64,000 nt of DNA. It comes from Tagaea sp. Its GTDB lineage: Bacteria; Pseudomonadota; Alphaproteobacteria; CACIAM-22H2. The translations under genes and the position numbers were made by a program. The notes under the pieces were generated by a model. That model saw only the letters and a program-made list of their open reading frames with translations, searched no databases and was not told the DNA's origin. The DNA lies in contig JBGAKN010000004.1 in the NCBI GenBank assembly GCA_044224405.1, positions 183,810 through 247,809 of the forward strand. The letters run 5' to 3'. Positions 1 to 64,000 of this stretch are shown here, piece after piece; the stretch's first letter is position 1; each line of letters starts with the position of its first letter.

Positions 1-492
1 GCGCACGAAATTCGTCATCAGCCACAGCGCCATCGGCAGGTGGACGGCGACGTGCCCCAGCACCAGCCCCAGATACGTGTTGTCGAGCCCGAGTTCGCGG
101 TAGATCGGGAACCAGGCCGCGACCAGCGTGATTGGCGGCACCATATGGAATACGACTGCCCAACCCAGCAGCGTGTGGATCATCCAGCGCGGCGTTCCCA
201 GCCGTTCGATCGCATAACCGCCCAGCGTGGCCGCGACGAGGATCACCAGCGTGCTGGCCGTCGCCACGATGAAGCTGTTCGTCGTGTTGCTGAGGAACTC
301 CGTCGTCTTGGAAAAGAGGACTTCACGGAAGCTCGTCAGCGTCGGCGTGAAGAAGATCTCGCCCTGCAGCAGCGAGATCTGCGTCTTGAATCCGGCCGCG
401 ATGATCCAGACGAACGGCACGAGCACGAAAAGCGCCACGAGCAGCAGGAAAACGTGGAACACGGCATTCGTGCCGCGCGACAGCGGGATCAT
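1..492 (-). CDS. ABC transporter permease (MalG-like inner membrane component), 3' end cut by window edge
   Basis: Minus-strand frame gives MIPLSRGTNAVFHVFLLLVALFVLVPFVWIIAAGFK...LGLDNTYLGLVLGHVAVHLP, typical of a carbohydrate ABC permease TMD. Start ATG (rc of cat 490-492) overlaps the stop of the upstream permease by 4 bp. Confidence 0.6.
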   Translation of the reverse strand, partial: MIPLSRGTNAVFHVFLLLVALFVLVPFVWIIAAGFKTQISLLQGEIFFTPTLTSFREVLFSKTTEFLSNTTNSFIVATASTLVILVAATLGGYAIERLGTPRWMIHTLLGWAVVFHMVPPITLVAAWFPIYRELGLDNTYLGLVLGHVAVHLPMALWLMTNFVR

Positions 493-1379
493 GCCCGGCC
501 CCCCTGGCGACGGCCGGCGGAAAGCGCGGCCACGATCAGCAGCGCGATTCCGAACAGGACCGCGACCGACATCGCCGACCCGTAGCCCATCCGGTCCTGC
601 GCGAAGAACGTGCGGTAGATCGTGTAGCTCAGCACCTCGGTCGCCGAGCCCGGGCCGCCGGCGGTCAGCAGGTAGATCTCGTCAAACACCTTCAGCGACG
701 TGACGAAGCGGAAAAGGAACGTCACGACGATGACTGGCATCATCATGGGAATGAGCACGAAGCGCAGCTCGTCCCACGTGCTGGCGCCGTCCACGCGCGC
801 GGCTTCCTGCACGTCCTGCGGCAGGGATTCGAAACCCGCGAGCAGCAGCAGGAAGCAGAATGGCGTCCAGTGCCAGATATCGACCGCGATGACGGATGGC
901 AGAGCCAGCGCCGGCGTGCCGAGCCAGTCAACGGGATCGATGCCGAACACCTCGAGCGCGCCGTTCACCAGTCCGAAATCGTAATTGAGCATCAGCTTCC
1001 AGATGGCGCCGATCAGGATTCCGGGAACCAGGATCGGCAGGATGAAGATCGTGCGGTAGATGAGCCGGCTGCGCTCCATCCGGCTCACGGCCCAGGCGAG
1101 GAAGAAGCCGAGCACGACCTGCACCGCCACGCCGCCGATCGCGAAAAGGATCGTGTTCCACGCCCCCGTCCGCAGCAACGTATCGTCAGCCAGACGCCGG
1201 TAGTGCGCCGGCCCGACATAGGTCCACACCGAATGGCCCGAAACCCACGTGATCTCGTGGACACTCATCGCCAGCAGGTTGAGGACCGGCAGGATCGACA
1301 TGAGGATGAAGATCGCGACGGCGGGCGAAAGTGCGATCGCGCGCCATTTCGTATCGATCTTCGCTCCGGCCCGGTTCAT
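489..1379 (-). CDS. Sugar ABC transporter permease (MalF-like)
   Basis: 296-aa ORF with multiple TM segments and the EAA-loop-like motif LLLAGFESLPQDVQEAARVDGAS. Tightly coupled to the neighbouring permease. Confidence 0.75.
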   Translation of the reverse strand: MNRAGAKIDTKWRAIALSPAVAIFILMSILPVLNLLAMSVHEITWVSGHSVWTYVGPAHYRRLADDTLLRTGAWNTILFAIGGVAVQVVLGFFLAWAVSRMERSRLIYRTIFILPILVPGILIGAIWKLMLNYDFGLVNGALEVFGIDPVDWLGTPALALPSVIAVDIWHWTPFCFLLLLAGFESLPQDVQEAARVDGASTWDELRFVLIPMMMPVIVVTFLFRFVTSLKVFDEIYLLTAGGPGSATEVLSYTIYRTFFAQDRMGYGSAMSVAVLFGIALLIVAALSAGRRQGGRA

Positions 1380-1442
1380 CTCGATCCCTGCGGCAGTGAA
1401 AACGGCCGGCCCGCGCGGATGCGGGCCGGCCTTCGTCGTCGT

Positions 1443-2801
1443 TCAGAGCGGCTGGATCTTGCCGGTCTTGTATCCGGCGCGTTGCATGATCGCGAGCGTC
1501 TCTTCCGCGATCATGTTGAGCGCCTTGTCGGTCGTGAGTTCCCCGATGACGGCCTGGTTGAGCCGAAGTTCGAGCACGTCGCCGATCTGCGAGCCTTCCG
1601 GCACGCTCCACATCAGCTGGACGAACTCCGAGCTCTGCGCCATCGCCGGCATCCAGCGGTTCTTCGGGTCCTTCCAGAGATTCTGGTCGGACAGAACGTC
1701 CTGACGCACGGGCGGCGCACCCGCCGCCATGTACTTCATCTGCGCGTCGCGCGTCTGGAACCAGTTGAGGAACGTGAGGGCCGCCGACTGGCGCTCCTTG
1801 GGCACGTTCTTCGGCACGCCGGCAAGCCAGTGGCCGAGCACGGGTGCCGGCCGGCCTTTCGCCGAGCCCGGGACGCGCGCGGCGTTGAGCTTGCCCACGA
1901 CGGCCGACTTGCTCGGATCGTCCATCTGCGACCACGCGGCGATGACGAGCAGCGCATGCGCCGCGCGCCCCGTCGCGAGGTTCTGGATGATCTGCGCCTG
2001 CGCGAGGCCGCCGGTCTGCGGATGGCCCGCTTCCTTCGCCATGCGGATGTAGAAGTCGAGCGCCGCCTTGCCTTCAGGGCTGTTGATCGTGATCGTGTAG
2101 TCGCCCTTCGGTTCGTCGCGGAAGAGCTTGCCGCCGAAGCTGTAGAGATAGGGCCACCAGTCGTACGAGATGTCGTTCGGAGACCCGCGTGCACCACGCT
2201 GGACGATGCCGTAGATGCGCGGCGGATTGTGCAGCTTCTTGGCGTTGGCGAGCAGCTCGTCCCAGGTCTCGGGAACCTTCAGCTTGTTCTGCTCGTAGAG
2301 ATCGGCGCGATAGAGCAGCAGCGGGATGTTGCCGTTGACCGGCACGCTCATCAGCTTGCCGTTCGGATCATGCGTCTTGGTCGCCTCGTTCCAGTAGACC
2401 GTATTGTCATAGCGGATCATCTGCGGATCGAGCTTGAAGCCGGGATCGATCTCGTTGATGGGGGTCAGGAACCCGCCGTGGTACATCTCCTGGTAATAGA
2501 GGCCGTTCATGATCAGAAGGTCGAACAGGCCGTCCTTGGCGCGCACCGACGCGCGCTGCTTCTCGAGACTGCCGCCGAAGGGATTGACGTCGAGATTGAC
2601 CTTGTTGCCAGACTCCTTCTCGTAGGCCTCGACGGCCCCGCGGAACCCGTCGAACCACGGCGAGTTATTGATGACGATCGTGAAGGGTGCTGCCTTGGGC
2701 GTCTGCGCGCGTGCGCGCGGCACCCATGTGGTCATCGCGCCGAACGCGCCGAGCGCGGATGCGCCGGCAAGTACGTCGCGGCGGCCTGGTCCCTTGGACA
2801 T
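1443..2801 (-). CDS. ABC transporter substrate-binding protein (family 1, sugar-type) with Tat signal
   Basis: 452 aa. N-terminus MSKGPGRRDVLAGASALGAFGA...AQTP has a twin-arginine motif. Strong SD (GGGAGGAA) upstream of the ATG at 2801. Same operon as the two permeases. Confidence 0.75.
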   Translation of the reverse strand: MSKGPGRRDVLAGASALGAFGAMTTWVPRARAQTPKAAPFTIVINNSPWFDGFRGAVEAYEKESGNKVNLDVNPFGGSLEKQRASVRAKDGLFDLLIMNGLYYQEMYHGGFLTPINEIDPGFKLDPQMIRYDNTVYWNEATKTHDPNGKLMSVPVNGNIPLLLYRADLYEQNKLKVPETWDELLANAKKLHNPPRIYGIVQRGARGSPNDISYDWWPYLYSFGGKLFRDEPKGDYTITINSPEGKAALDFYIRMAKEAGHPQTGGLAQAQIIQNLATGRAAHALLVIAAWSQMDDPSKSAVVGKLNAARVPGSAKGRPAPVLGHWLAGVPKNVPKERQSAALTFLNWFQTRDAQMKYMAAGAPPVRQDVLSDQNLWKDPKNRWMPAMAQSSEFVQLMWSVPEGSQIGDVLELRLNQAVIGELTTDKALNMIAEETLAIMQRAGYKTGKIQPL

Positions 2802-2835
2802 GTGTTCCTCCCGTTTCGAGTTTCCGGTCCGGCGG

Positions 2836-3792
2836 CTAGCCGGCCGTCACGTTGTTGCGTTCGGCGAGCTTCTTCATCGCTTCGTACTGGCGGTTGATCT
2901 CGGCCTCGAGCTCCGCACCCTTCGAGAACGCCGGGCTCATGTTGAACTCGGCGAATTTCTGCACGACCTCGGGATCGGACATCGACGTCCGCAGCGCCTC
3001 GGCGAAGCGGTCGACCCGGTCGTGCGGCGTGGCCTTGGGCATCCACCACCAGTAATTCAGGTTGAGCAGCAGGTCGGTTCCCTGCTCGCGCGCGGTCTTG
3101 AGGTTCGGCCAGCTGGGCAGACGTGCCGGCGCGAAGATGCCCGCGATCGTGAGGTCGCCGGAATCGACCAGCGGCTTCGCCTCGTTGACGGTGAGGAAGG
3201 CGCAGTCGACATGCCCGCCCGCCAGCGCCGTGCGCGTCGGACCGCCGCCGCCGGTGTTGACGTAGCGGAACTTGACGCCCGTCTTGTCACTCAGCGACAG
3301 GAACAGGAAGTGGTTGATGGCGCCGATCTGCACGCCGGCCTTGAGCTCGCCGCTCTTCGCGGCCGCGAGGAACGACGGCAGATCCTGATAGGGCGCCTTG
3401 CGGTTGACGATGACGGCGACGTACTCGGTCGCGACCTGCGCCACCGGTGCGAATGCTTCGGGACCGAAATCCATCACCTTCAGAGTCGCGGCCGTCAGCA
3501 GCGCCTGATGCACGGCAAGCACCGTGTGGCCATCGGGTGCCGCGTCGCGGACCTGCCGGTTACCCACGGCCGTGCCGGCACCCACGACATTGGCCACCGC
3601 GAGCGGCTGGCCGAGCACGCGCTGGAGCGGCGACTGGAAGAAGCGCGCGATGTAATCGGCACTGCCGCCCGGCGGGTTCGGCACGATGATCCGGATCGGC
3701 TTGTCCGGATAGGACTGCGCGAACGCGGGCGTTGCAAGCGTGGCGGCCGCGGTAGCGGCAGCGGTACCGGCGATGAATTCTCTGCGAAGCAT
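2836..3792 (-). CDS. tctC: Tripartite tricarboxylate transporter substrate-binding protein (TctC/Bug family)
   Basis: Internal start MLRREFIAGTAAATAAATLATPAFAQSYPDKPIRIIVPNPPGGSADYIAR, a Bug-family hallmark. GGAGGA SD 7 nt upstream of the ATG at 3792. The longer 429-aa ORF is a spurious N-terminal extension. Confidence 0.8.
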   Translation of the reverse strand: MLRREFIAGTAAATAAATLATPAFAQSYPDKPIRIIVPNPPGGSADYIARFFQSPLQRVLGQPLAVANVVGAGTAVGNRQVRDAAPDGHTVLAVHQALLTAATLKVMDFGPEAFAPVAQVATEYVAVIVNRKAPYQDLPSFLAAAKSGELKAGVQIGAINHFLFLSLSDKTGVKFRYVNTGGGGPTRTALAGGHVDCAFLTVNEAKPLVDSGDLTIAGIFAPARLPSWPNLKTAREQGTDLLLNLNYWWWMPKATPHDRVDRFAEALRTSMSDPEVVQKFAEFNMSPAFSKGAELEAEINRQYEAMKKLAERNNVTAG

Positions 3793-3821
3793 GGGGGATG
3801 TCCTCCGGTTCGAGGGGGGAA

Positions 3822-5309
3822 TCAGGCGAGTGCGGGGCGGCGCTTGCGGCGCCAGTCGCGCCATAGCGGCCAGATGAACATAAGCGCGGAAACCACCAGG
3901 AAAGTGAGCGAAATCGGATGCTGGAACATCGGCCTCAACGAGCCGTCGGAAGCCATCAGCCCTGCGCGCAGCTGGCCTTCGGCGAGTGGCGCCAGGATGA
4001 GCCCGATGACGAATGGCCCGAGCGGGACGGCAGCGAGTTCCAGCGCGAATCCCACGATGCCGAAACCCAGCATCGTCCAGACGTCGAACATCCGGCCGTT
4101 CTCCGCGAGGCTTCCGATCACGCACAGCACGAAGATGGCCGGGAGCACGTAGGCCCGTTGCACATACATGAGGCGCGCGATCATCATGCAGCCCGCGACC
4201 ATCATCACGAACATCACGATGTGCGCAGCGAGGTGCGTGGCCATCAGCGCGTTCACGACTTCGGGCGAATTGGTGAAGAGCGTCGGGCCGGGCTGGATGT
4301 TGTGCATCAGCAGGCCCGCAAGCAGGATCGAAGCGGCCGGACTGCCGGGAATGCCCAGCGTGATCATCGGGATCAGCGCGCCGCCGGTGTTGGCGTTGTT
4401 GGCCGTCTCCGAAGCGACGATGCCGTCCTCGAAGCCCGTGCCGAACTTCTCCGGCGTCTTCGACATGTTCTTCGCGGCCGAGTAGGCGACGATGGAGCTG
4501 ATGCTGGCCCCCACGCCGGGCAGGATGCCGATCCAGATGCCGATGATCGCCGAGCGCACGATGTTGAACGACTGCTTCAGGTAGTCGGCCGGCGAAAGGA
4601 ATATCCCCTTCACGCTGGGATCAAGCCGGTCGAAACGCTGGCGGGCATGCATCGCGTCGGCCAGGACCTGACTGATCGCGAAGATGCCGAGGATCACCGC
4701 GAGGCTGCTGAAGCCGCCGTCGAGATTCTCGATCCCGAAAGTCAGCCGCTTCTGTCCCGATGTCTCGTCGATGCCGGGATAGGAGACGAGCATTCCCAGC
4801 AGGCCCGAAATCAGGCCCTTCACGACCGAGCCCTGGCTGAGCGCCGCGATCAGCACCAGCGCCATTAGAACAAGCGCGAAGTTCTCGAACGGCCCGAAGA
4901 CGAGGGCAAGGCGCGCCATCATCGGCGAGAGCGTGACCAGCGCCACCCACGACAGCGCGCCGCCGATCAGCGAAGCGGAAATGCCGAGGCCGAGTGCCCG
5001 CCCCGGACGTCCGCCGCGCGCCATCGGGAATCCGTCAAGCGTGGTGACGACCGACGCCGGCTCGCCGGGGATGCGCATCAGCGTCGCGGTGATGAGGCCG
5101 CCGGAGATGCCGCCCACGTACATCGACGTCATCAGGATGACGCCGTCGACACTGCTCATCCGGTAGGTGAAGGGAAGCGAAAGTGCCAACAGTGCGCCGC
5201 CGGTGAGGCCGGGAAGCGCGCCAACGATGATGCCGAGCAGCGTCCCGATCAGCAGGAGCGCGAGCGGCCCGGCCGTCAGCAGATGGAGGAAACCCTGCAG
5301 GAGATCCAC
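3822..5309 (-). CDS. tctA: Tripartite tricarboxylate transporter large permease TctA
   Basis: 495-aa polytopic membrane protein. MDLLQGFLHLLTAGPLALLLIGTLLGIIVGALPGLTG is a typical TctA N-terminus. GTG start. Immediately downstream of tctB. Confidence 0.85.
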   Translation of the reverse strand: MDLLQGFLHLLTAGPLALLLIGTLLGIIVGALPGLTGGALLALSLPFTYRMSSVDGVILMTSMYVGGISGGLITATLMRIPGEPASVVTTLDGFPMARGGRPGRALGLGISASLIGGALSWVALVTLSPMMARLALVFGPFENFALVLMALVLIAALSQGSVVKGLISGLLGMLVSYPGIDETSGQKRLTFGIENLDGGFSSLAVILGIFAISQVLADAMHARQRFDRLDPSVKGIFLSPADYLKQSFNIVRSAIIGIWIGILPGVGASISSIVAYSAAKNMSKTPEKFGTGFEDGIVASETANNANTGGALIPMITLGIPGSPAASILLAGLLMHNIQPGPTLFTNSPEVVNALMATHLAAHIVMFVMMVAGCMMIARLMYVQRAYVLPAIFVLCVIGSLAENGRMFDVWTMLGFGIVGFALELAAVPLGPFVIGLILAPLAEGQLRAGLMASDGSLRPMFQHPISLTFLVVSALMFIWPLWRDWRRKRRPALA

Positions 5310-5318
5310 TTCGCGCTC

Positions 5319-5819
5319 CTACGGCAGGTCGATGAGAAGCGCGCGAAAGCCGAGATCGAGGCCGACGCCGCACACCACCGCGACCACGACAACGAGCACG
5401 AGCGATCGCCGCGTGCGCTCGCCCAGCAGCCAGCCGAGAAGGCTCATGTACGCGACGGACGCCGCCATGAAGCCGGCGACCGGGATCGCCGCGGCATAGA
5501 GGACCGAGACCAGGATCGCGTAGACCGAGAGCCGCGGTACGACGGCGTAGCTGTCGTCGACGGCCTCGGAAGACGTAAATAGTGACATCGAATCGCCGCG
5601 TGTCGAGTGACGCAGCAGCACCCGCGCGAGCAGGTACACCGCGAGCACCAGCACGGCGGCAGCCGTCCAGAACGGAATGGCGGCGGCACCGACCGGGTCG
5701 TAGGGCGCCTTGGGCTGGTTTCGCACGCCCCACATCGTCAGCACGGCGACGCAGATCATGGCGACCGCGAAAATCCCGTCGGTGCGGGATGCGGCTAGCG
5801 CTTCCTCGGGCTCGCTCAT
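5319..5819 (-). CDS. tctB: Tripartite tricarboxylate transporter small membrane protein TctB
   Basis: 166-aa hydrophobic 4-TM protein directly upstream of tctA. Gene order tctB-tctA-tctC on the minus strand. Confidence 0.6.
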   Translation of the reverse strand: MSEPEEALAASRTDGIFAVAMICVAVLTMWGVRNQPKAPYDPVGAAAIPFWTAAAVLVLAVYLLARVLLRHSTRGDSMSLFTSSEAVDDSYAVVPRLSVYAILVSVLYAAAIPVAGFMAASVAYMSLLGWLLGERTRRSLVLVVVVAVVCGVGLDLGFRALLIDLP

Positions 5820-5990
5820 CGCTGGAGCGCTCCGCGATATCTATCGGATTGGTCCGTCACGCTTTCGTTTCCTCCGTCGGCCGCTTCGCATCTTCGTGCG
5901 GCGGTCCGGCTTGTCCAAAAACTTGACACTTCCGCCGGGATGGAACAACTACCATCTGGGCCCGGATCCATACCCAGAGGATATACCCAC

Positions 5991-6971
5991 ATGCAGCTCC
6001 AGCAGATGCGGCACGTCGTGGCGCTCGTCGATCACCGCAGTCTCGTGCGCGCGGCAAAGGCGTTGGGTATCTCGCAACCCGCATTGAGCAAGAGCCTACG
6101 CAGGCTGGAGGCGTATCTCGGCGTGAAGCTGTTCGAGCGCACGCCGCGCGGCGTGCTCGCCACCGAATTCGGGCGCGAATTCGCCCAGCACGCGCGCGCC
6201 ATCGCGGTCGAAGTCAGCGAGGCCGAGCGCGCGGTGGGCGCCATCCGCGACGGACGCGAGGGCCGCATCGTCATCGGCTCCGCCCCCAGCGTGATCGCAA
6301 GCGTGCTGCCCATCGCGACCGCGCGCCTGCTCAAGGAGCGCAACGACCTGAAGCTCACCGTTATCGGCGGCCTGCACGACCGGCTGTTCGAGTGGCTGCG
6401 CGCGGGCGAGATCGACGTCGTCATCTCCAATCTCGTCGACCAGCCGGACGATTCCGATCTCGTGCAGGAAACGCTGTTCGTTGACCGTGTCGTCGTCGCG
6501 TGCCGCCCCGGCCATCCGCTGCTGGAGAAGCGCAACCAGCCGCGCACGGAGCTGGAGCGCTATCGCTGGGTGTTGCCCTCCACGGCAATCGTCACGCGCC
6601 AGCATCTGGAGATCGCGCTCAAGTCGCACGGCCTCTCCGCCCCCAAGGTCGCCGTCGAGACCAACGCGCTCGCCTTCATGCGCGCGATGATCCTGGAGAC
6701 GGACTGCCTCGGCTATCTGCCGTCCGTCACGATGGAGCCCGGCCGCGAATGCGCGGGCACCGTCCCCGCATCGATCGCATGGCTCAACTGGGACCGGCCG
6801 GTCGGCCTTACGCTGCGGCGCAGCGGCGTGCTGTCGCCGGCCTGTCGCCGTCTGATCGCCGAACTGCGCAAGGTCTGCGGCGAACGCTTCCCCGGCGACC
6901 GCACGCCCAAGGCGCTGAAGCTTGGCCGACCGGCCGTCGGGCGCACCGGCGACCAGCACGGCCTGGTGTGA
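5991..6971 (+). CDS. LysR-family transcriptional regulator, divergent from tctBAC
   Basis: N-terminal HTH MQLQQMRHVVALVDHRSLVRAAKALGISQPALSKSLRRLE followed by a LysR substrate-binding domain. The ATG at 5991 was preferred over the ORF-track start. Confidence 0.8.
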   Translation: MQLQQMRHVVALVDHRSLVRAAKALGISQPALSKSLRRLEAYLGVKLFERTPRGVLATEFGREFAQHARAIAVEVSEAERAVGAIRDGREGRIVIGSAPSVIASVLPIATARLLKERNDLKLTVIGGLHDRLFEWLRAGEIDVVISNLVDQPDDSDLVQETLFVDRVVVACRPGHPLLEKRNQPRTELERYRWVLPSTAIVTRQHLEIALKSHGLSAPKVAVETNALAFMRAMILETDCLGYLPSVTMEPGRECAGTVPASIAWLNWDRPVGLTLRRSGVLSPACRRLIAELRKVCGERFPGDRTPKALKLGRPAVGRTGDQHGLV

Positions 6972-6980
6972 AATCCAGGG

Positions 6981-8054
6981 TCACGGGCGGACGAGGATCG
7001 CGCCCTTCGGGTCAAGAAGCACGCGCACGTCCGATCCCACCGGATGGAACGGGGCCGAACGCGGGATCACAGCGAACAGGTCGCCCAGCGCGGTATCGAC
7101 ATGATACTCGACATGCGAGCCCATGAACGTCGCGCGCGCCACCTTGCCGGCGAGCGCGTCAGCGGCCGCGTCGGGCGCGGCAAGTGCTATCGCCTCGGGC
7201 CGGATGACGAGATCGACCGGGCCAGCGGGGAGATCGCGGTGCGGCAGGTCGACGAAGGCGCGGTCGAGCGCGACACGGCCCCTCGCCCCGTCCTTCGCGT
7301 CGAGACGCGCACGCACATGGTTCGCCTCGCCCATGAACGTCGCGACGAACACGTCGCGCGGCGCGTCATAGAGCTCCGCCGGCGTGCCGGCCTGCGCGAT
7401 TTCCGCCGCCCGCATCACGACGATCGTGTCCGACACCGCCAGCGCCTCGCTCTGGTCGTGCGTGACATAGATCGCCGTGAGGCCGAGCGACTGCTGCAGC
7501 GCCCGGATCTCCTCGCGCATCGAGCGGCGCAGGCGCGCGTCGAGATTGGAAAGCGGCTCGTCGAACAGCAGCACGTCCGGCTCCAGCACCAGGGCGCGTG
7601 CCACCGCCACGCGCTGCTGCTGCCCGCCCGACATCTCGGAAGGAAGCCGCTCGCCATAGCCCGCGAGGCCAACCGTCTCCAGCGCGCGCGTGGCCTTCGC
7701 GGCCGCGTCGGCCTTGTTCATGCCGCCGGAGATGAGGCCGTAGGCCACGTTCTCCGCCACGTTCATGTGCGGGAACAGCGCGTAGGACTGGAACACCATC
7801 GAGACGTTGCGCTCGCGCGCCGAGAGGTGCGTCACGTCCGCGCCGCCGATCTCGATCCGCCCTTCGCTGGGCTCTTCCAGGCCGGCGATCATCCGCAGTA
7901 GGGTCGTCTTGCCACAGCCCGACGGCCCCAGCAGCGTGACGAGCGTGCCGGGCTTTATGTCCATGGACAGTTTCTTGACCGCGACGACGCTGCCATAGCG
8001 TTTGACAAGGTTTTCAAGCCGCACCCCGGCGTTCTTGCGGGTCGTGTCGTTCAT
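6981..8054 (-). CDS. ABC transporter ATP-binding protein (PotA/FbpC-like, Fe3+/polyamine type)
   Basis: Walker A GPSGCGKTT, signature LSGGQQQRVAVARAL, Walker B LLFDEPLSNLD, and a C-terminal TOBE-like domain. Real start MNDTTRKN at 8054 overlaps the permease stop (ATGA). Confidence 0.85.
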   Translation of the reverse strand: MNDTTRKNAGVRLENLVKRYGSVVAVKKLSMDIKPGTLVTLLGPSGCGKTTLLRMIAGLEEPSEGRIEIGGADVTHLSARERNVSMVFQSYALFPHMNVAENVAYGLISGGMNKADAAAKATRALETVGLAGYGERLPSEMSGGQQQRVAVARALVLEPDVLLFDEPLSNLDARLRRSMREEIRALQQSLGLTAIYVTHDQSEALAVSDTIVVMRAAEIAQAGTPAELYDAPRDVFVATFMGEANHVRARLDAKDGARGRVALDRAFVDLPHRDLPAGPVDLVIRPEAIALAAPDAAADALAGKVARATFMGSHVEYHVDTALGDLFAVIPRSAPFHPVGSDVRVLLDPKGAILVRP

Positions 8055-10261
8055 GCGCGTGCTCCGAGGGCGGACGGGATAGGGCCTGAACCGCGCCGGC
8101 CGATGCGCCGCCGGCCGACCAGAAGCTGGATGAGGCCGATGGCCGACATCATCAGCACGATCAGCACGGTCGCGTAGGCGATGGCGATGCCGTAATCGCC
8201 GTTGATGACGCGGTTGATGATGTAGACGGTCGCCATCTCGTGCTGCGCGGAAACGAGGAAGATGACGGCGCTTACCGTCGTCATCGCGCGCACGAAGCTG
8301 TAGACCAGCGCCGTGACGATCGCCGGCTTCAGCAGCGGCAGCACCACCTTGCACAGCGTGCGCCCCGTGGTTGCGCGCAAGGTCGCCGATGCTTCATCCA
8401 GGCTGCGGTCGAGCTGACTGATCGCCGCGACGCCCGAACGCACGCCCACCGGCATGTTGCGGAACACGAAGCACGCGACGAGGATCGCGGCCGTGCCCGT
8501 GATCTCGACCGGCGGGATGTTGAAGGTGAGCACGTAGGCGACGCCGATGACCGTGCCCGGCACGCAGAAGCTGAGCATCAGCGCGAATTCGAGCAGCCCG
8601 CGCCCGGCGAAACGCTGGCGCGCCAGCACCCATGCCGCCAGCAGGCCGAGCGCGGCCGTGACGGGTGCGGCGATGGCCGCGAGCTTCACGGTCGTCCAGA
8701 ACGAGTTCCACGCCCCGCCCGACCACACGATGCCCCCTGCCCCGTAATCGATCGAGAAGGCGCGCACGAAGTGCGACAGCGTCGGCGTCCAGTCACGGCC
8801 CCAGACCGTGACGAAACCGCCCGCCAGCGCCAGCGCGTAGATCGCGACGGTGAGTGCGGCCCACGGCAACGCGATGGCGAAGGCCGAGCGTTCGACCGCG
8901 CGCGGCAGCGGCGAGGCGAGCCCCGCATCGCCCTTGCCTGACATAGAAACGTACGACGCGCGCCCGACCACGCGGCGCTGGATGAAGAAGACGGCCAGCG
9001 CATAGACGAGCAGGATCGCCGCCAGCGTGGCCGAGCGGCCGAAATCCGCCTGCGCGCCGACGACGGCGAAGAAGATCTCGGTCGACAGAACGCCGAACGA
9101 GCCGCCCAGCACGATGGGATTGCCGAAATCGGCGATGCTTTCGATGAACACGACGAGGAAGGCGTTGGCGAGGCCGGGCCGCATCAGCGGCAACGTTACC
9201 GTCAGGAACGAGCGCATGCGGCTCGCCCGCAGCGTCTGCGAGGCTTCTTCCATCGTGGGCGAGATGCCCTCGACCACGCCGATCAGCACGAGGAAGGCCG
9301 TGGGCGTGAAGCTGAAGACCTGCGCCAGCAGCACGCCGCCGAAGCCATAGATCCAACGGCCGAGCTCGACGCCGAACCACGCGCTCGCCGCCTGGTTGAC
9401 GAGACCCGAGCGACCGAAGATCAGGATCAGGCCGAGACTGATGACGAACGGTGGCGTGATGATCGGCATCACGGTGAGCAGCCGCAGCGGCTTCTTGAAC
9501 CGGAAGCCGGTGCGCGTGACGATCAGCGCGAAGGCGAGCCCCAGCAGCGTGGCGCACGTCGCCGTCGTCGCCGCCAGCACGATGGTGTTCCATGCCACGC
9601 CGCAGTTCGCGCGCGACGTGACGCAGGCGAGGCTCCAGATCTTCGACGCGAACAGCCGGTCGGCGGTCGCGGCGAGCAGCGTCTGGTCGGCGGGTGCCGT
9701 GAAGACCTGCCCCAGAAGCGTCAGCACCGGCCAGACCGTGAAGATCGCGATCGAGGCGACCAGCACGCCCACGCTGGCGGCGACGAACCGGTCGCCGCCG
9801 AAGCGCCCCTTCAGCGCCAGCGCGTCGGTCGCCATCAGAAGGAACGCGACGAACGCGACGGAGCCGCCGAGCCCGATGCCGAACTGGCGTTCGTCGAGCA
9901 TGCCGAACGCGGCATCGAGCCACGCATAGCTCCACCCGCGCACGCCGATGAACCAGCCCTGCGCCATCAGCGCCGCGAGGCCCGCGACGCCGCCGGCCAT
10001 CAGCCAGCGGGCCTTCGCCGGCCTTGCCGCGCCGGGAACGAGTGCGGGAATCGCCACCAGCAGCGCCAAGCCGACCGGCCAGAACCACGGCCGATCGAAC
10101 CGCACGGCCTGCGCCAGCGCCGATGCCGCGTCGGCATCTTCGGCGAACGCCGCGAAATAGCCCGCGAGCGCCAGCGGCTCCTGCGCCATGTGCCAAGGCA
10201 GCACGGCGTAGCCGAGGAGCGCGGCAAGCCACCAGACGGCCGCCGGATCGAGACGTTTCAT
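8051..10261 (-). CDS. Fused double-TMD ABC transporter permease (FbpB-like iron(III)-type)
   Basis: 736-aa ORF with two permease domains, as in Fe3+/2-AEP transporters. Coupled to the ATPase downstream and the SBP upstream. Confidence 0.75.
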   Translation of the reverse strand: MKRLDPAAVWWLAALLGYAVLPWHMAQEPLALAGYFAAFAEDADAASALAQAVRFDRPWFWPVGLALLVAIPALVPGAARPAKARWLMAGGVAGLAALMAQGWFIGVRGWSYAWLDAAFGMLDERQFGIGLGGSVAFVAFLLMATDALALKGRFGGDRFVAASVGVLVASIAIFTVWPVLTLLGQVFTAPADQTLLAATADRLFASKIWSLACVTSRANCGVAWNTIVLAATTATCATLLGLAFALIVTRTGFRFKKPLRLLTVMPIITPPFVISLGLILIFGRSGLVNQAASAWFGVELGRWIYGFGGVLLAQVFSFTPTAFLVLIGVVEGISPTMEEASQTLRASRMRSFLTVTLPLMRPGLANAFLVVFIESIADFGNPIVLGGSFGVLSTEIFFAVVGAQADFGRSATLAAILLVYALAVFFIQRRVVGRASYVSMSGKGDAGLASPLPRAVERSAFAIALPWAALTVAIYALALAGGFVTVWGRDWTPTLSHFVRAFSIDYGAGGIVWSGGAWNSFWTTVKLAAIAAPVTAALGLLAAWVLARQRFAGRGLLEFALMLSFCVPGTVIGVAYVLTFNIPPVEITGTAAILVACFVFRNMPVGVRSGVAAISQLDRSLDEASATLRATTGRTLCKVVLPLLKPAIVTALVYSFVRAMTTVSAVIFLVSAQHEMATVYIINRVINGDYGIAIAYATVLIVLMMSAIGLIQLLVGRRRIGRRGSGPIPSALGARA

Positions 10262-10295
10262 GGGCAGGCGTCCGGTCGGGACGGCTCGGCTTGCG

Positions 10296-11324
10296 TCAGC
10301 GCGGCAGCGAGCCGATCTCGGCGTCCCACTTCGCGAGCAGGCGGCGGCGTTCCGAAGCCTGCCCGTACTTCACGAAGTCGTATTCGACGAGCTTCAGCTT
10401 CGAGAGGTCGGGCGCGTTGGGCGGCAGCGGGGCCGCCTTGTTCGACGGCATCTGGAGCTGGCCACCAGCCTCGAAACCGAGGCGCTGGGCTTCGGGCGTC
10501 AACGCCCAGTCGTAGAAGCGGCGCGCCTGCGTCAGGTTGCGCGTGCCCCGCACGATCGACATCGAGCCGATCTCGTAGCCCGTGCCTTCGCACGGCGTCG
10601 CCCAGCCGACGGGGAAGCCGGCATTGGCTTCCGTCACGGCGTCGTGCACGAACGACAGCGACACGGCCGTCTCGCCGCGCGCCACTGCCTTGATCGGTCC
10701 GGTGCCCGAGCGCGCATAGGCGTTCACGTTCTTGTGCATGTCGGCCAGATACGCGAACGCCTTGCCCTCGCCCATCAGTTGCACCAGCGTGGCGATGACG
10801 ACATAGGCCGTACCCGACGAGTTCGGGTTGGCGACCTGGATCTCGCCCTTGTAGGCCGGCTTGATGATGTCGGCCCAGCAGGCGGGCGCCGGGATGTTCT
10901 TCTTGGCGAGCAGCTCCTTGTTGAAGCCGAAGCCGACGGCGCCCGAATAGATGCCGATCGAGCGGCCCTTGGAGATCTCGTACTGGCGCAGCGCCCATGC
11001 CTGCAGGTTGCCCGCACCGGCCGACTTGTATTCGACGGTGAGGTTCTCTTCGGCCGCGATCAGGTGCGGATCGCCCGTGCCGCCGAACCACACGTCGGTG
11101 CGCGGGTTCTGCGCTTCGGCGCGCAGCTGCGCCAGCGCCTCGCCCGAACCGCGCTGCGTCATCGCGACGTTGATGCCGGTCGCCTTCTGGAAATTCGTCG
11201 CGACGGCCTGGCACCATTCGACCTGCACCGAACACGAAAGATTGAGCGTGCCCTGCGCTTGCGCCTGCGGGGCCAGAAGGGCGCCGAGCGAAAAGGCGGT
11301 CAGGACGAGTGCGTTCTTGGTCAT
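10296..11324 (-). CDS. ABC transporter periplasmic substrate-binding protein (Fe3+/thiamine/polyamine family)
   Basis: Real start MTKNALVLTAFSLGALLAPQAQAQ (signal peptide) with a GGAGGAA SD. The 439-aa ORF-track version carries a spurious extension. About 343 aa fits FbpA/AfuA-like SBPs. Confidence 0.7.
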   Translation of the reverse strand: MTKNALVLTAFSLGALLAPQAQAQGTLNLSCSVQVEWCQAVATNFQKATGINVAMTQRGSGEALAQLRAEAQNPRTDVWFGGTGDPHLIAAEENLTVEYKSAGAGNLQAWALRQYEISKGRSIGIYSGAVGFGFNKELLAKKNIPAPACWADIIKPAYKGEIQVANPNSSGTAYVVIATLVQLMGEGKAFAYLADMHKNVNAYARSGTGPIKAVARGETAVSLSFVHDAVTEANAGFPVGWATPCEGTGYEIGSMSIVRGTRNLTQARRFYDWALTPEAQRLGFEAGGQLQMPSNKAAPLPPNAPDLSKLKLVEYDFVKYGQASERRRLLAKWDAEIGSLPR

Positions 11325-11384
11325 CGTTTCCTCCGGTTCCCGCCCCGTCAGATGCCTGCGGGAGCGATGTATTTTTGTTACGTA

Positions 11385-11420
11385 TTTGCAGGGGTACGGG
11401 CTCAAATTTGGCCCTGCAAA
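11385..11420. promoter_or_regulatory. Perfect 9-bp inverted repeat TTTGCAGGG-N18-CCCTGCAAA in the divergent SBP/HAD intergenic region
   Basis: Seen directly in sequence (11385-11393 and 11412-11420) inside a relatively AT-rich intergenic stretch. Candidate operator for the flanking iron-type ABC operon. Confidence 0.3.
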
Positions 11421-11506
11421 GCGTTCCGGACTGTCATATACTCGTAACAACGCGCGAATCAAGCAGATTTTCCGTGCTTCCTTGAAATGTAGGAATACTA
11501 CGCATC

Positions 11507-12166
11507 GTGACCTTATCAAACCCCCGCCCGTGCGCCCTTCTCTTCGACATCGACGGAACGCTGACCGATACCGAGGCCGTCCATTTCGAATCCTGGACAC
11601 GGATCCTGAAGCCACTCGGCATCACGGTGGCGCCCGATTTCTACATGGTGAACTTCGTCGGCCTGACGAGTGACGCCATCGTCCAGCGCAACTTCAGCAG
11701 CATCGATCCCGCGATCGCGCGCGAACTGCCCGACCGCAAGGAAGCGCTATTCCGCACGCTGCTCGACAGCCTCGTGCCCACGCCGGGCCTCGGCGCCCTG
11801 CTGGAACGCGCGCGCGACGCCGGTATCAAGCTCGCCGCCGTGACGAACGCGCCGCGCGCCAATGCCGAGCTGATCCTCGGCAAGCTCGGGCTCGGCAAGA
11901 CCTTCGCCACGATCGTCATCGGTGACGAACTGGCGCGCGGCAAGCCCGATCCGCTTCCCTATCTCACCGCGCTCGAACGGCTGGGCGTGGAAGCGGGCAA
12001 CGCGCGCGTTTACGAGGATTCCGCCGCAGGCGTCACGGCGGGCGTGGCCGCGCGCATCGAGACCGTGGGCATCGACATGCATGCGCCCGCCATCGACGAC
12101 AGCCATCCGCTGCGCCGCATAGGCGCCGCGCGCGTGATCCGCGATTTCCGCAACGAGGCGCTCTGA
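11507..12166 (+). CDS. HAD-superfamily hydrolase (subfamily IA, beta-phosphoglucomutase-like)
   Basis: Motif I LLFDIDGTLTDTE, plus motifs II-IV (VTNAPRANAELIL, K...GKPDP, YEDSAAGV). Confidence 0.75.
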   Translation: MTLSNPRPCALLFDIDGTLTDTEAVHFESWTRILKPLGITVAPDFYMVNFVGLTSDAIVQRNFSSIDPAIARELPDRKEALFRTLLDSLVPTPGLGALLERARDAGIKLAAVTNAPRANAELILGKLGLGKTFATIVIGDELARGKPDPLPYLTALERLGVEAGNARVYEDSAAGVTAGVAARIETVGIDMHAPAIDDSHPLRRIGAARVIRDFRNEAL

Positions 12167-12204
12167 CGGTATATTCCCCGCATCGACACGCGAGGGAGAC
12201 CGTC

Positions 12205-13005
12205 ATCGACATTTCCGTTCCCAACGGCGCCACACGGCTTTTCGTCATCGTCGGCGATCCGATCGCGCAGGTGAAATCGCCGGCCGGCATGACCGCCGGT
12301 TTCGCGGCGCGCGGCCGCAATGCGATCCTGGTGCCCGCGCATGTGACGCCGGGCGATCTGTCCGCGTTCCTCGCCAGTACGCGCCTCGTCCGGAATCTCG
12401 ACGGGCTCATCGTCACCATCCCGCACAAGTTCACCTGCGTGCCGTTCTGCACGAGCCTCAACGAACGTTCGGCGTTTCTGGGTGCCGTCAACATCATCCG
12501 GCGCGAAGGCGAAGGCTGGCACGGCGACATGCTCGATGGCCTTGGCTTCGTCGCGGCGATCCGCGCCAAGGGCGGCGAGCCCAGGGGCGCGCGGGCATTG
12601 CTGGTCGGCGCGGGCGGTGCCGGCTGGGCCATCGCGCTGGCGCTTGTCGATGCGGGCGTGGCTTCGCTCGCGATCCACGATACCGACATCGCGCGCCGCG
12701 ACGCGCTGATCAAGAAACTGCGTACCCGCATGCCGGTCACGGTCGGCTCGGCCGACCCGACCGGTTATGATCTCGTCGCCAACGCGTCATCCGCAGGCAT
12801 GAAGGCGGGCGATCCCCACCCTGTCGATGTCGCGCGCCTGTCGGCGGGCACGTTCGCCGCCTGCGCCATCACCTCGCCGGACCCGGCACCGTGGATCGCG
12901 GCGGCGATCGCGAAAGGCTGCCGGACTTCGAACGGCGTCGACATGTACCGGGCGGCGGAAGCGGCGATGCTCGATTTCCTGCTCGCCGCCGGCGAAGCGG
13001 CTTAA
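12205..13005 (+). CDS. Shikimate/quinate dehydrogenase family protein (divergent AroE paralogue) with unresolved start codon
   Basis: Conserved SDH N-terminus LFVIVGDPIAQVKSPAGMTAGF, TIPHK motif and Rossmann motif LLVGAGGAGWAIALAL. No in-frame ATG/GTG/TTG upstream of the conserved N-terminus. The only canonical start (GTG 12271) would truncate it. A GAGGGAG SD sits 8 nt before ATC 12205. Confidence 0.5.
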   Translation: MDISVPNGATRLFVIVGDPIAQVKSPAGMTAGFAARGRNAILVPAHVTPGDLSAFLASTRLVRNLDGLIVTIPHKFTCVPFCTSLNERSAFLGAVNIIRREGEGWHGDMLDGLGFVAAIRAKGGEPRGARALLVGAGGAGWAIALALVDAGVASLAIHDTDIARRDALIKKLRTRMPVTVGSADPTGYDLVANASSAGMKAGDPHPVDVARLSAGTFAACAITSPDPAPWIAAAIAKGCRTSNGVDMYRAAEAAMLDFLLAAGEAA

Positions 13006-13844
13006 AGCGTCGCCTCGATCGACTGGCGCAATTCGGGCGTGACGTCAGGCAGGATGCCGAACCACGCCTTGAAGGCCGGGCGCGCCTGATGGAGCAGCAT
13101 GCCGAGGCCATCCACCGTGGGATTGCCGCGCTTGCGCGCGGCGGCAAGCAACGGCGTTTCCAGCGGCGTGTAGACGATGTCGGTGACGAGCGCGGTCTTC
13201 GGCAACGCGTCGAGCGAAAGATCGAGCGCGGGCTGCCCGACCATGCCCTGGCTCGTCGTGTTGATCAGCGTGGCCGCGCCTTCGAGCACCTTGTGCCGCT
13301 CGTCCCAGCCGGCGATCTCGATCGGGCCGCCGACCTGCTTGGCCAGCGCCTCGGCGCGCGCGGGCGTGCGGTTGACCAGGACGATGCGCTTGGCCCCCTT
13401 GTCGAGCAGGCCGACCGCGATCGCGCGTGCGCCGCCGCCCGCACCCACGAGAACGACGGTGCCCGCATCGGCGCGCCAGCCGGGCGCACGGTCGATGACG
13501 TTCTCGATAAAGCCCCAGCCGTCGTTGTTGAAGCCGTTCAGCGAACCGTCCGCCCCGACGACGATGCAGTTCGCCGCGCCGATGCGCTTGGCGAGCGGAT
13601 CGAGCGTGTCGACGATCTTCAGCGCCTCGACCTTGTGCGGGATGGTGAGGTTGCAGCCCGAGAAGCCCAGCGCCGGCAACGCACGCAACGCCGCCGCAAG
13701 CCCTTCGATCTTGATGCCGAGCGGCACATAGGTGCCCGCGAGCCCGTGCTTCTGGAGCCAATAGTTATGGAGCTTCGGCGAGCGCGAATGCATCACCGGC
13801 CACCCCATCACACCCGCCAGCAAGAACCTGTCCTGATGCGCCAT
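13002..13844 (-). CDS. aroE: Shikimate dehydrogenase (canonical AroE)
   Basis: MAHQDRFLLAGVMGWPVMHSRSPKLHNYWL...CNLTIPHKVEA...VVLVGAGGGARAIAVGL. 281 aa. Last gene of the Liv-type ABC operon. Overlaps the convergent paralogue by 4 bp. Confidence 0.8.
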   Translation of the reverse strand: MAHQDRFLLAGVMGWPVMHSRSPKLHNYWLQKHGLAGTYVPLGIKIEGLAAALRALPALGFSGCNLTIPHKVEALKIVDTLDPLAKRIGAANCIVVGADGSLNGFNNDGWGFIENVIDRAPGWRADAGTVVLVGAGGGARAIAVGLLDKGAKRIVLVNRTPARAEALAKQVGGPIEIAGWDERHKVLEGAATLINTTSQGMVGQPALDLSLDALPKTALVTDIVYTPLETPLLAAARKRGNPTVDGLGMLLHQARPAFKAWFGILPDVTPELRQSIEATL

Positions 13845-13876
13845 GTCGAAAACTTCCCTCTGTGAAATGCGTCGTG

Positions 13877-14308
13877 TCAGGCGGCGGCGAAGCGCGCCTC
13901 GATGGCGGCGATGCCCGTCTTCGCCAGTTCCTCGTCTTCGGCTTCCGGCAGGCCGCTGATGGCGACGGCGCCGAGGAACTGCCCGTCCTTCTCCACCGGG
14001 AATCCGCCGCCCCAACCGACATAGCGCGGGTCGCCGTAATACGAGATGTCGAAGCCGTGCTCGGGATCACGGATGCGCTTGCCGACCATGCCGCTGGGCC
14101 GGCGCAGGCGCACGGCGGTGTAGGCCTTGTTCGTCGCGACGGCGACGGAGCTGAGTGCGGCACCCGAATAGCGCAGCACGGCCAGCGTCTCGCCGTGGGA
14201 GTCGACCACGGCGATGACGGCCGCCTTCCCACGCTTGTCGAGTTCGCGCGAAATCGCGTCGATCGCCGCGCGGGCGTCGTTGTGGTCGAGGGTGAGTTCG
14301 CTTCGCAT
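13877..14308 (-). CDS. GlcG/HbpS-like (DUF336) haem-binding family protein
   Basis: 143 aa. Pattern AVIAVVDSHGETLAVLRYSGAALSSVAVATNKAYTAV...GGGFPV...GAVAISG is typical of GlcG/PduO-C-like proteins. Confidence 0.6.
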   Translation of the reverse strand: MRSELTLDHNDARAAIDAISRELDKRGKAAVIAVVDSHGETLAVLRYSGAALSSVAVATNKAYTAVRLRRPSGMVGKRIRDPEHGFDISYYGDPRYVGWGGGFPVEKDGQFLGAVAISGLPEAEDEELAKTGIAAIEARFAAA

Positions 14309-14310
14309 GT

Positions 14311-15063
14311 CTATGCCGTTCCCGCGTGCTGGCTGGTACCGCCGAGAAAGAGTTCCCCTACCCGCGGATCGACGAGCAGGGCGGCGGCCGTGTCGGACAT
14401 CCGCGTCTGCCCCTGCTCGAGCACGAGCCCGCGGTCGGAGATCTGGAGGGCGCTGCGCGCGTTCTGTTCGATCAGCAGGATCGTCGTGCCGCGCTTGCGC
14501 AGGTCGAGGAGGATATCGAATGTCTCGCGCACCATCAACGGCGACAGCCCGATCGAAGGCTCGTCGATCAGCAGCAGCTTGGGATCGAGCAGCATGCTGC
14601 GCGCGATCTCCAGCAGCTTCTGCTGGCCGCCGCTGAGCGTGGAGGCCTGCGCCTTCGCCTTCTGGCGCAGGATCGGGAAGCGTTCGAGAGCGACTTCGAT
14701 GCGCGCCTTGATGTCGGTCTCTGGCGGCGCCGCGATCCCGCCAAGCTCTAGATTGTGGAATACGCTGAGCTCGGGAAAGATGTTGCGGCCCTGCGGCACA
14801 TAGCTGATGCCGGCGGCGAGCAGTTGGCGCGGCGGCAGGTTCGTGATGTCGCGTCCCTCGAACGCGATCATGCCGCTGCGCACCTTGAGCAGGCCGAACA
14901 CTGTCTTGAACACGGTCGACTTGCCCGCCCCGTTCGGGCCGATCACGGTCGTGATCTTGCCCCGCTCGATGCCGAACGTGGTGCCGTGCAGGATCGTCAT
15001 CGGGCCATAGCCGGCGACGACGTTGTCCAGCGTCAGGATCGGCGTGGCGCTGTCAGGGGCCAA
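14311..15063 (-). CDS. HAAT-family ABC transporter ATP-binding protein (LivF-like)
   Basis: Walker A GPNGAGKST, signature LSGGQQKLLEIARSM, Walker B LLLIDEPSIGLSP. TTG start. Overlaps the livG-like gene. Confidence 0.85.
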   Translation of the reverse strand: MAPDSATPILTLDNVVAGYGPMTILHGTTFGIERGKITTVIGPNGAGKSTVFKTVFGLLKVRSGMIAFEGRDITNLPPRQLLAAGISYVPQGRNIFPELSVFHNLELGGIAAPPETDIKARIEVALERFPILRQKAKAQASTLSGGQQKLLEIARSMLLDPKLLLIDEPSIGLSPLMVRETFDILLDLRKRGTTILLIEQNARSALQISDRGLVLEQGQTRMSDTAAALLVDPRVGELFLGGTSQHAGTA

Positions 15064-15796
15064 GATACGCCTCGACGACCTTCGGGTTGTTGCGGATGCT
15101 CGCGGGATCGCCTTCTGCGATCACCTTCCCTTCGGCCAGCACCAGCACGCGCGTGCACAGCGACATCACGAAATCCATGTTGTGCTCGATGACCACGAAC
15201 GTCGCGCGCATCTCCTTGTTGATCGCGCGCAGGCGTTCGCGCAGGCCCGCGAGCATCGTGAGGTTGACGCCCCCCGCCGGCTCGTCGAGCAGCACGAGGC
15301 GCGGGCCGCCCATGAACGCCATCGCGGCGTCGAGCAGCTTCTGCTGGCCATAGCTGAGGCGCCCGGCCTTCTCGCTTGCGACGTGGCTGAGGCGAAAGAA
15401 CTCGATCATCCGGTCGGCCGCGGCACCGAGCCCCGCGTCCGGTGGCCCGAACAGGCGCTTCAGCATCGTGCCCTGGTGTTCCTGCCCGGCCGCGATCAGG
15501 TTGTCCTTCACGGTCAGTTCCGGGAACACCTGCAGGAGCTGGAACGTGCGGCTCACGCCCAGCGCGTTGAGATCGCAGGGCCGCATGCCGGTCGTCACCT
15601 TGCCGTCGACCAGCACGGTGCCGGAGGTAGGCTGCAGCTGGCCGAGCACGCAGTTGAACAGCGTGGACTTGCCCGAGCCGTTCGGTCCGATGATGCCGAG
15701 GATCTCGCCCTCCTCGACCGAGAAGGATACGCCTTCGACGGCCGCGATGCCGCCGAACGACTTATGCAGATCGCGGATTTCGAGGACGGCGGCCAT
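15053..15796 (-). CDS. HAAT-family ABC transporter ATP-binding protein (LivG-like)
   Basis: GPNGSGKSTLFN, LSYGQQKLLDAAMAF, LVLLDEPAGGVN. Start overlaps the livM-like stop. Confidence 0.85.
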   Translation of the reverse strand: MAAVLEIRDLHKSFGGIAAVEGVSFSVEEGEILGIIGPNGSGKSTLFNCVLGQLQPTSGTVLVDGKVTTGMRPCDLNALGVSRTFQLLQVFPELTVKDNLIAAGQEHQGTMLKRLFGPPDAGLGAAADRMIEFFRLSHVASEKAGRLSYGQQKLLDAAMAFMGGPRLVLLDEPAGGVNLTMLAGLRERLRAINKEMRATFVVIEHNMDFVMSLCTRVLVLAEGKVIAEGDPASIRNNPKVVEAYLGP

Positions 15797-16761
15797 CAGC
15801 GCGCCACCTTAGCGGCCGTGCGCCGGCGCCACGCCGCACGCAGCTGCTCGACCATGCCGATCAGGCCCTGCGGGCAGAAATTCATCAGCAGCATCACCAG
15901 CGCGGCGTAAAGCAGCAGGTAGTAGCCTTGGGTGAAGCGCAGGAAATCAGGAAGCAGGATCGCGACCATCGCGCCCACCAGCGGCCCCAGCAGATAGCCC
16001 GCGCCGCCGACGATCACCATCAGCAGCAGGCTCAGCGAATAGCCGAGCGAGAACGAGTTGGGTTCGAGGAACTGCACCAGCGGCGCGAACAGCCCGCCCG
16101 CGAAGCCGCCGATCGACGAGCCGATCGCGAAGGCGAGCAACGTGTAGCGGCGCGTGTCGATGCCGAGCGACAGCGCGCGCACCGGGTTCTCGCGCAAGAC
16201 CATGAAGGCGCGCCCCCAGGGCGAGCGGATCATCCACCACATGGCCCCCAGAAACAGCGCAAGCATCGCGAGGCAGAAATAGTAGTAGGCGCCCGCTTTC
16301 GCGAACGAGATGCCGAATAGTACCGGGCGCTGGATGCCGGAAATCCCGTAGACGCCGTTCGTCAGCCACTGCTCGTTGCGCAGCAGCAGATAGACGAGCG
16401 TCGTGAAGGCGAGCGTGACGAAAGCGAGATAATGGTGCTGCACGCGCAAGGCCGGATAGCCGAGCAGCCAGCCGATCGCGAAGCCCATCGCACCCGCCGC
16501 AAGAAAGGCGAGCGGAAACGGCACGCCCGCCTGCATCAGCAGCGTCGTCGTATAGGCGCCGATGCCGACGAACGCGCCTTGCGCCATCGAAACCTGCCCG
16601 GCATAGCCGAGCGTGAGGTTGAGCCCCATCGCCGCGATCGCCGTCACGGCCCACAGGCTGACGAGATAGAGCTGCGAGGGGCGCAGGAACTCCGGCCCCA
16701 GCGCAAGGCCGATGACGATCGCGGCCGTGGCCGCGAGGATGGCCGGAGAAAAACGCGTCAT
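15796..16761 (-). CDS. HAAT-family ABC transporter permease (LivM-like)
   Basis: 321-aa polytopic membrane protein. LNLTLGYAGQVSMAQGAFVGIGAYT is typical of LivM. Confidence 0.8.
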   Translation of the reverse strand: MTRFSPAILAATAAIVIGLALGPEFLRPSQLYLVSLWAVTAIAAMGLNLTLGYAGQVSMAQGAFVGIGAYTTTLLMQAGVPFPLAFLAAGAMGFAIGWLLGYPALRVQHHYLAFVTLAFTTLVYLLLRNEQWLTNGVYGISGIQRPVLFGISFAKAGAYYYFCLAMLALFLGAMWWMIRSPWGRAFMVLRENPVRALSLGIDTRRYTLLAFAIGSSIGGFAGGLFAPLVQFLEPNSFSLGYSLSLLLMVIVGGAGYLLGPLVGAMVAILLPDFLRFTQGYYLLLYAALVMLLMNFCPQGLIGMVEQLRAAWRRRTAAKVAR

Positions 16762-17639
16762 CAGACGGACCGTTCCTCGACGCGCCCGAGCAATCCTTGC
16801 GGACGGAACAGGATGACGGCGACGAGCACGATCAGCGGCACGGCCGCGCGATACTGGGCCGACACGTAGGCGGCCGCGAGATTGTCGAGCACGCCGAGGA
16901 TCAGCCCACCTAGCACGGCGCCGCGCACCTGGTTGAAGCCGCCCACGATGGCCGCGACGAAGGCCGCGAGGCCCAAAGTCTCGCCGTTCGTGAACTTGGC
17001 GAGATAGATGGGCGAGACGAGGAACGAGGCGAGCGCGGTCAGCAGTCCGTTGATGAGGAAGGTGTAGAGGATCATCCGGTCGACATCGACGCCGAGGATG
17101 CGCGCGACGCTGCGGTTCTGCGCGGTCGCCTGCATCGCGCGGCCGGTGAGCGTGGATGTGAGGAACCAGTTGAGCAGTGCCACGGCCCCGATGGCGACGA
17201 AGAAGACCGCGATGCTCTGCGTCGAGACGACGGCGCCGAACGCCTCGATGTCACTGCCATCGACGATCGCGGGAAACTGCTGGGCCTGCGAGCTGTAGAA
17301 ATCCTTCACGGCCTCCTTCATCAGGATGGCCAGCGCCACCGTCGAGATGACGAGCGGCAGCACGCCGTGGCGCAGCATCGGCTCGACGATCAGCCCCTTA
17401 AAGGCGGCCCCGAGGATCAGGGCCGACACGACGAGCCCGACGACGAGCGCGGGCCAGTAGCCGAGGCCGCCGACCTTCATCGCGACCAGCACGAAGAACG
17501 CCGGCACCATCACGAACTCGCCCTGCGCGAAATTGATCGTCTGCGACGTCTGCCAGAGCAGCGCGAAGCCCACGGCGACGAGGGCGTAGATCGCCCCCGT
17601 CGCCAGGCCCGACACGATGAGCTGGATGAACCCAGACAT
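16761..17639 (-). CDS. HAAT-family ABC transporter permease (LivH-like)
   Basis: Real start MSGFIQLIVSGLATGAIYALVAVGFALLWQTSQTINFAQGEF (LivH hallmark) at 17639. The ORF-track 332-aa version carries a spurious extension. Confidence 0.8.
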   Translation of the reverse strand: MSGFIQLIVSGLATGAIYALVAVGFALLWQTSQTINFAQGEFVMVPAFFVLVAMKVGGLGYWPALVVGLVVSALILGAAFKGLIVEPMLRHGVLPLVISTVALAILMKEAVKDFYSSQAQQFPAIVDGSDIEAFGAVVSTQSIAVFFVAIGAVALLNWFLTSTLTGRAMQATAQNRSVARILGVDVDRMILYTFLINGLLTALASFLVSPIYLAKFTNGETLGLAAFVAAIVGGFNQVRGAVLGGLILGVLDNLAAAYVSAQYRAAVPLIVLVAVILFRPQGLLGRVEERSV

Positions 17640-17659
17640 GTCGCGTCCCGATCCCGGCG

Positions 17660-18799
17660 TTACTTGCCGGACTTGGGCAGGATCTCGACGATCTTCTGCT
17701 TGCCGTTGACGACTTCGCCCAGGAAGCTCTGGCGGTCGATGTCGCCGTTCTCGTCCCAAGTGGCTTCCATCAGGATGCCCGGCTCCTGCGCCGGCGTGAT
17801 GGTCGCGCCATGCAGCGCCGCCGCGAAGGCCTTGCTGTCGAACTTGCCCAGTTTTTCAGTGATGTGCTTGATCATGTAGATCGAGATGTAGCCCTTGATG
17901 CCGTTGTGGTCGTTGGCGTAACCGAAGCGCTTCTTGAACTTCTCGCCGAACGCCTGCAAGGCCGGTACCGGCGCGTCGGCCGAGAGGCCGACATGGCCCT
18001 TCACGCCGTTGGCCGCGTCGCCGGCGAGTTCGATGACCTTCTGCCCGAGCAGCGTCGTCTCGCCGATCAGCGGGACGCGGATGCCCTGCTTGCGCGCCTC
18101 GCGCAGGAAGCGAGCGCTTTCCTCTTCGTTCGTGTAGACGAAGATCGCATCGGCATTCGCGTTCTTGACCTTGACGACGTCGGAGGCGAAATCGACCTGG
18201 CCGGATTCAGTCGACACGTCGGCGACGACCGAGATGTTGCGCTTCTTCATCTCGGCGACGAAGAAGTCGCGGCCGCCCTTGCCGAAATCGTTGTTGACCC
18301 ACACGACCGCGACAGACTTCGCCTTCACGCCGTCGCGCATGTAGTTGGCGATCTTCGGCATGCTGTTCTGCTGGCCGAAGGCGGTGCGGAAGACATAGGG
18401 GTTGCCGCGCTGCGTGATCGCGGCCGCCTCGCCGCCCATGATCTGGGCGATTTCGGCCTGCTTGGCGAGTTCCATGCTGGGGAGCACCGAGCCCGAGAAC
18501 ACCGGCCCGAGGATCACGTAGGGCTTGTTGTCGATCATCTTCTGGATCTGGGCCCGCGCGATGCTCGCCTCGCTCTGCGTGTCGACGTGCGGCACGTCGA
18601 GCTTGCGGCCGAGAATGCCGCCCTTGGCGTTCACTTCCTCCACCGCGAGGATGATGCCGTCGCGCCAGTTCGTGCCCGAAACCGCGCCCGCGCCCGAAAG
18701 CTCGGCGAGATCCGGGATGTAGACGGTCTGCTGCGCGCCGGCGGCCATCGGTGCGAGCACCATGGCGGCCGCGATGAATGACTTGGTCAGGTATTTCAT
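17660..18799 (-). CDS. HAAT-family periplasmic substrate-binding protein (LivK/LivJ-like; substrate possibly an aromatic or hydroaromatic acid)
   Basis: Real start MKYLTKSFIAAAMVLAPMAAGAQQ (signal peptide) at 18799 with an SD. Type I periplasmic binding fold (Leu/Ile/Val-BP family). First gene of the seven-gene minus-strand operon ending in aroE. Confidence 0.8.
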   Translation of the reverse strand: MKYLTKSFIAAAMVLAPMAAGAQQTVYIPDLAELSGAGAVSGTNWRDGIILAVEEVNAKGGILGRKLDVPHVDTQSEASIARAQIQKMIDNKPYVILGPVFSGSVLPSMELAKQAEIAQIMGGEAAAITQRGNPYVFRTAFGQQNSMPKIANYMRDGVKAKSVAVVWVNNDFGKGGRDFFVAEMKKRNISVVADVSTESGQVDFASDVVKVKNANADAIFVYTNEEESARFLREARKQGIRVPLIGETTLLGQKVIELAGDAANGVKGHVGLSADAPVPALQAFGEKFKKRFGYANDHNGIKGYISIYMIKHITEKLGKFDSKAFAAALHGATITPAQEPGILMEATWDENGDIDRQSFLGEVVNGKQKIVEILPKSGK

Positions 18800-19112
18800 G
18801 TTTCGCTCCCTTTTCTCCGGACTTTGCCGGATATCGAAATTTTTATGCCGTCTTATCGCGAGAAGAGCAACGGCTAGCACCTCGCGAATACCGGCCCGCA
18901 TTCGGACGACAGGCCGGACGGAACCGCTGCAAGGATCGTGGAAATCCGAAAGTAACGTCCAATACCAAGGTTTCTGACTTCCGTAACGTCAGGTTAAGCA
19001 GCGCGCTTCCGGCCCCATCGCTCCCACGCCGGGCATGCCTGAATCAAATTATTTGTTTGCGCAGTTTGGTGAAGGGCATGCATCAATAGCGGACCACAAG
19101 GCGGCGGGCGAA

Positions 19113-20009
19113 ATGCGCATCGATTTCCTGGGCCTCCAGACGTTCCTCAGCATCGCCGAGCGCGGCAGTTTCCAGCGCGCGGCGGCGCACCTGAACCTGT
19201 CGCAGACGGCGCTCAGCCACCGGATGCGGAAATTCGAGGCCGATCTCGGCGTGAAGCTGCTCGCCCGGACCACGCGGCAGGTGACGCTGTCGCCCGCCGG
19301 GCTCGAGCTGCTGCCCAAGGCGCGCCGGATCCTCGACGAGATCGAGACGTCGTTCGAGGCGCTGCGTCAGGGCGGCCGCCACCGGCAGGAGCGGATCGCC
19401 ATCGGCTGCCTGCCCACGATCGCGAACCACTACCTGCCGCGCATCCTGCGGGAATTCGGCGCCCGCTTCCCCGACATGGCGGTGAAGGTCTACGACAACT
19501 CGGCGACCGAGATCGCCGATCTCGTGCAGAGCGGTGCGGCCGAGTTCGGCATCACGATCGTTTCCGCCAACCGGGTCGATCTAGACATCAAGCCGCTGCT
19601 GAAGGAACCCTTCATCCTCGTCTGCCCGGCGTCGCACGTCTTCGCGCGGCAGAAATCGGTCAACTGGTCGGAACTGGAGGGCATCCCGCTCGTCCGCATC
19701 AGCCCGCAGACGGGCAACCGCGCGCTGATCGACGACGCGCTGGGCAGCCGGCGCGACGCGCTGCGCTGGCGCTACGAGGTCCAGCACGTCACCACTGCCG
19801 TCAGCATGGTGATGGCTGGCCTCGGGCTCACCGTCGTGCCGCGGCTCGCCATCGATACTGCCCGCACGCCCGACGTGGCCGCGATCCCGCTGCGCAATCC
19901 GGGCATCGTGCGCACGCTCGGCATCCTCTCGAAGCGCGGCACCTCGCTGTCGGCACCCGCCGAAATCCTCGCCGGCCTGATCTCGGCCCGCCTCAAGGCC
20001 GAGCGGTGA
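19113..20009 (+). CDS. LysR-family transcriptional regulator, divergent from the Liv-type ABC operon and upstream of gallate-cleavage genes (GalR-like)
   Basis: HTH MRIDFLGLQTFLSIAERGSFQRAAAHLNLSQTALSHRMRKFE. ATG at 19113. Confidence 0.8.
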   Translation: MRIDFLGLQTFLSIAERGSFQRAAAHLNLSQTALSHRMRKFEADLGVKLLARTTRQVTLSPAGLELLPKARRILDEIETSFEALRQGGRHRQERIAIGCLPTIANHYLPRILREFGARFPDMAVKVYDNSATEIADLVQSGAAEFGITIVSANRVDLDIKPLLKEPFILVCPASHVFARQKSVNWSELEGIPLVRISPQTGNRALIDDALGSRRDALRWRYEVQHVTTAVSMVMAGLGLTVVPRLAIDTARTPDVAAIPLRNPGIVRTLGILSKRGTSLSAPAEILAGLISARLKAER

Positions 20010-20098
20010 ATCCGATTCAGCAATCGGGCACATCTCCTCATTTGATCTGAGACCGCCTTCGCCCGAACTTGGCGCAAAGAACGCGGGGGAGACGCAAC

Positions 20099-20935
20099 GT
20101 GACCAACACGATCGTGATCGCAATCGTCGGCTACGGCGAAGTCGGCCGGATCTTCGCGAAGGCGTTTCTGGAACACCCGCATGTGCGCGTGCGCGCCTTC
20201 GACATCCTGTTCGACGCATCGCCCGAGCGTGCCGCTGCCGCCGCGGCCGACGGCGCCACCGCGTGCCGAAGCGCCGCGCATGCGGCCGAGGGCGCCGACC
20301 TCGTCGTCTCGGCCGTGACGGCCGACCGCACGCTCGACGTGGCGCGCGAAGCGGCGGGATATCTGCGCAAAGGGCAGATCTTCTTCGATATCAACTCGGC
20401 CTCGCCGGTCACCAAGCGCACGGCAGCGGAACTGGTCGGCCAGACGGGCGCGGACTATGTCGAGGGTGCGGTGATGGCGCCGGTCCTGCCCGTCGGCATC
20501 CGCGTGCCGATCCTCGCGGGTGGCCCTGCGTGCGAGTGCGCGGCGGAAATGCTGAACGCGCTTGGCATGGACGTCACCCCGGCGACGACCGAACCGGGGC
20601 GCGCGTCGGCGATGAAACTCTGCCGCAGCATCATGATCAAGGGCATCGAGGCACTGATCATCGACTGCGCTGAAGCCGCGAAGGCCTGGGACATCGAGAG
20701 CGAGGTCTATGCGAGCCTTTCCGGCACCTTTCCGTCGATCGACTGGCCAAAGCTCGCCGTGACGATGGCCGGGCGCGTGAGCAAGCACGGCATCCGCCGC
20801 GCGGCGGAAATGCGCGAGGCCGCCCAGATGCTCGGCGACATCGGCCGCGATCCGGGCCTATGCCGCGCGATCGCCGACAGCCACGAGCGCCATGCGCGCG
20901 CGGAAACCGCCAAGGCCGTGCAACCCGTTCATTAA
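20099..20935 (+). CDS. NAD(P)-binding oxidoreductase (6-phosphogluconate-dehydrogenase-like N-domain plus DUF1932-like C-domain)
   Basis: Rossmann motif IAIVGYGEVG. GTG start with a GGGGGAG SD. Sits between the LysR gene and the galD-like gene. Confidence 0.5.
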   Translation: MTNTIVIAIVGYGEVGRIFAKAFLEHPHVRVRAFDILFDASPERAAAAAADGATACRSAAHAAEGADLVVSAVTADRTLDVAREAAGYLRKGQIFFDINSASPVTKRTAAELVGQTGADYVEGAVMAPVLPVGIRVPILAGGPACECAAEMLNALGMDVTPATTEPGRASAMKLCRSIMIKGIEALIIDCAEAAKAWDIESEVYASLSGTFPSIDWPKLAVTMAGRVSKHGIRRAAEMREAAQMLGDIGRDPGLCRAIADSHERHARAETAKAVQPVH

Positions 20936-21011
20936 TGTTCCCATATCAATCATTTGTTTCATGGCGCGCCTTCGCCGATTGTCGCGCCAACGCAAGGAAG
21001 CGGGAGGAAAG

Positions 21012-22100
21012 ATGCAGCAGCGCATACGATGCATGATGATGCGCGGCGGCACGTCGAAGGGGATGTACTTCCTCGCCGATGACCTGCCGCGCGACGTCGC
21101 GGCGCGCGACGAAGTCCTGCTTTCCGTGCTCGGCTCGCCCGATCCGCGCCAGATCGACGGCATCGGCGGCGCGCATCCGCTGACCAGCAAGGTCGCGATC
21201 GTCTCGCGCTCGAAGGACGCCGACGCCGACATCGATTTCCTGTTCTGCCAGGTGCTGGTCGACCGCGCGGCGGTCGACACCACGCCCAACTGCGGAAACA
21301 TCCTCGCCGGCGTCGCCCCCTTCGCGATCGAGCGCGGCCTTTTCCCGGCAAGCGATCCCCTCACCCGCGTGCGCGTGCGCACGATCAATACCGGCACGCT
21401 CGCCGAACTCGTGATCGAGACGCCCGGCGGCGAGGTGAATTACGACGGCGACGCTGCCATCGACGGCGTGCCCGGCACGGCGGCCCCCATCGCGGTCAAT
21501 TTCCTCGATGCCGAGGGCTCGGTCTGCGGCAAATTGCTGCCCACCGGCAACGCGGTCGATATGGTGTGCGGGATCGAGGCGACGCTGATCGACAACGGCA
21601 TGCCGGTCGTCGTGCTCGCGGCCGCCAGCGTCGGGCGCACGGGCTACGAGAGCCGCGAGGATCTCGATGCCGACACCGAACTGAAAGCGCGCCTCGAGGA
21701 GATCCGCCTGGAAGCCGGAAAGCTGATGGGCCTCGGCGACGTGCGCGACAAGGTCATCCCGAAGATGGCGCTTGTCGCGCCGCCCGCGGCCGCCGGCAGC
21801 ATCGCCACGCGCAGTTTCATCCCGCACGCCTGTCACGCCTCGATCGGTGTCTTCGCGGCCGTGTCGGTCGCGACGGCCTGCGTGCTGCCCGGCACGCCCG
21901 CCTCGCGCGCGGCGAAGATGCCGGCCGGGCGCTTCCGTACCGTCAAGGTCGAACACCCGACCGGCGAATTCGACGTGCGCCTCGAAGTGGGCGGCACGGG
22001 CGCGGCACCGAAGGTCGAGCGCGCCGGCCTGTTGCGCACCGCGCGCGCTCTGTTCGACGGGTTCGCCTATTTCCGAACGAAACAAACCAGAGCAGCCTGA
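21012..22100 (+). CDS. galD: PrpF/GalD-family isomerase, putative 4-oxalomesaconate tautomerase
   Basis: MQQRIRCMMMRGGTSKGMYFLADDLP matches the PrpF-family N-terminus (xYMRGGTSKGxFF). GGGAGGAAAG SD. 362 aa. Confidence 0.7.
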   Translation: MQQRIRCMMMRGGTSKGMYFLADDLPRDVAARDEVLLSVLGSPDPRQIDGIGGAHPLTSKVAIVSRSKDADADIDFLFCQVLVDRAAVDTTPNCGNILAGVAPFAIERGLFPASDPLTRVRVRTINTGTLAELVIETPGGEVNYDGDAAIDGVPGTAAPIAVNFLDAEGSVCGKLLPTGNAVDMVCGIEATLIDNGMPVVVLAAASVGRTGYESREDLDADTELKARLEEIRLEAGKLMGLGDVRDKVIPKMALVAPPAAAGSIATRSFIPHACHASIGVFAAVSVATACVLPGTPASRAAKMPAGRFRTVKVEHPTGEFDVRLEVGGTGAAPKVERAGLLRTARALFDGFAYFRTKQTRAA

Positions 22101-22111
22101 GGCCCGCCCCC

Positions 22112-22837
22112 ATGACTTCCCCGCAAAAGACCGCCCTCGTCGTTTCGGCCCATCCCGGCGATTTCGTCTGGCGTGCGGCCGGCGCCATCGCCCTGCATGT
22201 CGCCAAGGGCTATCGCGTGAAGATCGTCTGCCTCGCCTATGGCGAGCGCGGCGAGAGCCAGTGGGCGTGGAAAAAGCCGGGCGTGTCGCTGGCCGACGTG
22301 AAGGCGCAGCGCCATGCGGAAGCCGAACAGGCGGCCAAGATGCTGGGCGCGGAGATCGAGTTCTTCGATGCCGGAGACTATCCGCTGCGCGTCACCGACG
22401 CGATGCTCGACCGGCTGGTCGACATCTATCGCGAGGTGAAGCCGTCCTTCGTGCTCACGCACGCGATGGAGGACCCCTACAACGGCGACCATCCGGAAGC
22501 CTCGCGCTTCGCGCAGGAAGCGCGGGTCATCGCGCAGGCCGCCGGCCACAAGCCCGATCCCGAGCGCAGTTACAGCGCGCCCGCGGTCTTCCTGTTCGAG
22601 CCGCACCAGCCCGAGCAGTGCAATTTCCGCCCGAACGTGATCCTCAACATCGATGCCGCCTGGGAGACCAAGCGCAAGACGTTCGAGATCCTCGCCGCCC
22701 AGAAGCATCTCTGGGAATACTACACGCGCGTCGCGCTCAACCGCGGCATGCAGGGCGGACGCAATTCGGGCAAGCCGATGACGTATGGTGAAGCCTACCA
22801 GCGCGTCTTCCCCGCCGTGGTCGAAGAACTGTACTGA
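22112..22837 (+). CDS. galB: PIG-L/LmbE-family zinc hydrolase-fold protein, putative 4-oxalomesaconate hydratase (GalB-like)
   Basis: LVVSAHPGDFVW (the PIG-L H-P-D-D motif region) plus VLTHAMEDPYNGDHPEA. 241 aa. Lies between the galD-like and galA-like genes, matching the P. putida gal organisation where GalB is a PIG-L family hydratase. Confidence 0.65.
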   Translation: MTSPQKTALVVSAHPGDFVWRAAGAIALHVAKGYRVKIVCLAYGERGESQWAWKKPGVSLADVKAQRHAEAEQAAKMLGAEIEFFDAGDYPLRVTDAMLDRLVDIYREVKPSFVLTHAMEDPYNGDHPEASRFAQEARVIAQAAGHKPDPERSYSAPAVFLFEPHQPEQCNFRPNVILNIDAAWETKRKTFEILAAQKHLWEYYTRVALNRGMQGGRNSGKPMTYGEAYQRVFPAVVEELY

Positions 22838-22853
22838 ACGAAGGAACGCCCCC

Positions 22854-24152
22854 ATGGCCCGCATAATCGGCGCGATCGCCGCCTCGCACACCCCGACGAT
22901 CGGCTTCGCCTTCGACAAGAAGAAGCAGGACGACCCAGTCTGGGCGCCGATCTTCGAATCGTTCGCACCCGTGCGCGCGTGGATCGAGGCGAAGAAGCCC
23001 GCAGCACTGGTCTTCATCTTCAACGACCACGTCACGTCGTTCTTCTTTGACCATTATTCGGCCTTCGCGCTCGGCATCGGCGAGCGCTATCCGGTCGCCG
23101 ACGAAGGCGGCGGCCCGCGCGACCTGCCCCCCGTGGACGGCCACACGCGCCTTGCCCAGCATATCGGCGCCTCGCTGGTCGCCGACGAGTTCGACATGTC
23201 GTTCTTCCAGGACCGGCCGCTCGACCATGGCTGCTTCTCGCCGCTGTGCATGATGATGCCGAGCGCGCCCAAATGGCCCGTCCCCATCGTGCCGCTGCAG
23301 GTCGGCGTGCTGCAGTTCCCGATCCCGTCGGCCAAGCGCTGCTTCAATCTCGGCAAGGCGCTGCGCCGCGCGATCGAGAGCTACCCCGAGGATATCGACG
23401 TCGCGATCGTGGCGACCGGCGGCCTTTCCCACCAGGTGCACGGCGAGCGTGCGGGCTTCAACAACACCCCGTGGGACATGAAGTTCCTCGAGATGATCGA
23501 GAAGGACCCCGAAGCCCTCGCCCGCATGACGCATGCCGAATACGCCACGCTCGGCGGGTTCGAGGGCGCGGAAGTCATCATGTGGCTGATCATGCGCGGC
23601 GCGCTCTCCGCGCGCGTGAACAAGGTCCACCAGACCTACTACCTGCCCTCGATGGCCGGCATCGCGACCGCGATCTACGAGAACGCCGGCGAAGCGCCGA
23701 TGGAAGCCGAGATCGCGCGGCACCGCGAACATGTCGGCCGGCAGATGGAAGGTGCGCAAGCGCTGACCGGCACCTACCCCTTCACGCTCGAGCGCAGCGT
23801 CAAGGGCTACCGGATCAACAAGTTCCTCCACGCCCTCGTCGAGCCAGAGGTGCGCGCGGCATTCCTGAAGGACGCGGAAGCGAGCTTCGCCGCGTCCGAC
23901 CTTTCGGACGAGGAGAAGGACCTGATCCGCCGGCGCGACTGGCGCGGCCTCATCCAGTACGGCGCGATCTTCTTCATGCTGGAGAAGCTGGGCGCCGTGG
24001 TGGGCGTGTCGAACCTGCATATCTACGCTGCGATGCGCGGGCAGACGCTGGAGGAATTCCAGAAGACCCGCAACGCGCCCGGCGCGCTCTATTCGGTCGC
24101 GGGAACCGACAAGGGCAAGACCGACTGGAGTGCGCCGGCAGCCCGCACCTGA
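22854..24152 (+). CDS. galA: Gallate dioxygenase-like fused extradiol dioxygenase (LigB catalytic domain plus LigA-like domain)
   Basis: 432 aa. N-terminus MARIIGAIAASHTPTIGFAFD with His-containing LigB motifs. C-terminal LigA-like extension. AAGGAA SD. Confidence 0.75.
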   Translation: MARIIGAIAASHTPTIGFAFDKKKQDDPVWAPIFESFAPVRAWIEAKKPAALVFIFNDHVTSFFFDHYSAFALGIGERYPVADEGGGPRDLPPVDGHTRLAQHIGASLVADEFDMSFFQDRPLDHGCFSPLCMMMPSAPKWPVPIVPLQVGVLQFPIPSAKRCFNLGKALRRAIESYPEDIDVAIVATGGLSHQVHGERAGFNNTPWDMKFLEMIEKDPEALARMTHAEYATLGGFEGAEVIMWLIMRGALSARVNKVHQTYYLPSMAGIATAIYENAGEAPMEAEIARHREHVGRQMEGAQALTGTYPFTLERSVKGYRINKFLHALVEPEVRAAFLKDAEASFAASDLSDEEKDLIRRRDWRGLIQYGAIFFMLEKLGAVVGVSNLHIYAAMRGQTLEEFQKTRNAPGALYSVAGTDKGKTDWSAPAART

Positions 24153-24153
24153 T

Positions 24154-25155
24154 TCAGGCCGTCGCGACGATCACGGTGCGATCGTCGGTGCGCAGGCGTC
24201 CGAGCGAGCCCTTGGGGGCGGGATAGCGCCCGATCTTCTCGGGGTCCTCGCGCTCGACTTCGGCGAACGCGGCTTCCCACGCCGCCAGCGAGACGGCATC
24301 CGGTATCTTGAAATATCCGTCGGTGAAAAGCTCGATCGAACGCAGGCCCGCGCGCGGCCGGTCCTCGCAGGCGATCAGCCCGTCCGGCACGTCGTAGCCA
24401 TCCAGCACGCCGTAGCCGAACGGCGGCCGATCGACATTGGTGAAACGTACCTGTCCGCGCACGACGCCACCGTCGATGATGGCGGCAAGGTCCGCGGCTT
24501 CGGCCTGCGGCACGGCACGCCGCGCCCGCTCGAGCGCCGACACGCGCAACGCGACACGGTCAGCCTCGCCGATCCGCTCGCCCGCCGCCGGCGGCAGCGC
24601 CCCGAGGCCGTTGAAGACGCAGGCCCGCGCGAGCGTCGCGCGCACGGCCGCATCCTCGGCCGCGAACCGGGCATAGACCGCCTGCCGGATCGACGACGTC
24701 ACGCGATCGACCCATGTCTCGTCGACGAGGACATCCCGCCCGTCGATCCGGATCCCGCTGTCGCCGATGCGGATGAAACGAACGGTATCGCCGACAGCAA
24801 TCGCCGCCGCGAGCGTCGCGCCGAAGCGCCGGCTCCGGTCGTTCCGCGTGGCCTCGGCCAGTCCGTAGCGCGCGTATTCGGCGCGCAGCGCGCCGGAGAG
24901 CGCCGTAACCAATTTCCGGGGCTCGGCCGCATGCTCAGCTGGATCTTCGGCGAATGATTTGAGTGCCGCCACGACCGCCCGGCTGGCGATCCGGCCCGAC
25001 GTGACGCCGTCGAAACGCGAGCCTGTCCGGTCGGTTACGCCGTCGATCACGGCGAGGCACCGGCCCGGCACGACAAGCCACGCATCCTCGTTGGCATCCG
25101 GCCGGTCTGGATCGCGGCTTTGCGAGAACGCTTCGATCTTCATTGCGGACGGCAT
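24154..25155 (-). CDS. PP2C/PPM-family protein phosphatase-like protein
   Basis: Motifs DANEDAW, IDGVTD, IRIGDSGIRIDG and C-terminal TDDRTVIVAT match the PPM signature pattern (motifs 1, 2, 8, 11). Convergent with the galA-like gene. Confidence 0.45.
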   Translation of the reverse strand: MPSAMKIEAFSQSRDPDRPDANEDAWLVVPGRCLAVIDGVTDRTGSRFDGVTSGRIASRAVVAALKSFAEDPAEHAAEPRKLVTALSGALRAEYARYGLAEATRNDRSRRFGATLAAAIAVGDTVRFIRIGDSGIRIDGRDVLVDETWVDRVTSSIRQAVYARFAAEDAAVRATLARACVFNGLGALPPAAGERIGEADRVALRVSALERARRAVPQAEAADLAAIIDGGVVRGQVRFTNVDRPPFGYGVLDGYDVPDGLIACEDRPRAGLRSIELFTDGYFKIPDAVSLAAWEAAFAEVEREDPEKIGRYPAPKGSLGRLRTDDRTVIVATA

Positions 25156-25233
25156 CGCGGGAACATTACATTAATATGACAAACCGTTCGAGCGGCACCG
25201 CAACGCCCGGACAGAAACAGGGAGATTCCGGCC

Positions 25234-26223
25234 ATGTCCGAAGCATCCATGAAGACCCTGGCACTCGGCGCCATTCTTTTGCTCGCATTCGCAGCTCCTG
25301 CCGGCGCGCAGCAGCGAGTCAGCGTCTACACCGCCCATACGGCGAACATCGTCGAACGGATGATCCCTGAATTCGAGAAGGCGACCGGCATGAAGGCCGA
25401 CGTCGTCAAGGCCGGATCGGGCGACATCCTCAACCGCGTGCGCGCGGAAGCCGGCAATCCCAAGGCCGACGTGATCTGGAGCGTGGGTGCTGAACTCCTC
25501 GCGGCGAACACGGACCTGATCGTTCCGTACAGGCCCAAGGAATACGACATGATCGCCGACGCGTTCCGCAACGACGCGCCGTGGCTTCCCTACGCCGGCA
25601 TCATGAACGTGTTCGTCGTCAACACGAAGAAGCTGAAGCCCGAGGAATATCCGCGCAGCTGGACCGACCTCGCCCAGCCGCGCTTCAAGAACCTCGTCTC
25701 GTACGCCGATGCGGAAAAATCCGGCTCGGCCTACATGCAGCTCAACACGTTCCTGACGATCTACGGCGACAACGCCGCCGGCTGGGCGAAGTTCAAGCAG
25801 CTCTTCGCCAACATGAACGTGTCGGCGAGCTCCGGCGCGGTGCCGCGTTTCGTCAACGACGGCGAGGCGGTCGTGGGCATCACGCTCGAGGACAACGCCT
25901 ACCTGTTCCTGAAGAACGGCGGGCCAGTCGCGATCGTCTATCCCGAAGACGGCACGTCGGTGATCGCCGACGGCATGGCCGTCGTGAAGGGCGCGCCCAA
26001 CGCCGCGGGTGCGCGCGCCTTCATCGACTGGGCGATGAGCGCACCCGTGCAGGAGATGGTGGTGCAGGAACTCGGCCGCCGGCCGATCCGCAAGGACGGC
26101 AAGCCGCTGGCGGCGCTGAAGGCCATCGAGCAGGTGAAGCTCGTGAACTACGACATCCAGCGCGCGGCCGACAAGCGCAAGGAGTATATCGACAAGTGGC
26201 AGGAGCTGGTGCAGTCGCGCTGA
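25234..26223 (+). CDS. ABC transporter periplasmic substrate-binding protein (Fe3+/AfuA-FbpA-like family)
   Basis: Signal peptide MKTLALGAILLLAFAAPAGAQQ. 329 aa. Followed by a PotA-like ATPase and a fused double permease. Confidence 0.75.
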   Translation: MSEASMKTLALGAILLLAFAAPAGAQQRVSVYTAHTANIVERMIPEFEKATGMKADVVKAGSGDILNRVRAEAGNPKADVIWSVGAELLAANTDLIVPYRPKEYDMIADAFRNDAPWLPYAGIMNVFVVNTKKLKPEEYPRSWTDLAQPRFKNLVSYADAEKSGSAYMQLNTFLTIYGDNAAGWAKFKQLFANMNVSASSGAVPRFVNDGEAVVGITLEDNAYLFLKNGGPVAIVYPEDGTSVIADGMAVVKGAPNAAGARAFIDWAMSAPVQEMVVQELGRRPIRKDGKPLAALKAIEQVKLVNYDIQRAADKRKEYIDKWQELVQSR

Positions 26224-26230
26224 GGCCGGC

Positions 26231-27316
26231 TTGGCACGCGTCGAAATAGAACGGATCGTCAAGACCTACGGCAGCGTGCGGGCGCTCGACGGCGTCGATC
26301 TTTCGATCGACAGCGGCGAGTTCTTCACGCTGCTGGGGCCTTCGGGCTGCGGCAAGACGACCCTGCTGCGCACCGTCGCGGGCTTCAACGCGCACGACAG
26401 CGGACGCATCCTCGTCGACGGCACGCGCATCGACGACATGGCCGCGCACAAGCGCGACATGGGCATGGTCTATCAGGACTATGCGATCTTCCCGCACATG
26501 ACCGTGGCCGAGAATGTCGGCTTCGGTCTTGCCACGCGCAACCGCCCGCAGGCGGAGATCGCCGAGCGCGTGGCGAAGGTGCTCGACCTCGTGCAGCTCG
26601 GCGCGCTTGCCGGACGGCTGCCGCAGGCGCTGTCGGGCGGGCAGCAGCAGCGCGTGGCGCTAGCCCGCGCGATGGTCATCAACCCGCGCATCCTGCTGAT
26701 GGACGAGCCGCTCTCGAACCTCGACGCCAAGCTGCGCATCGAGCTGCGCGAGGATATCCGCGACCTGCAGCGCTCGCTCGGCATCACCACGATCTACGTG
26801 ACGCACGACCAGGAGGAGGCGCTCGTCGTATCCGACCGCATCTGCGTCATGTATCAGGGCCGCGTCCATCAGGTGGCGCCGCCGCCCGTCGTCTATGCCG
26901 CACCGGCGACATTGTTCGTCGCCTCGTTCGTCGGCGCCATGAACCTGTTCGCGGACCTGCCCGTGGGTGCGGGCGGCGAGATCTCGGTTGCCGGATCGGC
27001 ACTGCGCATCCCCGCCCTCGCCGGCCGTCGTACCGTCACGCTCGGCATCCGGCCCGAGGACGTGACGCTCGGTGCCGCACCCGACGCCCGGCCCGCCTTC
27101 CGCATCCGCGCGAACGTGACGCGCGCCAGTTTCGCTGGCCGCGAATTGCTGCTGCGTCTTGCGGCCGCCGACGGAACCGCGCTTGCCGCCAACACTTACC
27201 GCCCCGATCCCGGCGACATGGTCGCCGCCGGCCACGCGACGGAAGCGAGCCTGCCGTTGCACCGCCTGCACGCCTTCGATCCCGAAACGGGCGGGCGCAT
27301 CGGGATCGGTGCATGA
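26231..27316 (+). CDS. ABC transporter ATP-binding protein (PotA/FbpC-like)
   Basis: GPSGCGKTTLLR, LSGGQQQRVALARAM, LLMDEPLSNLDAKLR. TTG start with a GAGG SD. Confidence 0.85.
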   Translation: MARVEIERIVKTYGSVRALDGVDLSIDSGEFFTLLGPSGCGKTTLLRTVAGFNAHDSGRILVDGTRIDDMAAHKRDMGMVYQDYAIFPHMTVAENVGFGLATRNRPQAEIAERVAKVLDLVQLGALAGRLPQALSGGQQQRVALARAMVINPRILLMDEPLSNLDAKLRIELREDIRDLQRSLGITTIYVTHDQEEALVVSDRICVMYQGRVHQVAPPPVVYAAPATLFVASFVGAMNLFADLPVGAGGEISVAGSALRIPALAGRRTVTLGIRPEDVTLGAAPDARPAFRIRANVTRASFAGRELLLRLAAADGTALAANTYRPDPGDMVAAGHATEASLPLHRLHAFDPETGGRIGIGA

Positions 27317-28962
27317 ACGCGCGGCGTTGGGATTTCTGGGCCTGGGTCCTCGTCGCGGTCCTGGCGATCCTCGCGGTCCTGCTCGTCTGGCCGCTCGCCG
27401 GCATCTTCAAGGCCAGCATCACCGACAATCGCAGCGGCGACTTCACGCTCGCGAACTACGTGCGCGTCCTCACGCAACCTTTCTTCCAGACCTCGCTGGT
27501 CAACACGCTGATCGTCGGGTTCGGCGGCATGGCGGGAGCGACACTGCTAGGCGTTCCGCTTGCCGTGCTCGCCACGCGCTATGCGATCCGCGGGCGCGAC
27601 GTGCTCTCGACGGTCGCGGCGCTCACGCTCGTCTCGCCGCCCTTCATCGGCGCCTATGCGTGGATCATGATGCTGGGCCGCAACGGTTTCGTGCGCACGA
27701 CGCTGGAAGATTACGGCGTGGAAATCCCGTCGATCTACGGGTTCTTCGGCATCATCCTGGTCTTCAGTCTCAAATTCTATCCCTTCGTCTTCCTGATGAC
27801 GTCGGCGAGCCTGCGCACGATCAACCCGACGCTGGAGGAAGCGGCCGTCGGCCTCGGCGCCGGGCCACTGCGCCGCCTGTTCAAGGTGACGCTGCCGCTC
27901 GTCCTGCCGGCGATCACGTCGGGCGCCCTGCTCACGTTCGTGCTGTCGATCGCCGATTTCGGCACACCGGCCATCGTTGGCGGGCGCGTGCGCGTGCTCG
28001 CGACGACGGCTTATAATCTCTTCACCAGCGAGATGGGCGGCAATCCGGGTCTCGCCTCGACCGTCAGCGCGTTGCTGATCGCGGTGTCGGCGGCGGTCGT
28101 CGTGCTGCAGCGCTGGTGGGCCGGGCGGCGCAATGTCGAGAACGCGATGGTCAAGCGCCCGGCACCAAAGCCGCTTTCGCTGCCCGGCGCCATCGCCGCG
28201 CACGCGGTCTGCTACGGCGTGGCGCTGGCAGGCTTCCTTCCCTCCCTCGTCGTGATCTGGACGTCGCTGCGCAAGACCAGCGGCCCCGTCTTCGTCCCCG
28301 GCTTCGGCTTCGAGAGCTACACCAAGATCCTGCGCGAGATCCCGCAGGTGATCGGCAACAGCGCGCTCTATTCCATCGTCGCGGTGATGCTCATCACGGT
28401 CGTCGGCACGCTCGTGGGCTACATCCTCGCACGCCGCCAGACGCGGATGTCGGGCGTGCTCGACGCGGCGCTGATGGTCCCCTATCTCGTGCCCGGCGTC
28501 GTGCTCGGCCTCGCCTTCACGGTCGCGTTCAACGTGTGGCCGCTGGAACTGACCGGTAGCGCCACGATCATCGTGCTGATGCTGTTTGTGCGCCGCCTGC
28601 CCTATGCGGTGCGCTCCAGCGCCACGATCCTGCGCCAGATCCGCGGCACGATCGAGGAAGCGGCGATCTCGCTGGGCGCATCGCCAGGGCGCGCCTTCGC
28701 CAAGGTGACGCTGCCGCTGATGCTACCGGGCATCGTGTCGGGCGCGCTGATGAGCTTCATCACCGCGATCAACGAACTGTCGAGCTCGCTGATCCTCTAT
28801 GTCGGCCGGACGATGACGATGCCGGTGCGCATCTATCTCTCGGTGCTCGACGGCGATTTCGGCACCGCGGCGGCCCTTTCGACGATCCTGCTCGTGGCGA
28901 CCGGGGTGGCCGTCTATGCCGTGCTGTGGGTGTCGGGGCGCAACGAAAGCGCGCTCGCCTGA
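27313..28962 (+). CDS. Fused double-TMD ABC permease (FbpB-like)
   Basis: 549 aa with two permease domains. ATGA overlap with the ATPase gene. Confidence 0.8.
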   Translation: MNARRWDFWAWVLVAVLAILAVLLVWPLAGIFKASITDNRSGDFTLANYVRVLTQPFFQTSLVNTLIVGFGGMAGATLLGVPLAVLATRYAIRGRDVLSTVAALTLVSPPFIGAYAWIMMLGRNGFVRTTLEDYGVEIPSIYGFFGIILVFSLKFYPFVFLMTSASLRTINPTLEEAAVGLGAGPLRRLFKVTLPLVLPAITSGALLTFVLSIADFGTPAIVGGRVRVLATTAYNLFTSEMGGNPGLASTVSALLIAVSAAVVVLQRWWAGRRNVENAMVKRPAPKPLSLPGAIAAHAVCYGVALAGFLPSLVVIWTSLRKTSGPVFVPGFGFESYTKILREIPQVIGNSALYSIVAVMLITVVGTLVGYILARRQTRMSGVLDAALMVPYLVPGVVLGLAFTVAFNVWPLELTGSATIIVLMLFVRRLPYAVRSSATILRQIRGTIEEAAISLGASPGRAFAKVTLPLMLPGIVSGALMSFITAINELSSSLILYVGRTMTMPVRIYLSVLDGDFGTAAALSTILLVATGVAVYAVLWVSGRNESALA

Positions 28963-28997
28963 TCGACGCGGCGCCTTTGCTACATATGTATCTTTAG

Positions 28998-29026
28998 TTG
29001 TATTTATTCCTTCAACCGCTTATAAT
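28998..29026 (+). promoter_or_regulatory. Near-consensus sigma70-type promoter TTGTAT-17 nt-TATAAT inside an AT-rich intergenic island
   Basis: Read directly: TTGTAT (28998-29003), a 17-nt spacer, TATAAT (29021-29026). Followed by hairpin GGATGG-ATCGAGA-CCATCC (29031-29049) and hairpin GAGACG-TCTC-CGTCTC (29106-29121) plus CTCCCTGTTT. No CDS is driven in the + direction. Confidence 0.35.
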
Positions 29027-29240
29027 CCGAGGATGGATCGAGACCATCCGCTCCTGCGCTGTTTGACAAGTGAAGAAGGCCGCAAGAATGACGCGACAGG
29101 TTCAAGAGACGTCTCCGTCTCCTCCCTGTTTCACGTCAGATCAAGGGGATAGCCAGGAGACGGTCTCCTCCCGTCGCCTGTCGTCGCGCAAATCCTGCGG
29201 CTCCGTCCGGTCTGATCGGGCGTGCAGCCGGGCGCCGCGC

Positions 29241-31043
29241 TCAGTTCGCCGGCGCCACGAGATTGCCGAGCAGACGAAGCGCGCCAGGCGTCCCGAATTC
29301 GATCTCGCGGTGCAGGGCCAAAGCCACATGCGTGTGAGCGCCCTTGCCGAAACGTCCGCTCAGCAGGCCACCGGACAGCGGCGCCTGCCCTTGTTCCGTC
29401 ACGCGCAGGAGCGGCACGTAGGCCGGATCCCATTCGGAAGCGAAATAGAGCCCGCGCTCGCCCTGCCAGCCTTCCCAGTCGGCCGGGCCGATCCTTTCGG
29501 GGTACGACAGCAGCCGATGATCCGGATCTGCGACTTCGACGGGCGCCTGCGCGTCGCACACGCGCCACCGGATGCTTGGCCGGCCGATCTCGATGGGGGC
29601 GAGCGGCGTATTCCCCGGCTCCCATCCTGCACCAGCGCGGTGATAGAGGGTCACGAGATGGCCGCCGTCGCGCACGAACGCGTGCAGGTCGCCGACATGC
29701 GCGCGCAGGTCCGCGCGCCGCTCGAAAGCGCGGATCCCGACAAGTACCGTGCTGAAACCGCCATTCGCCAAAAGTGCCGCATCGAACGTCGACATGCCGA
29801 CGACCTCGATCCCGAGCGCTCCAAGGCACGCTTCCATCAGGTCGAGGCCGCCGCCGAGATACGCGACGCGCGCGCCGGACGCGCGCACCCGGCCCGCCGA
29901 CGGCACCGAAAATGCAGCGCGCGGCGATTCCCGGTAGACGGGTCGCGGCGGGCAGTCAGGCTCATCCTTCGCCGCGAGAGCGATCGCGCGGGCGATCTGC
30001 ACCTTCTTGCGATCGAGCCACGCAAGGTCGAGGCGGCACTGCTCGATCGCGCGCAGCGCCGCACCCAGCGGCGCATCGACGCGGTTGCCGCGCGCGTCCG
30101 CATCCAGCGCCTCGTCGATCGCGGCCTGCGCGGCTGCCAGCTCGGCCGAACCGGTCGCCTGCGCCCATTCGCCGACGGTCGCGGGAAGTGTCTGCCCGAT
30201 CCTGTCGGCGATCGCGGTGCCGGCGTCGTGCCGCGCCGCGAGGTGCAGGTTCGCCGGCAGCGTTCCGGCCTCGATCCAAGCACCCATCTCCTGCGTGGCG
30301 TGGCACGCGCGCGACCATTCCCCGATCCGGGCATAGGGCACGCCGGTTTGCGGGTCGAGCATGCCCGTATCGAAACGGACGTGGCTCTCCGGCGGCGGCG
30401 TCCTGTCGTCGTAGGTCGATCCGCTGCCCGACCACGCCGGAAGATAGAAGAGCGTCGGCGCCCACGGCGAAAGGCCTTCGGTGGCGTGCGCGGGAAACGC
30501 TGCGCCATCACCGGATATCGCGAACGCCTCGGCCGTCAGTTCGGTGATCGCGCGATGATGGCCGTGCTGTCCGTCAACATCGAGAAAGGTCGTGCACAGG
30601 ATGTCGGGCCGCACGCGCCGGATGCAGCGGACGATCCGCTCGAGCGTGCGCTCGCGCCCCCAGCGGCGCAGCGCGTCCGCGCCGCTCCGGGAAAATCCGA
30701 AATCGCGCAGCGGATCGGCTGCACCCTCCGAGAGCCAGTGCAGCGAGACACCCAGCCGCACCGCCGCGGCTTCCATCTCGCCCGTCCGCAGAACTCCGAG
30801 AGCGGCGCCGCGCTCGGGACCCAGCGCGTTCTGTCCGCCTTCGCCGCGCGTCGCGCACGCATAGGCGACCGACAGGCCGAGTTTGCGGACCAGAAGCGCG
30901 AGCAGGCCGCTCGACTCGTCGTCGGGATGGGCGCCTGTCTGCAGGAACGAAAGCGTGCCCGGGAGCATGCGAAGCGCGAGCCTTAGCCCCCAGGCGCGCG
31001 CGCCGGCCGCTTCGGCTTCCAGGCGGCGGGCGTCACTACTCAT
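29241..31043 (-). CDS. Large PIG-L/LmbE-family deacetylase fused to a C-terminal ThuA / class-I glutamine-amidotransferase-like domain
   Basis: LSFLQTGAHPDDESSG (PIG-L HPDDE motif) near the N-terminus. About 600 aa. Start MSSDARR at 31043 is ATGA-coupled to the ROK regulator gene. The ORF-track 632-aa version would overlap the ROK gene by about 100 nt. Confidence 0.65.
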   Translation of the reverse strand: MSSDARRLEAEAAGARAWGLRLALRMLPGTLSFLQTGAHPDDESSGLLALLVRKLGLSVAYACATRGEGGQNALGPERGAALGVLRTGEMEAAAVRLGVSLHWLSEGAADPLRDFGFSRSGADALRRWGRERTLERIVRCIRRVRPDILCTTFLDVDGQHGHHRAITELTAEAFAISGDGAAFPAHATEGLSPWAPTLFYLPAWSGSGSTYDDRTPPPESHVRFDTGMLDPQTGVPYARIGEWSRACHATQEMGAWIEAGTLPANLHLAARHDAGTAIADRIGQTLPATVGEWAQATGSAELAAAQAAIDEALDADARGNRVDAPLGAALRAIEQCRLDLAWLDRKKVQIARAIALAAKDEPDCPPRPVYRESPRAAFSVPSAGRVRASGARVAYLGGGLDLMEACLGALGIEVVGMSTFDAALLANGGFSTVLVGIRAFERRADLRAHVGDLHAFVRDGGHLVTLYHRAGAGWEPGNTPLAPIEIGRPSIRWRVCDAQAPVEVADPDHRLLSYPERIGPADWEGWQGERGLYFASEWDPAYVPLLRVTEQGQAPLSGGLLSGRFGKGAHTHVALALHREIEFGTPGALRLLGNLVAPAN

Positions 31044-32197
31044 GCGCGGCCGGCGGCGAGCCGCGTCGCGAGATGCGGCGCTTCGCGTCCGTAGAGAGGG
31101 AGTGCCGCGGCGCCGCGTGCCGCGCTGAACGGTCCGCACTCACCCTTGAGGATGCGCGGCCCCGGACGGGCGACGAGCGGCGCCGGCAGCTTCGCCAGCC
31201 GTTCGACCAGTCCGTCGACAAGCACCGGCGAGAGCCCCGCGATCACCGTCGTGTCGGGATCGAGCACGTTCTCGATCATCAGGACAGCCGCGGCGAGGCG
31301 CGCGGCGGCCCGATCGAGCCAGCCCGAAAGCGCCTTGGGGTCCGGCGCGGCATCGATCGAGGCGACGCCAAGATCGCGCAGCGCCGCCTCGAGCGAGACA
31401 TAGCGCTCGAGGCAGCCGCGCTGGCCGCACGCGCATTGCCGCCCACCCGGCTCGACGACGACATGGCCGATCTCGCCTGCGTTGCCCGTCGCACCGCGAT
31501 AGAGCCGCCCGTCGAGCACGAGGCCAAGGCCAAGGCCACGTCCGAGATAGAGGCAGGCGACACGCGAATATTCCCGGCCCGCACCCAGCAGGTGTTCGCC
31601 GAGCGCCGCAGCGGAAGCATCGTTCTCGAGGACGACGTCATAGCCAAGCGTTGATTTCAGATATGCGGCCGGATCGCTGAGGCGATCCCAGCCGGGCAGG
31701 TTCGTGCTTTCCCTGCCGTTCTTCTCGATGCCGGACGGCCACGGCGCCACGATTCCGATGCCGAAGACCGGCCCGGCGGCCTTGGCCCCCTTGCGCGCCA
31801 GATAGGGCCGGATCTGCTTGGGAAGCAGCCGCGCGACAGTCTTGGGATCGGCCGACGGCAGGCCGATGATTTCCTGGCGCAACGGTTCGCCCGCGAGATC
31901 CGCCAGCACCAGCACCATCTCGTCATGCCGGAGTTCGATGCCGATCGTCACGCCGCCGGCGGGATTGATCGCGAGATCGAGCGGCGGCTGGCCGCGCCCG
32001 CCGCGCCGGCGCCCGGCGTCGCGCAGCAGGCGCTCGCGCAGCAATTCGTCGGCGATGTTCGTGACGCCCTGCGCCGACAGCCCGGTAAGCCGGGCAAGAT
32101 CGGCGCGGCTCAACGGGCCGTGCCGGCGCAGCGCCTGCAGCACCACGCGCCGGTTGTGCTCGCGCGTATCGTAGACATTGGCGGCCATTCCCGACAT
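31040..32197 (-). CDS. ROK-family (NagC/Mlc-like) transcriptional regulator
   Basis: N-terminal HTH RVVLQALRRHGPLSRADLARLTGLSAQGVTNIADEL, ROK sugar-kinase-like domain, and Zn-motif CACGQRGCLE. Confidence 0.8.
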   Translation of the reverse strand: MSGMAANVYDTREHNRRVVLQALRRHGPLSRADLARLTGLSAQGVTNIADELLRERLLRDAGRRRGGRGQPPLDLAINPAGGVTIGIELRHDEMVLVLADLAGEPLRQEIIGLPSADPKTVARLLPKQIRPYLARKGAKAAGPVFGIGIVAPWPSGIEKNGRESTNLPGWDRLSDPAAYLKSTLGYDVVLENDASAAALGEHLLGAGREYSRVACLYLGRGLGLGLVLDGRLYRGATGNAGEIGHVVVEPGGRQCACGQRGCLERYVSLEAALRDLGVASIDAAPDPKALSGWLDRAAARLAAAVLMIENVLDPDTTVIAGLSPVLVDGLVERLAKLPAPLVARPGPRILKGECGPFSAARGAAALPLYGREAPHLATRLAAGRA

Positions 32198-32227
32198 GCC
32201 GGAACGCTAGAAGCCCCCTCCGATTAG

Positions 32228-32242
32228 TTCAAGGAGTTTGAA
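32228..32242. promoter_or_regulatory. Palindrome TTCAAGGAGTTTGAA in the ROK / sugar-ABC divergent promoter region
   Basis: Exact inverted repeat TTCAA-N5-TTGAA read at 32228-32242, next to a TTGACT hexamer. Plausible ROK operator. Confidence 0.3.
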
Positions 32243-32346
32243 TTATTGACTCGCCCCAACCCCTATGCGCTACTTGCGCCCGAGCCCGGAATTCGGACGA
32301 CAGGTCGCGGCGGGCCGCAGCCTGGAAGGACAACAGGGAGGTCGAC

Positions 32347-33603
32347 ATGCGATTTCTGAAGAACCTCGCCGCCGCGATGGTGGTGGCCCTCGGCTTCGGC
32401 GGAGCGGCCAAGGCGCAGACGGTCGAGATCGAGTACTGGCAGTACACGTTCGAGACGCGCGTCCGTGCGATGGACGACCTGATCAAGCAGTTCGAAGCGG
32501 CGAACCCCGGCATCAAGGTCAAGCACGTCCACTTCCCCTACAACGACTACCGCACCAAGGTTTCCGCGGCGATGGCCGCCGGCCAGGCGCCGGACGTCGT
32601 GCAGCTCTTCTACGGCTGGCTCGACGATTTCTACGCGGCCAAGATCCTGCAGCCGGTTCCGGCAGCCGCCTTCCCGACCGCAAAGGTCGATGCCGAATTC
32701 TTCCCGATGATCCAGGAAATGAAGCGCAACGGCGTCTACTACGCGCTGCCGACAGCCGTACGCTCGCTGTCGGTCTTCTACAACACGCGCCTGATGAAGG
32801 AAGCCGGACTCGATCCGGCCAAGCCGCCGACGACGCTCGACGGATTGCTCGACGCGGCGAAGAAGATGACGAAGGTTGACGGCTCCGGAAACATCACCCA
32901 GGTCGGCATCGGCGCCGGCATGGAATTCCAGGACCAGCATTGGTGGCGCGAAGTGCTCGTGCGCCAGTTCGGCGGCCAACCCTATTCGGCTGACGGCAAG
33001 CAGGTCGCTTACAATTCCCCGGCCGGCCTCAAGGCGCTCACCTGGTACGTCGATCTCTTCCGCAAGGAGAAGGTCACCGCCCGCGGATTCATGGACGAGC
33101 CGCAAGCGGCGTTCCGCGCCCAGCGCGCCGGCCTGATGGTCGACGGCAACTTCCGCATCGGCGCGCTCGAGCGTACCCGCGGTCTCGAATGGATCGTCAC
33201 GCCCCTGCCCAGCCACAACGGCATCCGCTCGAACTACGGCTCGTACTGGGTGAACGGCATCACCTCCTCGTCGAAGGGCGCCAAGCTCGACGCCGCGACG
33301 AAGTTCCTCGCATTCGTGACGACCCCGGCGGCGATGCAGCTCTGGCTCGACATCACGGGCGAGCTGCCGGCGCGTGAAGCGGCGGCGAACTCGAAGGCGG
33401 CGACGGAAAGCCCGATCTACGGGCCGTTCGTCGCAGGCCTCAAGGAAGCCCACGCCACGCGTTTCATCGACGAGTCCGCCCAGCGCCAGTTGGTGATGGA
33501 CGCGGTCAGCCGCATCCTGCTCGAGAACCAGGACCCGGCCGTCTCGCTGAAGATCATGGCCGACGCCGAGCAGAAGCTGCTCGACGGCTTCTACAAGAAG
33601 TGA
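32347..33603 (+). CDS. Sugar ABC transporter substrate-binding protein (family 1)
   Basis: Signal peptide MRFLKNLAAAMVVALGFGGAAKAQ. 418 aa, typical of a CUT1 SBP. Confidence 0.8.
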   Translation: MRFLKNLAAAMVVALGFGGAAKAQTVEIEYWQYTFETRVRAMDDLIKQFEAANPGIKVKHVHFPYNDYRTKVSAAMAAGQAPDVVQLFYGWLDDFYAAKILQPVPAAAFPTAKVDAEFFPMIQEMKRNGVYYALPTAVRSLSVFYNTRLMKEAGLDPAKPPTTLDGLLDAAKKMTKVDGSGNITQVGIGAGMEFQDQHWWREVLVRQFGGQPYSADGKQVAYNSPAGLKALTWYVDLFRKEKVTARGFMDEPQAAFRAQRAGLMVDGNFRIGALERTRGLEWIVTPLPSHNGIRSNYGSYWVNGITSSSKGAKLDAATKFLAFVTTPAAMQLWLDITGELPAREAAANSKAATESPIYGPFVAGLKEAHATRFIDESAQRQLVMDAVSRILLENQDPAVSLKIMADAEQKLLDGFYKK

Positions 33604-33649
33604 CGGCAAGGGCCCTGCGGCCTCGGCTGCAGGGCCCCTTTTTTCCGCG

Positions 33650-34543
33650 ATGAACTGGTACGCGAACAGGACGATCGAGCAGAAGCGGGTCGTCTGGGCC
33701 TGGACGTTCCTGGCGGTCCCGCTCGCCTTCTATTTGATCGTCCGCTTCTATCCGGCCCTCGACTCCTTTTTCGTCTCCCTCCACTCGTGGCGGCTCATCG
33801 GCGAAAAGCGCTGGATCGGGTTCGACAACTATGTCCGCCTCGCGTCTGATCCGCTGTTCTGGAAGGTCTTCCGGAACACCTTCGTCTATCTCGCGATCGG
33901 CACGCCGATCTCGCTCGCGCTTTCTTTCCTCGTCGCCTATCAGCTCGACCGCGTGCGTTTCATGCACGGGCTCATCCGGGCGCTCTACTTTCTCCCCTTC
34001 CTCACCACAGCCGCGGCCATGGCATGGGTGTGGCGCTGGTTCTACCAGCCGGTCCCGATCGGCGTGATCAACAACGCGCTCTCGGGCATCGGCCTCCCGC
34101 AGATCAATTTCCTCGCATCGACGGCGAACGCGCTGCCCGCGATCCTCGCGACGGCCGTCTGGCACGGGCTCGGCTTCCAAGTGATCATCTTCATGGCCGG
34201 CCTGCGCGCCATCCCGACGAGCTACTACGAGGCCGCGCGCATCGACGGCGTCTCGGACTGGACGATCCTGCGCGAGATCACGATCCCGCTGCTGCGCCCG
34301 ACGATCATCTTCCTCGTCGTGTTCTCGTCCATCGGATATCTGCGGATTTTCGACCAGGTCTACAACATGACCACGAACGATCCGGGCGGCCCGCTGGATT
34401 CCACGAAACCGCTCGTGCTGCTGATCTACCAGACGGCGTTCCGCTCCTACGAGCTCGGCTACGCGGCCGCGCAGACCGTCGTGCTGTTCCTTGTCCTGCT
34501 CGCCATCTCGCTCCTGCAGCTCCGCCTGATGAAGGACAAGTGA
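33650..34543 (+). CDS. Sugar ABC permease (MalF-like)
   Basis: 297 aa with an EAA loop YYEAARIDGVSDWTILREITIPLLRP. Confidence 0.8.
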   Translation: MNWYANRTIEQKRVVWAWTFLAVPLAFYLIVRFYPALDSFFVSLHSWRLIGEKRWIGFDNYVRLASDPLFWKVFRNTFVYLAIGTPISLALSFLVAYQLDRVRFMHGLIRALYFLPFLTTAAAMAWVWRWFYQPVPIGVINNALSGIGLPQINFLASTANALPAILATAVWHGLGFQVIIFMAGLRAIPTSYYEAARIDGVSDWTILREITIPLLRPTIIFLVVFSSIGYLRIFDQVYNMTTNDPGGPLDSTKPLVLLIYQTAFRSYELGYAAAQTVVLFLVLLAISLLQLRLMKDK

Positions 34544-34545
34544 CG

Positions 34546-35394
34546 ATGGCCGCAGCAGAAAGGATCGCCGCCGCGTTCGCCGGCATCCGCCCCGGCCGGA
34601 TCGTCGCGTGGACGCTGCTCGCGATGGGCGGAATCGCGATGATGACGCCGATCTTCTACATGCTGATGACGTCGCTGAAATTCCCGCACGAGGTCTACCA
34701 GCTCAACCTCATTCCGCGCGAACCGACGCTGGAAAACTACATCTTCGTCCTGAAGGACGGCCGCTTCTACCGCTGGTTCCTTAATTCCCTGTTCGTCGCC
34801 ACGGCCGTGACGCTTTCCAACGTGTTCTTCGACAGTCTCGTCGGCTACACGCTGGCCAAGTTCCGCTTCCGCGGCCGCTACCTCGTGTTCATCGCGATCC
34901 TTTCCACGCTGATGATCCCGACCGAAATGCTCGTCATCCCCTGGTACATGATGTCGAGCGCGATGGGCTGGCTCGATACCACATGGGGAATCATGTTCCC
35001 TGGCATGATGACGGCGTTCGGCACGTTCCTGATGAAGCAGTTCTTCGAGACCGTGCCCGACGATTTCCTCGATGCCGCGCGCATCGACGGGCAGAACGAA
35101 TTCGCGATCTGGTGGCGCATCGCGATGCCGCTGGTGACGCCGGCCCTGTCGGCGCTCGCGATCTTCGTGTTCCTCGGCAACTGGACGGCCTTCCTGTGGC
35201 CGCTGATCGTGACCACTTCGCCCAAGCTCTACACGCTGCCGGTCGGCCTCACGACCTTCTCGGTCGAGCAGCAGATCGACTGGGAACTGATCATGACTGG
35301 CGCCAGTCTCGCAACGATCCCCACGCTGCTCGTTTTCCTGATCTTCCAGCGATACATCATCCGCGGCGTCGTCCTCGCCGGGCTTAAAGGATAA
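34546..35394 (+). CDS. Sugar ABC permease (MalG-like)
   Basis: Start MAAAERIAAAF at 34546, 2 nt after the upstream stop. EAA loop FLDAARIDGQNEFAIWWRIAMPL. The ORF-track 456-aa version is an in-frame read-through artefact. Confidence 0.8.
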   Translation: MAAAERIAAAFAGIRPGRIVAWTLLAMGGIAMMTPIFYMLMTSLKFPHEVYQLNLIPREPTLENYIFVLKDGRFYRWFLNSLFVATAVTLSNVFFDSLVGYTLAKFRFRGRYLVFIAILSTLMIPTEMLVIPWYMMSSAMGWLDTTWGIMFPGMMTAFGTFLMKQFFETVPDDFLDAARIDGQNEFAIWWRIAMPLVTPALSALAIFVFLGNWTAFLWPLIVTTSPKLYTLPVGLTTFSVEQQIDWELIMTGASLATIPTLLVFLIFQRYIIRGVVLAGLKG

Positions 35395-35399
35395 CCGAC

Positions 35400-36908
35400 A
35401 TGTCCGCTCCCGGCACAGGCGCCGACGACAAGTTCCCCGCCCCCGTCTTCAAGGATACGGTCCTTGCCCCGCTGTTCGAGGTCGCCAAGGCGACCTTTGT
35501 CGATGCGATGCGGCGCATCGATCGCGCGCACTGCGTGATGCTGCACGAGACCGGGATCCTGACGGACGCGCAAGCCAGCGCCATCGCGAAGGCGTTGGCC
35601 GACATCGAGAAGACGCTGGACCTGAAGGCCATCCCCTACACCGGCGAGGTCGAGGACCTGTTCTTCCTGATCGAACACGCCTTGCGCGACCGTCTTGGCC
35701 CCGACGTGGCCGGGCGCCTGCATACCGGGCGCAGCCGCAATGACATCGACCACACCGTCTTCAAGATCGTCCTGAAGGAGCGCATCGACGCGCATCTCAC
35801 GAAGATGCGCGCCCTGCTCGACGCGGCGATCGCCAAAGCCGAGGCCGAGGCGGGCACGCTCATCGTCGCCTACACGCACGGCCAGCCTGCGCAGCCGGCG
35901 ACCTTCGGCCACTATCTTGCGGCCTATATCGAGATCCTAATCGCCGACATCGAACGCCTCGTCGTGGCGCGCACGATTGTCGACCAGTCGTCGATGGGCG
36001 CCGGCGCCATCACGACGACGGGCTTTCCGCTCGACCGGCCGCGCATGGCCGAGTTGCTCGGCTTCGCGCGCATCCGCCTCAACAGCTATGGCTGCATCGC
36101 GGCGGCCGACTACGTGACAGCCCCCTATTCGGCGCTGCGCCTGTCGATGCTGCATCTCGGGCGGATCGTGCAAGATTTCCAGTATTGGTCCGGGTTCGAG
36201 GTCGGGCAGCTTTATGTGCCCGACGGCTTCGTGCAGATCTCCTCGATCATGCCGCAGAAGCGCAATCCGGTGCCGATCGAGCACACGCGCCTGCTCGCCT
36301 CGCTCGCCGCCGGGCGGGCAGATGCCGCGGTCTCGATCGTCCACAACACCCCGTTCACGGACATGAACGACATCGAAGGCGAGGTCCAGGCCGCCTGCCA
36401 CGCGGCATTCGCCGACGCGGGCCGCGCCACCGACCTTTTCGCCGGCCTGATCCGCGCAGTTCGGATCGAAGCCACGCGCGTCGCCGCCAATCTCGATCGC
36501 AGCTGCGCCACGATCACGGAACTGGCGGACTCGCTGGTGCGCGAGGAAGGCCTTTCGTTCCGCGAAGCGCACGAGATCGCGGCAGCTACGGCCCGCGCGG
36601 TCGTCGCAGCCGGATCGTCGCTGGCGGCAGGTGGCTATGCGCCATTCGCGGAAGCGTTCCGGCACGCCGCCATGCGGCCGGCAAAGATGGACGAAGCGCG
36701 CTTCCGGACGGTCGTGTCGGCCGAGAATTTCATCGCCGTTCGCAAGCGGCCGGGCGGCCCGGCACCGGAAGCCATGCGCGAGGCCCTTGCAGGCTATCGC
36801 GCGCAGGCGGCCGCCTTCGCGAAAGCGGCGGCAGAGATCGCCGCACGCGAATCCCGGCAGGCGCAGGCGCTCGATGCGGCATTCACGAAACTCGCGGCAC
36901 GCGGATAG
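35400..36908 (+). CDS. Argininosuccinate lyase / adenylosuccinate lyase (class II fumarate-lyase) family enzyme embedded in a sugar-uptake operon
   Basis: 502 aa. Catalytic signature ISSIMPQKRNPVPIEH (GSSxMPQKxN SS-loop), TGRSRNDIDHTVFK, and conserved HTRLLASLA. Located between the ABC permeases and the ATPase. Confidence 0.75.
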   Translation: MSAPGTGADDKFPAPVFKDTVLAPLFEVAKATFVDAMRRIDRAHCVMLHETGILTDAQASAIAKALADIEKTLDLKAIPYTGEVEDLFFLIEHALRDRLGPDVAGRLHTGRSRNDIDHTVFKIVLKERIDAHLTKMRALLDAAIAKAEAEAGTLIVAYTHGQPAQPATFGHYLAAYIEILIADIERLVVARTIVDQSSMGAGAITTTGFPLDRPRMAELLGFARIRLNSYGCIAAADYVTAPYSALRLSMLHLGRIVQDFQYWSGFEVGQLYVPDGFVQISSIMPQKRNPVPIEHTRLLASLAAGRADAAVSIVHNTPFTDMNDIEGEVQAACHAAFADAGRATDLFAGLIRAVRIEATRVAANLDRSCATITELADSLVREEGLSFREAHEIAAATARAVVAAGSSLAAGGYAPFAEAFRHAAMRPAKMDEARFRTVVSAENFIAVRKRPGGPAPEAMREALAGYRAQAAAFAKAAAEIAARESRQAQALDAAFTKLAARG

Positions 36909-36918
36909 GACGAGGCGA

Positions 36919-37991
<1,073 letters not shown>

Positions 37992-37992
<1 letters not shown>

Positions 37993-38969
37993 TGAACGAG
38001 GGGGCCCAGATCGTCTGCGTCGGCCGGATCTATGCCGATATTGTCCTGGCCGGGCTTGACCGCCTGCCCGAACTCGGCCGCGAGATCTATGCGCAGGATA
38101 TCGCCATCGCGCCCGGCGGCGGTGCTGCGATCTCTGCGGTCTTTCTCGCGCATCTCGGCCGGAAGGTGGAGCTAGCCGGCGCGCTCGGTACCGACCCGAT
38201 TTCGAACGCTATCGAACAGGAGCTCCGCACGACTGGCGTCGGCCTCGGACTGCTCGAGCGCTTCGTCGACGGGCCGCAGATCACCGTGGCATTGCCGCTT
38301 AAGGGCGACCGCGCGTTCGTGACGAAGCGGGCCGGTCCCGCCGTTCCGGGCGGGGTCGCGGAATATCTGCGTCGCGGCGGCGTCCGCCATCTGCATGTCG
38401 CCGAGCTTGCCACGCTGCTCGACGCGCGCTGGCTGCTCGCGCTCGCGCGCGAATGCGGTGCCACTGTTTCGCTCGACGTCGCGTGGGACGAGGCGGCACT
38501 CCGCGATCCTCAAGCGCTCGCACTTGCCCGGTCCGTCGATGTCCTTTTCCCGAACGGCGACGAGGCTGCGGCATTGACCGGACTGTCCGGCCGGTCGTCC
38601 GACGCGCTTGTGCGGGATCTTTCGGGCGACGGCGCGTGCGTCGTCCTCAAGAACGGCAGCGAGGGCGCGATCCTGTCCGATGGACGCCGGTCGTTCCGGG
38701 CCGATGCGCTCGCGGTGCAGGTCGTCGACACGACCGGAGCCGGCGACGCGTTTGCAGCCGGGTTCCTCGATGCATGGCTCGATGGCAATCCACCGGAGTC
38801 ATGCCTTGCACGCGCGATCGCATGCGGCACCTTCGCTGTCACGCATTTCGGTGGCACGCTTGTCCTGCCGACGCGCCAGACGATCAGGGACATGGAGCGG
38901 GATGTCCGCATCCATGCGATTCATCGCACGCCATCGGGAGCGATGCCGGACAAAGCCCCCAGCATCTGA
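37992..38969 (+). CDS. PfkB-family carbohydrate kinase (ribokinase-like)
   Basis: VNEGAQIVCVGRIYADIVL N-terminal motif. C-terminal DTTGAGDAFAAGFL (PfkB signature 2) and DGACVVLKNGSEGA. GTG start overlaps the ATPase stop. Confidence 0.75.
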
Positions 38970-39021
38970 TCTTCGTTATTTCCCGACGCCGCGTCCGCCG
39001 GCACCGAAACGTATCGTCGGA

Positions 39022-39789
39022 CTATTCGTCCGCCGCGCCGCGCCTCAAGAGATACGTGTCCATGATCCAGCCTTTCTCGGCCTTCTTCGCGCGTCGCAGG
39101 TCGGCAATTTCGCCGCCGACCTCGCTCACCTTGCCCGAGGCCAGCGTCTCGTCCGAAGTCCCGAGATAGGCGCCCCAGTAGATTTCCAGATCTTCGTCGG
39201 TAAATCCGGTGAATGCCGTGCCGGCATCGAGCATCACGACGACATTGTTGCAATCGGCCGGCAATCCGTTCGCAAGCCTGCGTGCAGGGGTGATGTGGAT
39301 CGATTCACCGGTGCGGTTCAGGCTGATCTTGTGGCGCGCGGCCAAAGCCTGGACACTCGTGATTCCGGGAATGACTTCGTATTCGAACGCCACCGTTCCG
39401 TCGGCAAGGATCTGCCGCAGGATTCCCAACGTGCCGTCGTAGAGCGACGGATCGCCCCAGATCAGGAAAGCGCCGCACTCGCCGTCCTTCAATTCGTCGG
39501 CGATCATCGACCGGTAGAGCGCGACGCGCTTTTCGCGCCAGGCCGCGACTTCCGCCGCATATGCGGAAGGCGTGCGATCACGCTCGGGGTCCGGGACTTC
39601 GAACAGCCGATAATCCGGATCCTTGATGAACCTGCCGCATATTTCCCTGCGAAGCCGCCCGAGATCGTCTTTCTGCTTGCCCTTGTCGATGATGAAGAAG
39701 ACATCCACTTCGTTGAGCGCGTTGATGGCCTGGATCGTCATGTAATCCGGATTTCCGGCGCCAATCCCGATGACGAACACCTTCTTCAT
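39022..39789 (-). CDS. cobF: Precorrin-6A synthase (deacetylating), CobF
   Basis: MKKVFVIGIGAGNPDYMTIQAINAL, an N-terminus typical of class III SAM-dependent tetrapyrrole methyltransferases. About 255 aa. Divergent from cobG. Confidence 0.75.
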   Translation of the reverse strand: MKKVFVIGIGAGNPDYMTIQAINALNEVDVFFIIDKGKQKDDLGRLRREICGRFIKDPDYRLFEVPDPERDRTPSAYAAEVAAWREKRVALYRSMIADELKDGECGAFLIWGDPSLYDGTLGILRQILADGTVAFEYEVIPGITSVQALAARHKISLNRTGESIHITPARRLANGLPADCNNVVVMLDAGTAFTGFTDEDLEIYWGAYLGTSDETLASGKVSEVGGEIADLRRAKKAEKGWIMDTYLLRRGAADE

Positions 39790-40009
39790 TGCTTCGATTC
39801 TCCTTCGGACAGGCGCGGCCTCGGCCTGCCAGGGCGGGTAAAATAGCCGCAGACACAGCCTGCTGCCAGTCGCCAGAAGCATGCGGCAGCGATGGCGCGG
39901 CGACGGCAAGTATGCGCTTTACGCCCACGGACGCGGTCGTGTAACACTGCCTTTTCCGATAACATCTGCATGGACTTATCCTGCTGGCGCCGGTCGCCGG
40001 GAAATCGAA

Positions 40010-41350
40010 ATGCCTGACTTGTTCCCAAATACGCTCGAGGTACGGTCGAATCGCGGCGCGAGCGCATGTCCGGGCTTGTTCCGCATCGTTCCGGCACTCG
40101 ACGGCGGCCTTTGCCGCATCAGACTTCCGCTGGGACAACTTGCGGCCGATCAGGCGCGCGCCGTCGCGACTCTCGCCCAGCGTTTCGGCAACGGGATCGT
40201 GGAGGCGACGAATCGCGCCAACCTCCAGCTTCGCGGTGTCGCGCCCGACGACGGCACCGCACTCGTCGAAGGCCTTCTCGACGCGGGGCTTGGGCCAGCC
40301 GAACGTGAAGCCGACGATGTCCGCAACGTCATGGTCAGTCCGACGGCGGGATTCGATCCCGATCAGAAAATCGACGCACTGCCGATCGCGCGCGCTCTGC
40401 TCACCCATCTGCAGTCAGACGCCGACTGCCGCGTGCTCTCCCCGAAATTCTCGCTGCTGGTCGACGGCGGAGAAAGCGTCGCCGCGATCGGGCATCCGCA
40501 CGATATCTGGCTGGCCAGCCTTGGCGACGATGCGATGGCGCTCGGCATTGCGGGGAGTCCGCCGGGCGCGGATCAGGCGCACGCTTCCTTCCTGGTCGTT
40601 CCCCTCGCACGCGCAGTCGAAGCGGCCCAAGCCGCCATCGGATTGTTTCTGGATCTGGCGGCCTGCAATCCGGACGTGACTCGCTTCCGGCATCTCGCAT
40701 CCGACGGTATCCTCGACCGCCTCGGCCAAATCCTCGACGTCGCCGTGCAGCGGAATCCCGAATGGCGTCGTGCTTCTCCGGTATCCGGCGGCCATATCGG
40801 CATCCGGCCGCAACGGCACGCAGGCATGGTCTTCGTCGGCGCGATGCCGCCCCTCGGCCGCCTGACCCCGCAGACGCTGGTCGGCCTTGCGGATGTAGCC
40901 GAGGCTTTCGGCACCGGCCATCTGCGCATGACGCCTTGGCAAAGCGTTGTCATCCCGGGTATCCGAAGAACCGCGGCACCGCATGCGGTTCGTTCCCTCG
41001 AAGCGCTGGGACTGGTCTGCGATCCGCAAGCCCCGCTGGCATCGATGATCGCGTGCGCCGGATCGACCGGATGCGCGGCATCGTTCTCTGACACGAAAGC
41101 GGATGCGCTTGCGCTGGCGCGCCTGCTTCCGGCGCAAATCCGGACGCGACGAGTCATTCATCTGAGCGGCTGCGCGAAGTCCTGCGCCTCGGCCGCGACC
41201 GCAGACGTGACGCTGCTCGCGTCGGCACCGGGAACCTACGAACTCTTCCGCGAGGTCAAGGGTTCGAGCGGGCGGTTCGGCCGCTCGATGGCGCGTGAAC
41301 TCGATATCGAGGATGTTGGCCTGCGGCTTCGCGGCGTGGACGCGACATGA
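40010..41350 (+). CDS. cobG: Precorrin-3B synthase CobG (O2-dependent mono-oxygenase, nitrite/sulfite-reductase-like ferredoxin fold)
   Basis: ACPGLFRIVPALDGGLCRIRLPLGQL and C-terminal ACAGSTGCAAS...LSGCAKSCAS Cys motifs. ATGA-coupled to cobH. Confidence 0.7.
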   Translation: MPDLFPNTLEVRSNRGASACPGLFRIVPALDGGLCRIRLPLGQLAADQARAVATLAQRFGNGIVEATNRANLQLRGVAPDDGTALVEGLLDAGLGPAEREADDVRNVMVSPTAGFDPDQKIDALPIARALLTHLQSDADCRVLSPKFSLLVDGGESVAAIGHPHDIWLASLGDDAMALGIAGSPPGADQAHASFLVVPLARAVEAAQAAIGLFLDLAACNPDVTRFRHLASDGILDRLGQILDVAVQRNPEWRRASPVSGGHIGIRPQRHAGMVFVGAMPPLGRLTPQTLVGLADVAEAFGTGHLRMTPWQSVVIPGIRRTAAPHAVRSLEALGLVCDPQAPLASMIACAGSTGCAASFSDTKADALALARLLPAQIRTRRVIHLSGCAKSCASAATADVTLLASAPGTYELFREVKGSSGRFGRSMARELDIEDVGLRLRGVDAT

Positions 41351-41976
41351 AGCACGATTATGTTCGCGACGGCGCCGAGATCTACAGGCGCTCGTTTGCC
41401 ATCATCCGGAAAGAAGCCGATCTCAGCGCCATTCCGCCGAGCCTGGAGAAGCTTGCCGTCCGGGTAGCACATGCCAGCGGCATGGTCGACGTGATCCCCG
41501 ATCTCCTGTTTTCGCCGGACGCCGGGGATGCGGGGCGCAAGGCGCTCTCGGCAGGTGCCGCGATCCTGTGCGATTCCTTCATGGTCGCGCACGGCATCAC
41601 CCGCGCGCGACTTGCCGCTGACAATCCCGTCGTCTGCACGCTCGATCGCCCGGAGGTCCGCGATATCGCGGGCCGGATCGGCAACACCCGTTCGGCCGCG
41701 GCACTGGATCTCTGGCTGCCGCAGCTCGCCGGCGCGGTCGTGGCGATCGGAAACGCGCCGACCGCATTGTTCCGCCTGCTGGAGATGCTCGACGCCGGCG
41801 CCCCCCGGCCCGCACTGATCCTGGGATTTCCCGTCGGCTTCATCGGCGCGGCCGAATCAAAGGACGCGCTGGCGAAAGACAGTTGCGGCATTCCCTTCGT
41901 CACCATACGTGGCCGGCGCGGCGGCAGCGCCATGACGGCGGCCGCGGTCAACGCACTGGCGTCCGAAAGCGAATAG
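41347..41976 (+). CDS. cobH: Precorrin-8X methylmutase CobH
   Basis: 209 aa. YVRDGAEIYRRSFAIIR...LLEMLDAGAPRPALILGFPVGFIGAAESK are highly conserved CobH/CbiC motifs. Confidence 0.85.
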   Translation: MKHDYVRDGAEIYRRSFAIIRKEADLSAIPPSLEKLAVRVAHASGMVDVIPDLLFSPDAGDAGRKALSAGAAILCDSFMVAHGITRARLAADNPVVCTLDRPEVRDIAGRIGNTRSAAALDLWLPQLAGAVVAIGNAPTALFRLLEMLDAGAPRPALILGFPVGFIGAAESKDALAKDSCGIPFVTIRGRRGGSAMTAAAVNALASESE

Positions 41977-42708
41977 ATGGCAAGCACGGGACGATTGTTT
42001 GGCCTGGGCGTCGGCCCCGGCGATCCGGAACTGATCACGGTAAAGGCGCTGCGCCTGCTTCGCGAGGCGCCGGTCGTCGCCTATCTGGTGGCCAAGGGCA
42101 GGAAGGGCAACGCCTTTGCCATCATCGAAGAGCATCTGCAGCCTGAAAAAACCGTCCTGCCGCTTGTCTTCCCCGTGACGACCGAGCACCTGCCGCCGCC
42201 CCAATCCTACGAGACGGTGATTTCAGATTTCTACGATGCGGCTGCCGTGACGCTCGCGGGCATTCTCGACGCGGGCAAGGACGTCGCCGTGATCTGCGAA
42301 GGCGATCCGTTTTTCTACGGATCGTTCATGTATCTCTACGACAGGCTGGCGGACCGCTACCGGACCGAAGTCGTCCCCGGCGTCTGCTCGATCGTCGCCT
42401 GCGCTTCGGCGTTGGGCGCGCCGCTGGTCTATCGCAACCAGAGCCTTTCCGTCCTGTCGGGCGTGCTTCCCGAGGATGAGCTGGCTACGCAACTGGCCAA
42501 GGTCGATGCCGCGGCGATTATGAAACTGGGAACGAACTTCGAGAAGGTGCGCCGGGTCGTGACGCAGCTCGGGCATGGGGATCGGGCGCTCTACATAGAA
42601 CGGGCGACCATGGCGAACCAGCGCACGCTCAAGCTGGCCGAGATCGACCCCAAGACGGTGCCGTATTTCTCGATGATCCTGATCCCTGGCCGGAAATGGC
42701 AGGGATGA
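41977..42708 (+). CDS. cobI: Precorrin-2 C20-methyltransferase CobI
   Basis: [32 protein letters not shown]. Confidence 0.85.
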
Positions 42709-44453
42709 CCGCTCGCGAAACCGCGATCGTGATCCTCGGCGAGGGTAGCCTGGCGACGGCCCGCCGGATTCAATCCGCATTGCCCGGCGCCTGCATATTC
42801 GGGCTGGCCGGTCGCACGACTGGTGTCGACATTCCATATTCCGATTTCGGCGAAAAGCTGCGCGAACTTTTCTTGGACGACGTGCCCATCGTGGCGTTGT
42901 GCGCCGCCGGCATCGTCATCCGCACGCTAGCCCCCCTCCTCCAGAACAAGCGGGCTGAACCGCCGGTGCTGGCCGTCGCCGAAGACGGCAGCGCGGTCGT
43001 GCCGCTGCTTGGCGGCCTTCGCGGCGTGAACGCGATCGCGCAGAAGATCGGCGCGGCATTGGGCGCCGTTCCCGCCATCACGACGACGGGCGAAGTGCGC
43101 TTCGGCGCGACACTCGAGGCACCGCCCGCGGGCTACGAACTCCGCAATCCCGCCGACAGCAAGCGCTTCATGTCGGATCTGCTGGCGGGCAACGCAGTTG
43201 TTCTTTCGGGAAACGCGCCGTGGCTCGCGGACACGCACCTTCCGTTTGCGAACGAAGGGCCCCTGTCGATCCGTGTGACAAGCGAGGATCACGAGCCGCG
43301 TGCGCGCGAACTCGTCTTCCATCCCCGTTCGCTTGCCATCGGCCTTGCCGCCGGCAACGCCGATCTGCCGGCACTCGTGCTCGGCGCGCTGGCAAGGCAC
43401 CGCTTGGCGCCCCAGGCAGTCGGCGTCCTCCTTGCGGCCGAACGCGACGTCGCACGCGCCGAAATCCATGCCGTCGGCGCGGCCCTGGATCGACCAGTCC
43501 GCTTCCTGCCTGAGGCATCGACACACGAAGCACTGCTCGAAGCCACCATCCCGGCGCGTGTCGGAAAGCCGTTGATCGACGGACCGGTCGCCATCGTCGA
43601 GGCCGCATCGCCCATCGTCGCCGAGAAAATCGGACGAGCCAGAGGCCGCCTCGCGGTCGTCGGGCTTGGTCCGGGAAAAACCGAATGGATGGCGCCCGAA
43701 GCGCGGCGGTTACTCGCCACCGCCGACGATATCGTCGGCTACGAGACTTATGTGCGAATGGCCGGGCCGTTTCTGGCCACCCAGCGCGTCCATATGTCGG
43801 ACAACCGCGAAGAGCTGGATCGGGCACGGCACGCACTGTCACTGGCGGCGCTGGGTCGCGCAGTCGCCGTCGTGTCCTCCGGTGATCCCGGCATCTTCGC
43901 CATGGCGACCGCCGTCATGGAGGCCCTTCACAAGTCGGACGATCCGGCCTGGGCGGGCGTCGAAATCACCGTCATCCCCGGCATATCCGCCGCGCAAGGA
44001 GCTGCAGCGCGTATCGGCGCGCCGCTGGGCCACGATTTCTGCGTCCTGTCGCTCTCGGACAATCTCAAACCATGGAAAGTGATCGAGCGGCGGCTCGACT
44101 CTGCGGCCGCAGCCGATCTGGTGCTGGCGCTCTACAATCCGATTTCGCGCAACCGGCCCTGGCAGCTCGGACAGGCCCTGAAAATCATCGCCCGCCACCG
44201 TTCGGCGAGTACGCCGGTGATCGTCGGCCGCGATGTCGGTCGGCCGGACGAAAATGTCCGGGTCGTCGCGCTGTCGTCCCTCTCGCCGTCGGACGTGGAC
44301 ATGCGGACGGTTCTGATCGTCGGCTCGACAACGACCATGGTCTTTCCGCGGATTGACGGCGGCGTCTGGACCTACACGCCGCGCACCTATGGCGAGCCGG
44401 AAGCCGCGGAAGCGAGCAATGAAGAGGTTGACTTCCCTTCCGGGCGCGCTTGA
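42696..44453 (+). CDS. cobJ: Fused CbiG/CobE-like domain plus precorrin-3B C17-methyltransferase CobJ
   Basis: 585 aa. C-terminal half [35 protein letters not shown]...[13 protein letters not shown] is a class III methyltransferase (CobJ). N-terminal roughly 330 aa resemble CbiG. Confidence 0.75.
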
Positions 44454-44489
44454 TCTGGTTCAACGCCCTTCACGTCGGCAAGGCCATAT

Positions 44490-45239
44490 TTGATCATGCT
44501 CGATCATCTACACGCATTTCTCGCGCCTGATCTCGCGGTAGCGGGCACGATCGTCGCCATCCCGATGTTCGTCGCCGGATTGGCCGGCGGGTTCACGCAT
44601 TGCGCGGGAATGTGCGGGCCATTCGTGTTCGCGCAGGTCGCCAGCCGGCTGTCGCACATCGACATCGACGCATTCGGCACGATGGCGCGGGTCAGGGTTG
44701 CCGCGACGCTGCCCTATCATCTCGGCCGGTTGACGACCTACACCGTCCTCGGTGCCATCGCGGGCGGGATTTCGGATTCATTGAAGATGGTGACGCAGCA
44801 CGCGTGGATTACCCCGGCCTTCATGCTGGTGTCGGCGATGCTGTTCCTCGCCCAGGCGATCGACCATCCGTTCCGTCTGCCATGGCTTGACGAGAAGATG
44901 TCGCGCGGCGCCGCCGCGATCATGCGGCTCCTCAATGTGTCCGCGGAAGGCGGGCCCGGAACCGGCGGCTACTTTCTCGGTGTCGCGCTCGGCTTCCTGC
45001 CCTGCGGGATGCTGTATGGGGCGCTGGCAGCCTCGGCCGGTTGCGGCACCTGGATGGCCGGCGGCTTCGGAATGGCCGCATTCGCGATCGGAACGGTTCC
45101 GGCCCTTTTCGTCGTCGGCTATGGCGGCGTCACTCTCGGAAAGCACCGCCGTGCCCAATTCCAAAAGCTTGCACGTCCGGCCATGGCGCTGAATGCGGCA
45201 ATTCTCCTCGGCCTAGCCGCCCGCTCCGTCTTCAGCTAA
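44490..45239 (+). CDS. DsbD_2/CcdA-like polytopic membrane protein with HCAGMCGP motif
   Basis: 249 aa, about 6 TM. Cysteine motif GGFTHCAGMCGPFVFAQ in TM1. Sits between the cob and cco clusters. Function (thiol-disulfide or metal handling) not assignable from sequence. Confidence 0.4.
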   Translation: MIMLDHLHAFLAPDLAVAGTIVAIPMFVAGLAGGFTHCAGMCGPFVFAQVASRLSHIDIDAFGTMARVRVAATLPYHLGRLTTYTVLGAIAGGISDSLKMVTQHAWITPAFMLVSAMLFLAQAIDHPFRLPWLDEKMSRGAAAIMRLLNVSAEGGPGTGGYFLGVALGFLPCGMLYGALAASAGCGTWMAGGFGMAAFAIGTVPALFVVGYGGVTLGKHRRAQFQKLARPAMALNAAILLGLAARSVFS

Positions 45240-46030
45240 CTCCATTCGACCACGTCCTTGTACGCGTGCCAGCTCGCGTGCCCGACGAGCGGCAGCGCGA
45301 CCGCAAGCCCCACGTAGAACGTGGCAAGGCCGAACGACGTGAACACCACGATCAACCCGGCCCACAGCGCCATCGCCTGCCAGTTCGTGCAGACGGCGAC
45401 CCAGCTGGTGGCGATCGCGGTGGTGACGCCAACGTCCCGATCCAGCAGCATGGGAATCGACACGGCGCAGATCGCGAATGTCGCAGTCGCCAGAACCGCG
45501 CCGATGACCGTTCCCACGACGAGAAACGCGAGGCTGCCCGGCGCAAGCAGCAACGCCGAATAAAGCTGGTCGAGAGAAGGGTTTGCGCGCCCGAAAGCCA
45601 GCGCGAAAAGCAGCAGTGCGATCCGCATCCACACCAGATGGATGAACATCACGACCAATCCCATCAGCGCGATCTGGCCGAAATTCCGGCGGAAGGCGAA
45701 GATCAATGCGCACATCCTCACAGGCTCGCCGGTCTCGCGAAGGCGGCTGATCTCATAAAAGATGATCGCAAGGACAGGTGCGACGAAGAAAAATCCGGCC
45801 GCGAGCGGCAGGAGCAAATAAAGGGATCCGGCAAACCAGATGCCAAGAGACGCGGCCAGACTCGCCGCGACGATCACGACACCGAAGCCGAGGCTCAGCC
45901 GAGGCAAAGTGGCCAGATCATGCCATCCCGCCGCGATCCATACCCAGGGGCGATCGACCGGCACGCGCCTGATGTTTATGCCCGGAGCGACAAATGCAGG
46001 CTGGGATTGCGACATCTCGTCTTCCTCCAC
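45236..46030 (-). CDS. Conserved integral membrane protein (DUF2189-like), divergent from ccoN
   Basis: 264-aa hydrophobic protein. Shares its promoter region and a FixK box with ccoN. Overlaps the convergent upstream gene by 4 bp. Confidence 0.4.
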
Positions 46031-46105
46031 CGAAGCGACCGGCTGCGGCCACCACGCAATTCATCTCGTTTTCCAATTCACTAACGACCGGCCGTACCCG
46101 AGACC

Positions 46106-46119
46106 TTGATTCAGGTCAA
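46106..46119. promoter_or_regulatory. FixK/Fnr-type anaerobox TTGATTCAGGTCAA upstream of ccoN
   Basis: TTGA-N6-TCAA read at 46106-46119. Centre about 67 nt upstream of the ccoN ATG. Also serves the divergent membrane-protein gene. Confidence 0.5.
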
Positions 46120-46179
46120 GGCAAGCATGGTATCCTACATGTACATTTTACCTCTGAAGCGAATTCTCAGGGAAATCCA

Positions 46180-47652
46180 ATGACCCAAGCACTCGCAACC
46201 GACGCGGCTGGCCGAAATCCGTCCCTTCCTTATGTCGATGATGTCATTCGTGCCTTTGTCCTCGCGACGGTGTTCTGGGGGATCATCGCCTTTACCGCCG
46301 GGCTCTACATCGCACTCCAGCTAGCATTTCCCGCCCTCAATCTAGGGCTGGAGTGGACGACCTTCGGAAGGCTGCGGCCCGTCCACACATCTGCCGCGAT
46401 CTTCGCCTTCGGCGGAAGCGCGCTGATCGGAACCTCCTTTCACGTCGTCCAGCGGACATGCAGGGCGCGCCTTTGGGGCGGAACCAGTCTCGCGTGGTTC
46501 GTCTTCTGGGGATACCAGGCGTTCATCGTGCTGGCCGCCAGCGGCTACGTGCTCGGGATTACGCAAGGCAAGGAATACGCCGAGCCGGAGTGGTATGTCG
46601 ACCTGTGGCTGACGATCGTCTGGGTCGCATATCTCGCGATCTTCGCGGGTACGCTTGCCCGCCGCACCGAGCCACACATCTATGTGGCGAACTGGTTCTA
46701 CCTCGCCTTCATCCTGACGATCGCCGTCCTGCATATCGTCAACAATCTTGCCGTGCCGGTCTCGCTGTTCGGAACGACCAGCTATTCGGCGGCGGCCGGC
46801 GTGCAGAGCGCGATGATCCAGTGGTGGTACGGCCACAATGCCGTCGGCTTTTTCCTGACGGCCGGCTTCCTCGGCATGATGTACTATTACATCCCGAAGC
46901 GCGCCGAGCGGCCGGTCTATTCATATCGCCTGTCGATCATCCATTTCTGGGCGCTCATCTTCCTCTACATCTGGGCCGGTCCCCACCACCTCCACTACAC
47001 GGCGCTGCCCGATTGGGCACAGACGCTGGGCATGACGTTCTCGATCATGCTCTGGATGCCTTCGTGGGGCGGCATGATCAACGGCCTGATGACGCTTTCG
47101 GGCGCATGGGACAAGCTGCGGACGGATCCCGGCCTGCGCTTCTCCGTGACCGCCGTCGGCTTCTACGGCATGAGCACGTTCGAAGGGCCGGTCATGTCGA
47201 TCAAGGCCGTCAACGCGCTTAGCCACTACACCGACTGGACGATCGGCCATGTCCATTCCGGCGCGCTCGGCTGGGTCGCGTTCATCGTCTTCGGCGCGCT
47301 CTATTATCTGGTGCCGGTGATGTGGGGGCGCGCCGACGTCTACTCGCGCCGGCTGATCTCCTGGCATTTCTGGATTTCGACGATGGGCATCGTCCTCTAC
47401 ATCACGGCGATGTGGGTGTCGGGGATCATGCAGGGGCTGATGTGGCGAGCGTACGACGACCTGGGGTTCCTCCAGTATTCCTTCGTCGAATCGGTGGCCG
47501 CGATGCATCCGTTCTACGTGATCCGTGCGCTCGGCGGCCTGCTGTTCCTGATCGGCGGGCTGGTGATGGTCTACAATTTCTGGCGGACGATCCGCGGCGA
47601 TGTTTCCCTCGAACGGGCGCCCGTCGCAATTGTCCCCAATACGGCCAACTGA
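46180..47652 (+). CDS. ccoN: cbb3-type cytochrome c oxidase subunit I, CcoN
   Basis: 490-aa 12-TM haem-copper oxidase. Start [34 protein letters not shown] with an AGGGAAA SD. Conserved His ligands (HVHSGALGW...). Confidence 0.9.
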
Positions 47653-47662
47653 GGAGCCGGAG

Positions 47663-48388
47663 ATGCTTTCCCGTCACGCCGTCATCGAAAAGAACATCGT
47701 CCTACTGGCGATCCTGACCCTGATCACGATATCGATCGGCGGTCTCGTCCAGATCATCCCGCTATTCACGATCGAGACCACGATCGAGCGCGTCGAGGGC
47801 ATGAGGCCCTATACCCCGCTCGAGCTGCTGGGCCGCAACATCTACATCCGCGAAGGTTGCTATCTCTGCCATAGCCAGCAGATCCGCCCCTTCAAGGACG
47901 AGGTCGAAAGATACGGCCATTACAGCCTCGCTGCTGAAAGCATGTACGACCATCCGTTCCAATGGGGTTCCAAGCGCACGGGGCCCGACCTGGCGCGCGT
48001 CGGTGGAAAGTATTCGAACGAGTGGCATGTCCTGCATCTTGCCGATCCGCGCGCGGTCGTGCCGGAGTCCGTCATGCCGGGATATGCGTTCCTTACCGAC
48101 CGGCAGCTTTCGTACGACAACATCGTCGACCATCTGAAAGCCAATCGCACGGTCGGCGTTCCCTACACCGACGAAATGATCGCAAATGCGCGCGCCGACC
48201 TTGAGGCCCAGCAGGATCCCGACGCCGACTTCGACGCGCTGCTCAAGCGCTATCCGAAAGCCGTTGTCGCGGATTTCGACGGACGGGCCGGGAAGGTTAC
48301 CGAGATGGATGCGCTCGTCGCATATCTGCAGATGCTGGGCACGCTGGTGAAGTTCGGCGATATCCGGCTTGAAGACCTTCGCCAGTAG
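47663..48388 (+). CDS. ccoO: cbb3 oxidase mono-haem subunit CcoO
   Basis: CXXCH (CYLCHSQ), an N-terminal TM anchor, and a GAGGAG SD. Confidence 0.9.
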
Positions 48389-48391
48389 GAG

Positions 48392-48550
48392 ATGCCGGTG
48401 GACATGATGAGCCTCTATTCCATTCTGAGCAGCCTTTGGGTCGTCTGGTTCATGGCGCTGTTCACGGGAATCGTGATCTGGGCGTTCTGGCCTTCGCGGC
48501 GCAAACGGCTCGAAAGCCACGCGCTGATACCGTTCCGGGAACGTGAGTAG
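48392..48550 (+). CDS. ccoQ: cbb3 oxidase small subunit CcoQ (alternative starts 48404/48407)
   Basis: Unlisted 52-aa single-TM ORF MPVDMMSLYSILSSLWVVWFMALFTGIVIWAFWPSRRKRLE between ccoO and ccoP. Position and size match CcoQ/FixQ. Confidence 0.5.
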   Translation: MPVDMMSLYSILSSLWVVWFMALFTGIVIWAFWPSRRKRLESHALIPFRERE

Positions 48551-48559
48551 GAGACGGCC

Positions 48560-49429
48560 ATGCCGACCAAAATCGAGAAAGACGCCGTCACCGGCACCGA
48601 TACAACCGGACATGAATGGGATGGCATCAAGGAGCTGAATACGCCGCTCCCCAAATGGTGGCTCTACGTCTTCTACGCGACCATCATCTGGTCGGCCGGA
48701 TACTACGTGATCTATCCATCGTGGCCGAGCCTCTCGTCGCATCTGCGAGGCGTCGCCGGCTACTGGAGCCGCGCCGACGTGATCACGAGCATCGCCGAGC
48801 AGGAACAGGTGCGTGCGCCGTTCGTGAACCGGATCCGGACCACGCCGCTCGAGCGGATACAGAACGATCCCGAGTTGCTAGGCTTCGCCATCGCCGGCGG
48901 CCGGGCCTCCTTTTCGGACAACTGCTCGCCTTGCCATGGCGCCGGCGGCGGCGGTACCAAGGGCTTCCCCAATCTCGCCGACGACGACTGGATCTGGGGC
49001 GGGGATCTGACCGGCATCCAGCGGACGATCAATTTCGGCGTGCGCAATTCCCACCCCGATTCCCGCATCTCCCAGATGCCTCGCTTCGGCGTCGACGGCA
49101 TTCTCACGACAGCCCAGATCGGTGACGTCGCCGAATTCGTGCTGTCGCTGTCCGATCGCGCGAAAGACGTGCAGGCATCGGCGCGCGGATCTAAGATCTA
49201 CGCCGAGAACTGCGCCGCCTGCCATGGCGACGCCGGCAAAGGGAATATGGAGATGGGAGCGCCCAACCTCACCGACGGCATCTGGCTCTACGGAGGTGAC
49301 AAGGCCTCGATCGTCCAGACGATCTCGCTTGCCCGCAACGGCAGCATGCCCGCCTGGAAGGGCCGCTTGAGCGACGAGACGATCAAGATGCTCAGTGTTT
49401 ACGTCTATTCGCTGGGCGGCGGACGATAA
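48560..49429 (+). CDS. ccoP: cbb3 oxidase di-haem subunit CcoP
   Basis: Two CXXCH motifs (CSPCHG, CAACHG), an N-terminal TM, and an AGGAGA SD. Confidence 0.9.
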   Translation: MPTKIEKDAVTGTDTTGHEWDGIKELNTPLPKWWLYVFYATIIWSAGYYVIYPSWPSLSSHLRGVAGYWSRADVITSIAEQEQVRAPFVNRIRTTPLERIQNDPELLGFAIAGGRASFSDNCSPCHGAGGGGTKGFPNLADDDWIWGGDLTGIQRTINFGVRNSHPDSRISQMPRFGVDGILTTAQIGDVAEFVLSLSDRAKDVQASARGSKIYAENCAACHGDAGKGNMEMGAPNLTDGIWLYGGDKASIVQTISLARNGSMPAWKGRLSDETIKMLSVYVYSLGGGR

Positions 49430-49432
49430 GTT

Positions 49433-50941
49433 GTGCCGATGCGGATCGACCCGGCAACGAAGCTGGACGAGATTCCCTCCGAGAGCGCGCCTTCCCTACG
49501 CGACCTGAAGGCGGCACAGCCGGTCTATGTAAACCGCATCAAGGTCTACCCCAAGCGGGTCGCCGGGACGTTCCGTCGTATCAAGTGGGCGATCCTCGCC
49601 GTCTGCCTGGGGCTCTACTACGTGATCCCCTGGATTCGCTGGGATCGGGGGCCCGGCGCACCCGATCAAGCGATCCTTCTGGATATCCAAGGGCCCCGCG
49701 CCTACTTCTTCGGTGTCGAGATCTGGCCGCAGGAAATCTACTTCCTGACCGGCCTGCTTATCTGCGCGGCATTGGGACTCTTCCTCGTAAGCAGCCTCTT
49801 CGGACGCCTGTGGTGCGGCTACGCATGTCCGCAGACCGTCTGGACCGATCTTTTCATGTGGGTCGAGCGGCAGATCGAAGGTGACCGGAATGCCCGCATC
49901 CGGCTCGACGGCGAACGATGGGGCGTCAGGAAAGTCGTTCTCAAGACTGCAAAGCACGCGACATGGTTCGTGATCGCGGCGGCGACAGGCGGTGCATGGA
50001 TCATGTACTTCGCCGATGCGCCGTCCACGACGCGCGCGATCTTCAATGGCACGGCAAGCCTGGACGTCTACTTCTTCGTCGGTCTTTTCACCACGACGAC
50101 CTATGTTCTCGCCGGCTGGGCCCGCGAACAGGTCTGCACCTACATGTGCCCCTGGCCGCGTTTCCAGGCCGCGATGTTCGACGAGAACACGCTGACCGTC
50201 ACATACCAGGGCTGGCGCGGCGAAAAGCGCGGCAAGCACAAGACGGGCACCAGCTGGGAAGGGCGCGGAGACTGCGTCGATTGCCGCCAGTGCGTCGCCG
50301 TCTGCCCGACAGGCATCGACATCCGCGACGGGCAGCAGCTCGAATGCATCGGCTGCGGCCTGTGCATCGACGCCTGCAACTCGGTCATGAAGATGGTGGA
50401 CAGGCCGCCCAATCTCATCGCCTTCGCGACATTGGCCTCGCAGGTCGCAGCCGGTAGCGGGACGGCCGCCGAATACAGGCTGATGCGGCCGCGCGTCATC
50501 CTCTACTCCGCCCTTCTCGTCGCGCTCGTTGGCGGGCTTCTGACGGCCTTCATGTTACGCACGCAGCTGGAAATCAGCGTGCTGCCGGACCGTGCACCGC
50601 TTTTCGTGACCCTGTCGGACGGCACCATCCGCAACGGATATACGTACAAGATCCTCAACAAGACCCGGGAGGTCCACAGTTTCGGGCTTTCTGTCTCCGG
50701 GATCGACGCCAGCGCGATCAGCGTCGTCGGGTCCGGCCAAACGACGTCTGCCAATGCGGATATCCGGCTCGAAACGCGGCCGGACTCGGTCGCGACGTTC
50801 AAGGTCTATGTGACGGTCCCGCGCGCGGCGCTTTCCGGCGAAACGAAAGCCTTCACGTTCCGCCTCCGCGATGCCGCCACCGGGGCGACGACCTCGCACA
50901 CGACCACCTTTCACGGCCCATCGCATCCAGTGAGCCACTAG
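49433..50941 (+). CDS. ccoG: cbb3 oxidase accessory ferredoxin CcoG/FixG
   Basis: 4Fe-4S motifs CRQCVAVCPTGIDIRD and CIGCGLCIDACNSVM plus N-terminal TMs. GTG start. Confidence 0.85.
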   Translation: MPMRIDPATKLDEIPSESAPSLRDLKAAQPVYVNRIKVYPKRVAGTFRRIKWAILAVCLGLYYVIPWIRWDRGPGAPDQAILLDIQGPRAYFFGVEIWPQEIYFLTGLLICAALGLFLVSSLFGRLWCGYACPQTVWTDLFMWVERQIEGDRNARIRLDGERWGVRKVVLKTAKHATWFVIAAATGGAWIMYFADAPSTTRAIFNGTASLDVYFFVGLFTTTTYVLAGWAREQVCTYMCPWPRFQAAMFDENTLTVTYQGWRGEKRGKHKTGTSWEGRGDCVDCRQCVAVCPTGIDIRDGQQLECIGCGLCIDACNSVMKMVDRPPNLIAFATLASQVAAGSGTAAEYRLMRPRVILYSALLVALVGGLLTAFMLRTQLEISVLPDRAPLFVTLSDGTIRNGYTYKILNKTREVHSFGLSVSGIDASAISVVGSGQTTSANADIRLETRPDSVATFKVYVTVPRAALSGETKAFTFRLRDAATGATTSHTTTFHGPSHPVSH

Positions 50942-50942
50942 G

Positions 50943-51428
50943 ATGGCAATGTCCGCCCCCCCGTTCCGTGATCGCCTGATCCCCTGGTACTTCGCCGGAG
51001 GGATGGCCGTCGTCATTGTCGCGAACGCATGCCTGATCTATTTCGCGGTAAGCACATGGTCCGGTCTTTCGGTCGAGCGGGCCTATCAGCGCGGCCTCGA
51101 GTATAACCGCGCGATCGCCTCGGCGGCGCATCAGGACGCACTCGGCTGGTCGATCGACCTCGTCGTCGCGCCGGGTGCCGGAATGCCGGCCGCCATCGCG
51201 ACCGCACGCGGCAACGACGGTGCGCCACTCCAAGGCCTGACGATCGAGCTCGAGCTGTCGAGGCCCGTCGGCGTTGCCGATGTCCGCAACGTGACCCTGC
51301 AGTCCGGCGAAGAAGGTCGTTACGTCGCCGATATTCCGGGCCTCCCGCGCGGACAGTGGGACGTGAAAATCGAAGCGCGCCTGGGAACGGAAGTGTGGCG
51401 CGCGACACGCCGGACCGTCCTTCCATGA
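50943..51428 (+). CDS. ccoH: CcoH/FixH assembly protein
   Basis: 161 aa, single TM, position between ccoG and ccoI. LIPWYFAGGMAVVIVANACLIYFA. Confidence 0.7.
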   Translation: MAMSAPPFRDRLIPWYFAGGMAVVIVANACLIYFAVSTWSGLSVERAYQRGLEYNRAIASAAHQDALGWSIDLVVAPGAGMPAAIATARGNDGAPLQGLTIELELSRPVGVADVRNVTLQSGEEGRYVADIPGLPRGQWDVKIEARLGTEVWRATRRTVLP

Positions 51429-53827
51429 CGACCGCTTCGGTCTGGCCGCAGGATATGACCGAAATCGGGACGGCCGCCGAAGCGACATGCCTTCATTGCG
51501 GCGGTGCGCGACCGACCGGCGGCGGGGCCTTTTGCTGCCGCGGATGCGAGACCGCCTACGCGATCGTCGGAAAAATGGGGCTCGACCAGTTCTATCGGCG
51601 TCGACGCCTTTCCGGCAACGTTCGACCATTGCGCCCGGATGCCGGCGAGGACGCCGACATTTCCGGCTATGCGACCGCCAGCCCCGCGGATCGGCACGAG
51701 ATCCACCTGCTCGTCGATGGGCTTTCCTGCGCGGCATGTGTCTGGCTGCTCGAGTCCGTCCTGAGCGACGATGAAAACGTCGTCGGATGCCGGGTCAATC
51801 TTTCGACCCGGCGCATGCAGCTGCGCTGGAAGGGTAAGGCAAGCGACGTCAACCGCCACGTCGAAAGGGCGAGAGCCGTCGGATTTCGCCTCCTGCCGTT
51901 CGATCCGCTGCGACTGGCTGACGCGACGTCCCGCCGGGAGAACGAACTTCTGAAGGCCATGGCGGTCGCCGGGTTCGCCGCAAGCAACATCATGCTGCTT
52001 TCTGTTTCGGTCTGGGCGGGCCATGTCGGCGACATGGGACCTGCGACGCGCGACCTGATGCATTGGATATCCGCGATGATCGCCCTCCCGACCATTGCGT
52101 ATTCCGGACGGCCGTTCTTTGTTTCGGCATTCGGCGCATTGCGGGCGGGCCGCACCAACATGGACGTCCCGATCTCAATCGGCGTCCTGCTCGCCTGCGT
52201 CATGAGCCTGTGGGAAACGGCGACATCCGGCCAGCACGCCTATTTCGATTCCGCCGTGGCGCTCCTGTTCTTCCTGCTGGTCGGGCGATATCTCGACGCC
52301 AGATCCCGCGGGCGCGCACGCTCGGCGGCCGAGCATCTCATGTCGTTGAATCCACGTGCCGTCAGCGTCCTGCAGCCGGACGGTAGCGTCGCGATGAAGT
52401 CCGCCGAATCGGTCGAACCCGGCAGCCGCGTGCTTGCGGCGGCCGGCGAGCGCATCGGCATCGACGGAACCGTCGAATCCGGGACCTCCCAAGTGGATTC
52501 AAGCCTGGTTACCGGCGAATCCTTGCCGATGCAGGCTGCGGCCGGCACGCCTGTCTTTGCGGGAATGGTCAATCTAACCGCTCCTCTGCGGATCCGCGTG
52601 ACGGCGACGGGCAGCAGGACATTGCTGGCCGAAATCGTCCGGTTGATGGAGGCGGCCGAGCACGGGCGAAGCCGGTTCGTCGTCCTGGCGGATCAGGTCG
52701 CACGCGCCTACGCGCCGGCCGTCCATACGCTTGCCATCCTGACATTCGGCGCCTGGTACTTTGTCAGTGATGCCGGTTGGCAAGTCGCGCTGCTCAACGC
52801 GGTGGCGGTGTTGATCATCACCTGCCCCTGCGCGCTGGCCCTTGCGGTGCCGGTTGTCCAGGTCGTCGCGAGCGGGCGCCTGATGCGGCAGGGAATCCTG
52901 CTCAAATCCCCGACCGCGCTCGAGCGTCTGGAGTCCGTTGATACGGTGATTTTCGACAAGACGGGGACCTTGACCCAGGGGCGGCTCGAACTCGTTTCCG
53001 ATCCGGACCGGACCGACGACGACCTGCGACTCGCCGCATCCCTCGCCGTGACCAGCCTGCATCCGCTTTCGCGCGCATTGACCCGCGCCGCGCCGCCGAC
53101 GGCGCCGATGGGCGCCGTCAAAGAGCATCCCGGCTCCGGATTGTCCGCAGACCTGCCGTCGGGACAGATCCGTCTTGGCAGCCGTGCATTCTGCGGCATT
53201 GCACCCGACCTCGAGGCACCAGATATCGGGCCGGAAATTTGGCTTGTTTCACCAGGACGCAAGCCAGTTCGCTTCGCTTTCTCCGACCGTCCGCGCAGCG
53301 ATGTGCAGTCTGTCGTGCGCACGCTGAAAGATCGTGATTTCCAGATCGAACTGCTTTCGGGCGACAGGCCGGCGAACGTCGCGCCGGTCGCGAAGGCAGC
53401 CGGCATTGCCAATTGGAAGGCCAATTGCACGCCGATCGACAAGGTTACGGCGCTCGATCGAATCCGTGCCGCTGGCCGTCACACGCTGATGGTCGGCGAC
53501 GGCCTCAATGACGCCCCTGCCCTTGCGGCGGCCGATGTCTCGGCATCGCCTTCGACGGCAATCGACGTGGCGCAGACCGCAGCCGACATCGTCTTTCAGG
53601 GCGACCGACTCGCGCCTGTCGCGGAAATCCTCGACGTCGCGCGACGCGCCGGGCGGCTCGTCCGGCAGAACCTCGTCCTGGCGATCGTCTACAATCTCGG
53701 TGCCGTTCCCCTTGCCATGGCCGGAAAGGTAACGCCCTTGATCGCCGCCATCGCCATGTCGACCTCGTCGCTGCTCGTGATCGCGAATGCGCTAAGGCTC
53801 GCGCAACGCGGGAAGGCCGGCGCATGA
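51425..53827 (+). CDS. ccoI: Cu+-transporting P1B-type ATPase CcoI/FixI
   Basis: N-terminal CXXC (CLHCGGA / CCRGCE), CPC in TM6 (ITCPCALALAVP), DKTGTLT phosphorylation site and GDGLNDAPAL hinge. ATGA-coupled to ccoH. Confidence 0.85.
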   Translation: MTTASVWPQDMTEIGTAAEATCLHCGGARPTGGGAFCCRGCETAYAIVGKMGLDQFYRRRRLSGNVRPLRPDAGEDADISGYATASPADRHEIHLLVDGLSCAACVWLLESVLSDDENVVGCRVNLSTRRMQLRWKGKASDVNRHVERARAVGFRLLPFDPLRLADATSRRENELLKAMAVAGFAASNIMLLSVSVWAGHVGDMGPATRDLMHWISAMIALPTIAYSGRPFFVSAFGALRAGRTNMDVPISIGVLLACVMSLWETATSGQHAYFDSAVALLFFLLVGRYLDARSRGRARSAAEHLMSLNPRAVSVLQPDGSVAMKSAESVEPGSRVLAAAGERIGIDGTVESGTSQVDSSLVTGESLPMQAAAGTPVFAGMVNLTAPLRIRVTATGSRTLLAEIVRLMEAAEHGRSRFVVLADQVARAYAPAVHTLAILTFGAWYFVSDAGWQVALLNAVAVLIITCPCALALAVPVVQVVASGRLMRQGILLKSPTALERLESVDTVIFDKTGTLTQGRLELVSDPDRTDDDLRLAASLAVTSLHPLSRALTRAAPPTAPMGAVKEHPGSGLSADLPSGQIRLGSRAFCGIAPDLEAPDIGPEIWLVSPGRKPVRFAFSDRPRSDVQSVVRTLKDRDFQIELLSGDRPANVAPVAKAAGIANWKANCTPIDKVTALDRIRAAGRHTLMVGDGLNDAPALAAADVSASPSTAIDVAQTAADIVFQGDRLAPVAEILDVARRAGRLVRQNLVLAIVYNLGAVPLAMAGKVTPLIAAIAMSTSSLLVIANALRLAQRGKAGA

Positions 53828-54021
53828 ACAGCCTTCTGATACTAATTCCCGCCGCACTCGCGCTCGGTGCCATCGGCCTCGCGGCATTTCTCTGGGCCAT
53901 GCGCACGGGGCAGTTCAGCGATCTCGAAGGTGCCGCCGGACGCATCCTCTTCGATGAAGAGCGCCCGATCGGCAGCGGGCCGCGTTCCAAGGAAATTCCG
54001 GAAGTGGAGAAGAAAAAATGA
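53824..54021 (+). CDS. ccoS: cbb3 oxidase maturation protein CcoS/FixS
   Basis: 65-aa single-TM protein MNSLLILIPAALALGAIGLAAFLWAMRTGQFSDLEG, ATGA-coupled to ccoI. Confidence 0.7.
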   Translation: MNSLLILIPAALALGAIGLAAFLWAMRTGQFSDLEGAAGRILFDEERPIGSGPRSKEIPEVEKKK

Positions 54022-54200
54022 ATATCGCCTCAATTCTCGTCGCCGCGTTCGCAACCCTGCTCGGCTTTGTCGGTTTGTTCCTTGCCTCCCGGGCATCGGA
54101 TACCGGGATCTACTTTTTCGGCCTGACGATCTTCGCGTTCGCCGTCCTGCTCGATTTCCAGCTGATCAAGCGTCATTTCGACGAAGCGGATTCCGAGTAA
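54018..54200 (+). CDS. Small 2-TM membrane protein translationally coupled to ccoS
   Basis: 60 aa MNIASILVAAFATLLGFVGLFLASRASDTGIYFFGLTIFAFAVLLDFQLIKRHFDEADSE. ATGA overlap with the ccoS stop. GGAGAAGAAAAA SD. Confidence 0.4.
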   Translation: MNIASILVAAFATLLGFVGLFLASRASDTGIYFFGLTIFAFAVLLDFQLIKRHFDEADSE

Positions 54201-54281
54201 CGAAGGACGCCTTGCCAAGTTGCGGATCGCGTCGCACCTGCCTGTCGGTCTAGACTGTCGACTGGATAGCAGGGGGACGAC

Positions 54282-55901
54282 TTGAAGAAAAAGACCGGAA
54301 AGACGTCGAAGGCTGGCGCGCCGGCTCGAACCCGACGCAAAAACGATCACTCGGCCCAGACGAAACGAACGCTGGCGATGATCGAAGAGCGCGAAGCGCG
54401 CCTTCGATCCGTTCTCGAGACGGCACCGGACGCGATCATTACAATCGACCAGTTCGGCATCGTCCAGTCGTTCAGCAGCGCCGCGGAACGCATCTTCGGC
54501 TACACGCCGGGCGAAGTGATCGGCAACAACGTGAGCATGCTGATGGCCTCGCCCTATCGCGAGCGCCACGATGGATATCTCGAGAACTATCGGCGGACCG
54601 GCGAGAAGCGCATCATCGGCATCGGTCGCGAAGTCGAGGCTCGTCGCAAGGACGGCACGATCTTCCCCATGGAGCTTGCGGTTGGTGAAGTGAAGCTTGC
54701 CAATACGCACCTCTTCACCGGATTTATCCGCGACGTCACGGCACGCACGAAACTCGAGCAGGACCTCCGGCAGGCCCAGAAAATGGAAGCGATCGGCCAG
54801 CTTACCGGCGGGCTGGCGCACGATTTCAACAATCTTCTCACCGTCATATCCGGCAATCTCGAAATGCTCCAAATGCGGCTTAAGGATCCGCAGAATCAGG
54901 AATTGCTGTCCGAGGCGCAGGAAGCGACCGCGCTCGGCGCGCAGCTCGCCAATCGGCTTCTGGCCTTCGGCCGGCGGCAACCGCTCAATCCCAAGCAGAC
55001 CGATCTGAATGCGCTGGCCGGAGGGATGGTGGATCTTCTCAGGCGAACGCTCGGGCAAGTCGCCAAGATCGAGACAAGGTTCGTCGACGGTTCGATCATG
55101 GTGATGGCCGATCCGGGCCAGTTCGAAAATGCCCTTCTCAATCTCGCGATCAACGCGCGCGACGCCATGCCCGACGGCGGCCGCCTGATCATCGAGACAG
55201 GCCGCACCAGCATCGAAGCGAGGCAAGGTGCGATCGACGGTCTCGGGCCGGGCGTGTACGCGAGCGTGTCGGTGACCGATACCGGGATCGGAATGCCGCC
55301 CGAAGTGCGCCAGCGCGCGTTCGAGCCGTTCTTCACGACGAAAGAGACCGGCAAGGGCAGCGGCCTCGGTCTCAGCATGGTCTACGGGTTCGTCAAGCAG
55401 TCCGGAGGGCACCTGAGGCTCGATAGCGAGCCGGGCCACGGGACGACAGTGTGCATCTATCTGCCGCTGCTCGAGCAGTCGCCACGTGTGGGCGAGGTCG
55501 CTTCCGAAAAGGGAACCAAGTCCAAAAGGGCCGCCGGCGGGGTCATTCTGGTGGTCGAAGACGATCCGCGGGTTCGGCGCGTGTCGATCCGGCGACTGAA
55601 GGAGCTCGGCTACGCCGTTCTCGATGCGGAAAGCGGCCCGGCCGCACTTCGAATCCTGGAACGCGACGAGAAGATCGATCTGATTTTCAGCGATGTCGTC
55701 ATGGCAGGCGGCATGTCCGGAATCGAACTGGCTCAGGAAGTGCGTCGACGCTGGCCGGCGCTCAAGATCATCCTGACTTCCGGGTTTGCGGAACCGGCAG
55801 CGATCAAGGACGGCCTGCTGCAGACTTCGGCGGGCTGGCTCGCCAAGCCCTACAGCCTGAAGGATCTCCAGGCCAAGCTGGATGAATTTCTCGGCGCCTG
55901 A
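54282..55901 (+). CDS. fixL: FixL-like oxygen-sensing hybrid histidine kinase (haem-PAS, HisKA, HATPase_c, C-terminal receiver)
   Basis: PAS region SPYRERHDGYLENYRRTGEKRIIGIGREVEARRKDGTIFPMELAVGEV closely resembles the FixL haem pocket (proximal His in the RERHDGYL region). H-box GGLAHDFNNLL. GxGxG ATP lid. C-terminal receiver ILVVEDDPRVR...IFSDVVMAGGMSG. TTG start with a GGGGGA SD. Confidence 0.75.
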   Translation: MKKKTGKTSKAGAPARTRRKNDHSAQTKRTLAMIEEREARLRSVLETAPDAIITIDQFGIVQSFSSAAERIFGYTPGEVIGNNVSMLMASPYRERHDGYLENYRRTGEKRIIGIGREVEARRKDGTIFPMELAVGEVKLANTHLFTGFIRDVTARTKLEQDLRQAQKMEAIGQLTGGLAHDFNNLLTVISGNLEMLQMRLKDPQNQELLSEAQEATALGAQLANRLLAFGRRQPLNPKQTDLNALAGGMVDLLRRTLGQVAKIETRFVDGSIMVMADPGQFENALLNLAINARDAMPDGGRLIIETGRTSIEARQGAIDGLGPGVYASVSVTDTGIGMPPEVRQRAFEPFFTTKETGKGSGLGLSMVYGFVKQSGGHLRLDSEPGHGTTVCIYLPLLEQSPRVGEVASEKGTKSKRAAGGVILVVEDDPRVRRVSIRRLKELGYAVLDAESGPAALRILERDEKIDLIFSDVVMAGGMSGIELAQEVRRRWPALKIILTSGFAEPAAIKDGLLQTSAGWLAKPYSLKDLQAKLDEFLGA

Positions 55902-55908
55902 ACCCGTC

Positions 55909-56652
55909 TCAGGCTGAAGTCACCGTTGCCGAAAATACATAGCCTGCACCACGCACGGTCTTGATCAGGCTCGGATTGCCAGGATCGCTCTCTATTTTCT
56001 TGCGGAGCCGCCCGACCTGGGTGTCCACGGCCCGGTCGAACGCCGCCCATTCGCGCCCCTTGGCAATCTCCATCAACTGGTCCCGACTGAGGACGCGCCC
56101 CGGATGGCTGACAAATACGCCCAGCAGTTCGAACTCGCTGCTTGTCAGAGACACGACGGTACCGTCTGGGCGCAAAAGTTCTCGCTTCAGCGTGTCGAAC
56201 CGCCATCCTTCGAATAGGCGAACGGCATCGGATTGCTTCTCGGCCGGGGTTTGAGCGGTCGCAGTCGATGCCGCCGTGCGAGGGGTGCCGCGCCGCGTCA
56301 CCGTCCGGATGCGGGCCAGCACCTCCCGGAGATGGAAGGGCTTGGCGATATAGTCGTCGGCGCCGGCTTCCAGGCCGGCAACGCGGTCGATCACGTCACC
56401 CTTGCCGGTCAGCATGATTATCGGGATATCGGAATTCTGCCGAACATGGCGAGCCAGCGACAAACCGTCTTCGCCCGGCAGCATGAGATCGAGAAGGATG
56501 AGATCCACTGCCTCCCGCTTCATCAGCAGTCGCATTTCCGTCCCGTCCGGGACGTCGGACACCTTGAATCCCTCGGCCGTCAGATAGCGCCGCAGCATCG
56601 TGCGGATCTGCGTTTCGTCGTCGACGATCAGGATATGGAATGGATCTGTCAT
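55909..56652 (-). CDS. OmpR-family response regulator (receiver plus winged-helix)
   Basis: MTDPFHILIVDDETQIR...LILLDLMLPGEDGL receiver, with a C-terminal trans_reg_C (WRFDTLKRELL...LTSSEFELL). Convergent with fixL, 7-nt gap. Confidence 0.8.
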   Translation of the reverse strand: MTDPFHILIVDDETQIRTMLRRYLTAEGFKVSDVPDGTEMRLLMKREAVDLILLDLMLPGEDGLSLARHVRQNSDIPIIMLTGKGDVIDRVAGLEAGADDYIAKPFHLREVLARIRTVTRRGTPRTAASTATAQTPAEKQSDAVRLFEGWRFDTLKRELLRPDGTVVSLTSSEFELLGVFVSHPGRVLSRDQLMEIAKGREWAAFDRAVDTQVGRLRKKIESDPGNPSLIKTVRGAGYVFSATVTSA

Positions 56653-56820
56653 GGCAGCTTGCTCCAGTACCACACTCGAGCCGCCTGTCACAAACCGTCA
56701 CATTCCGTCGACAAACGATTCGAAGTCCCTGCCCTCCCGGCATAAAGCGGTGAAGCGAATCACCTAGTGTCGTCGGTGCCGGGTTTCGCCGGCCAGGGAA
56801 TGAAAGTAGGGGATCGCAAC

Positions 56821-57528
56821 ATGCTCGCACAGGCCGCTTCCAGCGCCTCTAAACTGGACTTCGGATCGCTCGCCGTGTGTCGCGGGCTTGGACGTCAATC
56901 CGCAAGCCACATCGCGGCGATCAGCTCGCTGCATCGGAAGGCCGCCGGAGAAACGATTTTCAGCGAAGGCGACTCCTCGGACTATATCTACGAGGTCGTG
57001 CACGGCACGCTACGCCTCTATCGGCTGCTCTCCGACGGGCGCCGGCAGATCCTGGGGTTTCCGTCGGACGGTCACACCCTTGGCCTCGCGCCGAACGGTA
57101 CGCACGCCTACACCGCCGAAGCGGTTACTGACCTGACCCTTTGCCGGTATCCGCGTACCTCGTTCGAACGGCTTGTCGATAGCGTACCCGGATTGGCCCG
57201 GCGTCTGTGGACTGTCACGTCGGACGAGCTCCGCTTCGCGCAAGACCTGATGCTTCTGCTCGGCCGCAAGACCGCGACAGAGCGGGTCGCGAGCTTCCTG
57301 CTGCTGTTGGCCGAACAGCAGATGGATACGGACGGCGAAGTCGCCCTCCCGATGACCCGCAGCGACATTGGCGACTACCTCGGCCTGACCATCGAAACAG
57401 TGTCGCGGACCCTCACCAAGCTGAAGCGCGATCGTCTCATCTCCCTGCCGGCTTCGGACCGGATCGAGTTTCTCGACAAGGACCGACTTGAGGAAGTCGC
57501 GGCCGGCGAGCAGATCGCGACCGCGTGA
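56821..57528 (+). CDS. fixK: Crp/Fnr-family regulator, FixK-like (no N-terminal Cys cluster)
   Basis: cNMP-binding-like domain (IFSEGDSSDYIYEVVHGTLRLYRLLSDGRRQILGF) and C-terminal HTH RSDIGDYLGLTIETVSRTLTKLKRDRLI. No Fnr-type cysteine quartet. Confidence 0.7.
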   Translation: MLAQAASSASKLDFGSLAVCRGLGRQSASHIAAISSLHRKAAGETIFSEGDSSDYIYEVVHGTLRLYRLLSDGRRQILGFPSDGHTLGLAPNGTHAYTAEAVTDLTLCRYPRTSFERLVDSVPGLARRLWTVTSDELRFAQDLMLLLGRKTATERVASFLLLLAEQQMDTDGEVALPMTRSDIGDYLGLTIETVSRTLTKLKRDRLISLPASDRIEFLDKDRLEEVAAGEQIATA

Positions 57529-57966
57529 ATGCCGAACGCTTTGCCGGAAATCAGAATGCTTCAACCCGACCTCGGATCCTTACCGGGTATCCATATGCCT
57601 AAAGCACAGCCATTGGCGTTGATTGTCGATGCCGACAAGAGGGCGCGCCGGATCTGCCGGACGATCCTGGAGGATCTCGGCTGCGCGATCGACGAAACCG
57701 ACAGTGGCGTGGCCGCGATTTCGTCCGCCCGCAGCCGGACCCCGAGCGTGATTCTGCTTGGGCAGCAGCTTCGCGACGTTTCCGGCTGGGAAGTCGGGCA
57801 ATGGCTTCAAACGATGCCTTCGCTGCTCGAGACGCCTGTCGTCGTACTCGGTGCGGCCCCCGATGCCGACCCACATTCGATCAAGATGCCTTTTGTCACC
57901 TACCTGCGGGCACCGCTTTCGGCCAAATCTCTGCGCCAATCCCTGCGATCCGCTCTGAAAAAATAG
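57529..57966 (+). CDS. Single-domain degenerate receiver (pseudo-receiver, FixT-like candidate); alternative start 57595
   Basis: Receiver-like fold LALIVDADKRARRICRTILEDLG...SVILLGQQLRDVSGWEV. The phospho-acceptor Asp position is occupied by Leu/Gly, and the conserved Thr and Lys positions are also substituted. Start abuts the fixK stop. Confidence 0.45.
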   Translation: MPNALPEIRMLQPDLGSLPGIHMPKAQPLALIVDADKRARRICRTILEDLGCAIDETDSGVAAISSARSRTPSVILLGQQLRDVSGWEVGQWLQTMPSLLETPVVVLGAAPDADPHSIKMPFVTYLRAPLSAKSLRQSLRSALKK

Positions 57967-58027
57967 CCTGCTGCTGCCGCGACGTGGCCGATCCGGCTGC
58001 ATGCGCGAAGCGCATCGCGGCATTAGC

Positions 58028-58041
58028 TTGATCCATGTCAA
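58028..58041. promoter_or_regulatory. FixK/Fnr-type box TTGATCCATGTCAA upstream of the CBS-domain gene
   Basis: TTGAT-N4-GTCAA read at 58028-58041, about 170 nt upstream of the CBS gene ATG. Confidence 0.45.
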
Positions 58042-58206
58042 CGTCCCCGCTTCGAAGCTGCGAGATACTCCCGAGACGTCCAGCGATTTCCCGCGGCGCA
58101 TGGGCCCATGAACCTGCCGGGGATATCTGGCCAGACAGCGATCGCGTGGTCGCCCCGTCCGACGAAGAAGTGCTGCCAATTACTGCTCGCTACGTGGAGA
58201 TTCGAT

Positions 58207-58899
58207 ATGCAGGCAAGCGATATCATGACTCCTCGCGTGATCAGCATTTCCAGTGACGCGACCGTCGTACGCGCGATACGAACGCTCCTCCAGAATCACG
58301 TCAGCGGTCTGCCGGTCGTCGAAGCGGACGGCACGCTTGTCGGAATTGTCACGGAAGGCGATCTCCTGCGTCGGGCCGAGATCGGCACCGAGAAAATGCG
58401 TCCCCGGTGGCTCGAACTACTCGTCGGCCCCGGACAGTTGGCCGAGGATTTCACGCGGTCGCACGGCCGCAAGGTCGCGGAATTGATGACCTCGACAGTT
58501 GTCTCGGTACCCGAGAATGCGCCGCTGGAAGACGTCGTAAGGCTGATGGAACGCCATCGCATAAAGCGGATTCCCGTCGTAAAGGACGGAAAGATCGTCG
58601 GAATCATTGGCCGGGCGAACCTGCTGCACGTGCTCGCCCAGTCGATTGCAAGCCAGCATCCTGTCACCCAATCAGACTTGGCGATCCGCAAACAGATAAT
58701 CGAACAGATCGACAGGCTGACGTGGGCGCCGTCCGCGACGATCAATCCGCTGGTGAATGACGGCGTCGTCGATCTCTACGGCGTAATCCTCGACGAGCGC
58801 GAACGGCGGGCATTGTGCGTCGTCGCCGAAAACACGCCCGGCGTCAAAGCCGTCAAGGATCACCTTGTCTGGATCGAACCCTATAGCGGATTTGCCTGA
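58207..58899 (+). CDS. CBS-pair domain protein with C-terminal BON-like domain (hypoxia-associated type)
   Basis: MQASDIMTPRVISISSDATVVRAIRTLLQNHVSGLPVVEADGTLVGIVTEGDLLRR and a second CBS VAELMTSTVVSVPENAPLEDVVRLMERHRIKRIPVV. GGAG SD. Confidence 0.7.
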   Translation: MQASDIMTPRVISISSDATVVRAIRTLLQNHVSGLPVVEADGTLVGIVTEGDLLRRAEIGTEKMRPRWLELLVGPGQLAEDFTRSHGRKVAELMTSTVVSVPENAPLEDVVRLMERHRIKRIPVVKDGKIVGIIGRANLLHVLAQSIASQHPVTQSDLAIRKQIIEQIDRLTWAPSATINPLVNDGVVDLYGVILDERERRALCVVAENTPGVKAVKDHLVWIEPYSGFA

Positions 58900-58910
58900 A
58901 GCCCGGCCCA

Positions 58911-60119
58911 TTATCCGGGTTTTCCGTCGGGACGGCTCAACGCCAGGACCGGAAAATACCGGATCGCGAATATCGCAAAGCCAGCCGCCCACAAGGCACC
59001 GGACAGTCCGATCATTTCGGCGCCCGCCTCACCGGACAGATTGGGTCCGACGAGCGCCCGCCCCGCTGCACCCAAGCTGACACAGAGGTAGGCGGCGACA
59101 GTCCAGCCGTCGGCGTGGATCGGTCGGCCGGTGTGGCCAAGAGACGCACGCGTCATGACGGCAAGGATCATCGTTCCGAACGAACCCAGCGCGATCGCGT
59201 GAATTGCCATTGCGTCGGTCCCGATCCCAAGGCCTGCCGACATCGCCCGAATGGCAAACCCGAGCACGAGCCAGGCATAACCGAGATGAAGCACCCAAAC
59301 GATCGGGATGTCGCGCGTCGCGGACGGATGCCAGTGCGAAAGCCGCACGAAATTTGCGGCGGCGGCTATCGCAAAGACCACTGCGACGATCGGATCGGAC
59401 GCGCCCGCGACATCCGCGACGAACCCCGACGCTGCCGAACCGATCGAGATCGCATCGAGCCTGCTGGCTGGCTGGATAGCTATCGGCCGACCAGCCGCGC
59501 GCAACGCATTCTGCGTAAACGCCGGCACGATACGCCCGCCGATGATCGCGACAAGGACAGCAACGACACCGATCGCACCGTAGAGTGCGGTACGAGCGAC
59601 GCCAGCCCATAAGCCAAGAGCATCGAGATGCGTCACGAGATTTAGGATACCGAGCAGCATCAGAAGGACAACGATCGGCAGATTGCGCCAAAGACGCCGA
59701 CGCACGATGACAAAGCCGGCCCATGCGGCAAGGGCCGGAAGGAAGCCCACGTCGATGATCGCGTCTGCCAGCGGCGTGTCGCCGGCGAGGGTCCATGCCG
59801 AAATGCGACCGGCGAGCCAGAGCGAGGCCAATAGCGCCAGAGGCGCGCCGCGCAAGGGAGCACACCCCGTCCAGTTGGGAATGGCCGTCAGAAGGAAGCC
59901 GGCGATCGCGGCCGAAAGGAATCCAAATGCCATTTCGTGCGCATGCCATAGAGAGGACGGCAGGGCCGTGTTGATATCCAGATGTCCATGCCAGACCAGC
60001 ACCCAGCCGATCGCACCCCAGACCGCATGTAGGGCCGCTCCGAGGAAAAATGGCCTGAACCCGTAGGCGAAAAGCGCGAACCGCCTTCCATGCGCCTTCG
60101 AATGCGTCGGTCCGGTCAT
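58911..60119 (-). CDS. nnrS: NnrS-family haem-copper membrane protein (NO-stress associated)
   Basis: Start MTGPTHSKAHGRRFALFAYGFRPFFLGAALHAVWG (NnrS N-terminus) with a GGGAGAG SD. About 402 aa, 12 TM. The ORF-track 499-aa version is over-extended. Confidence 0.7.
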   Translation of the reverse strand: MTGPTHSKAHGRRFALFAYGFRPFFLGAALHAVWGAIGWVLVWHGHLDINTALPSSLWHAHEMAFGFLSAAIAGFLLTAIPNWTGCAPLRGAPLALLASLWLAGRISAWTLAGDTPLADAIIDVGFLPALAAWAGFVIVRRRLWRNLPIVVLLMLLGILNLVTHLDALGLWAGVARTALYGAIGVVAVLVAIIGGRIVPAFTQNALRAAGRPIAIQPASRLDAISIGSAASGFVADVAGASDPIVAVVFAIAAAANFVRLSHWHPSATRDIPIVWVLHLGYAWLVLGFAIRAMSAGLGIGTDAMAIHAIALGSFGTMILAVMTRASLGHTGRPIHADGWTVAAYLCVSLGAAGRALVGPNLSGEAGAEMIGLSGALWAAGFAIFAIRYFPVLALSRPDGKPG

Positions 60120-60679
60120 CGGCAGGCTCTCCCTTTGCGTCGTTCGATCATCCGCTCGGAGAGCCAGCCCATGTCGGTATCCGTCAGGCGTCTGCGCGCG
60201 AGCGGCAGAATGAAAGTGTCTTCCCATTCGAGAAGGCGGCGCTGAGATTTGACGAACCGCGCGGATAAGGATGGGAAAGTCGAAGGAATTCTTCGCGATC
60301 CCGCTACCGAAGCTAGCCCGCCGGCGATCGCCCGCAGTTCGATCGCATTCCGACCCGGCTCGGCCACAACGAGCGAGACGATCCGCTCCAGCCCGTCGGC
60401 CAGAGGACACCGGCGGTGCAGCAACGGGAACAGATCGATTTCTTCGTCCTCGAGGTGGAGCGCCAAGTCGGACTCTATGAAATCAGATGCGATGCGCGCC
60501 GACGCGGCCCGCAAATTCCTTTTCGGCTCCGGCAGTATCCGTTCGATCAAATGGAGCAATGCGCGCTGCCGATAGTGCTCGATCTCAAGGAAATCGAGCG
60601 GTTCGGCGAGCAGGCGTGGGTCTGCCGCGCCGATCTCTGTTTCACGGTCCTTGCTGCTTCGCACCCTTGCATCGGCCAT
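60116..60679 (-). CDS. Hemerythrin-like (HHE cation-binding / Ric-YtfE-like) protein
   Basis: 187 aa. LLAEPLDFLEIEHYRQRALLHLIERI and EEIDLFPLLHRR show an H/E-rich pattern typical of hemerythrin-like di-iron domains. ATGA-coupled to nnrS. Confidence 0.45.
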   Translation of the reverse strand: MADARVRSSKDRETEIGAADPRLLAEPLDFLEIEHYRQRALLHLIERILPEPKRNLRAASARIASDFIESDLALHLEDEEIDLFPLLHRRCPLADGLERIVSLVVAEPGRNAIELRAIAGGLASVAGSRRIPSTFPSLSARFVKSQRRLLEWEDTFILPLARRRLTDTDMGWLSERMIERRKGRACR

Positions 60680-60695
60680 GCATGAACCCGTCCGA

Positions 60696-61469
60696 TCAGC
60701 AATCCGCGGCGGCGAGCCCTTCGACACCGAAGCGGCCGGCAAGATCGGCAAGGTAGGTGCGGATTGCGGTGCGGTACGCCCTCTCCTCGATCTGCCGCGA
60801 GATCCGGTCCCGGACCGAACTATACGGAAGCGGACGTCCGTCCACCCGATGCAGCAGGCGGACCAAGTGGAACCCGTAGCGCGTCGGCACGGGAGCCGCA
60901 CAAGTCTCGCCTTCGTCGAGGCTGAACAGATAGGTCTCGAATTCCGGCACGGTCGTTCCACGGACGATCTGTCCGAGCCAGCCACCTTGCGAAGCCGAAG
61001 GGCACGCCGAGCGCTCGCGCGCGATTGCCTCGAACCGTTCCGGGTGACGCTCGATTTCGTTCAACGCCTCCTTCGCCGCCGCGAGTGCCGTCGCGCGGCC
61101 ATCCGGATCATCCGGTGCCGCCGCGAACAGGATGTGCTGGGCCTCCAGCAGATCCGGACTGCGCATCAGCGAACCTTTGGATTCGAAAATGGCGCGGCAT
61201 TCGGCCTCGTCGGCGGGCGGGACACTGACTTCTCGTTCGAGAACGTCTTCGATGGCCGCGGCGATCGCGGGTTCTTCCGTCGTTCCGGCATCGAGAAGCC
61301 CGAGTTCGATCGCACGCCGGCATAGCATTTCACGCACTGCGACGGCGCGTGCGGCGGCCAATTTCGACTCGGCAAGGGATTTGGCCGGCTGGTACTGCAT
61401 TTCCGCCGCGACGGCAGCTTCCGGCAGCGGCACGCCGTTGATCCGGATTTCGGGGCTGTATTCAGACAT
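60696..61469 (-). CDS. Parvulin-type peptidyl-prolyl cis-trans isomerase (PpiC/NifM-like) downstream of narI
   Basis: PPIC-type domain AQHILFAAAPDDPDGRATALAAAKEAL...ASQGGWLGQIVRGTTVPEFE. Start MSEYSPEIRING at 61469. Confidence 0.6.
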   Translation of the reverse strand: MSEYSPEIRINGVPLPEAAVAAEMQYQPAKSLAESKLAAARAVAVREMLCRRAIELGLLDAGTTEEPAIAAAIEDVLEREVSVPPADEAECRAIFESKGSLMRSPDLLEAQHILFAAAPDDPDGRATALAAAKEALNEIERHPERFEAIARERSACPSASQGGWLGQIVRGTTVPEFETYLFSLDEGETCAAPVPTRYGFHLVRLLHRVDGRPLPYSSVRDRISRQIEERAYRTAIRTYLADLAGRFGVEGLAAADC

Positions 61470-62157
61470 GGCGCGCTCCTCCGCGACGGCGGACAACCTG
61501 ATAGCTCCTGAACACATAGCCGACCGGCGCGCTCCAGATATGAACGAGCCGGGAGAACGGGAAAACCAGGAACAGCGTCATGCCGAGGACGAGATGCAGG
61601 CGGTAGGGCCACGCCACGCCTTCGACCAGCGCGACATCGCCGCCGCGCAACGTCACGACATGCTGCACCCATTCCGACAGAAGCAGCATCACAGAGCCGT
61701 CCGGATGCTGCAGCGAGTATGGGATCGTCACGAGTCCGAGCGTGAGCTGGGCCCAGAGCAGAACCACGACGGCGATATCCATGAACGAACTGGTTGCCCG
61801 GATACGCGGGTCGGTGAGCCGGCGGTGCAGCAGGATCGTCAATCCGACCCAGCAGACGATTCCAAAAACACCTCCGGCCGTCACGGCGATCATCTGCTTG
61901 AGTTCGACGCTGAGACCGAGTGCAGTGTAGAGCTCGTGGGGCGTCAGCAGTCCCACGAAATGCCCGGCAAAGATCGCGAGTACGCCGACATGGAAGAGAT
62001 TCGACCCCCATCGCAGCTGTCGCCCGCGCAGCATCTGGCTCGAACCCGAGCGCCACGAATACTGCTCCCGGTCGAACCGAACGAGGCTCCCGACGAAGAA
62101 CACCGAAAGGCAGATATAGGGATAGATTTCGAACAGGAATTTCTGGATCGCTTGCAT
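61462..62157 (-). CDS. narI: Respiratory nitrate reductase gamma subunit NarI
   Basis: 231-aa 5-TM di-haem b protein. N-terminus MQAIQKFLFEIYPYICLSVFFVGSLVRFDREQYSWRSGSSQMLR is highly conserved in NarI, with His ligands in TM2/TM5. Confidence 0.85.
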   Translation of the reverse strand: MQAIQKFLFEIYPYICLSVFFVGSLVRFDREQYSWRSGSSQMLRGRQLRWGSNLFHVGVLAIFAGHFVGLLTPHELYTALGLSVELKQMIAVTAGGVFGIVCWVGLTILLHRRLTDPRIRATSSFMDIAVVVLLWAQLTLGLVTIPYSLQHPDGSVMLLLSEWVQHVVTLRGGDVALVEGVAWPYRLHLVLGMTLFLVFPFSRLVHIWSAPVGYVFRSYQVVRRRGGARHV

Positions 62158-62175
62158 GACTCTCTCTCCTGCCGA

Positions 62176-62844
62176 TCAGTTCGCGTTCATCCGGGAAACC
62201 CACTCCGCCGCCTTCCCGCAACCGGCATCCGCCGCACCCGCGTCTCCGGGTCCGAAGCGCACTTCGGCTTCCGCCCAGTCGCGATCGATCTCCTCGAGAG
62301 TCGGATCGGTTTCCGGCAGGCCGTCGTCGGCCGGCGTGGCAGCCGCGCCCGCGATCTCGCGAACCACGGCGATAAGCCCGGCATAGGGGCTGCCGCGCTT
62401 GGAAAGGCGCATCTGGATGGGTGCCAGCAACGGCGCCACTTCCGCCAGCAGGGCGCGCGCCTCCGCGACCGGCCGCTGCCCCAGAAATTCGAGGATCACC
62501 GGCAGGTAGTCCGGCAGCTGCGAGGCCGTCAGATCGAAACCATGCTTGCGGTAATGCTCGAGGAGATCGACCATCGCCGGGCCGCGATCACGCGAATCGC
62601 CGTGCACGTGCTCGAAGAGATGCAAGGAAAGCGACCGGACACGGTCGAACAGGCCGACCCAGCGCTCCTGCAGCGTCAGGGTATCGTGCGCGGCAAGCAT
62701 CTCGATAGCGGCGTCGATGCGGGCAAGCCCCAGCGGACCGACCAACCCTTCGTTTCCGATCGCTTCACGGATCTCCGGCAGGGCCGCCTGCAGATCCGCA
62801 ACCGGATAGTCGATAAGCGCACTCAGCGCCTTGAACGTCCGCAT
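62176..62844 (-). CDS. narJ: Nitrate reductase molybdenum-cofactor assembly chaperone NarJ
   Basis: Start MRTFKALSALIDYPVADLQAAL at 62844 with a GGCGGAGG SD. About 222 aa. Between narH and narI. Confidence 0.75.
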   Translation of the reverse strand: MRTFKALSALIDYPVADLQAALPEIREAIGNEGLVGPLGLARIDAAIEMLAAHDTLTLQERWVGLFDRVRSLSLHLFEHVHGDSRDRGPAMVDLLEHYRKHGFDLTASQLPDYLPVILEFLGQRPVAEARALLAEVAPLLAPIQMRLSKRGSPYAGLIAVVREIAGAAATPADDGLPETDPTLEEIDRDWAEAEVRFGPGDAGAADAGCGKAAEWVSRMNAN

Positions 62845-62846
62845 GA

Positions 62847-64000
62847 TCAGACCTCCGCCTTTCCGGGGACTCCGGCCCGCTTGCGCGCCCCGAACAGCGA
62901 TGCTTCGTTGGGCCCATCCGAGCAGCCATTGCCGAACGTGAAGCCGCAAGACGACTTCATGTCGTAGGCATTCTCGGCATACTCGCGGTGCGTCGTCGGG
63001 ATGACGAAGCGATCCTCGTAGTTGGCGATCGCGAGCGTGCTGTACATGTCCTCGACCTTCGCCTTGTCGAGTCCGACACTCGCCAGCACGTCGAGGTCCT
63101 CGCGCGCATCGACGTGGCGCGCCCGCATGAAGGCACGCATGGCGAGCATCCGCTCGAGTGCCAGTGCCACCGGCGCCTCGTCGCCCGCCGTCAGGAGATT
63201 TGCGAGATAGCGCAGCGGAATGCGGAGAGACCGGACATCCGGAATGCCGCCGGCAGATTCGATCTTGCCCGCGTCCGCGGCCGCCTGGATGGGAGAGAGC
63301 GGCGGCACGTACCAGACCATCGGCAGCGTGCGGTATTCGGGATGCAGCGGAAACGCGATTTTCCAGTCGATCGCCATCCGGTAGACCGGGGAATTCCGGG
63401 CCGCTTCGAGCCACGCTTCCGGGATGCCTTCGGCGCGTGCCGCTTCGATCACCGCGGGATCGCGCGGATCGAGAAACACGGACAGCTGGGCGGGATACAG
63501 ACCCTTCTCGTCTTCGACGCTCGCCGCCTGCTCGATCCGGTCGGCGTCATAGAGCATGACGCCGAGATACCGGATCCTGCCGACGCACGTTTCCGAACAG
63601 ACCGTGGGCTCCCCGACTTCCAGGCGCGGATAGCACATGATGCACTTCTCGGCCTTGCCACTCTGCCAGTTGTAGTAGATTTTCTTGTAAGGACACGCCG
63701 AGACGCACATCCGCCAGCCGCGGCATTTATCCTGATCCACGAGGACAATCCCGTCCTCCTCGCGCTTGTAGATGGAACCCGACGGACAAGCCGCCACGCA
63801 GGCCGGATTGAGGCAGTGCTCGCACAGGCGCGGCAGGTAGAACATGAACGTGTTCTCGAACTGCCCGTGGATCTCCTTCTGGACCCCTTCAAAATTCCGG
63901 TCCTTGGAGCGCTTGGCGAACTCCGTACCGAGAATCTCCTCCCAGTTGGGGCCCCATTCGATCTTCTCCATGCGCCGCCCGTCAATCAACGACCGCGGCC
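62847..64000 (-). CDS. narH: Respiratory nitrate reductase beta subunit NarH, N-terminal ~140 aa beyond the window edge
   Basis: FeS cluster motifs CEHCLNPACVAACPSGSIYKREEDGIVLVDQDKCRGWRMCVSACPYKKIYYNW and CIMCYPRLEVGEPTVCSETCVGRIRYLG, nearly identical to E. coli NarH. Runs off the window end. narG expected upstream. Confidence 0.9.
   Translation of the reverse strand, partial: PRSLIDGRRMEKIEWGPNWEEILGTEFAKRSKDRNFEGVQKEIHGQFENTFMFYLPRLCEHCLNPACVAACPSGSIYKREEDGIVLVDQDKCRGWRMCVSACPYKKIYYNWQSGKAEKCIMCYPRLEVGEPTVCSETCVGRIRYLGVMLYDADRIEQAASVEDEKGLYPAQLSVFLDPRDPAVIEAARAEGIPEAWLEAARNSPVYRMAIDWKIAFPLHPEYRTLPMVWYVPPLSPIQAAADAGKIESAGGIPDVRSLRIPLRYLANLLTAGDEAPVALALERMLAMRAFMRARHVDAREDLDVLASVGLDKAKVEDMYSTLAIANYEDRFVIPTTHREYAENAYDMKSSCGFTFGNGCSDGPNEASLFGARKRAGVPGKAEV

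Follow-up and report, generated by a model that had tools for sequence, protein, structure and literature searches.

Does a shikimate dehydrogenase (SDH) gene next to a gallate cleavage operon mark a catabolic route from shikimate to gallate? Such a route, starting from shikimate or quinate, had been proposed in a sequence-only reading of this part of the Tagaea sp. contig. According to the present analysis of the complete 64-kb stretch of DNA (the window), the hypothesis is partly supported; it is plausible, but unproven.

Organization of the locus

The gene map (Table 1) was built from GC3-based ORF calling, Pfam, NCBIfam and start-codon refinement. All genes named in the earlier reading are present at the positions given there. 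The minus-strand genes from the binding protein (SBP) to aroE are tightly packed, with overlaps or gaps of at most 38 nt, and aroE is the terminal gene of this operon. A RifI-class paralogue is convergent with aroE and the stop codons overlap by 4 nt. On the other side, a LysR gene heads galD, galB and galA as described before, but the intervening gene of a DUF1932 oxidoreductase between LysR and galD had been missed. The region is best explained as a divergon centred on the GalR-like LysR regulator.

Table 1. Features of the importer/SDH operon and the gal operon (positions in the window).
Feature	Position	Strand	Properties
RifI-class SDH paralogue	12205-13005	plus	best PDB match 4K28, 127.5 bits
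AroE-class shikimate dehydrogenase	13002-13844	minus	280 aa; NF001312 359.7 bits (cutoff 295)
GlcG/HbpS-like (DUF336) protein	13877-14308	minus	PF03928 110.7 bits
LivF-like ABC ATPase	14311-15063	minus	PF00005 + PF12399 (LivG/LivF pair)
LivG-like ABC ATPase	15053-15796	minus	PF00005 + PF12399 (LivG/LivF pair)
LivM-like ABC permease	15796-16761	minus	PF02653 150.2 bits; refined start
LivH-like ABC permease	16761-17639	minus	PF02653 119.9 bits; refined start
LivK-type SBP	17660-18799	minus	379 aa, signal peptide; Peripla_BP_6, Liv/HAAT type; PF13458 189 bits
Divergent control region, SBP operon/LysR gene	18800-19112		
LysR-type regulator (GalR-like)	19113-20009	plus	298 aa; PF00126 + PF03466
NAD_binding_2 + DUF1932 oxidoreductase	20099-20935	plus	278 aa; Pfam
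GalD, 4-oxalomesaconate tautomerase (PrpF family)	21012-22100	plus	NF033377 534 bits (cutoff 440); PF04303 381.7 bits
GalB-like 4-oxalomesaconate hydratase (PIG-L family)	22112-22837	plus	241 aa; PF02585 84.9 bits
GalA/DesB-type gallate dioxygenase, fused LigB + LigA domains	22854-24152	plus	432 aa; NF009904 772.5 bits (cutoff 412)

Pfam and tblastn searches of the whole 64 kb revealed no dehydroshikimate dehydratase, PcaHG, LigAB or dehydroquinase, which extends the earlier observation that dehydroshikimate dehydratase and protocatechuate dioxygenase are missing. Gallate transporter, tannase and esterase genes are absent from the gal operon and the window as judged by Pfam. The CHA aldolase gene galC was not found at the locus and thus the gal set is incomplete.

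The importer and the shikimate dehydrogenases

The SBP scores far below the NCBIfam cutoffs for LivJ and UrtA (119 bits with the LivJ subfamily model, cutoff 477), and most of the positions that bind the amino acid in LivJ are altered. Orthologues with 54-82% identity were found at about 45 alphaproteobacterial loci. An SDH-family gene lies in or adjoins the operon in at least 32 of these, a QuiC1-type dehydroshikimate dehydratase is present in 19 and one operon (L051) runs on into pcaHG. Judged by this context, the Liv-type ABC system is predicted not to be a branched-chain amino-acid importer. Because the SBP orthologues co-occur with SDH-family, QuiC1 and PcaHG genes, the imported ligand is probably the substrate of the SDH, and we infer shikimate, quinate or a close hydroaromatic acid. 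Gal-linked and QuiC1-linked orthologues do not differ at eleven positions that align with the LivJ pocket. The comparative context backs the previously suggested module for uptake and oxidation of hydroaromatic acids. The GlcG-like gene is conserved together with the SDH gene and adjoins it in L048, L051, L053-L055 and L141. In Prosthecomicrobium the core importer/SDH module stands alone, without downstream genes nearby; thus, these can be encoded elsewhere, and a dehydratase gene may likewise lie outside the window in the present genome.

The operon of L051 (GCA_016849885.1) has the order LysR-SBP-permeases-HbpS-SDH-SDR-ATPases-GFO-QuiC1-PcaHG. It shares with the window the SBP (79% identity), the permeases and ATPases, the GlcG-like protein (69%) and the AroE-like SDH (61%). 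The product is passed to QuiC1 and protocatechuate 3,4-dioxygenase in L051, whereas both are absent from the window, which has the gallate cleavage operon and another LysR in their place. As in the qui cluster of Acinetobacter, the qsu cluster of Corynebacterium and the QuiC1 clusters of P. putida, an SDH-family enzyme would start the catabolism of an imported hydroaromatic acid. These classical clusters differ from the window by the presence of a dehydroquinase and a dehydroshikimate dehydratase, by an MFS transporter or porin instead of an ABC importer and by NAD-type YdiB/QsuD or PQQ-dependent QuiA instead of an NADP-type AroE-class SDH.

Characterized classical shikimate dehydrogenases form gallate only as a minor side activity. 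The AroE-class enzyme of the window carries the NADP-type NRT..R motif and matches AroE structures in the PDB. It had been called canonical, and it does pass the AroE equivalog model, but Asn ('NNDG') occupies the position of the conserved Thr that precedes the catalytic Asp. This site corresponds to AtThr422, one of three sites at which plant gallate-forming enzymes are altered. The enzyme is 54% identical to a GalA-linked SDH (L066). However, the SDH of the QuiC1-PcaHG operon belongs to the same orthogroup and has the same Thr-to-Asn change, which is therefore no marker of a gallate-forming enzyme. NADP+-dependent SDHs of plants and E. coli oxidize dehydroshikimate to gallate (PMC7752791, PMC3057006), which gives the chemistry a precedent. 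The AroE-like enzyme may be likened to these proteins: EcDQD/SDH2 and 3, VvSDH3 and 4 and JrSkDH have the same NADP+-type SDH fold and Lys/Asp dyad, as does E. coli AroE with its gallate side activity (PMC7752791, PMC4892741, PMC3057006). The AtThr422 position is substituted both in EcDQD/SDH2 (Val) and in the window (Asn). The plant enzymes, unlike the AroE of the window, are biosynthetic and fused to a dehydroquinase.

The second SDH gene does converge on aroE as reported before, but the encoded protein is of the RifI class and not YdiB-like. It falls below all AroE/YdiB NCBIfam cutoffs, is 24% identical to the local AroE and apparently starts at a non-canonical ATC, which is also found in L002. 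The closest structural relative is RifI of P. putida (PP_2608, PDB 4K28), which likewise lies among hydroaromatic and aromatic catabolic genes (bioRxiv 10.1101/2025.08.13.670189). Its neighbours are FAD oxidoreductases, NIPSNAP and an MFS transporter, whereas a HAD hydrolase gene lies upstream of the paralogue in the window. Elsewhere, RifI-like genes adjoin QuiC1 or GalA.

The gallate cleavage operon

GalA is predicted to be a gallate-specific dioxygenase of the DesB type and not of the protocatechuate type. It matches DesB of Sphingobium sp. SYK-6 (PDB 3WKU; PMC3962378) with 566 bits and LigB with 265, and is 59% identical to DesB over the full length. His12, Thr13, His124, His192, Glu377', Asn387', Tyr391' and Tyr412' of DesB are retained, including the catalytic His residues and the Glu377' that causes non-productive binding of protocatechuate (PMC3962378). 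The sole changed determinant is Thr267, which contacts the substrate carboxylate in DesB and is Ala in GalA. DesB functions in syringate/lignin catabolism and has no shikimate-gene neighbours, whereas this GalA adjoins shikimate genes.

Orthologues of the GalB-like protein with 78-80% identity are located in GalD/GalB/GalC clusters, and LysR orthologues with 65-68% identity head clusters of DUF1932 and lower-pathway genes (L138, L139). The DUF1932 gene is the first structural gene past LysR. The relatives of its product are structural-genomics entries only (4EZB, 3QSG, 1I36). The gene recurs next to GalA in L073, L089 and L127, but in Phreatobacter and YEK0313 it accompanies LysR and GalD/B/C in clusters that have neither GalA nor SDH genes. 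Thus, the oxidoreductase is probably tied to the lower pathway rather than to the SDH genes and is a weaker candidate for a gallate-forming dehydrogenase.

Alignment of the control region with L003, L053 and L054 revealed a T-N11-A dyad, TAACGTCAGGTTA, at 18984-18996 and an AT-rich palindrome at ~19045-19060 (minus-strand reading CAAATAATTTG). A scan of the region for consensus promoters and terminators gave no informative signal. Both arms may be co-regulated.

The gal cluster of P. putida KT2440, as reported by Nogales et al., consists of galR, galT, galP, galA, galB, galC and galD. The LysR regulator, the fused LigB-LigA dioxygenase, the PIG-L hydratase and the PrpF tautomerase are common to both clusters. 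The window lacks galT, galP and galC, and has the additional DUF1932 gene in first position and a regulator divergent from the ABC importer/SDH operon.

A possible route from shikimate to gallate

The SBP/AroE-family genes are linked to GalA in six Tagaea/Rhodospirillales assemblies and, with different gene orders, in two or more further metagenomic lineages. In L066/L070 the SBP (58%) and AroE (54%) genes converge on GalA. In L089 another order is found (GalA-LigJ-GalC, LysR, AroE (52%), DUF1932), with a non-homologous hydratase. The flanks of 80 GalA genes (0.52 Mb) contain four non-redundant SDH-family genes and no QuiC1. Two complete Tagaea chromosomes (4.45 and 4.09 Mb) have no QuiC1 orthologue among matches of at least 71% identity. 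On the sister contigs L053 and L056, however, QuiC1 is the final gene of the same gal operon. Therefore, dehydroshikimate is converted to protocatechuate inside the same regulon there, a product that GalA should not cleave.

Tentatively, and with a probability below even, a degradation route by ABC import, dehydrogenation and GalA cleavage is proposed. Shikimate or a close hydroaromatic acid would be taken up by the ABC importer and oxidized to 3-dehydroshikimate by the AroE-like enzyme. A second dehydrogenation, at C5, would yield 3,5-didehydroshikimate, which would aromatize to gallate. Most likely the same AroE-like enzyme would perform this step, with the RifI-like paralogue and the DUF1932 enzyme as other candidates. 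GalA would open the ring to 4-oxalomesaconate, GalD and GalB would convert this to 4-carboxy-4-hydroxy-2-oxoadipate and an aldolase encoded elsewhere would complete the pathway. The SBP context, the pocket identity, the DesB-like GalA, the recurrent linkage, the absence of a dehydratase, PcaHG, LigAB and a gallate transporter from the window, the GalA flanks without QuiC1, the two Tagaea chromosomes without a QuiC1 match at that identity and the SDH precedent speak for the route. QuiC1 in the sister gal operons, the shared Thr-to-Asn change, the stand-alone module, the DUF1932 clusters without GalA or SDH, the minor extent of the side activity and the missing galC count against it. Of the original proposal, the hydroaromatic module and the gallate-type GalA are supported, and their pairing is seen again in independent lineages; the sister operons argue against the connecting step.

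It is only slightly less probable that two separate and perhaps co-regulated modules lie side by side, with hydroaromatic compounds degraded to protocatechuate and the gal genes serving exogenous gallate. The dehydratase gene would then lie either outside this locus or, as in the sister genomes, within the operon, and the pairing could mirror co-occurring substrates, such as plant galloylquinate or galloylshikimate tannins. QuiC1 as the usual partner of the SBP/SDH module (the 19 loci), its position in the gal operons of L053 and L056, the core module without nearby downstream genes and the self-contained LysR-DUF1932-GalD/B/C sets agree with this arrangement. It is opposed by the lack of gallate transporter, tannase and esterase genes, by the QuiC1 result for the two Tagaea chromosomes and by AroE-GalA pairing in lineages without QuiC1.

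Import of gallate or a related aromatic acid by the ABC system, with aroE as a passenger or in an unrelated role, is unlikely. No further transporter is encoded in the gal operon, and the Peripla_BP_6 proteins among the weaker PDB matches of the SBP (4EY3, 4EVQ) include aromatic-acid binders. However, the SDH gene is kept with this SBP family across orders, and the pocket-aligned residues are the same in SBPs of QuiC1 operons, in which a gallate importer would serve no purpose. Anabolic salvage, in which quinate, dehydroshikimate or shikimate is imported, AroE feeds aromatic amino-acid synthesis and the gal adjacency is incidental, seems slightly more doubtful still. Biosynthetic AroE enzymes that use NADPH typically have the NRT..R motif (PMC7752791), and the equivalog assignment fits; orthologues within QuiC1-PcaHG catabolic operons, recurrent linkage to ring-cleavage genes and the control region in common with a catabolic LysR speak against salvage. 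An ordinary Liv importer beside an unrelated housekeeping aroE would match the Pfam and NCBIfam family names and the homologues' source annotations ('branched-chain amino acid'), but is highly improbable in view of the LivJ score, the altered ligand positions and the conserved context of SDH and QuiC1.

If the proposed route from shikimate is correct, the locus would represent an undescribed shikimate-to-gallate degradation route, built on a module that feeds the usual protocatechuate pathway in relatives.

Gene content of the divergon

Open reading frames were filtered on third-position G+C (the window has ~65% G+C), genes were identified by Pfam, NCBIfam and PDB sequence searches, and starts were refined by orthologue lengths and ribosome-binding sites. 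The seven minus-strand genes from the solute-binding protein (SBP) gene to aroE are closely packed as one unit. A control region of 313 bp separates the SBP gene from the plus-strand genes, and the RifI-like gene converges on aroE with a four-base overlap. The importer, two shikimate dehydrogenase (SDH) genes, LysR, GalD, GalB and GalA named in a sequence-only reading of this DNA were all identified by Pfam and NCBIfam. That reading placed LysR at the head of the gal genes; these genes are present, but a gene for a DUF1932 oxidoreductase, which it overlooked, intervenes.

Genes of the divergon in window coordinates
Feature	Position	Strand	Basis or remark
SBP, Peripla_BP_6, signal peptide	17660-18799	-	Pfam
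BPD_transp_2 permeases (two)	16761-17639; 15796-16761	-	Pfam
ABC ATPases (two)	15053-15796; 14311-15063	-	Pfam
GlcG/HbpS-like protein	13877-14308	-	Pfam
AroE-class SDH	13002-13844	-	NF001312 359.7 bits, cutoff 295
RifI-like SDH-family paralogue	12205-13005	+	best PDB match 4K28
LysR regulator	19113-20009	+	Pfam
NAD_binding_2 + DUF1932 oxidoreductase, 278 aa	20099-20935	+	first gene after LysR
GalD	21012-22100	+	NF033377 534 bits, cutoff 440
GalB, PIG-L type	22112-22837	+	PIG-L domain 84.9 bits
GalA	22854-24152	+	NF009904 772.5 bits, cutoff 412

The earlier observation that neither a dehydroshikimate dehydratase nor a protocatechuate dioxygenase is visible is borne out across the 64 kb window. 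No match to AP_endonuc_2, DHquinase or the dehydratase type QuiC1 is present in the window, which thus lacks the dehydratase and dehydroquinase of a classical quinate/shikimate cluster. PcaHG and LigAB were likewise not found anywhere in the 64 kb. Elsewhere the window contains further transporter genes, cobalamin genes, regulators and a cbb3 oxidase cluster. The region 39000-54000 combines cobalamin biosynthesis genes (CbiC, precorrin methylases, CbiG-like) with the oxidase cluster (ccoNOP, fixGHI) and has a lower G+C (0.61-0.65). Rfam and tRNA scans of the window found nothing, and no cobalamin riboswitch reached the Rfam threshold. Three ORFs (34878-35225, 40415-41161 and 61132-62967) have a strong third-position G+C signal and no Pfam match; the first of these has an unusually low first-position G+C of 0.43.

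The importer and its shikimate dehydrogenases

The component set of a Liv/HAAT importer (Peripla_BP_6 SBP, two BPD_transp_2 permeases, two ATPases) is complete in the window according to Pfam. The SBP reaches 119.5 bits with the LivJ subfamily model NF011933 (cutoff 477) and is not assigned to the LivJ/LivK amino-acid binders. In an alignment of ~25% identity, most positions corresponding to Tyr18, Thr102, Tyr150, Tyr202 and Glu226 of LivJ, which we take to be its ligand-binding residues, are altered.

A search with the SBP, restricted to one genome per species, returned 47 loci. The nearest ones, with 89-92% identity in the best segment (85% in locus L025), come from Tagaea and further Rhodospirillales assemblies, which places the window in that group. 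A tblastn gene panel finds the SBP, permeases and ATPases kept at 54-82% identity in Pseudolabrys, Prosthecomicrobium, other Alphaproteobacteria and some Burkholderiales bins. At least 32 of ~45 loci have a gene of the SDH family within or next to the operon, the others being mostly incomplete contigs, and a QuiC1-type dehydratase (AP_endonuc_2 plus HPPD-like domain, ~630 aa) follows in 19. The gene order in L051 (GCA_016849885.1) is LysR, SBP, two permeases, HbpS-like, SDH, SDR, two ATPases, GFO-type oxidoreductase, QuiC1, PcaH and PcaG. With these genes the operon covers the whole way from a hydroaromatic acid to the opening of the ring. The window AroE and GlcG-like protein are 61% and 69% identical to their L051 counterparts, and this kinship argues for an uptake-and-oxidation unit for a hydroaromatic acid in the window as well. 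The module is thus predicted to take up and oxidise shikimate, quinate or a close relative and not to be a branched-chain amino-acid system, with which the low LivJ-model score and the altered LivJ-aligned positions agree.

Eleven pocket-aligned positions of the SBP are identical in gal-linked and QuiC1-linked orthologues, including the 58%-identical group of locus L066. By this identity, both settings probably share one ligand. Retargeting of the importer to gallate was considered as well; the pocket positions common to the QuiC1-linked SBPs argue against it.

Outside the Tagaea clade, an SDR gene directly follows the SDH gene in L048, L051 and L141, and the window has no such gene. The SDR could catalyze a second oxidation step or act as a quinate dehydrogenase. 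Two clade members differ between LysR and the Liv-type SBP gene: L055 has an inserted gene for an SBP_bac_5 (peptide/opine-type) binding protein (8319-9872) and L002 a gap of ~1.8 kb (about 8210-10000).

The window AroE has the SxS motif, the Lys/Asp dyad and the NRT cofactor motif of its class, visible in the alignment as HSRSP, PHK, the D of NNDG and VNRTPAR; the NRT..R motif is of the NADP type. The conserved Thr preceding the catalytic Asp (Thr101 in E. coli, AtThr422) is replaced by Asn. All SBP-linked AroE orthologues (window, L048, L051, L053, L054, L066, L089, L036) have this 'NNDG' for the usual 'NTDG'; the SDHs of L038 and L023 keep the Thr. Furthermore, the Thr after the conserved Asn is changed to Cys in the AroE of the window, L048, L051, L053, L054 and L036 and is kept in L066 and L089. 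The AtThr422 position is one of three substituted in plant gallate-forming SDHs (PMC7752791), a point which, like the NADP-type motif, counts for a shikimate-to-gallate route. The Thr-to-Asn change is also found in the QuiC1-PcaHG-linked orthologue and therefore does not discriminate gallate formers.

The second SDH-family protein is 24% identical to the window AroE and stays below every AroE/YdiB model cutoff. It had been described as YdiB-like, which does not hold: its closest solved relative is P. putida RifI (4K28, 127.5 bits; next PDB match 83.7 bits). By this PDB ranking, and not by a curated HMM, the paralogue is placed closer to RifI than to AroE, YdiB, SdhL or Ael1. The function of P. 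putida RifI is still unassigned (bioRxiv 10.1101/2025.08.13.670189). No in-frame ATG, GTG or TTG lies upstream of the conserved N-terminal strand (window 12163-12271). A GGGAGA motif precedes the ATC codon (12205) with which the conserved sequence begins; L002 has this ATC too, and it is probably a non-canonical start. A HAD-family hydrolase gene (11507-12166) is located immediately upstream on the same strand, and this pair is kept in L002.

GalA, the gal operon and its regulation

GalA is a single protein with a LigB catalytic domain and a C-terminal LigA-like domain (PF02900 215 bits, PF07746 112 bits). Against the fused protocatechuate 4,5-dioxygenase model it scores 303.9 bits (cutoff 837). 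It is 59% identical to DesB of Sphingobium SYK-6 over the full length (566 bits; LigB 265 bits). In DesB, His124 and His192 act as acid and base in catalysis. Glu377', for which LigAB has Phe, binds OH5 of gallate and makes protocatechuate adopt a pose that is non-productive, and Thr13, Thr267, Tyr391' and Tyr412' contact the substrate carboxylate (PMC3962378). His124, His192 and Glu377' are invariant in an alignment of DesB, the window GalA and four clade members. Thr13, Tyr391' and Tyr412' are also kept; Thr267 is replaced by Ala throughout the clade. The conserved residues indicate gallate as the ring-cleavage substrate. A disguised protocatechuate 4,5-dioxygenase was rejected, since the DesB specificity residues, Glu377' among them, are kept in every clade member, even next to QuiC1.

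GalD lies above the cutoff of the 4-oxalomesaconate tautomerase model, and GalB is a putative 4-oxalomesaconate hydratase by PIG-L family and context. A galC gene for the RraA-like aldolase of 4-carboxy-4-hydroxy-2-oxoadipate (CHA) was not found in the 64 kb, so that the gal set of the window is incomplete. It is located between galB and galA in L053 (5356-6066), L054 (6255-6953) and L056 (4225-4926) and is missing in the window (22837-22854), L002 and L055, in all of which the galB-galA gap is only 16 nt. Without an aldolase from elsewhere in the genome, the pathway of the window would stop at CHA. Downstream, galA faces a convergent gene for a PP2C-like phosphatase (24154-25155), whose stop is 1 nt away from that of galA; L002 has this gene and the other clade members do not. 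A second PIG-L protein near GalB, of 632 aa, is encoded with a ROK/MarR regulator at 29241-32197, 5 kb from galA. The same pair directly abuts galA in L054 (2019-4948).

The relatives of the DUF1932 protein with known structure are structural-genomics entries only (4EZB, 3QSG, 1I36), and nothing relevant came up in a literature search on the DUF1932 name. Its orthologues (57-66% identity) are widespread. Across Alphaproteobacteria they accompany LysR and GalD/B/C, whether GalA is present or not. In Phreatobacter stygius and bacterium YEK0313 (L138, L139), LysR (65-68%), DUF1932 (60-63%), an overlapping Amidohydro_2 gene (LigI-like or sulfomuconolactone-hydrolase-like) and TctC form a cluster on which GalD (73%), GalB (78-80%) and GalC converge; GalA and SDH genes are absent from these clusters. 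The DUF1932 gene therefore belongs to the GalR/lower-pathway module, and a LigC-like role in the two clusters is possible. A function as dedicated dehydroshikimate-to-gallate dehydrogenase is weakened by its presence without GalA and SDH genes and its absence from the Tagaea locus L054. The window has a tripartite tricarboxylate transporter (TctC, TctA, TctB) with a divergent LysR at 2836-6971, ~13 kb from the gal genes. As TctC is part of the Phreatobacter/YEK0313 cluster, a link of this transporter to tricarboxylate intermediates is conceivable.

In the Tagaea clade, the SBP gene and the gene of a GalR-like LysR diverge. Pseudolabrys-type operons have a LysR that is ~21% identical to that of the window and codirectional with the SBP gene; it was not seen in the clade. 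In an alignment of the shared control region, three of the four genomes have a T-N11-A dyad (TAAC-N5-GTTA) and all four an AT-rich palindrome. This regulatory arrangement counts for a shikimate-to-gallate route. A promoter and terminator scan gave nothing above shuffled background.

Linkage to GalA and a possible shikimate-to-gallate route

The divergent arrangement is kept in six Tagaea/Rhodospirillales assemblies with gal operons of varying make-up: LysR-DUF1932-GalD-GalB-GalA (window, L002, L055), LysR-GalD-GalB-GalC-GalA (L054, and L003 by tblastn spacing only) and LysR-DUF1932-GalD-GalB-GalC-GalA-QuiC1 (L053, L056). Conservation in the clade is weak evidence by itself because its members are closely related. 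A metagenome scan with the GalA alignment gave 80 loci (68-80% identity) with 0.52 Mb of flanking DNA, where the tblastn matches comprise four non-redundant genes of the SDH family and none of the QuiC1 type. Since genomes carry only a few SDH-family genes each, four per half megabase is, as a rough estimate, an order of magnitude above chance. In L066 and L070 (88% identical DNA), SBP (58%), AroE (54%) and a lactonase-like Amidohydro_2 gene converge on GalA. L123 has a RifI-like gene directly upstream of GalA, and L110 contains GalA, LigJ, GalC and SBP (57%). The most telling locus is L089, where GalA, a LigJ-type hydratase and GalC are joined by a divergent pair of LysR and AroE (52%), with a neighbouring DUF1932 gene (42%): GalA, the same AroE orthogroup and DUF1932 recur in another order with a non-homologous hydratase. 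Rhizobium acaciae (L038) combines SBP, AroE-like, RifI-like and QuiC1 genes with a VOC-type extradiol dioxygenase, an RraA-like aldolase, PrpF, Amidohydro_2 and DUF1932. The module is therefore repeatedly found coupled to a lower pathway of the meta-cleavage type. In L066, which belongs to an unrelated lineage, GalA ends an operon (4171-11302) that opens with a MetE-like protein (Meth_synt_2) and another Liv-type ABC system (SBP 24% identical); these may serve to take up and demethylate methylated gallates.

Plants supply shikimate and quinate as abundant carbon sources, and bacteria are not known to degrade them other than via dehydroshikimate dehydratase and protocatechuate. Our best reading, somewhat less likely than not, is that the divergon imports shikimate and feeds it, by AroE-like oxidation, into gallate meta-cleavage. 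The HAAT-family ABC importer would take up shikimate, an AroE-like enzyme would oxidise it twice in succession with NADP+, first to dehydroshikimate and then to gallate, and the DesB/GalA-type dioxygenase would then open the ring. Of the route from importer and SDH to gallate cleavage proposed in the sequence-only reading, the hydroaromatic module and the gallate-type GalA stand; the gallate-forming step between them we infer. Three dehydrogenases encoded in the window are candidates for this step, and no sequence signature discriminates among them. Precedents for this chemistry are known: plant DQD/SDHs oxidise dehydroshikimate to gallate with NADP+, and at high pH the conversion is spontaneous (PMC7752791). 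E. coli AroE is likewise reported to form gallate from dehydroshikimate (PMC3057006).

The main rival is that two adjacent, possibly co-regulated modules are present and the dehydratase is encoded elsewhere, which we rank only slightly behind the best reading. In L053 (2093-3988) and L056 (6295-8190), QuiC1 closes the gal operon, immediately behind a GalA of the gallate type. Protocatechuate would therefore arise within the same regulon there, and the GalA of these loci, judged by its residues, should not cleave it. Prosthecomicrobium hirschii and sp. N25 have the core module alone, so that downstream genes can be unlinked. Galloylquinate and galloylshikimate tannins release gallate together with the hydroaromatic acid, leaving open an ecological explanation of the pairing. 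On the other hand, the gal operon has no gallate transporter, and the divergon has no transporter besides the hydroaromatic importer. Among the 120 QuiC1 matches returned at ≥71% identity, none appeared on either complete Tagaea chromosome; as QuiC1 is 77% identical even between orders, this counts for the gallate route.

By extension, some Alphaproteobacteria and other soil bacteria might degrade shikimate without dehydroshikimate dehydratase, by importer, AroE-like double oxidation and GalA, a generalization that we consider less likely than not. The literature searched, incomplete in coverage with most subscription journals outside it, describes no bacterial shikimate-to-gallate catabolic route and no Liv-type shikimate importer. 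If true, the shikimate-to-gallate route would give hydroaromatic acids a third fate in bacteria and open a new entry to the 4-oxalomesaconate pathway. Gallate formation by SDHs, described mainly from tannin biosynthesis in plants and as a side reaction in E. coli, would gain a physiological role, its first in catabolism. It would also provide enzymes for making gallate from sugars and a ligand class for a large, apparently mis-annotated 'branched-chain amino acid' SBP family; the search for this family gave 7999 scored candidates at E ≤ 1e-30, of which only the orthologues of at least 54% identity were shown to have the conserved SDH context. Should the route prove wrong, the conserved SBP-GlcG-SDH module and the DUF1932 oxidoreductase would still be clearly delimited targets for functional assignment.
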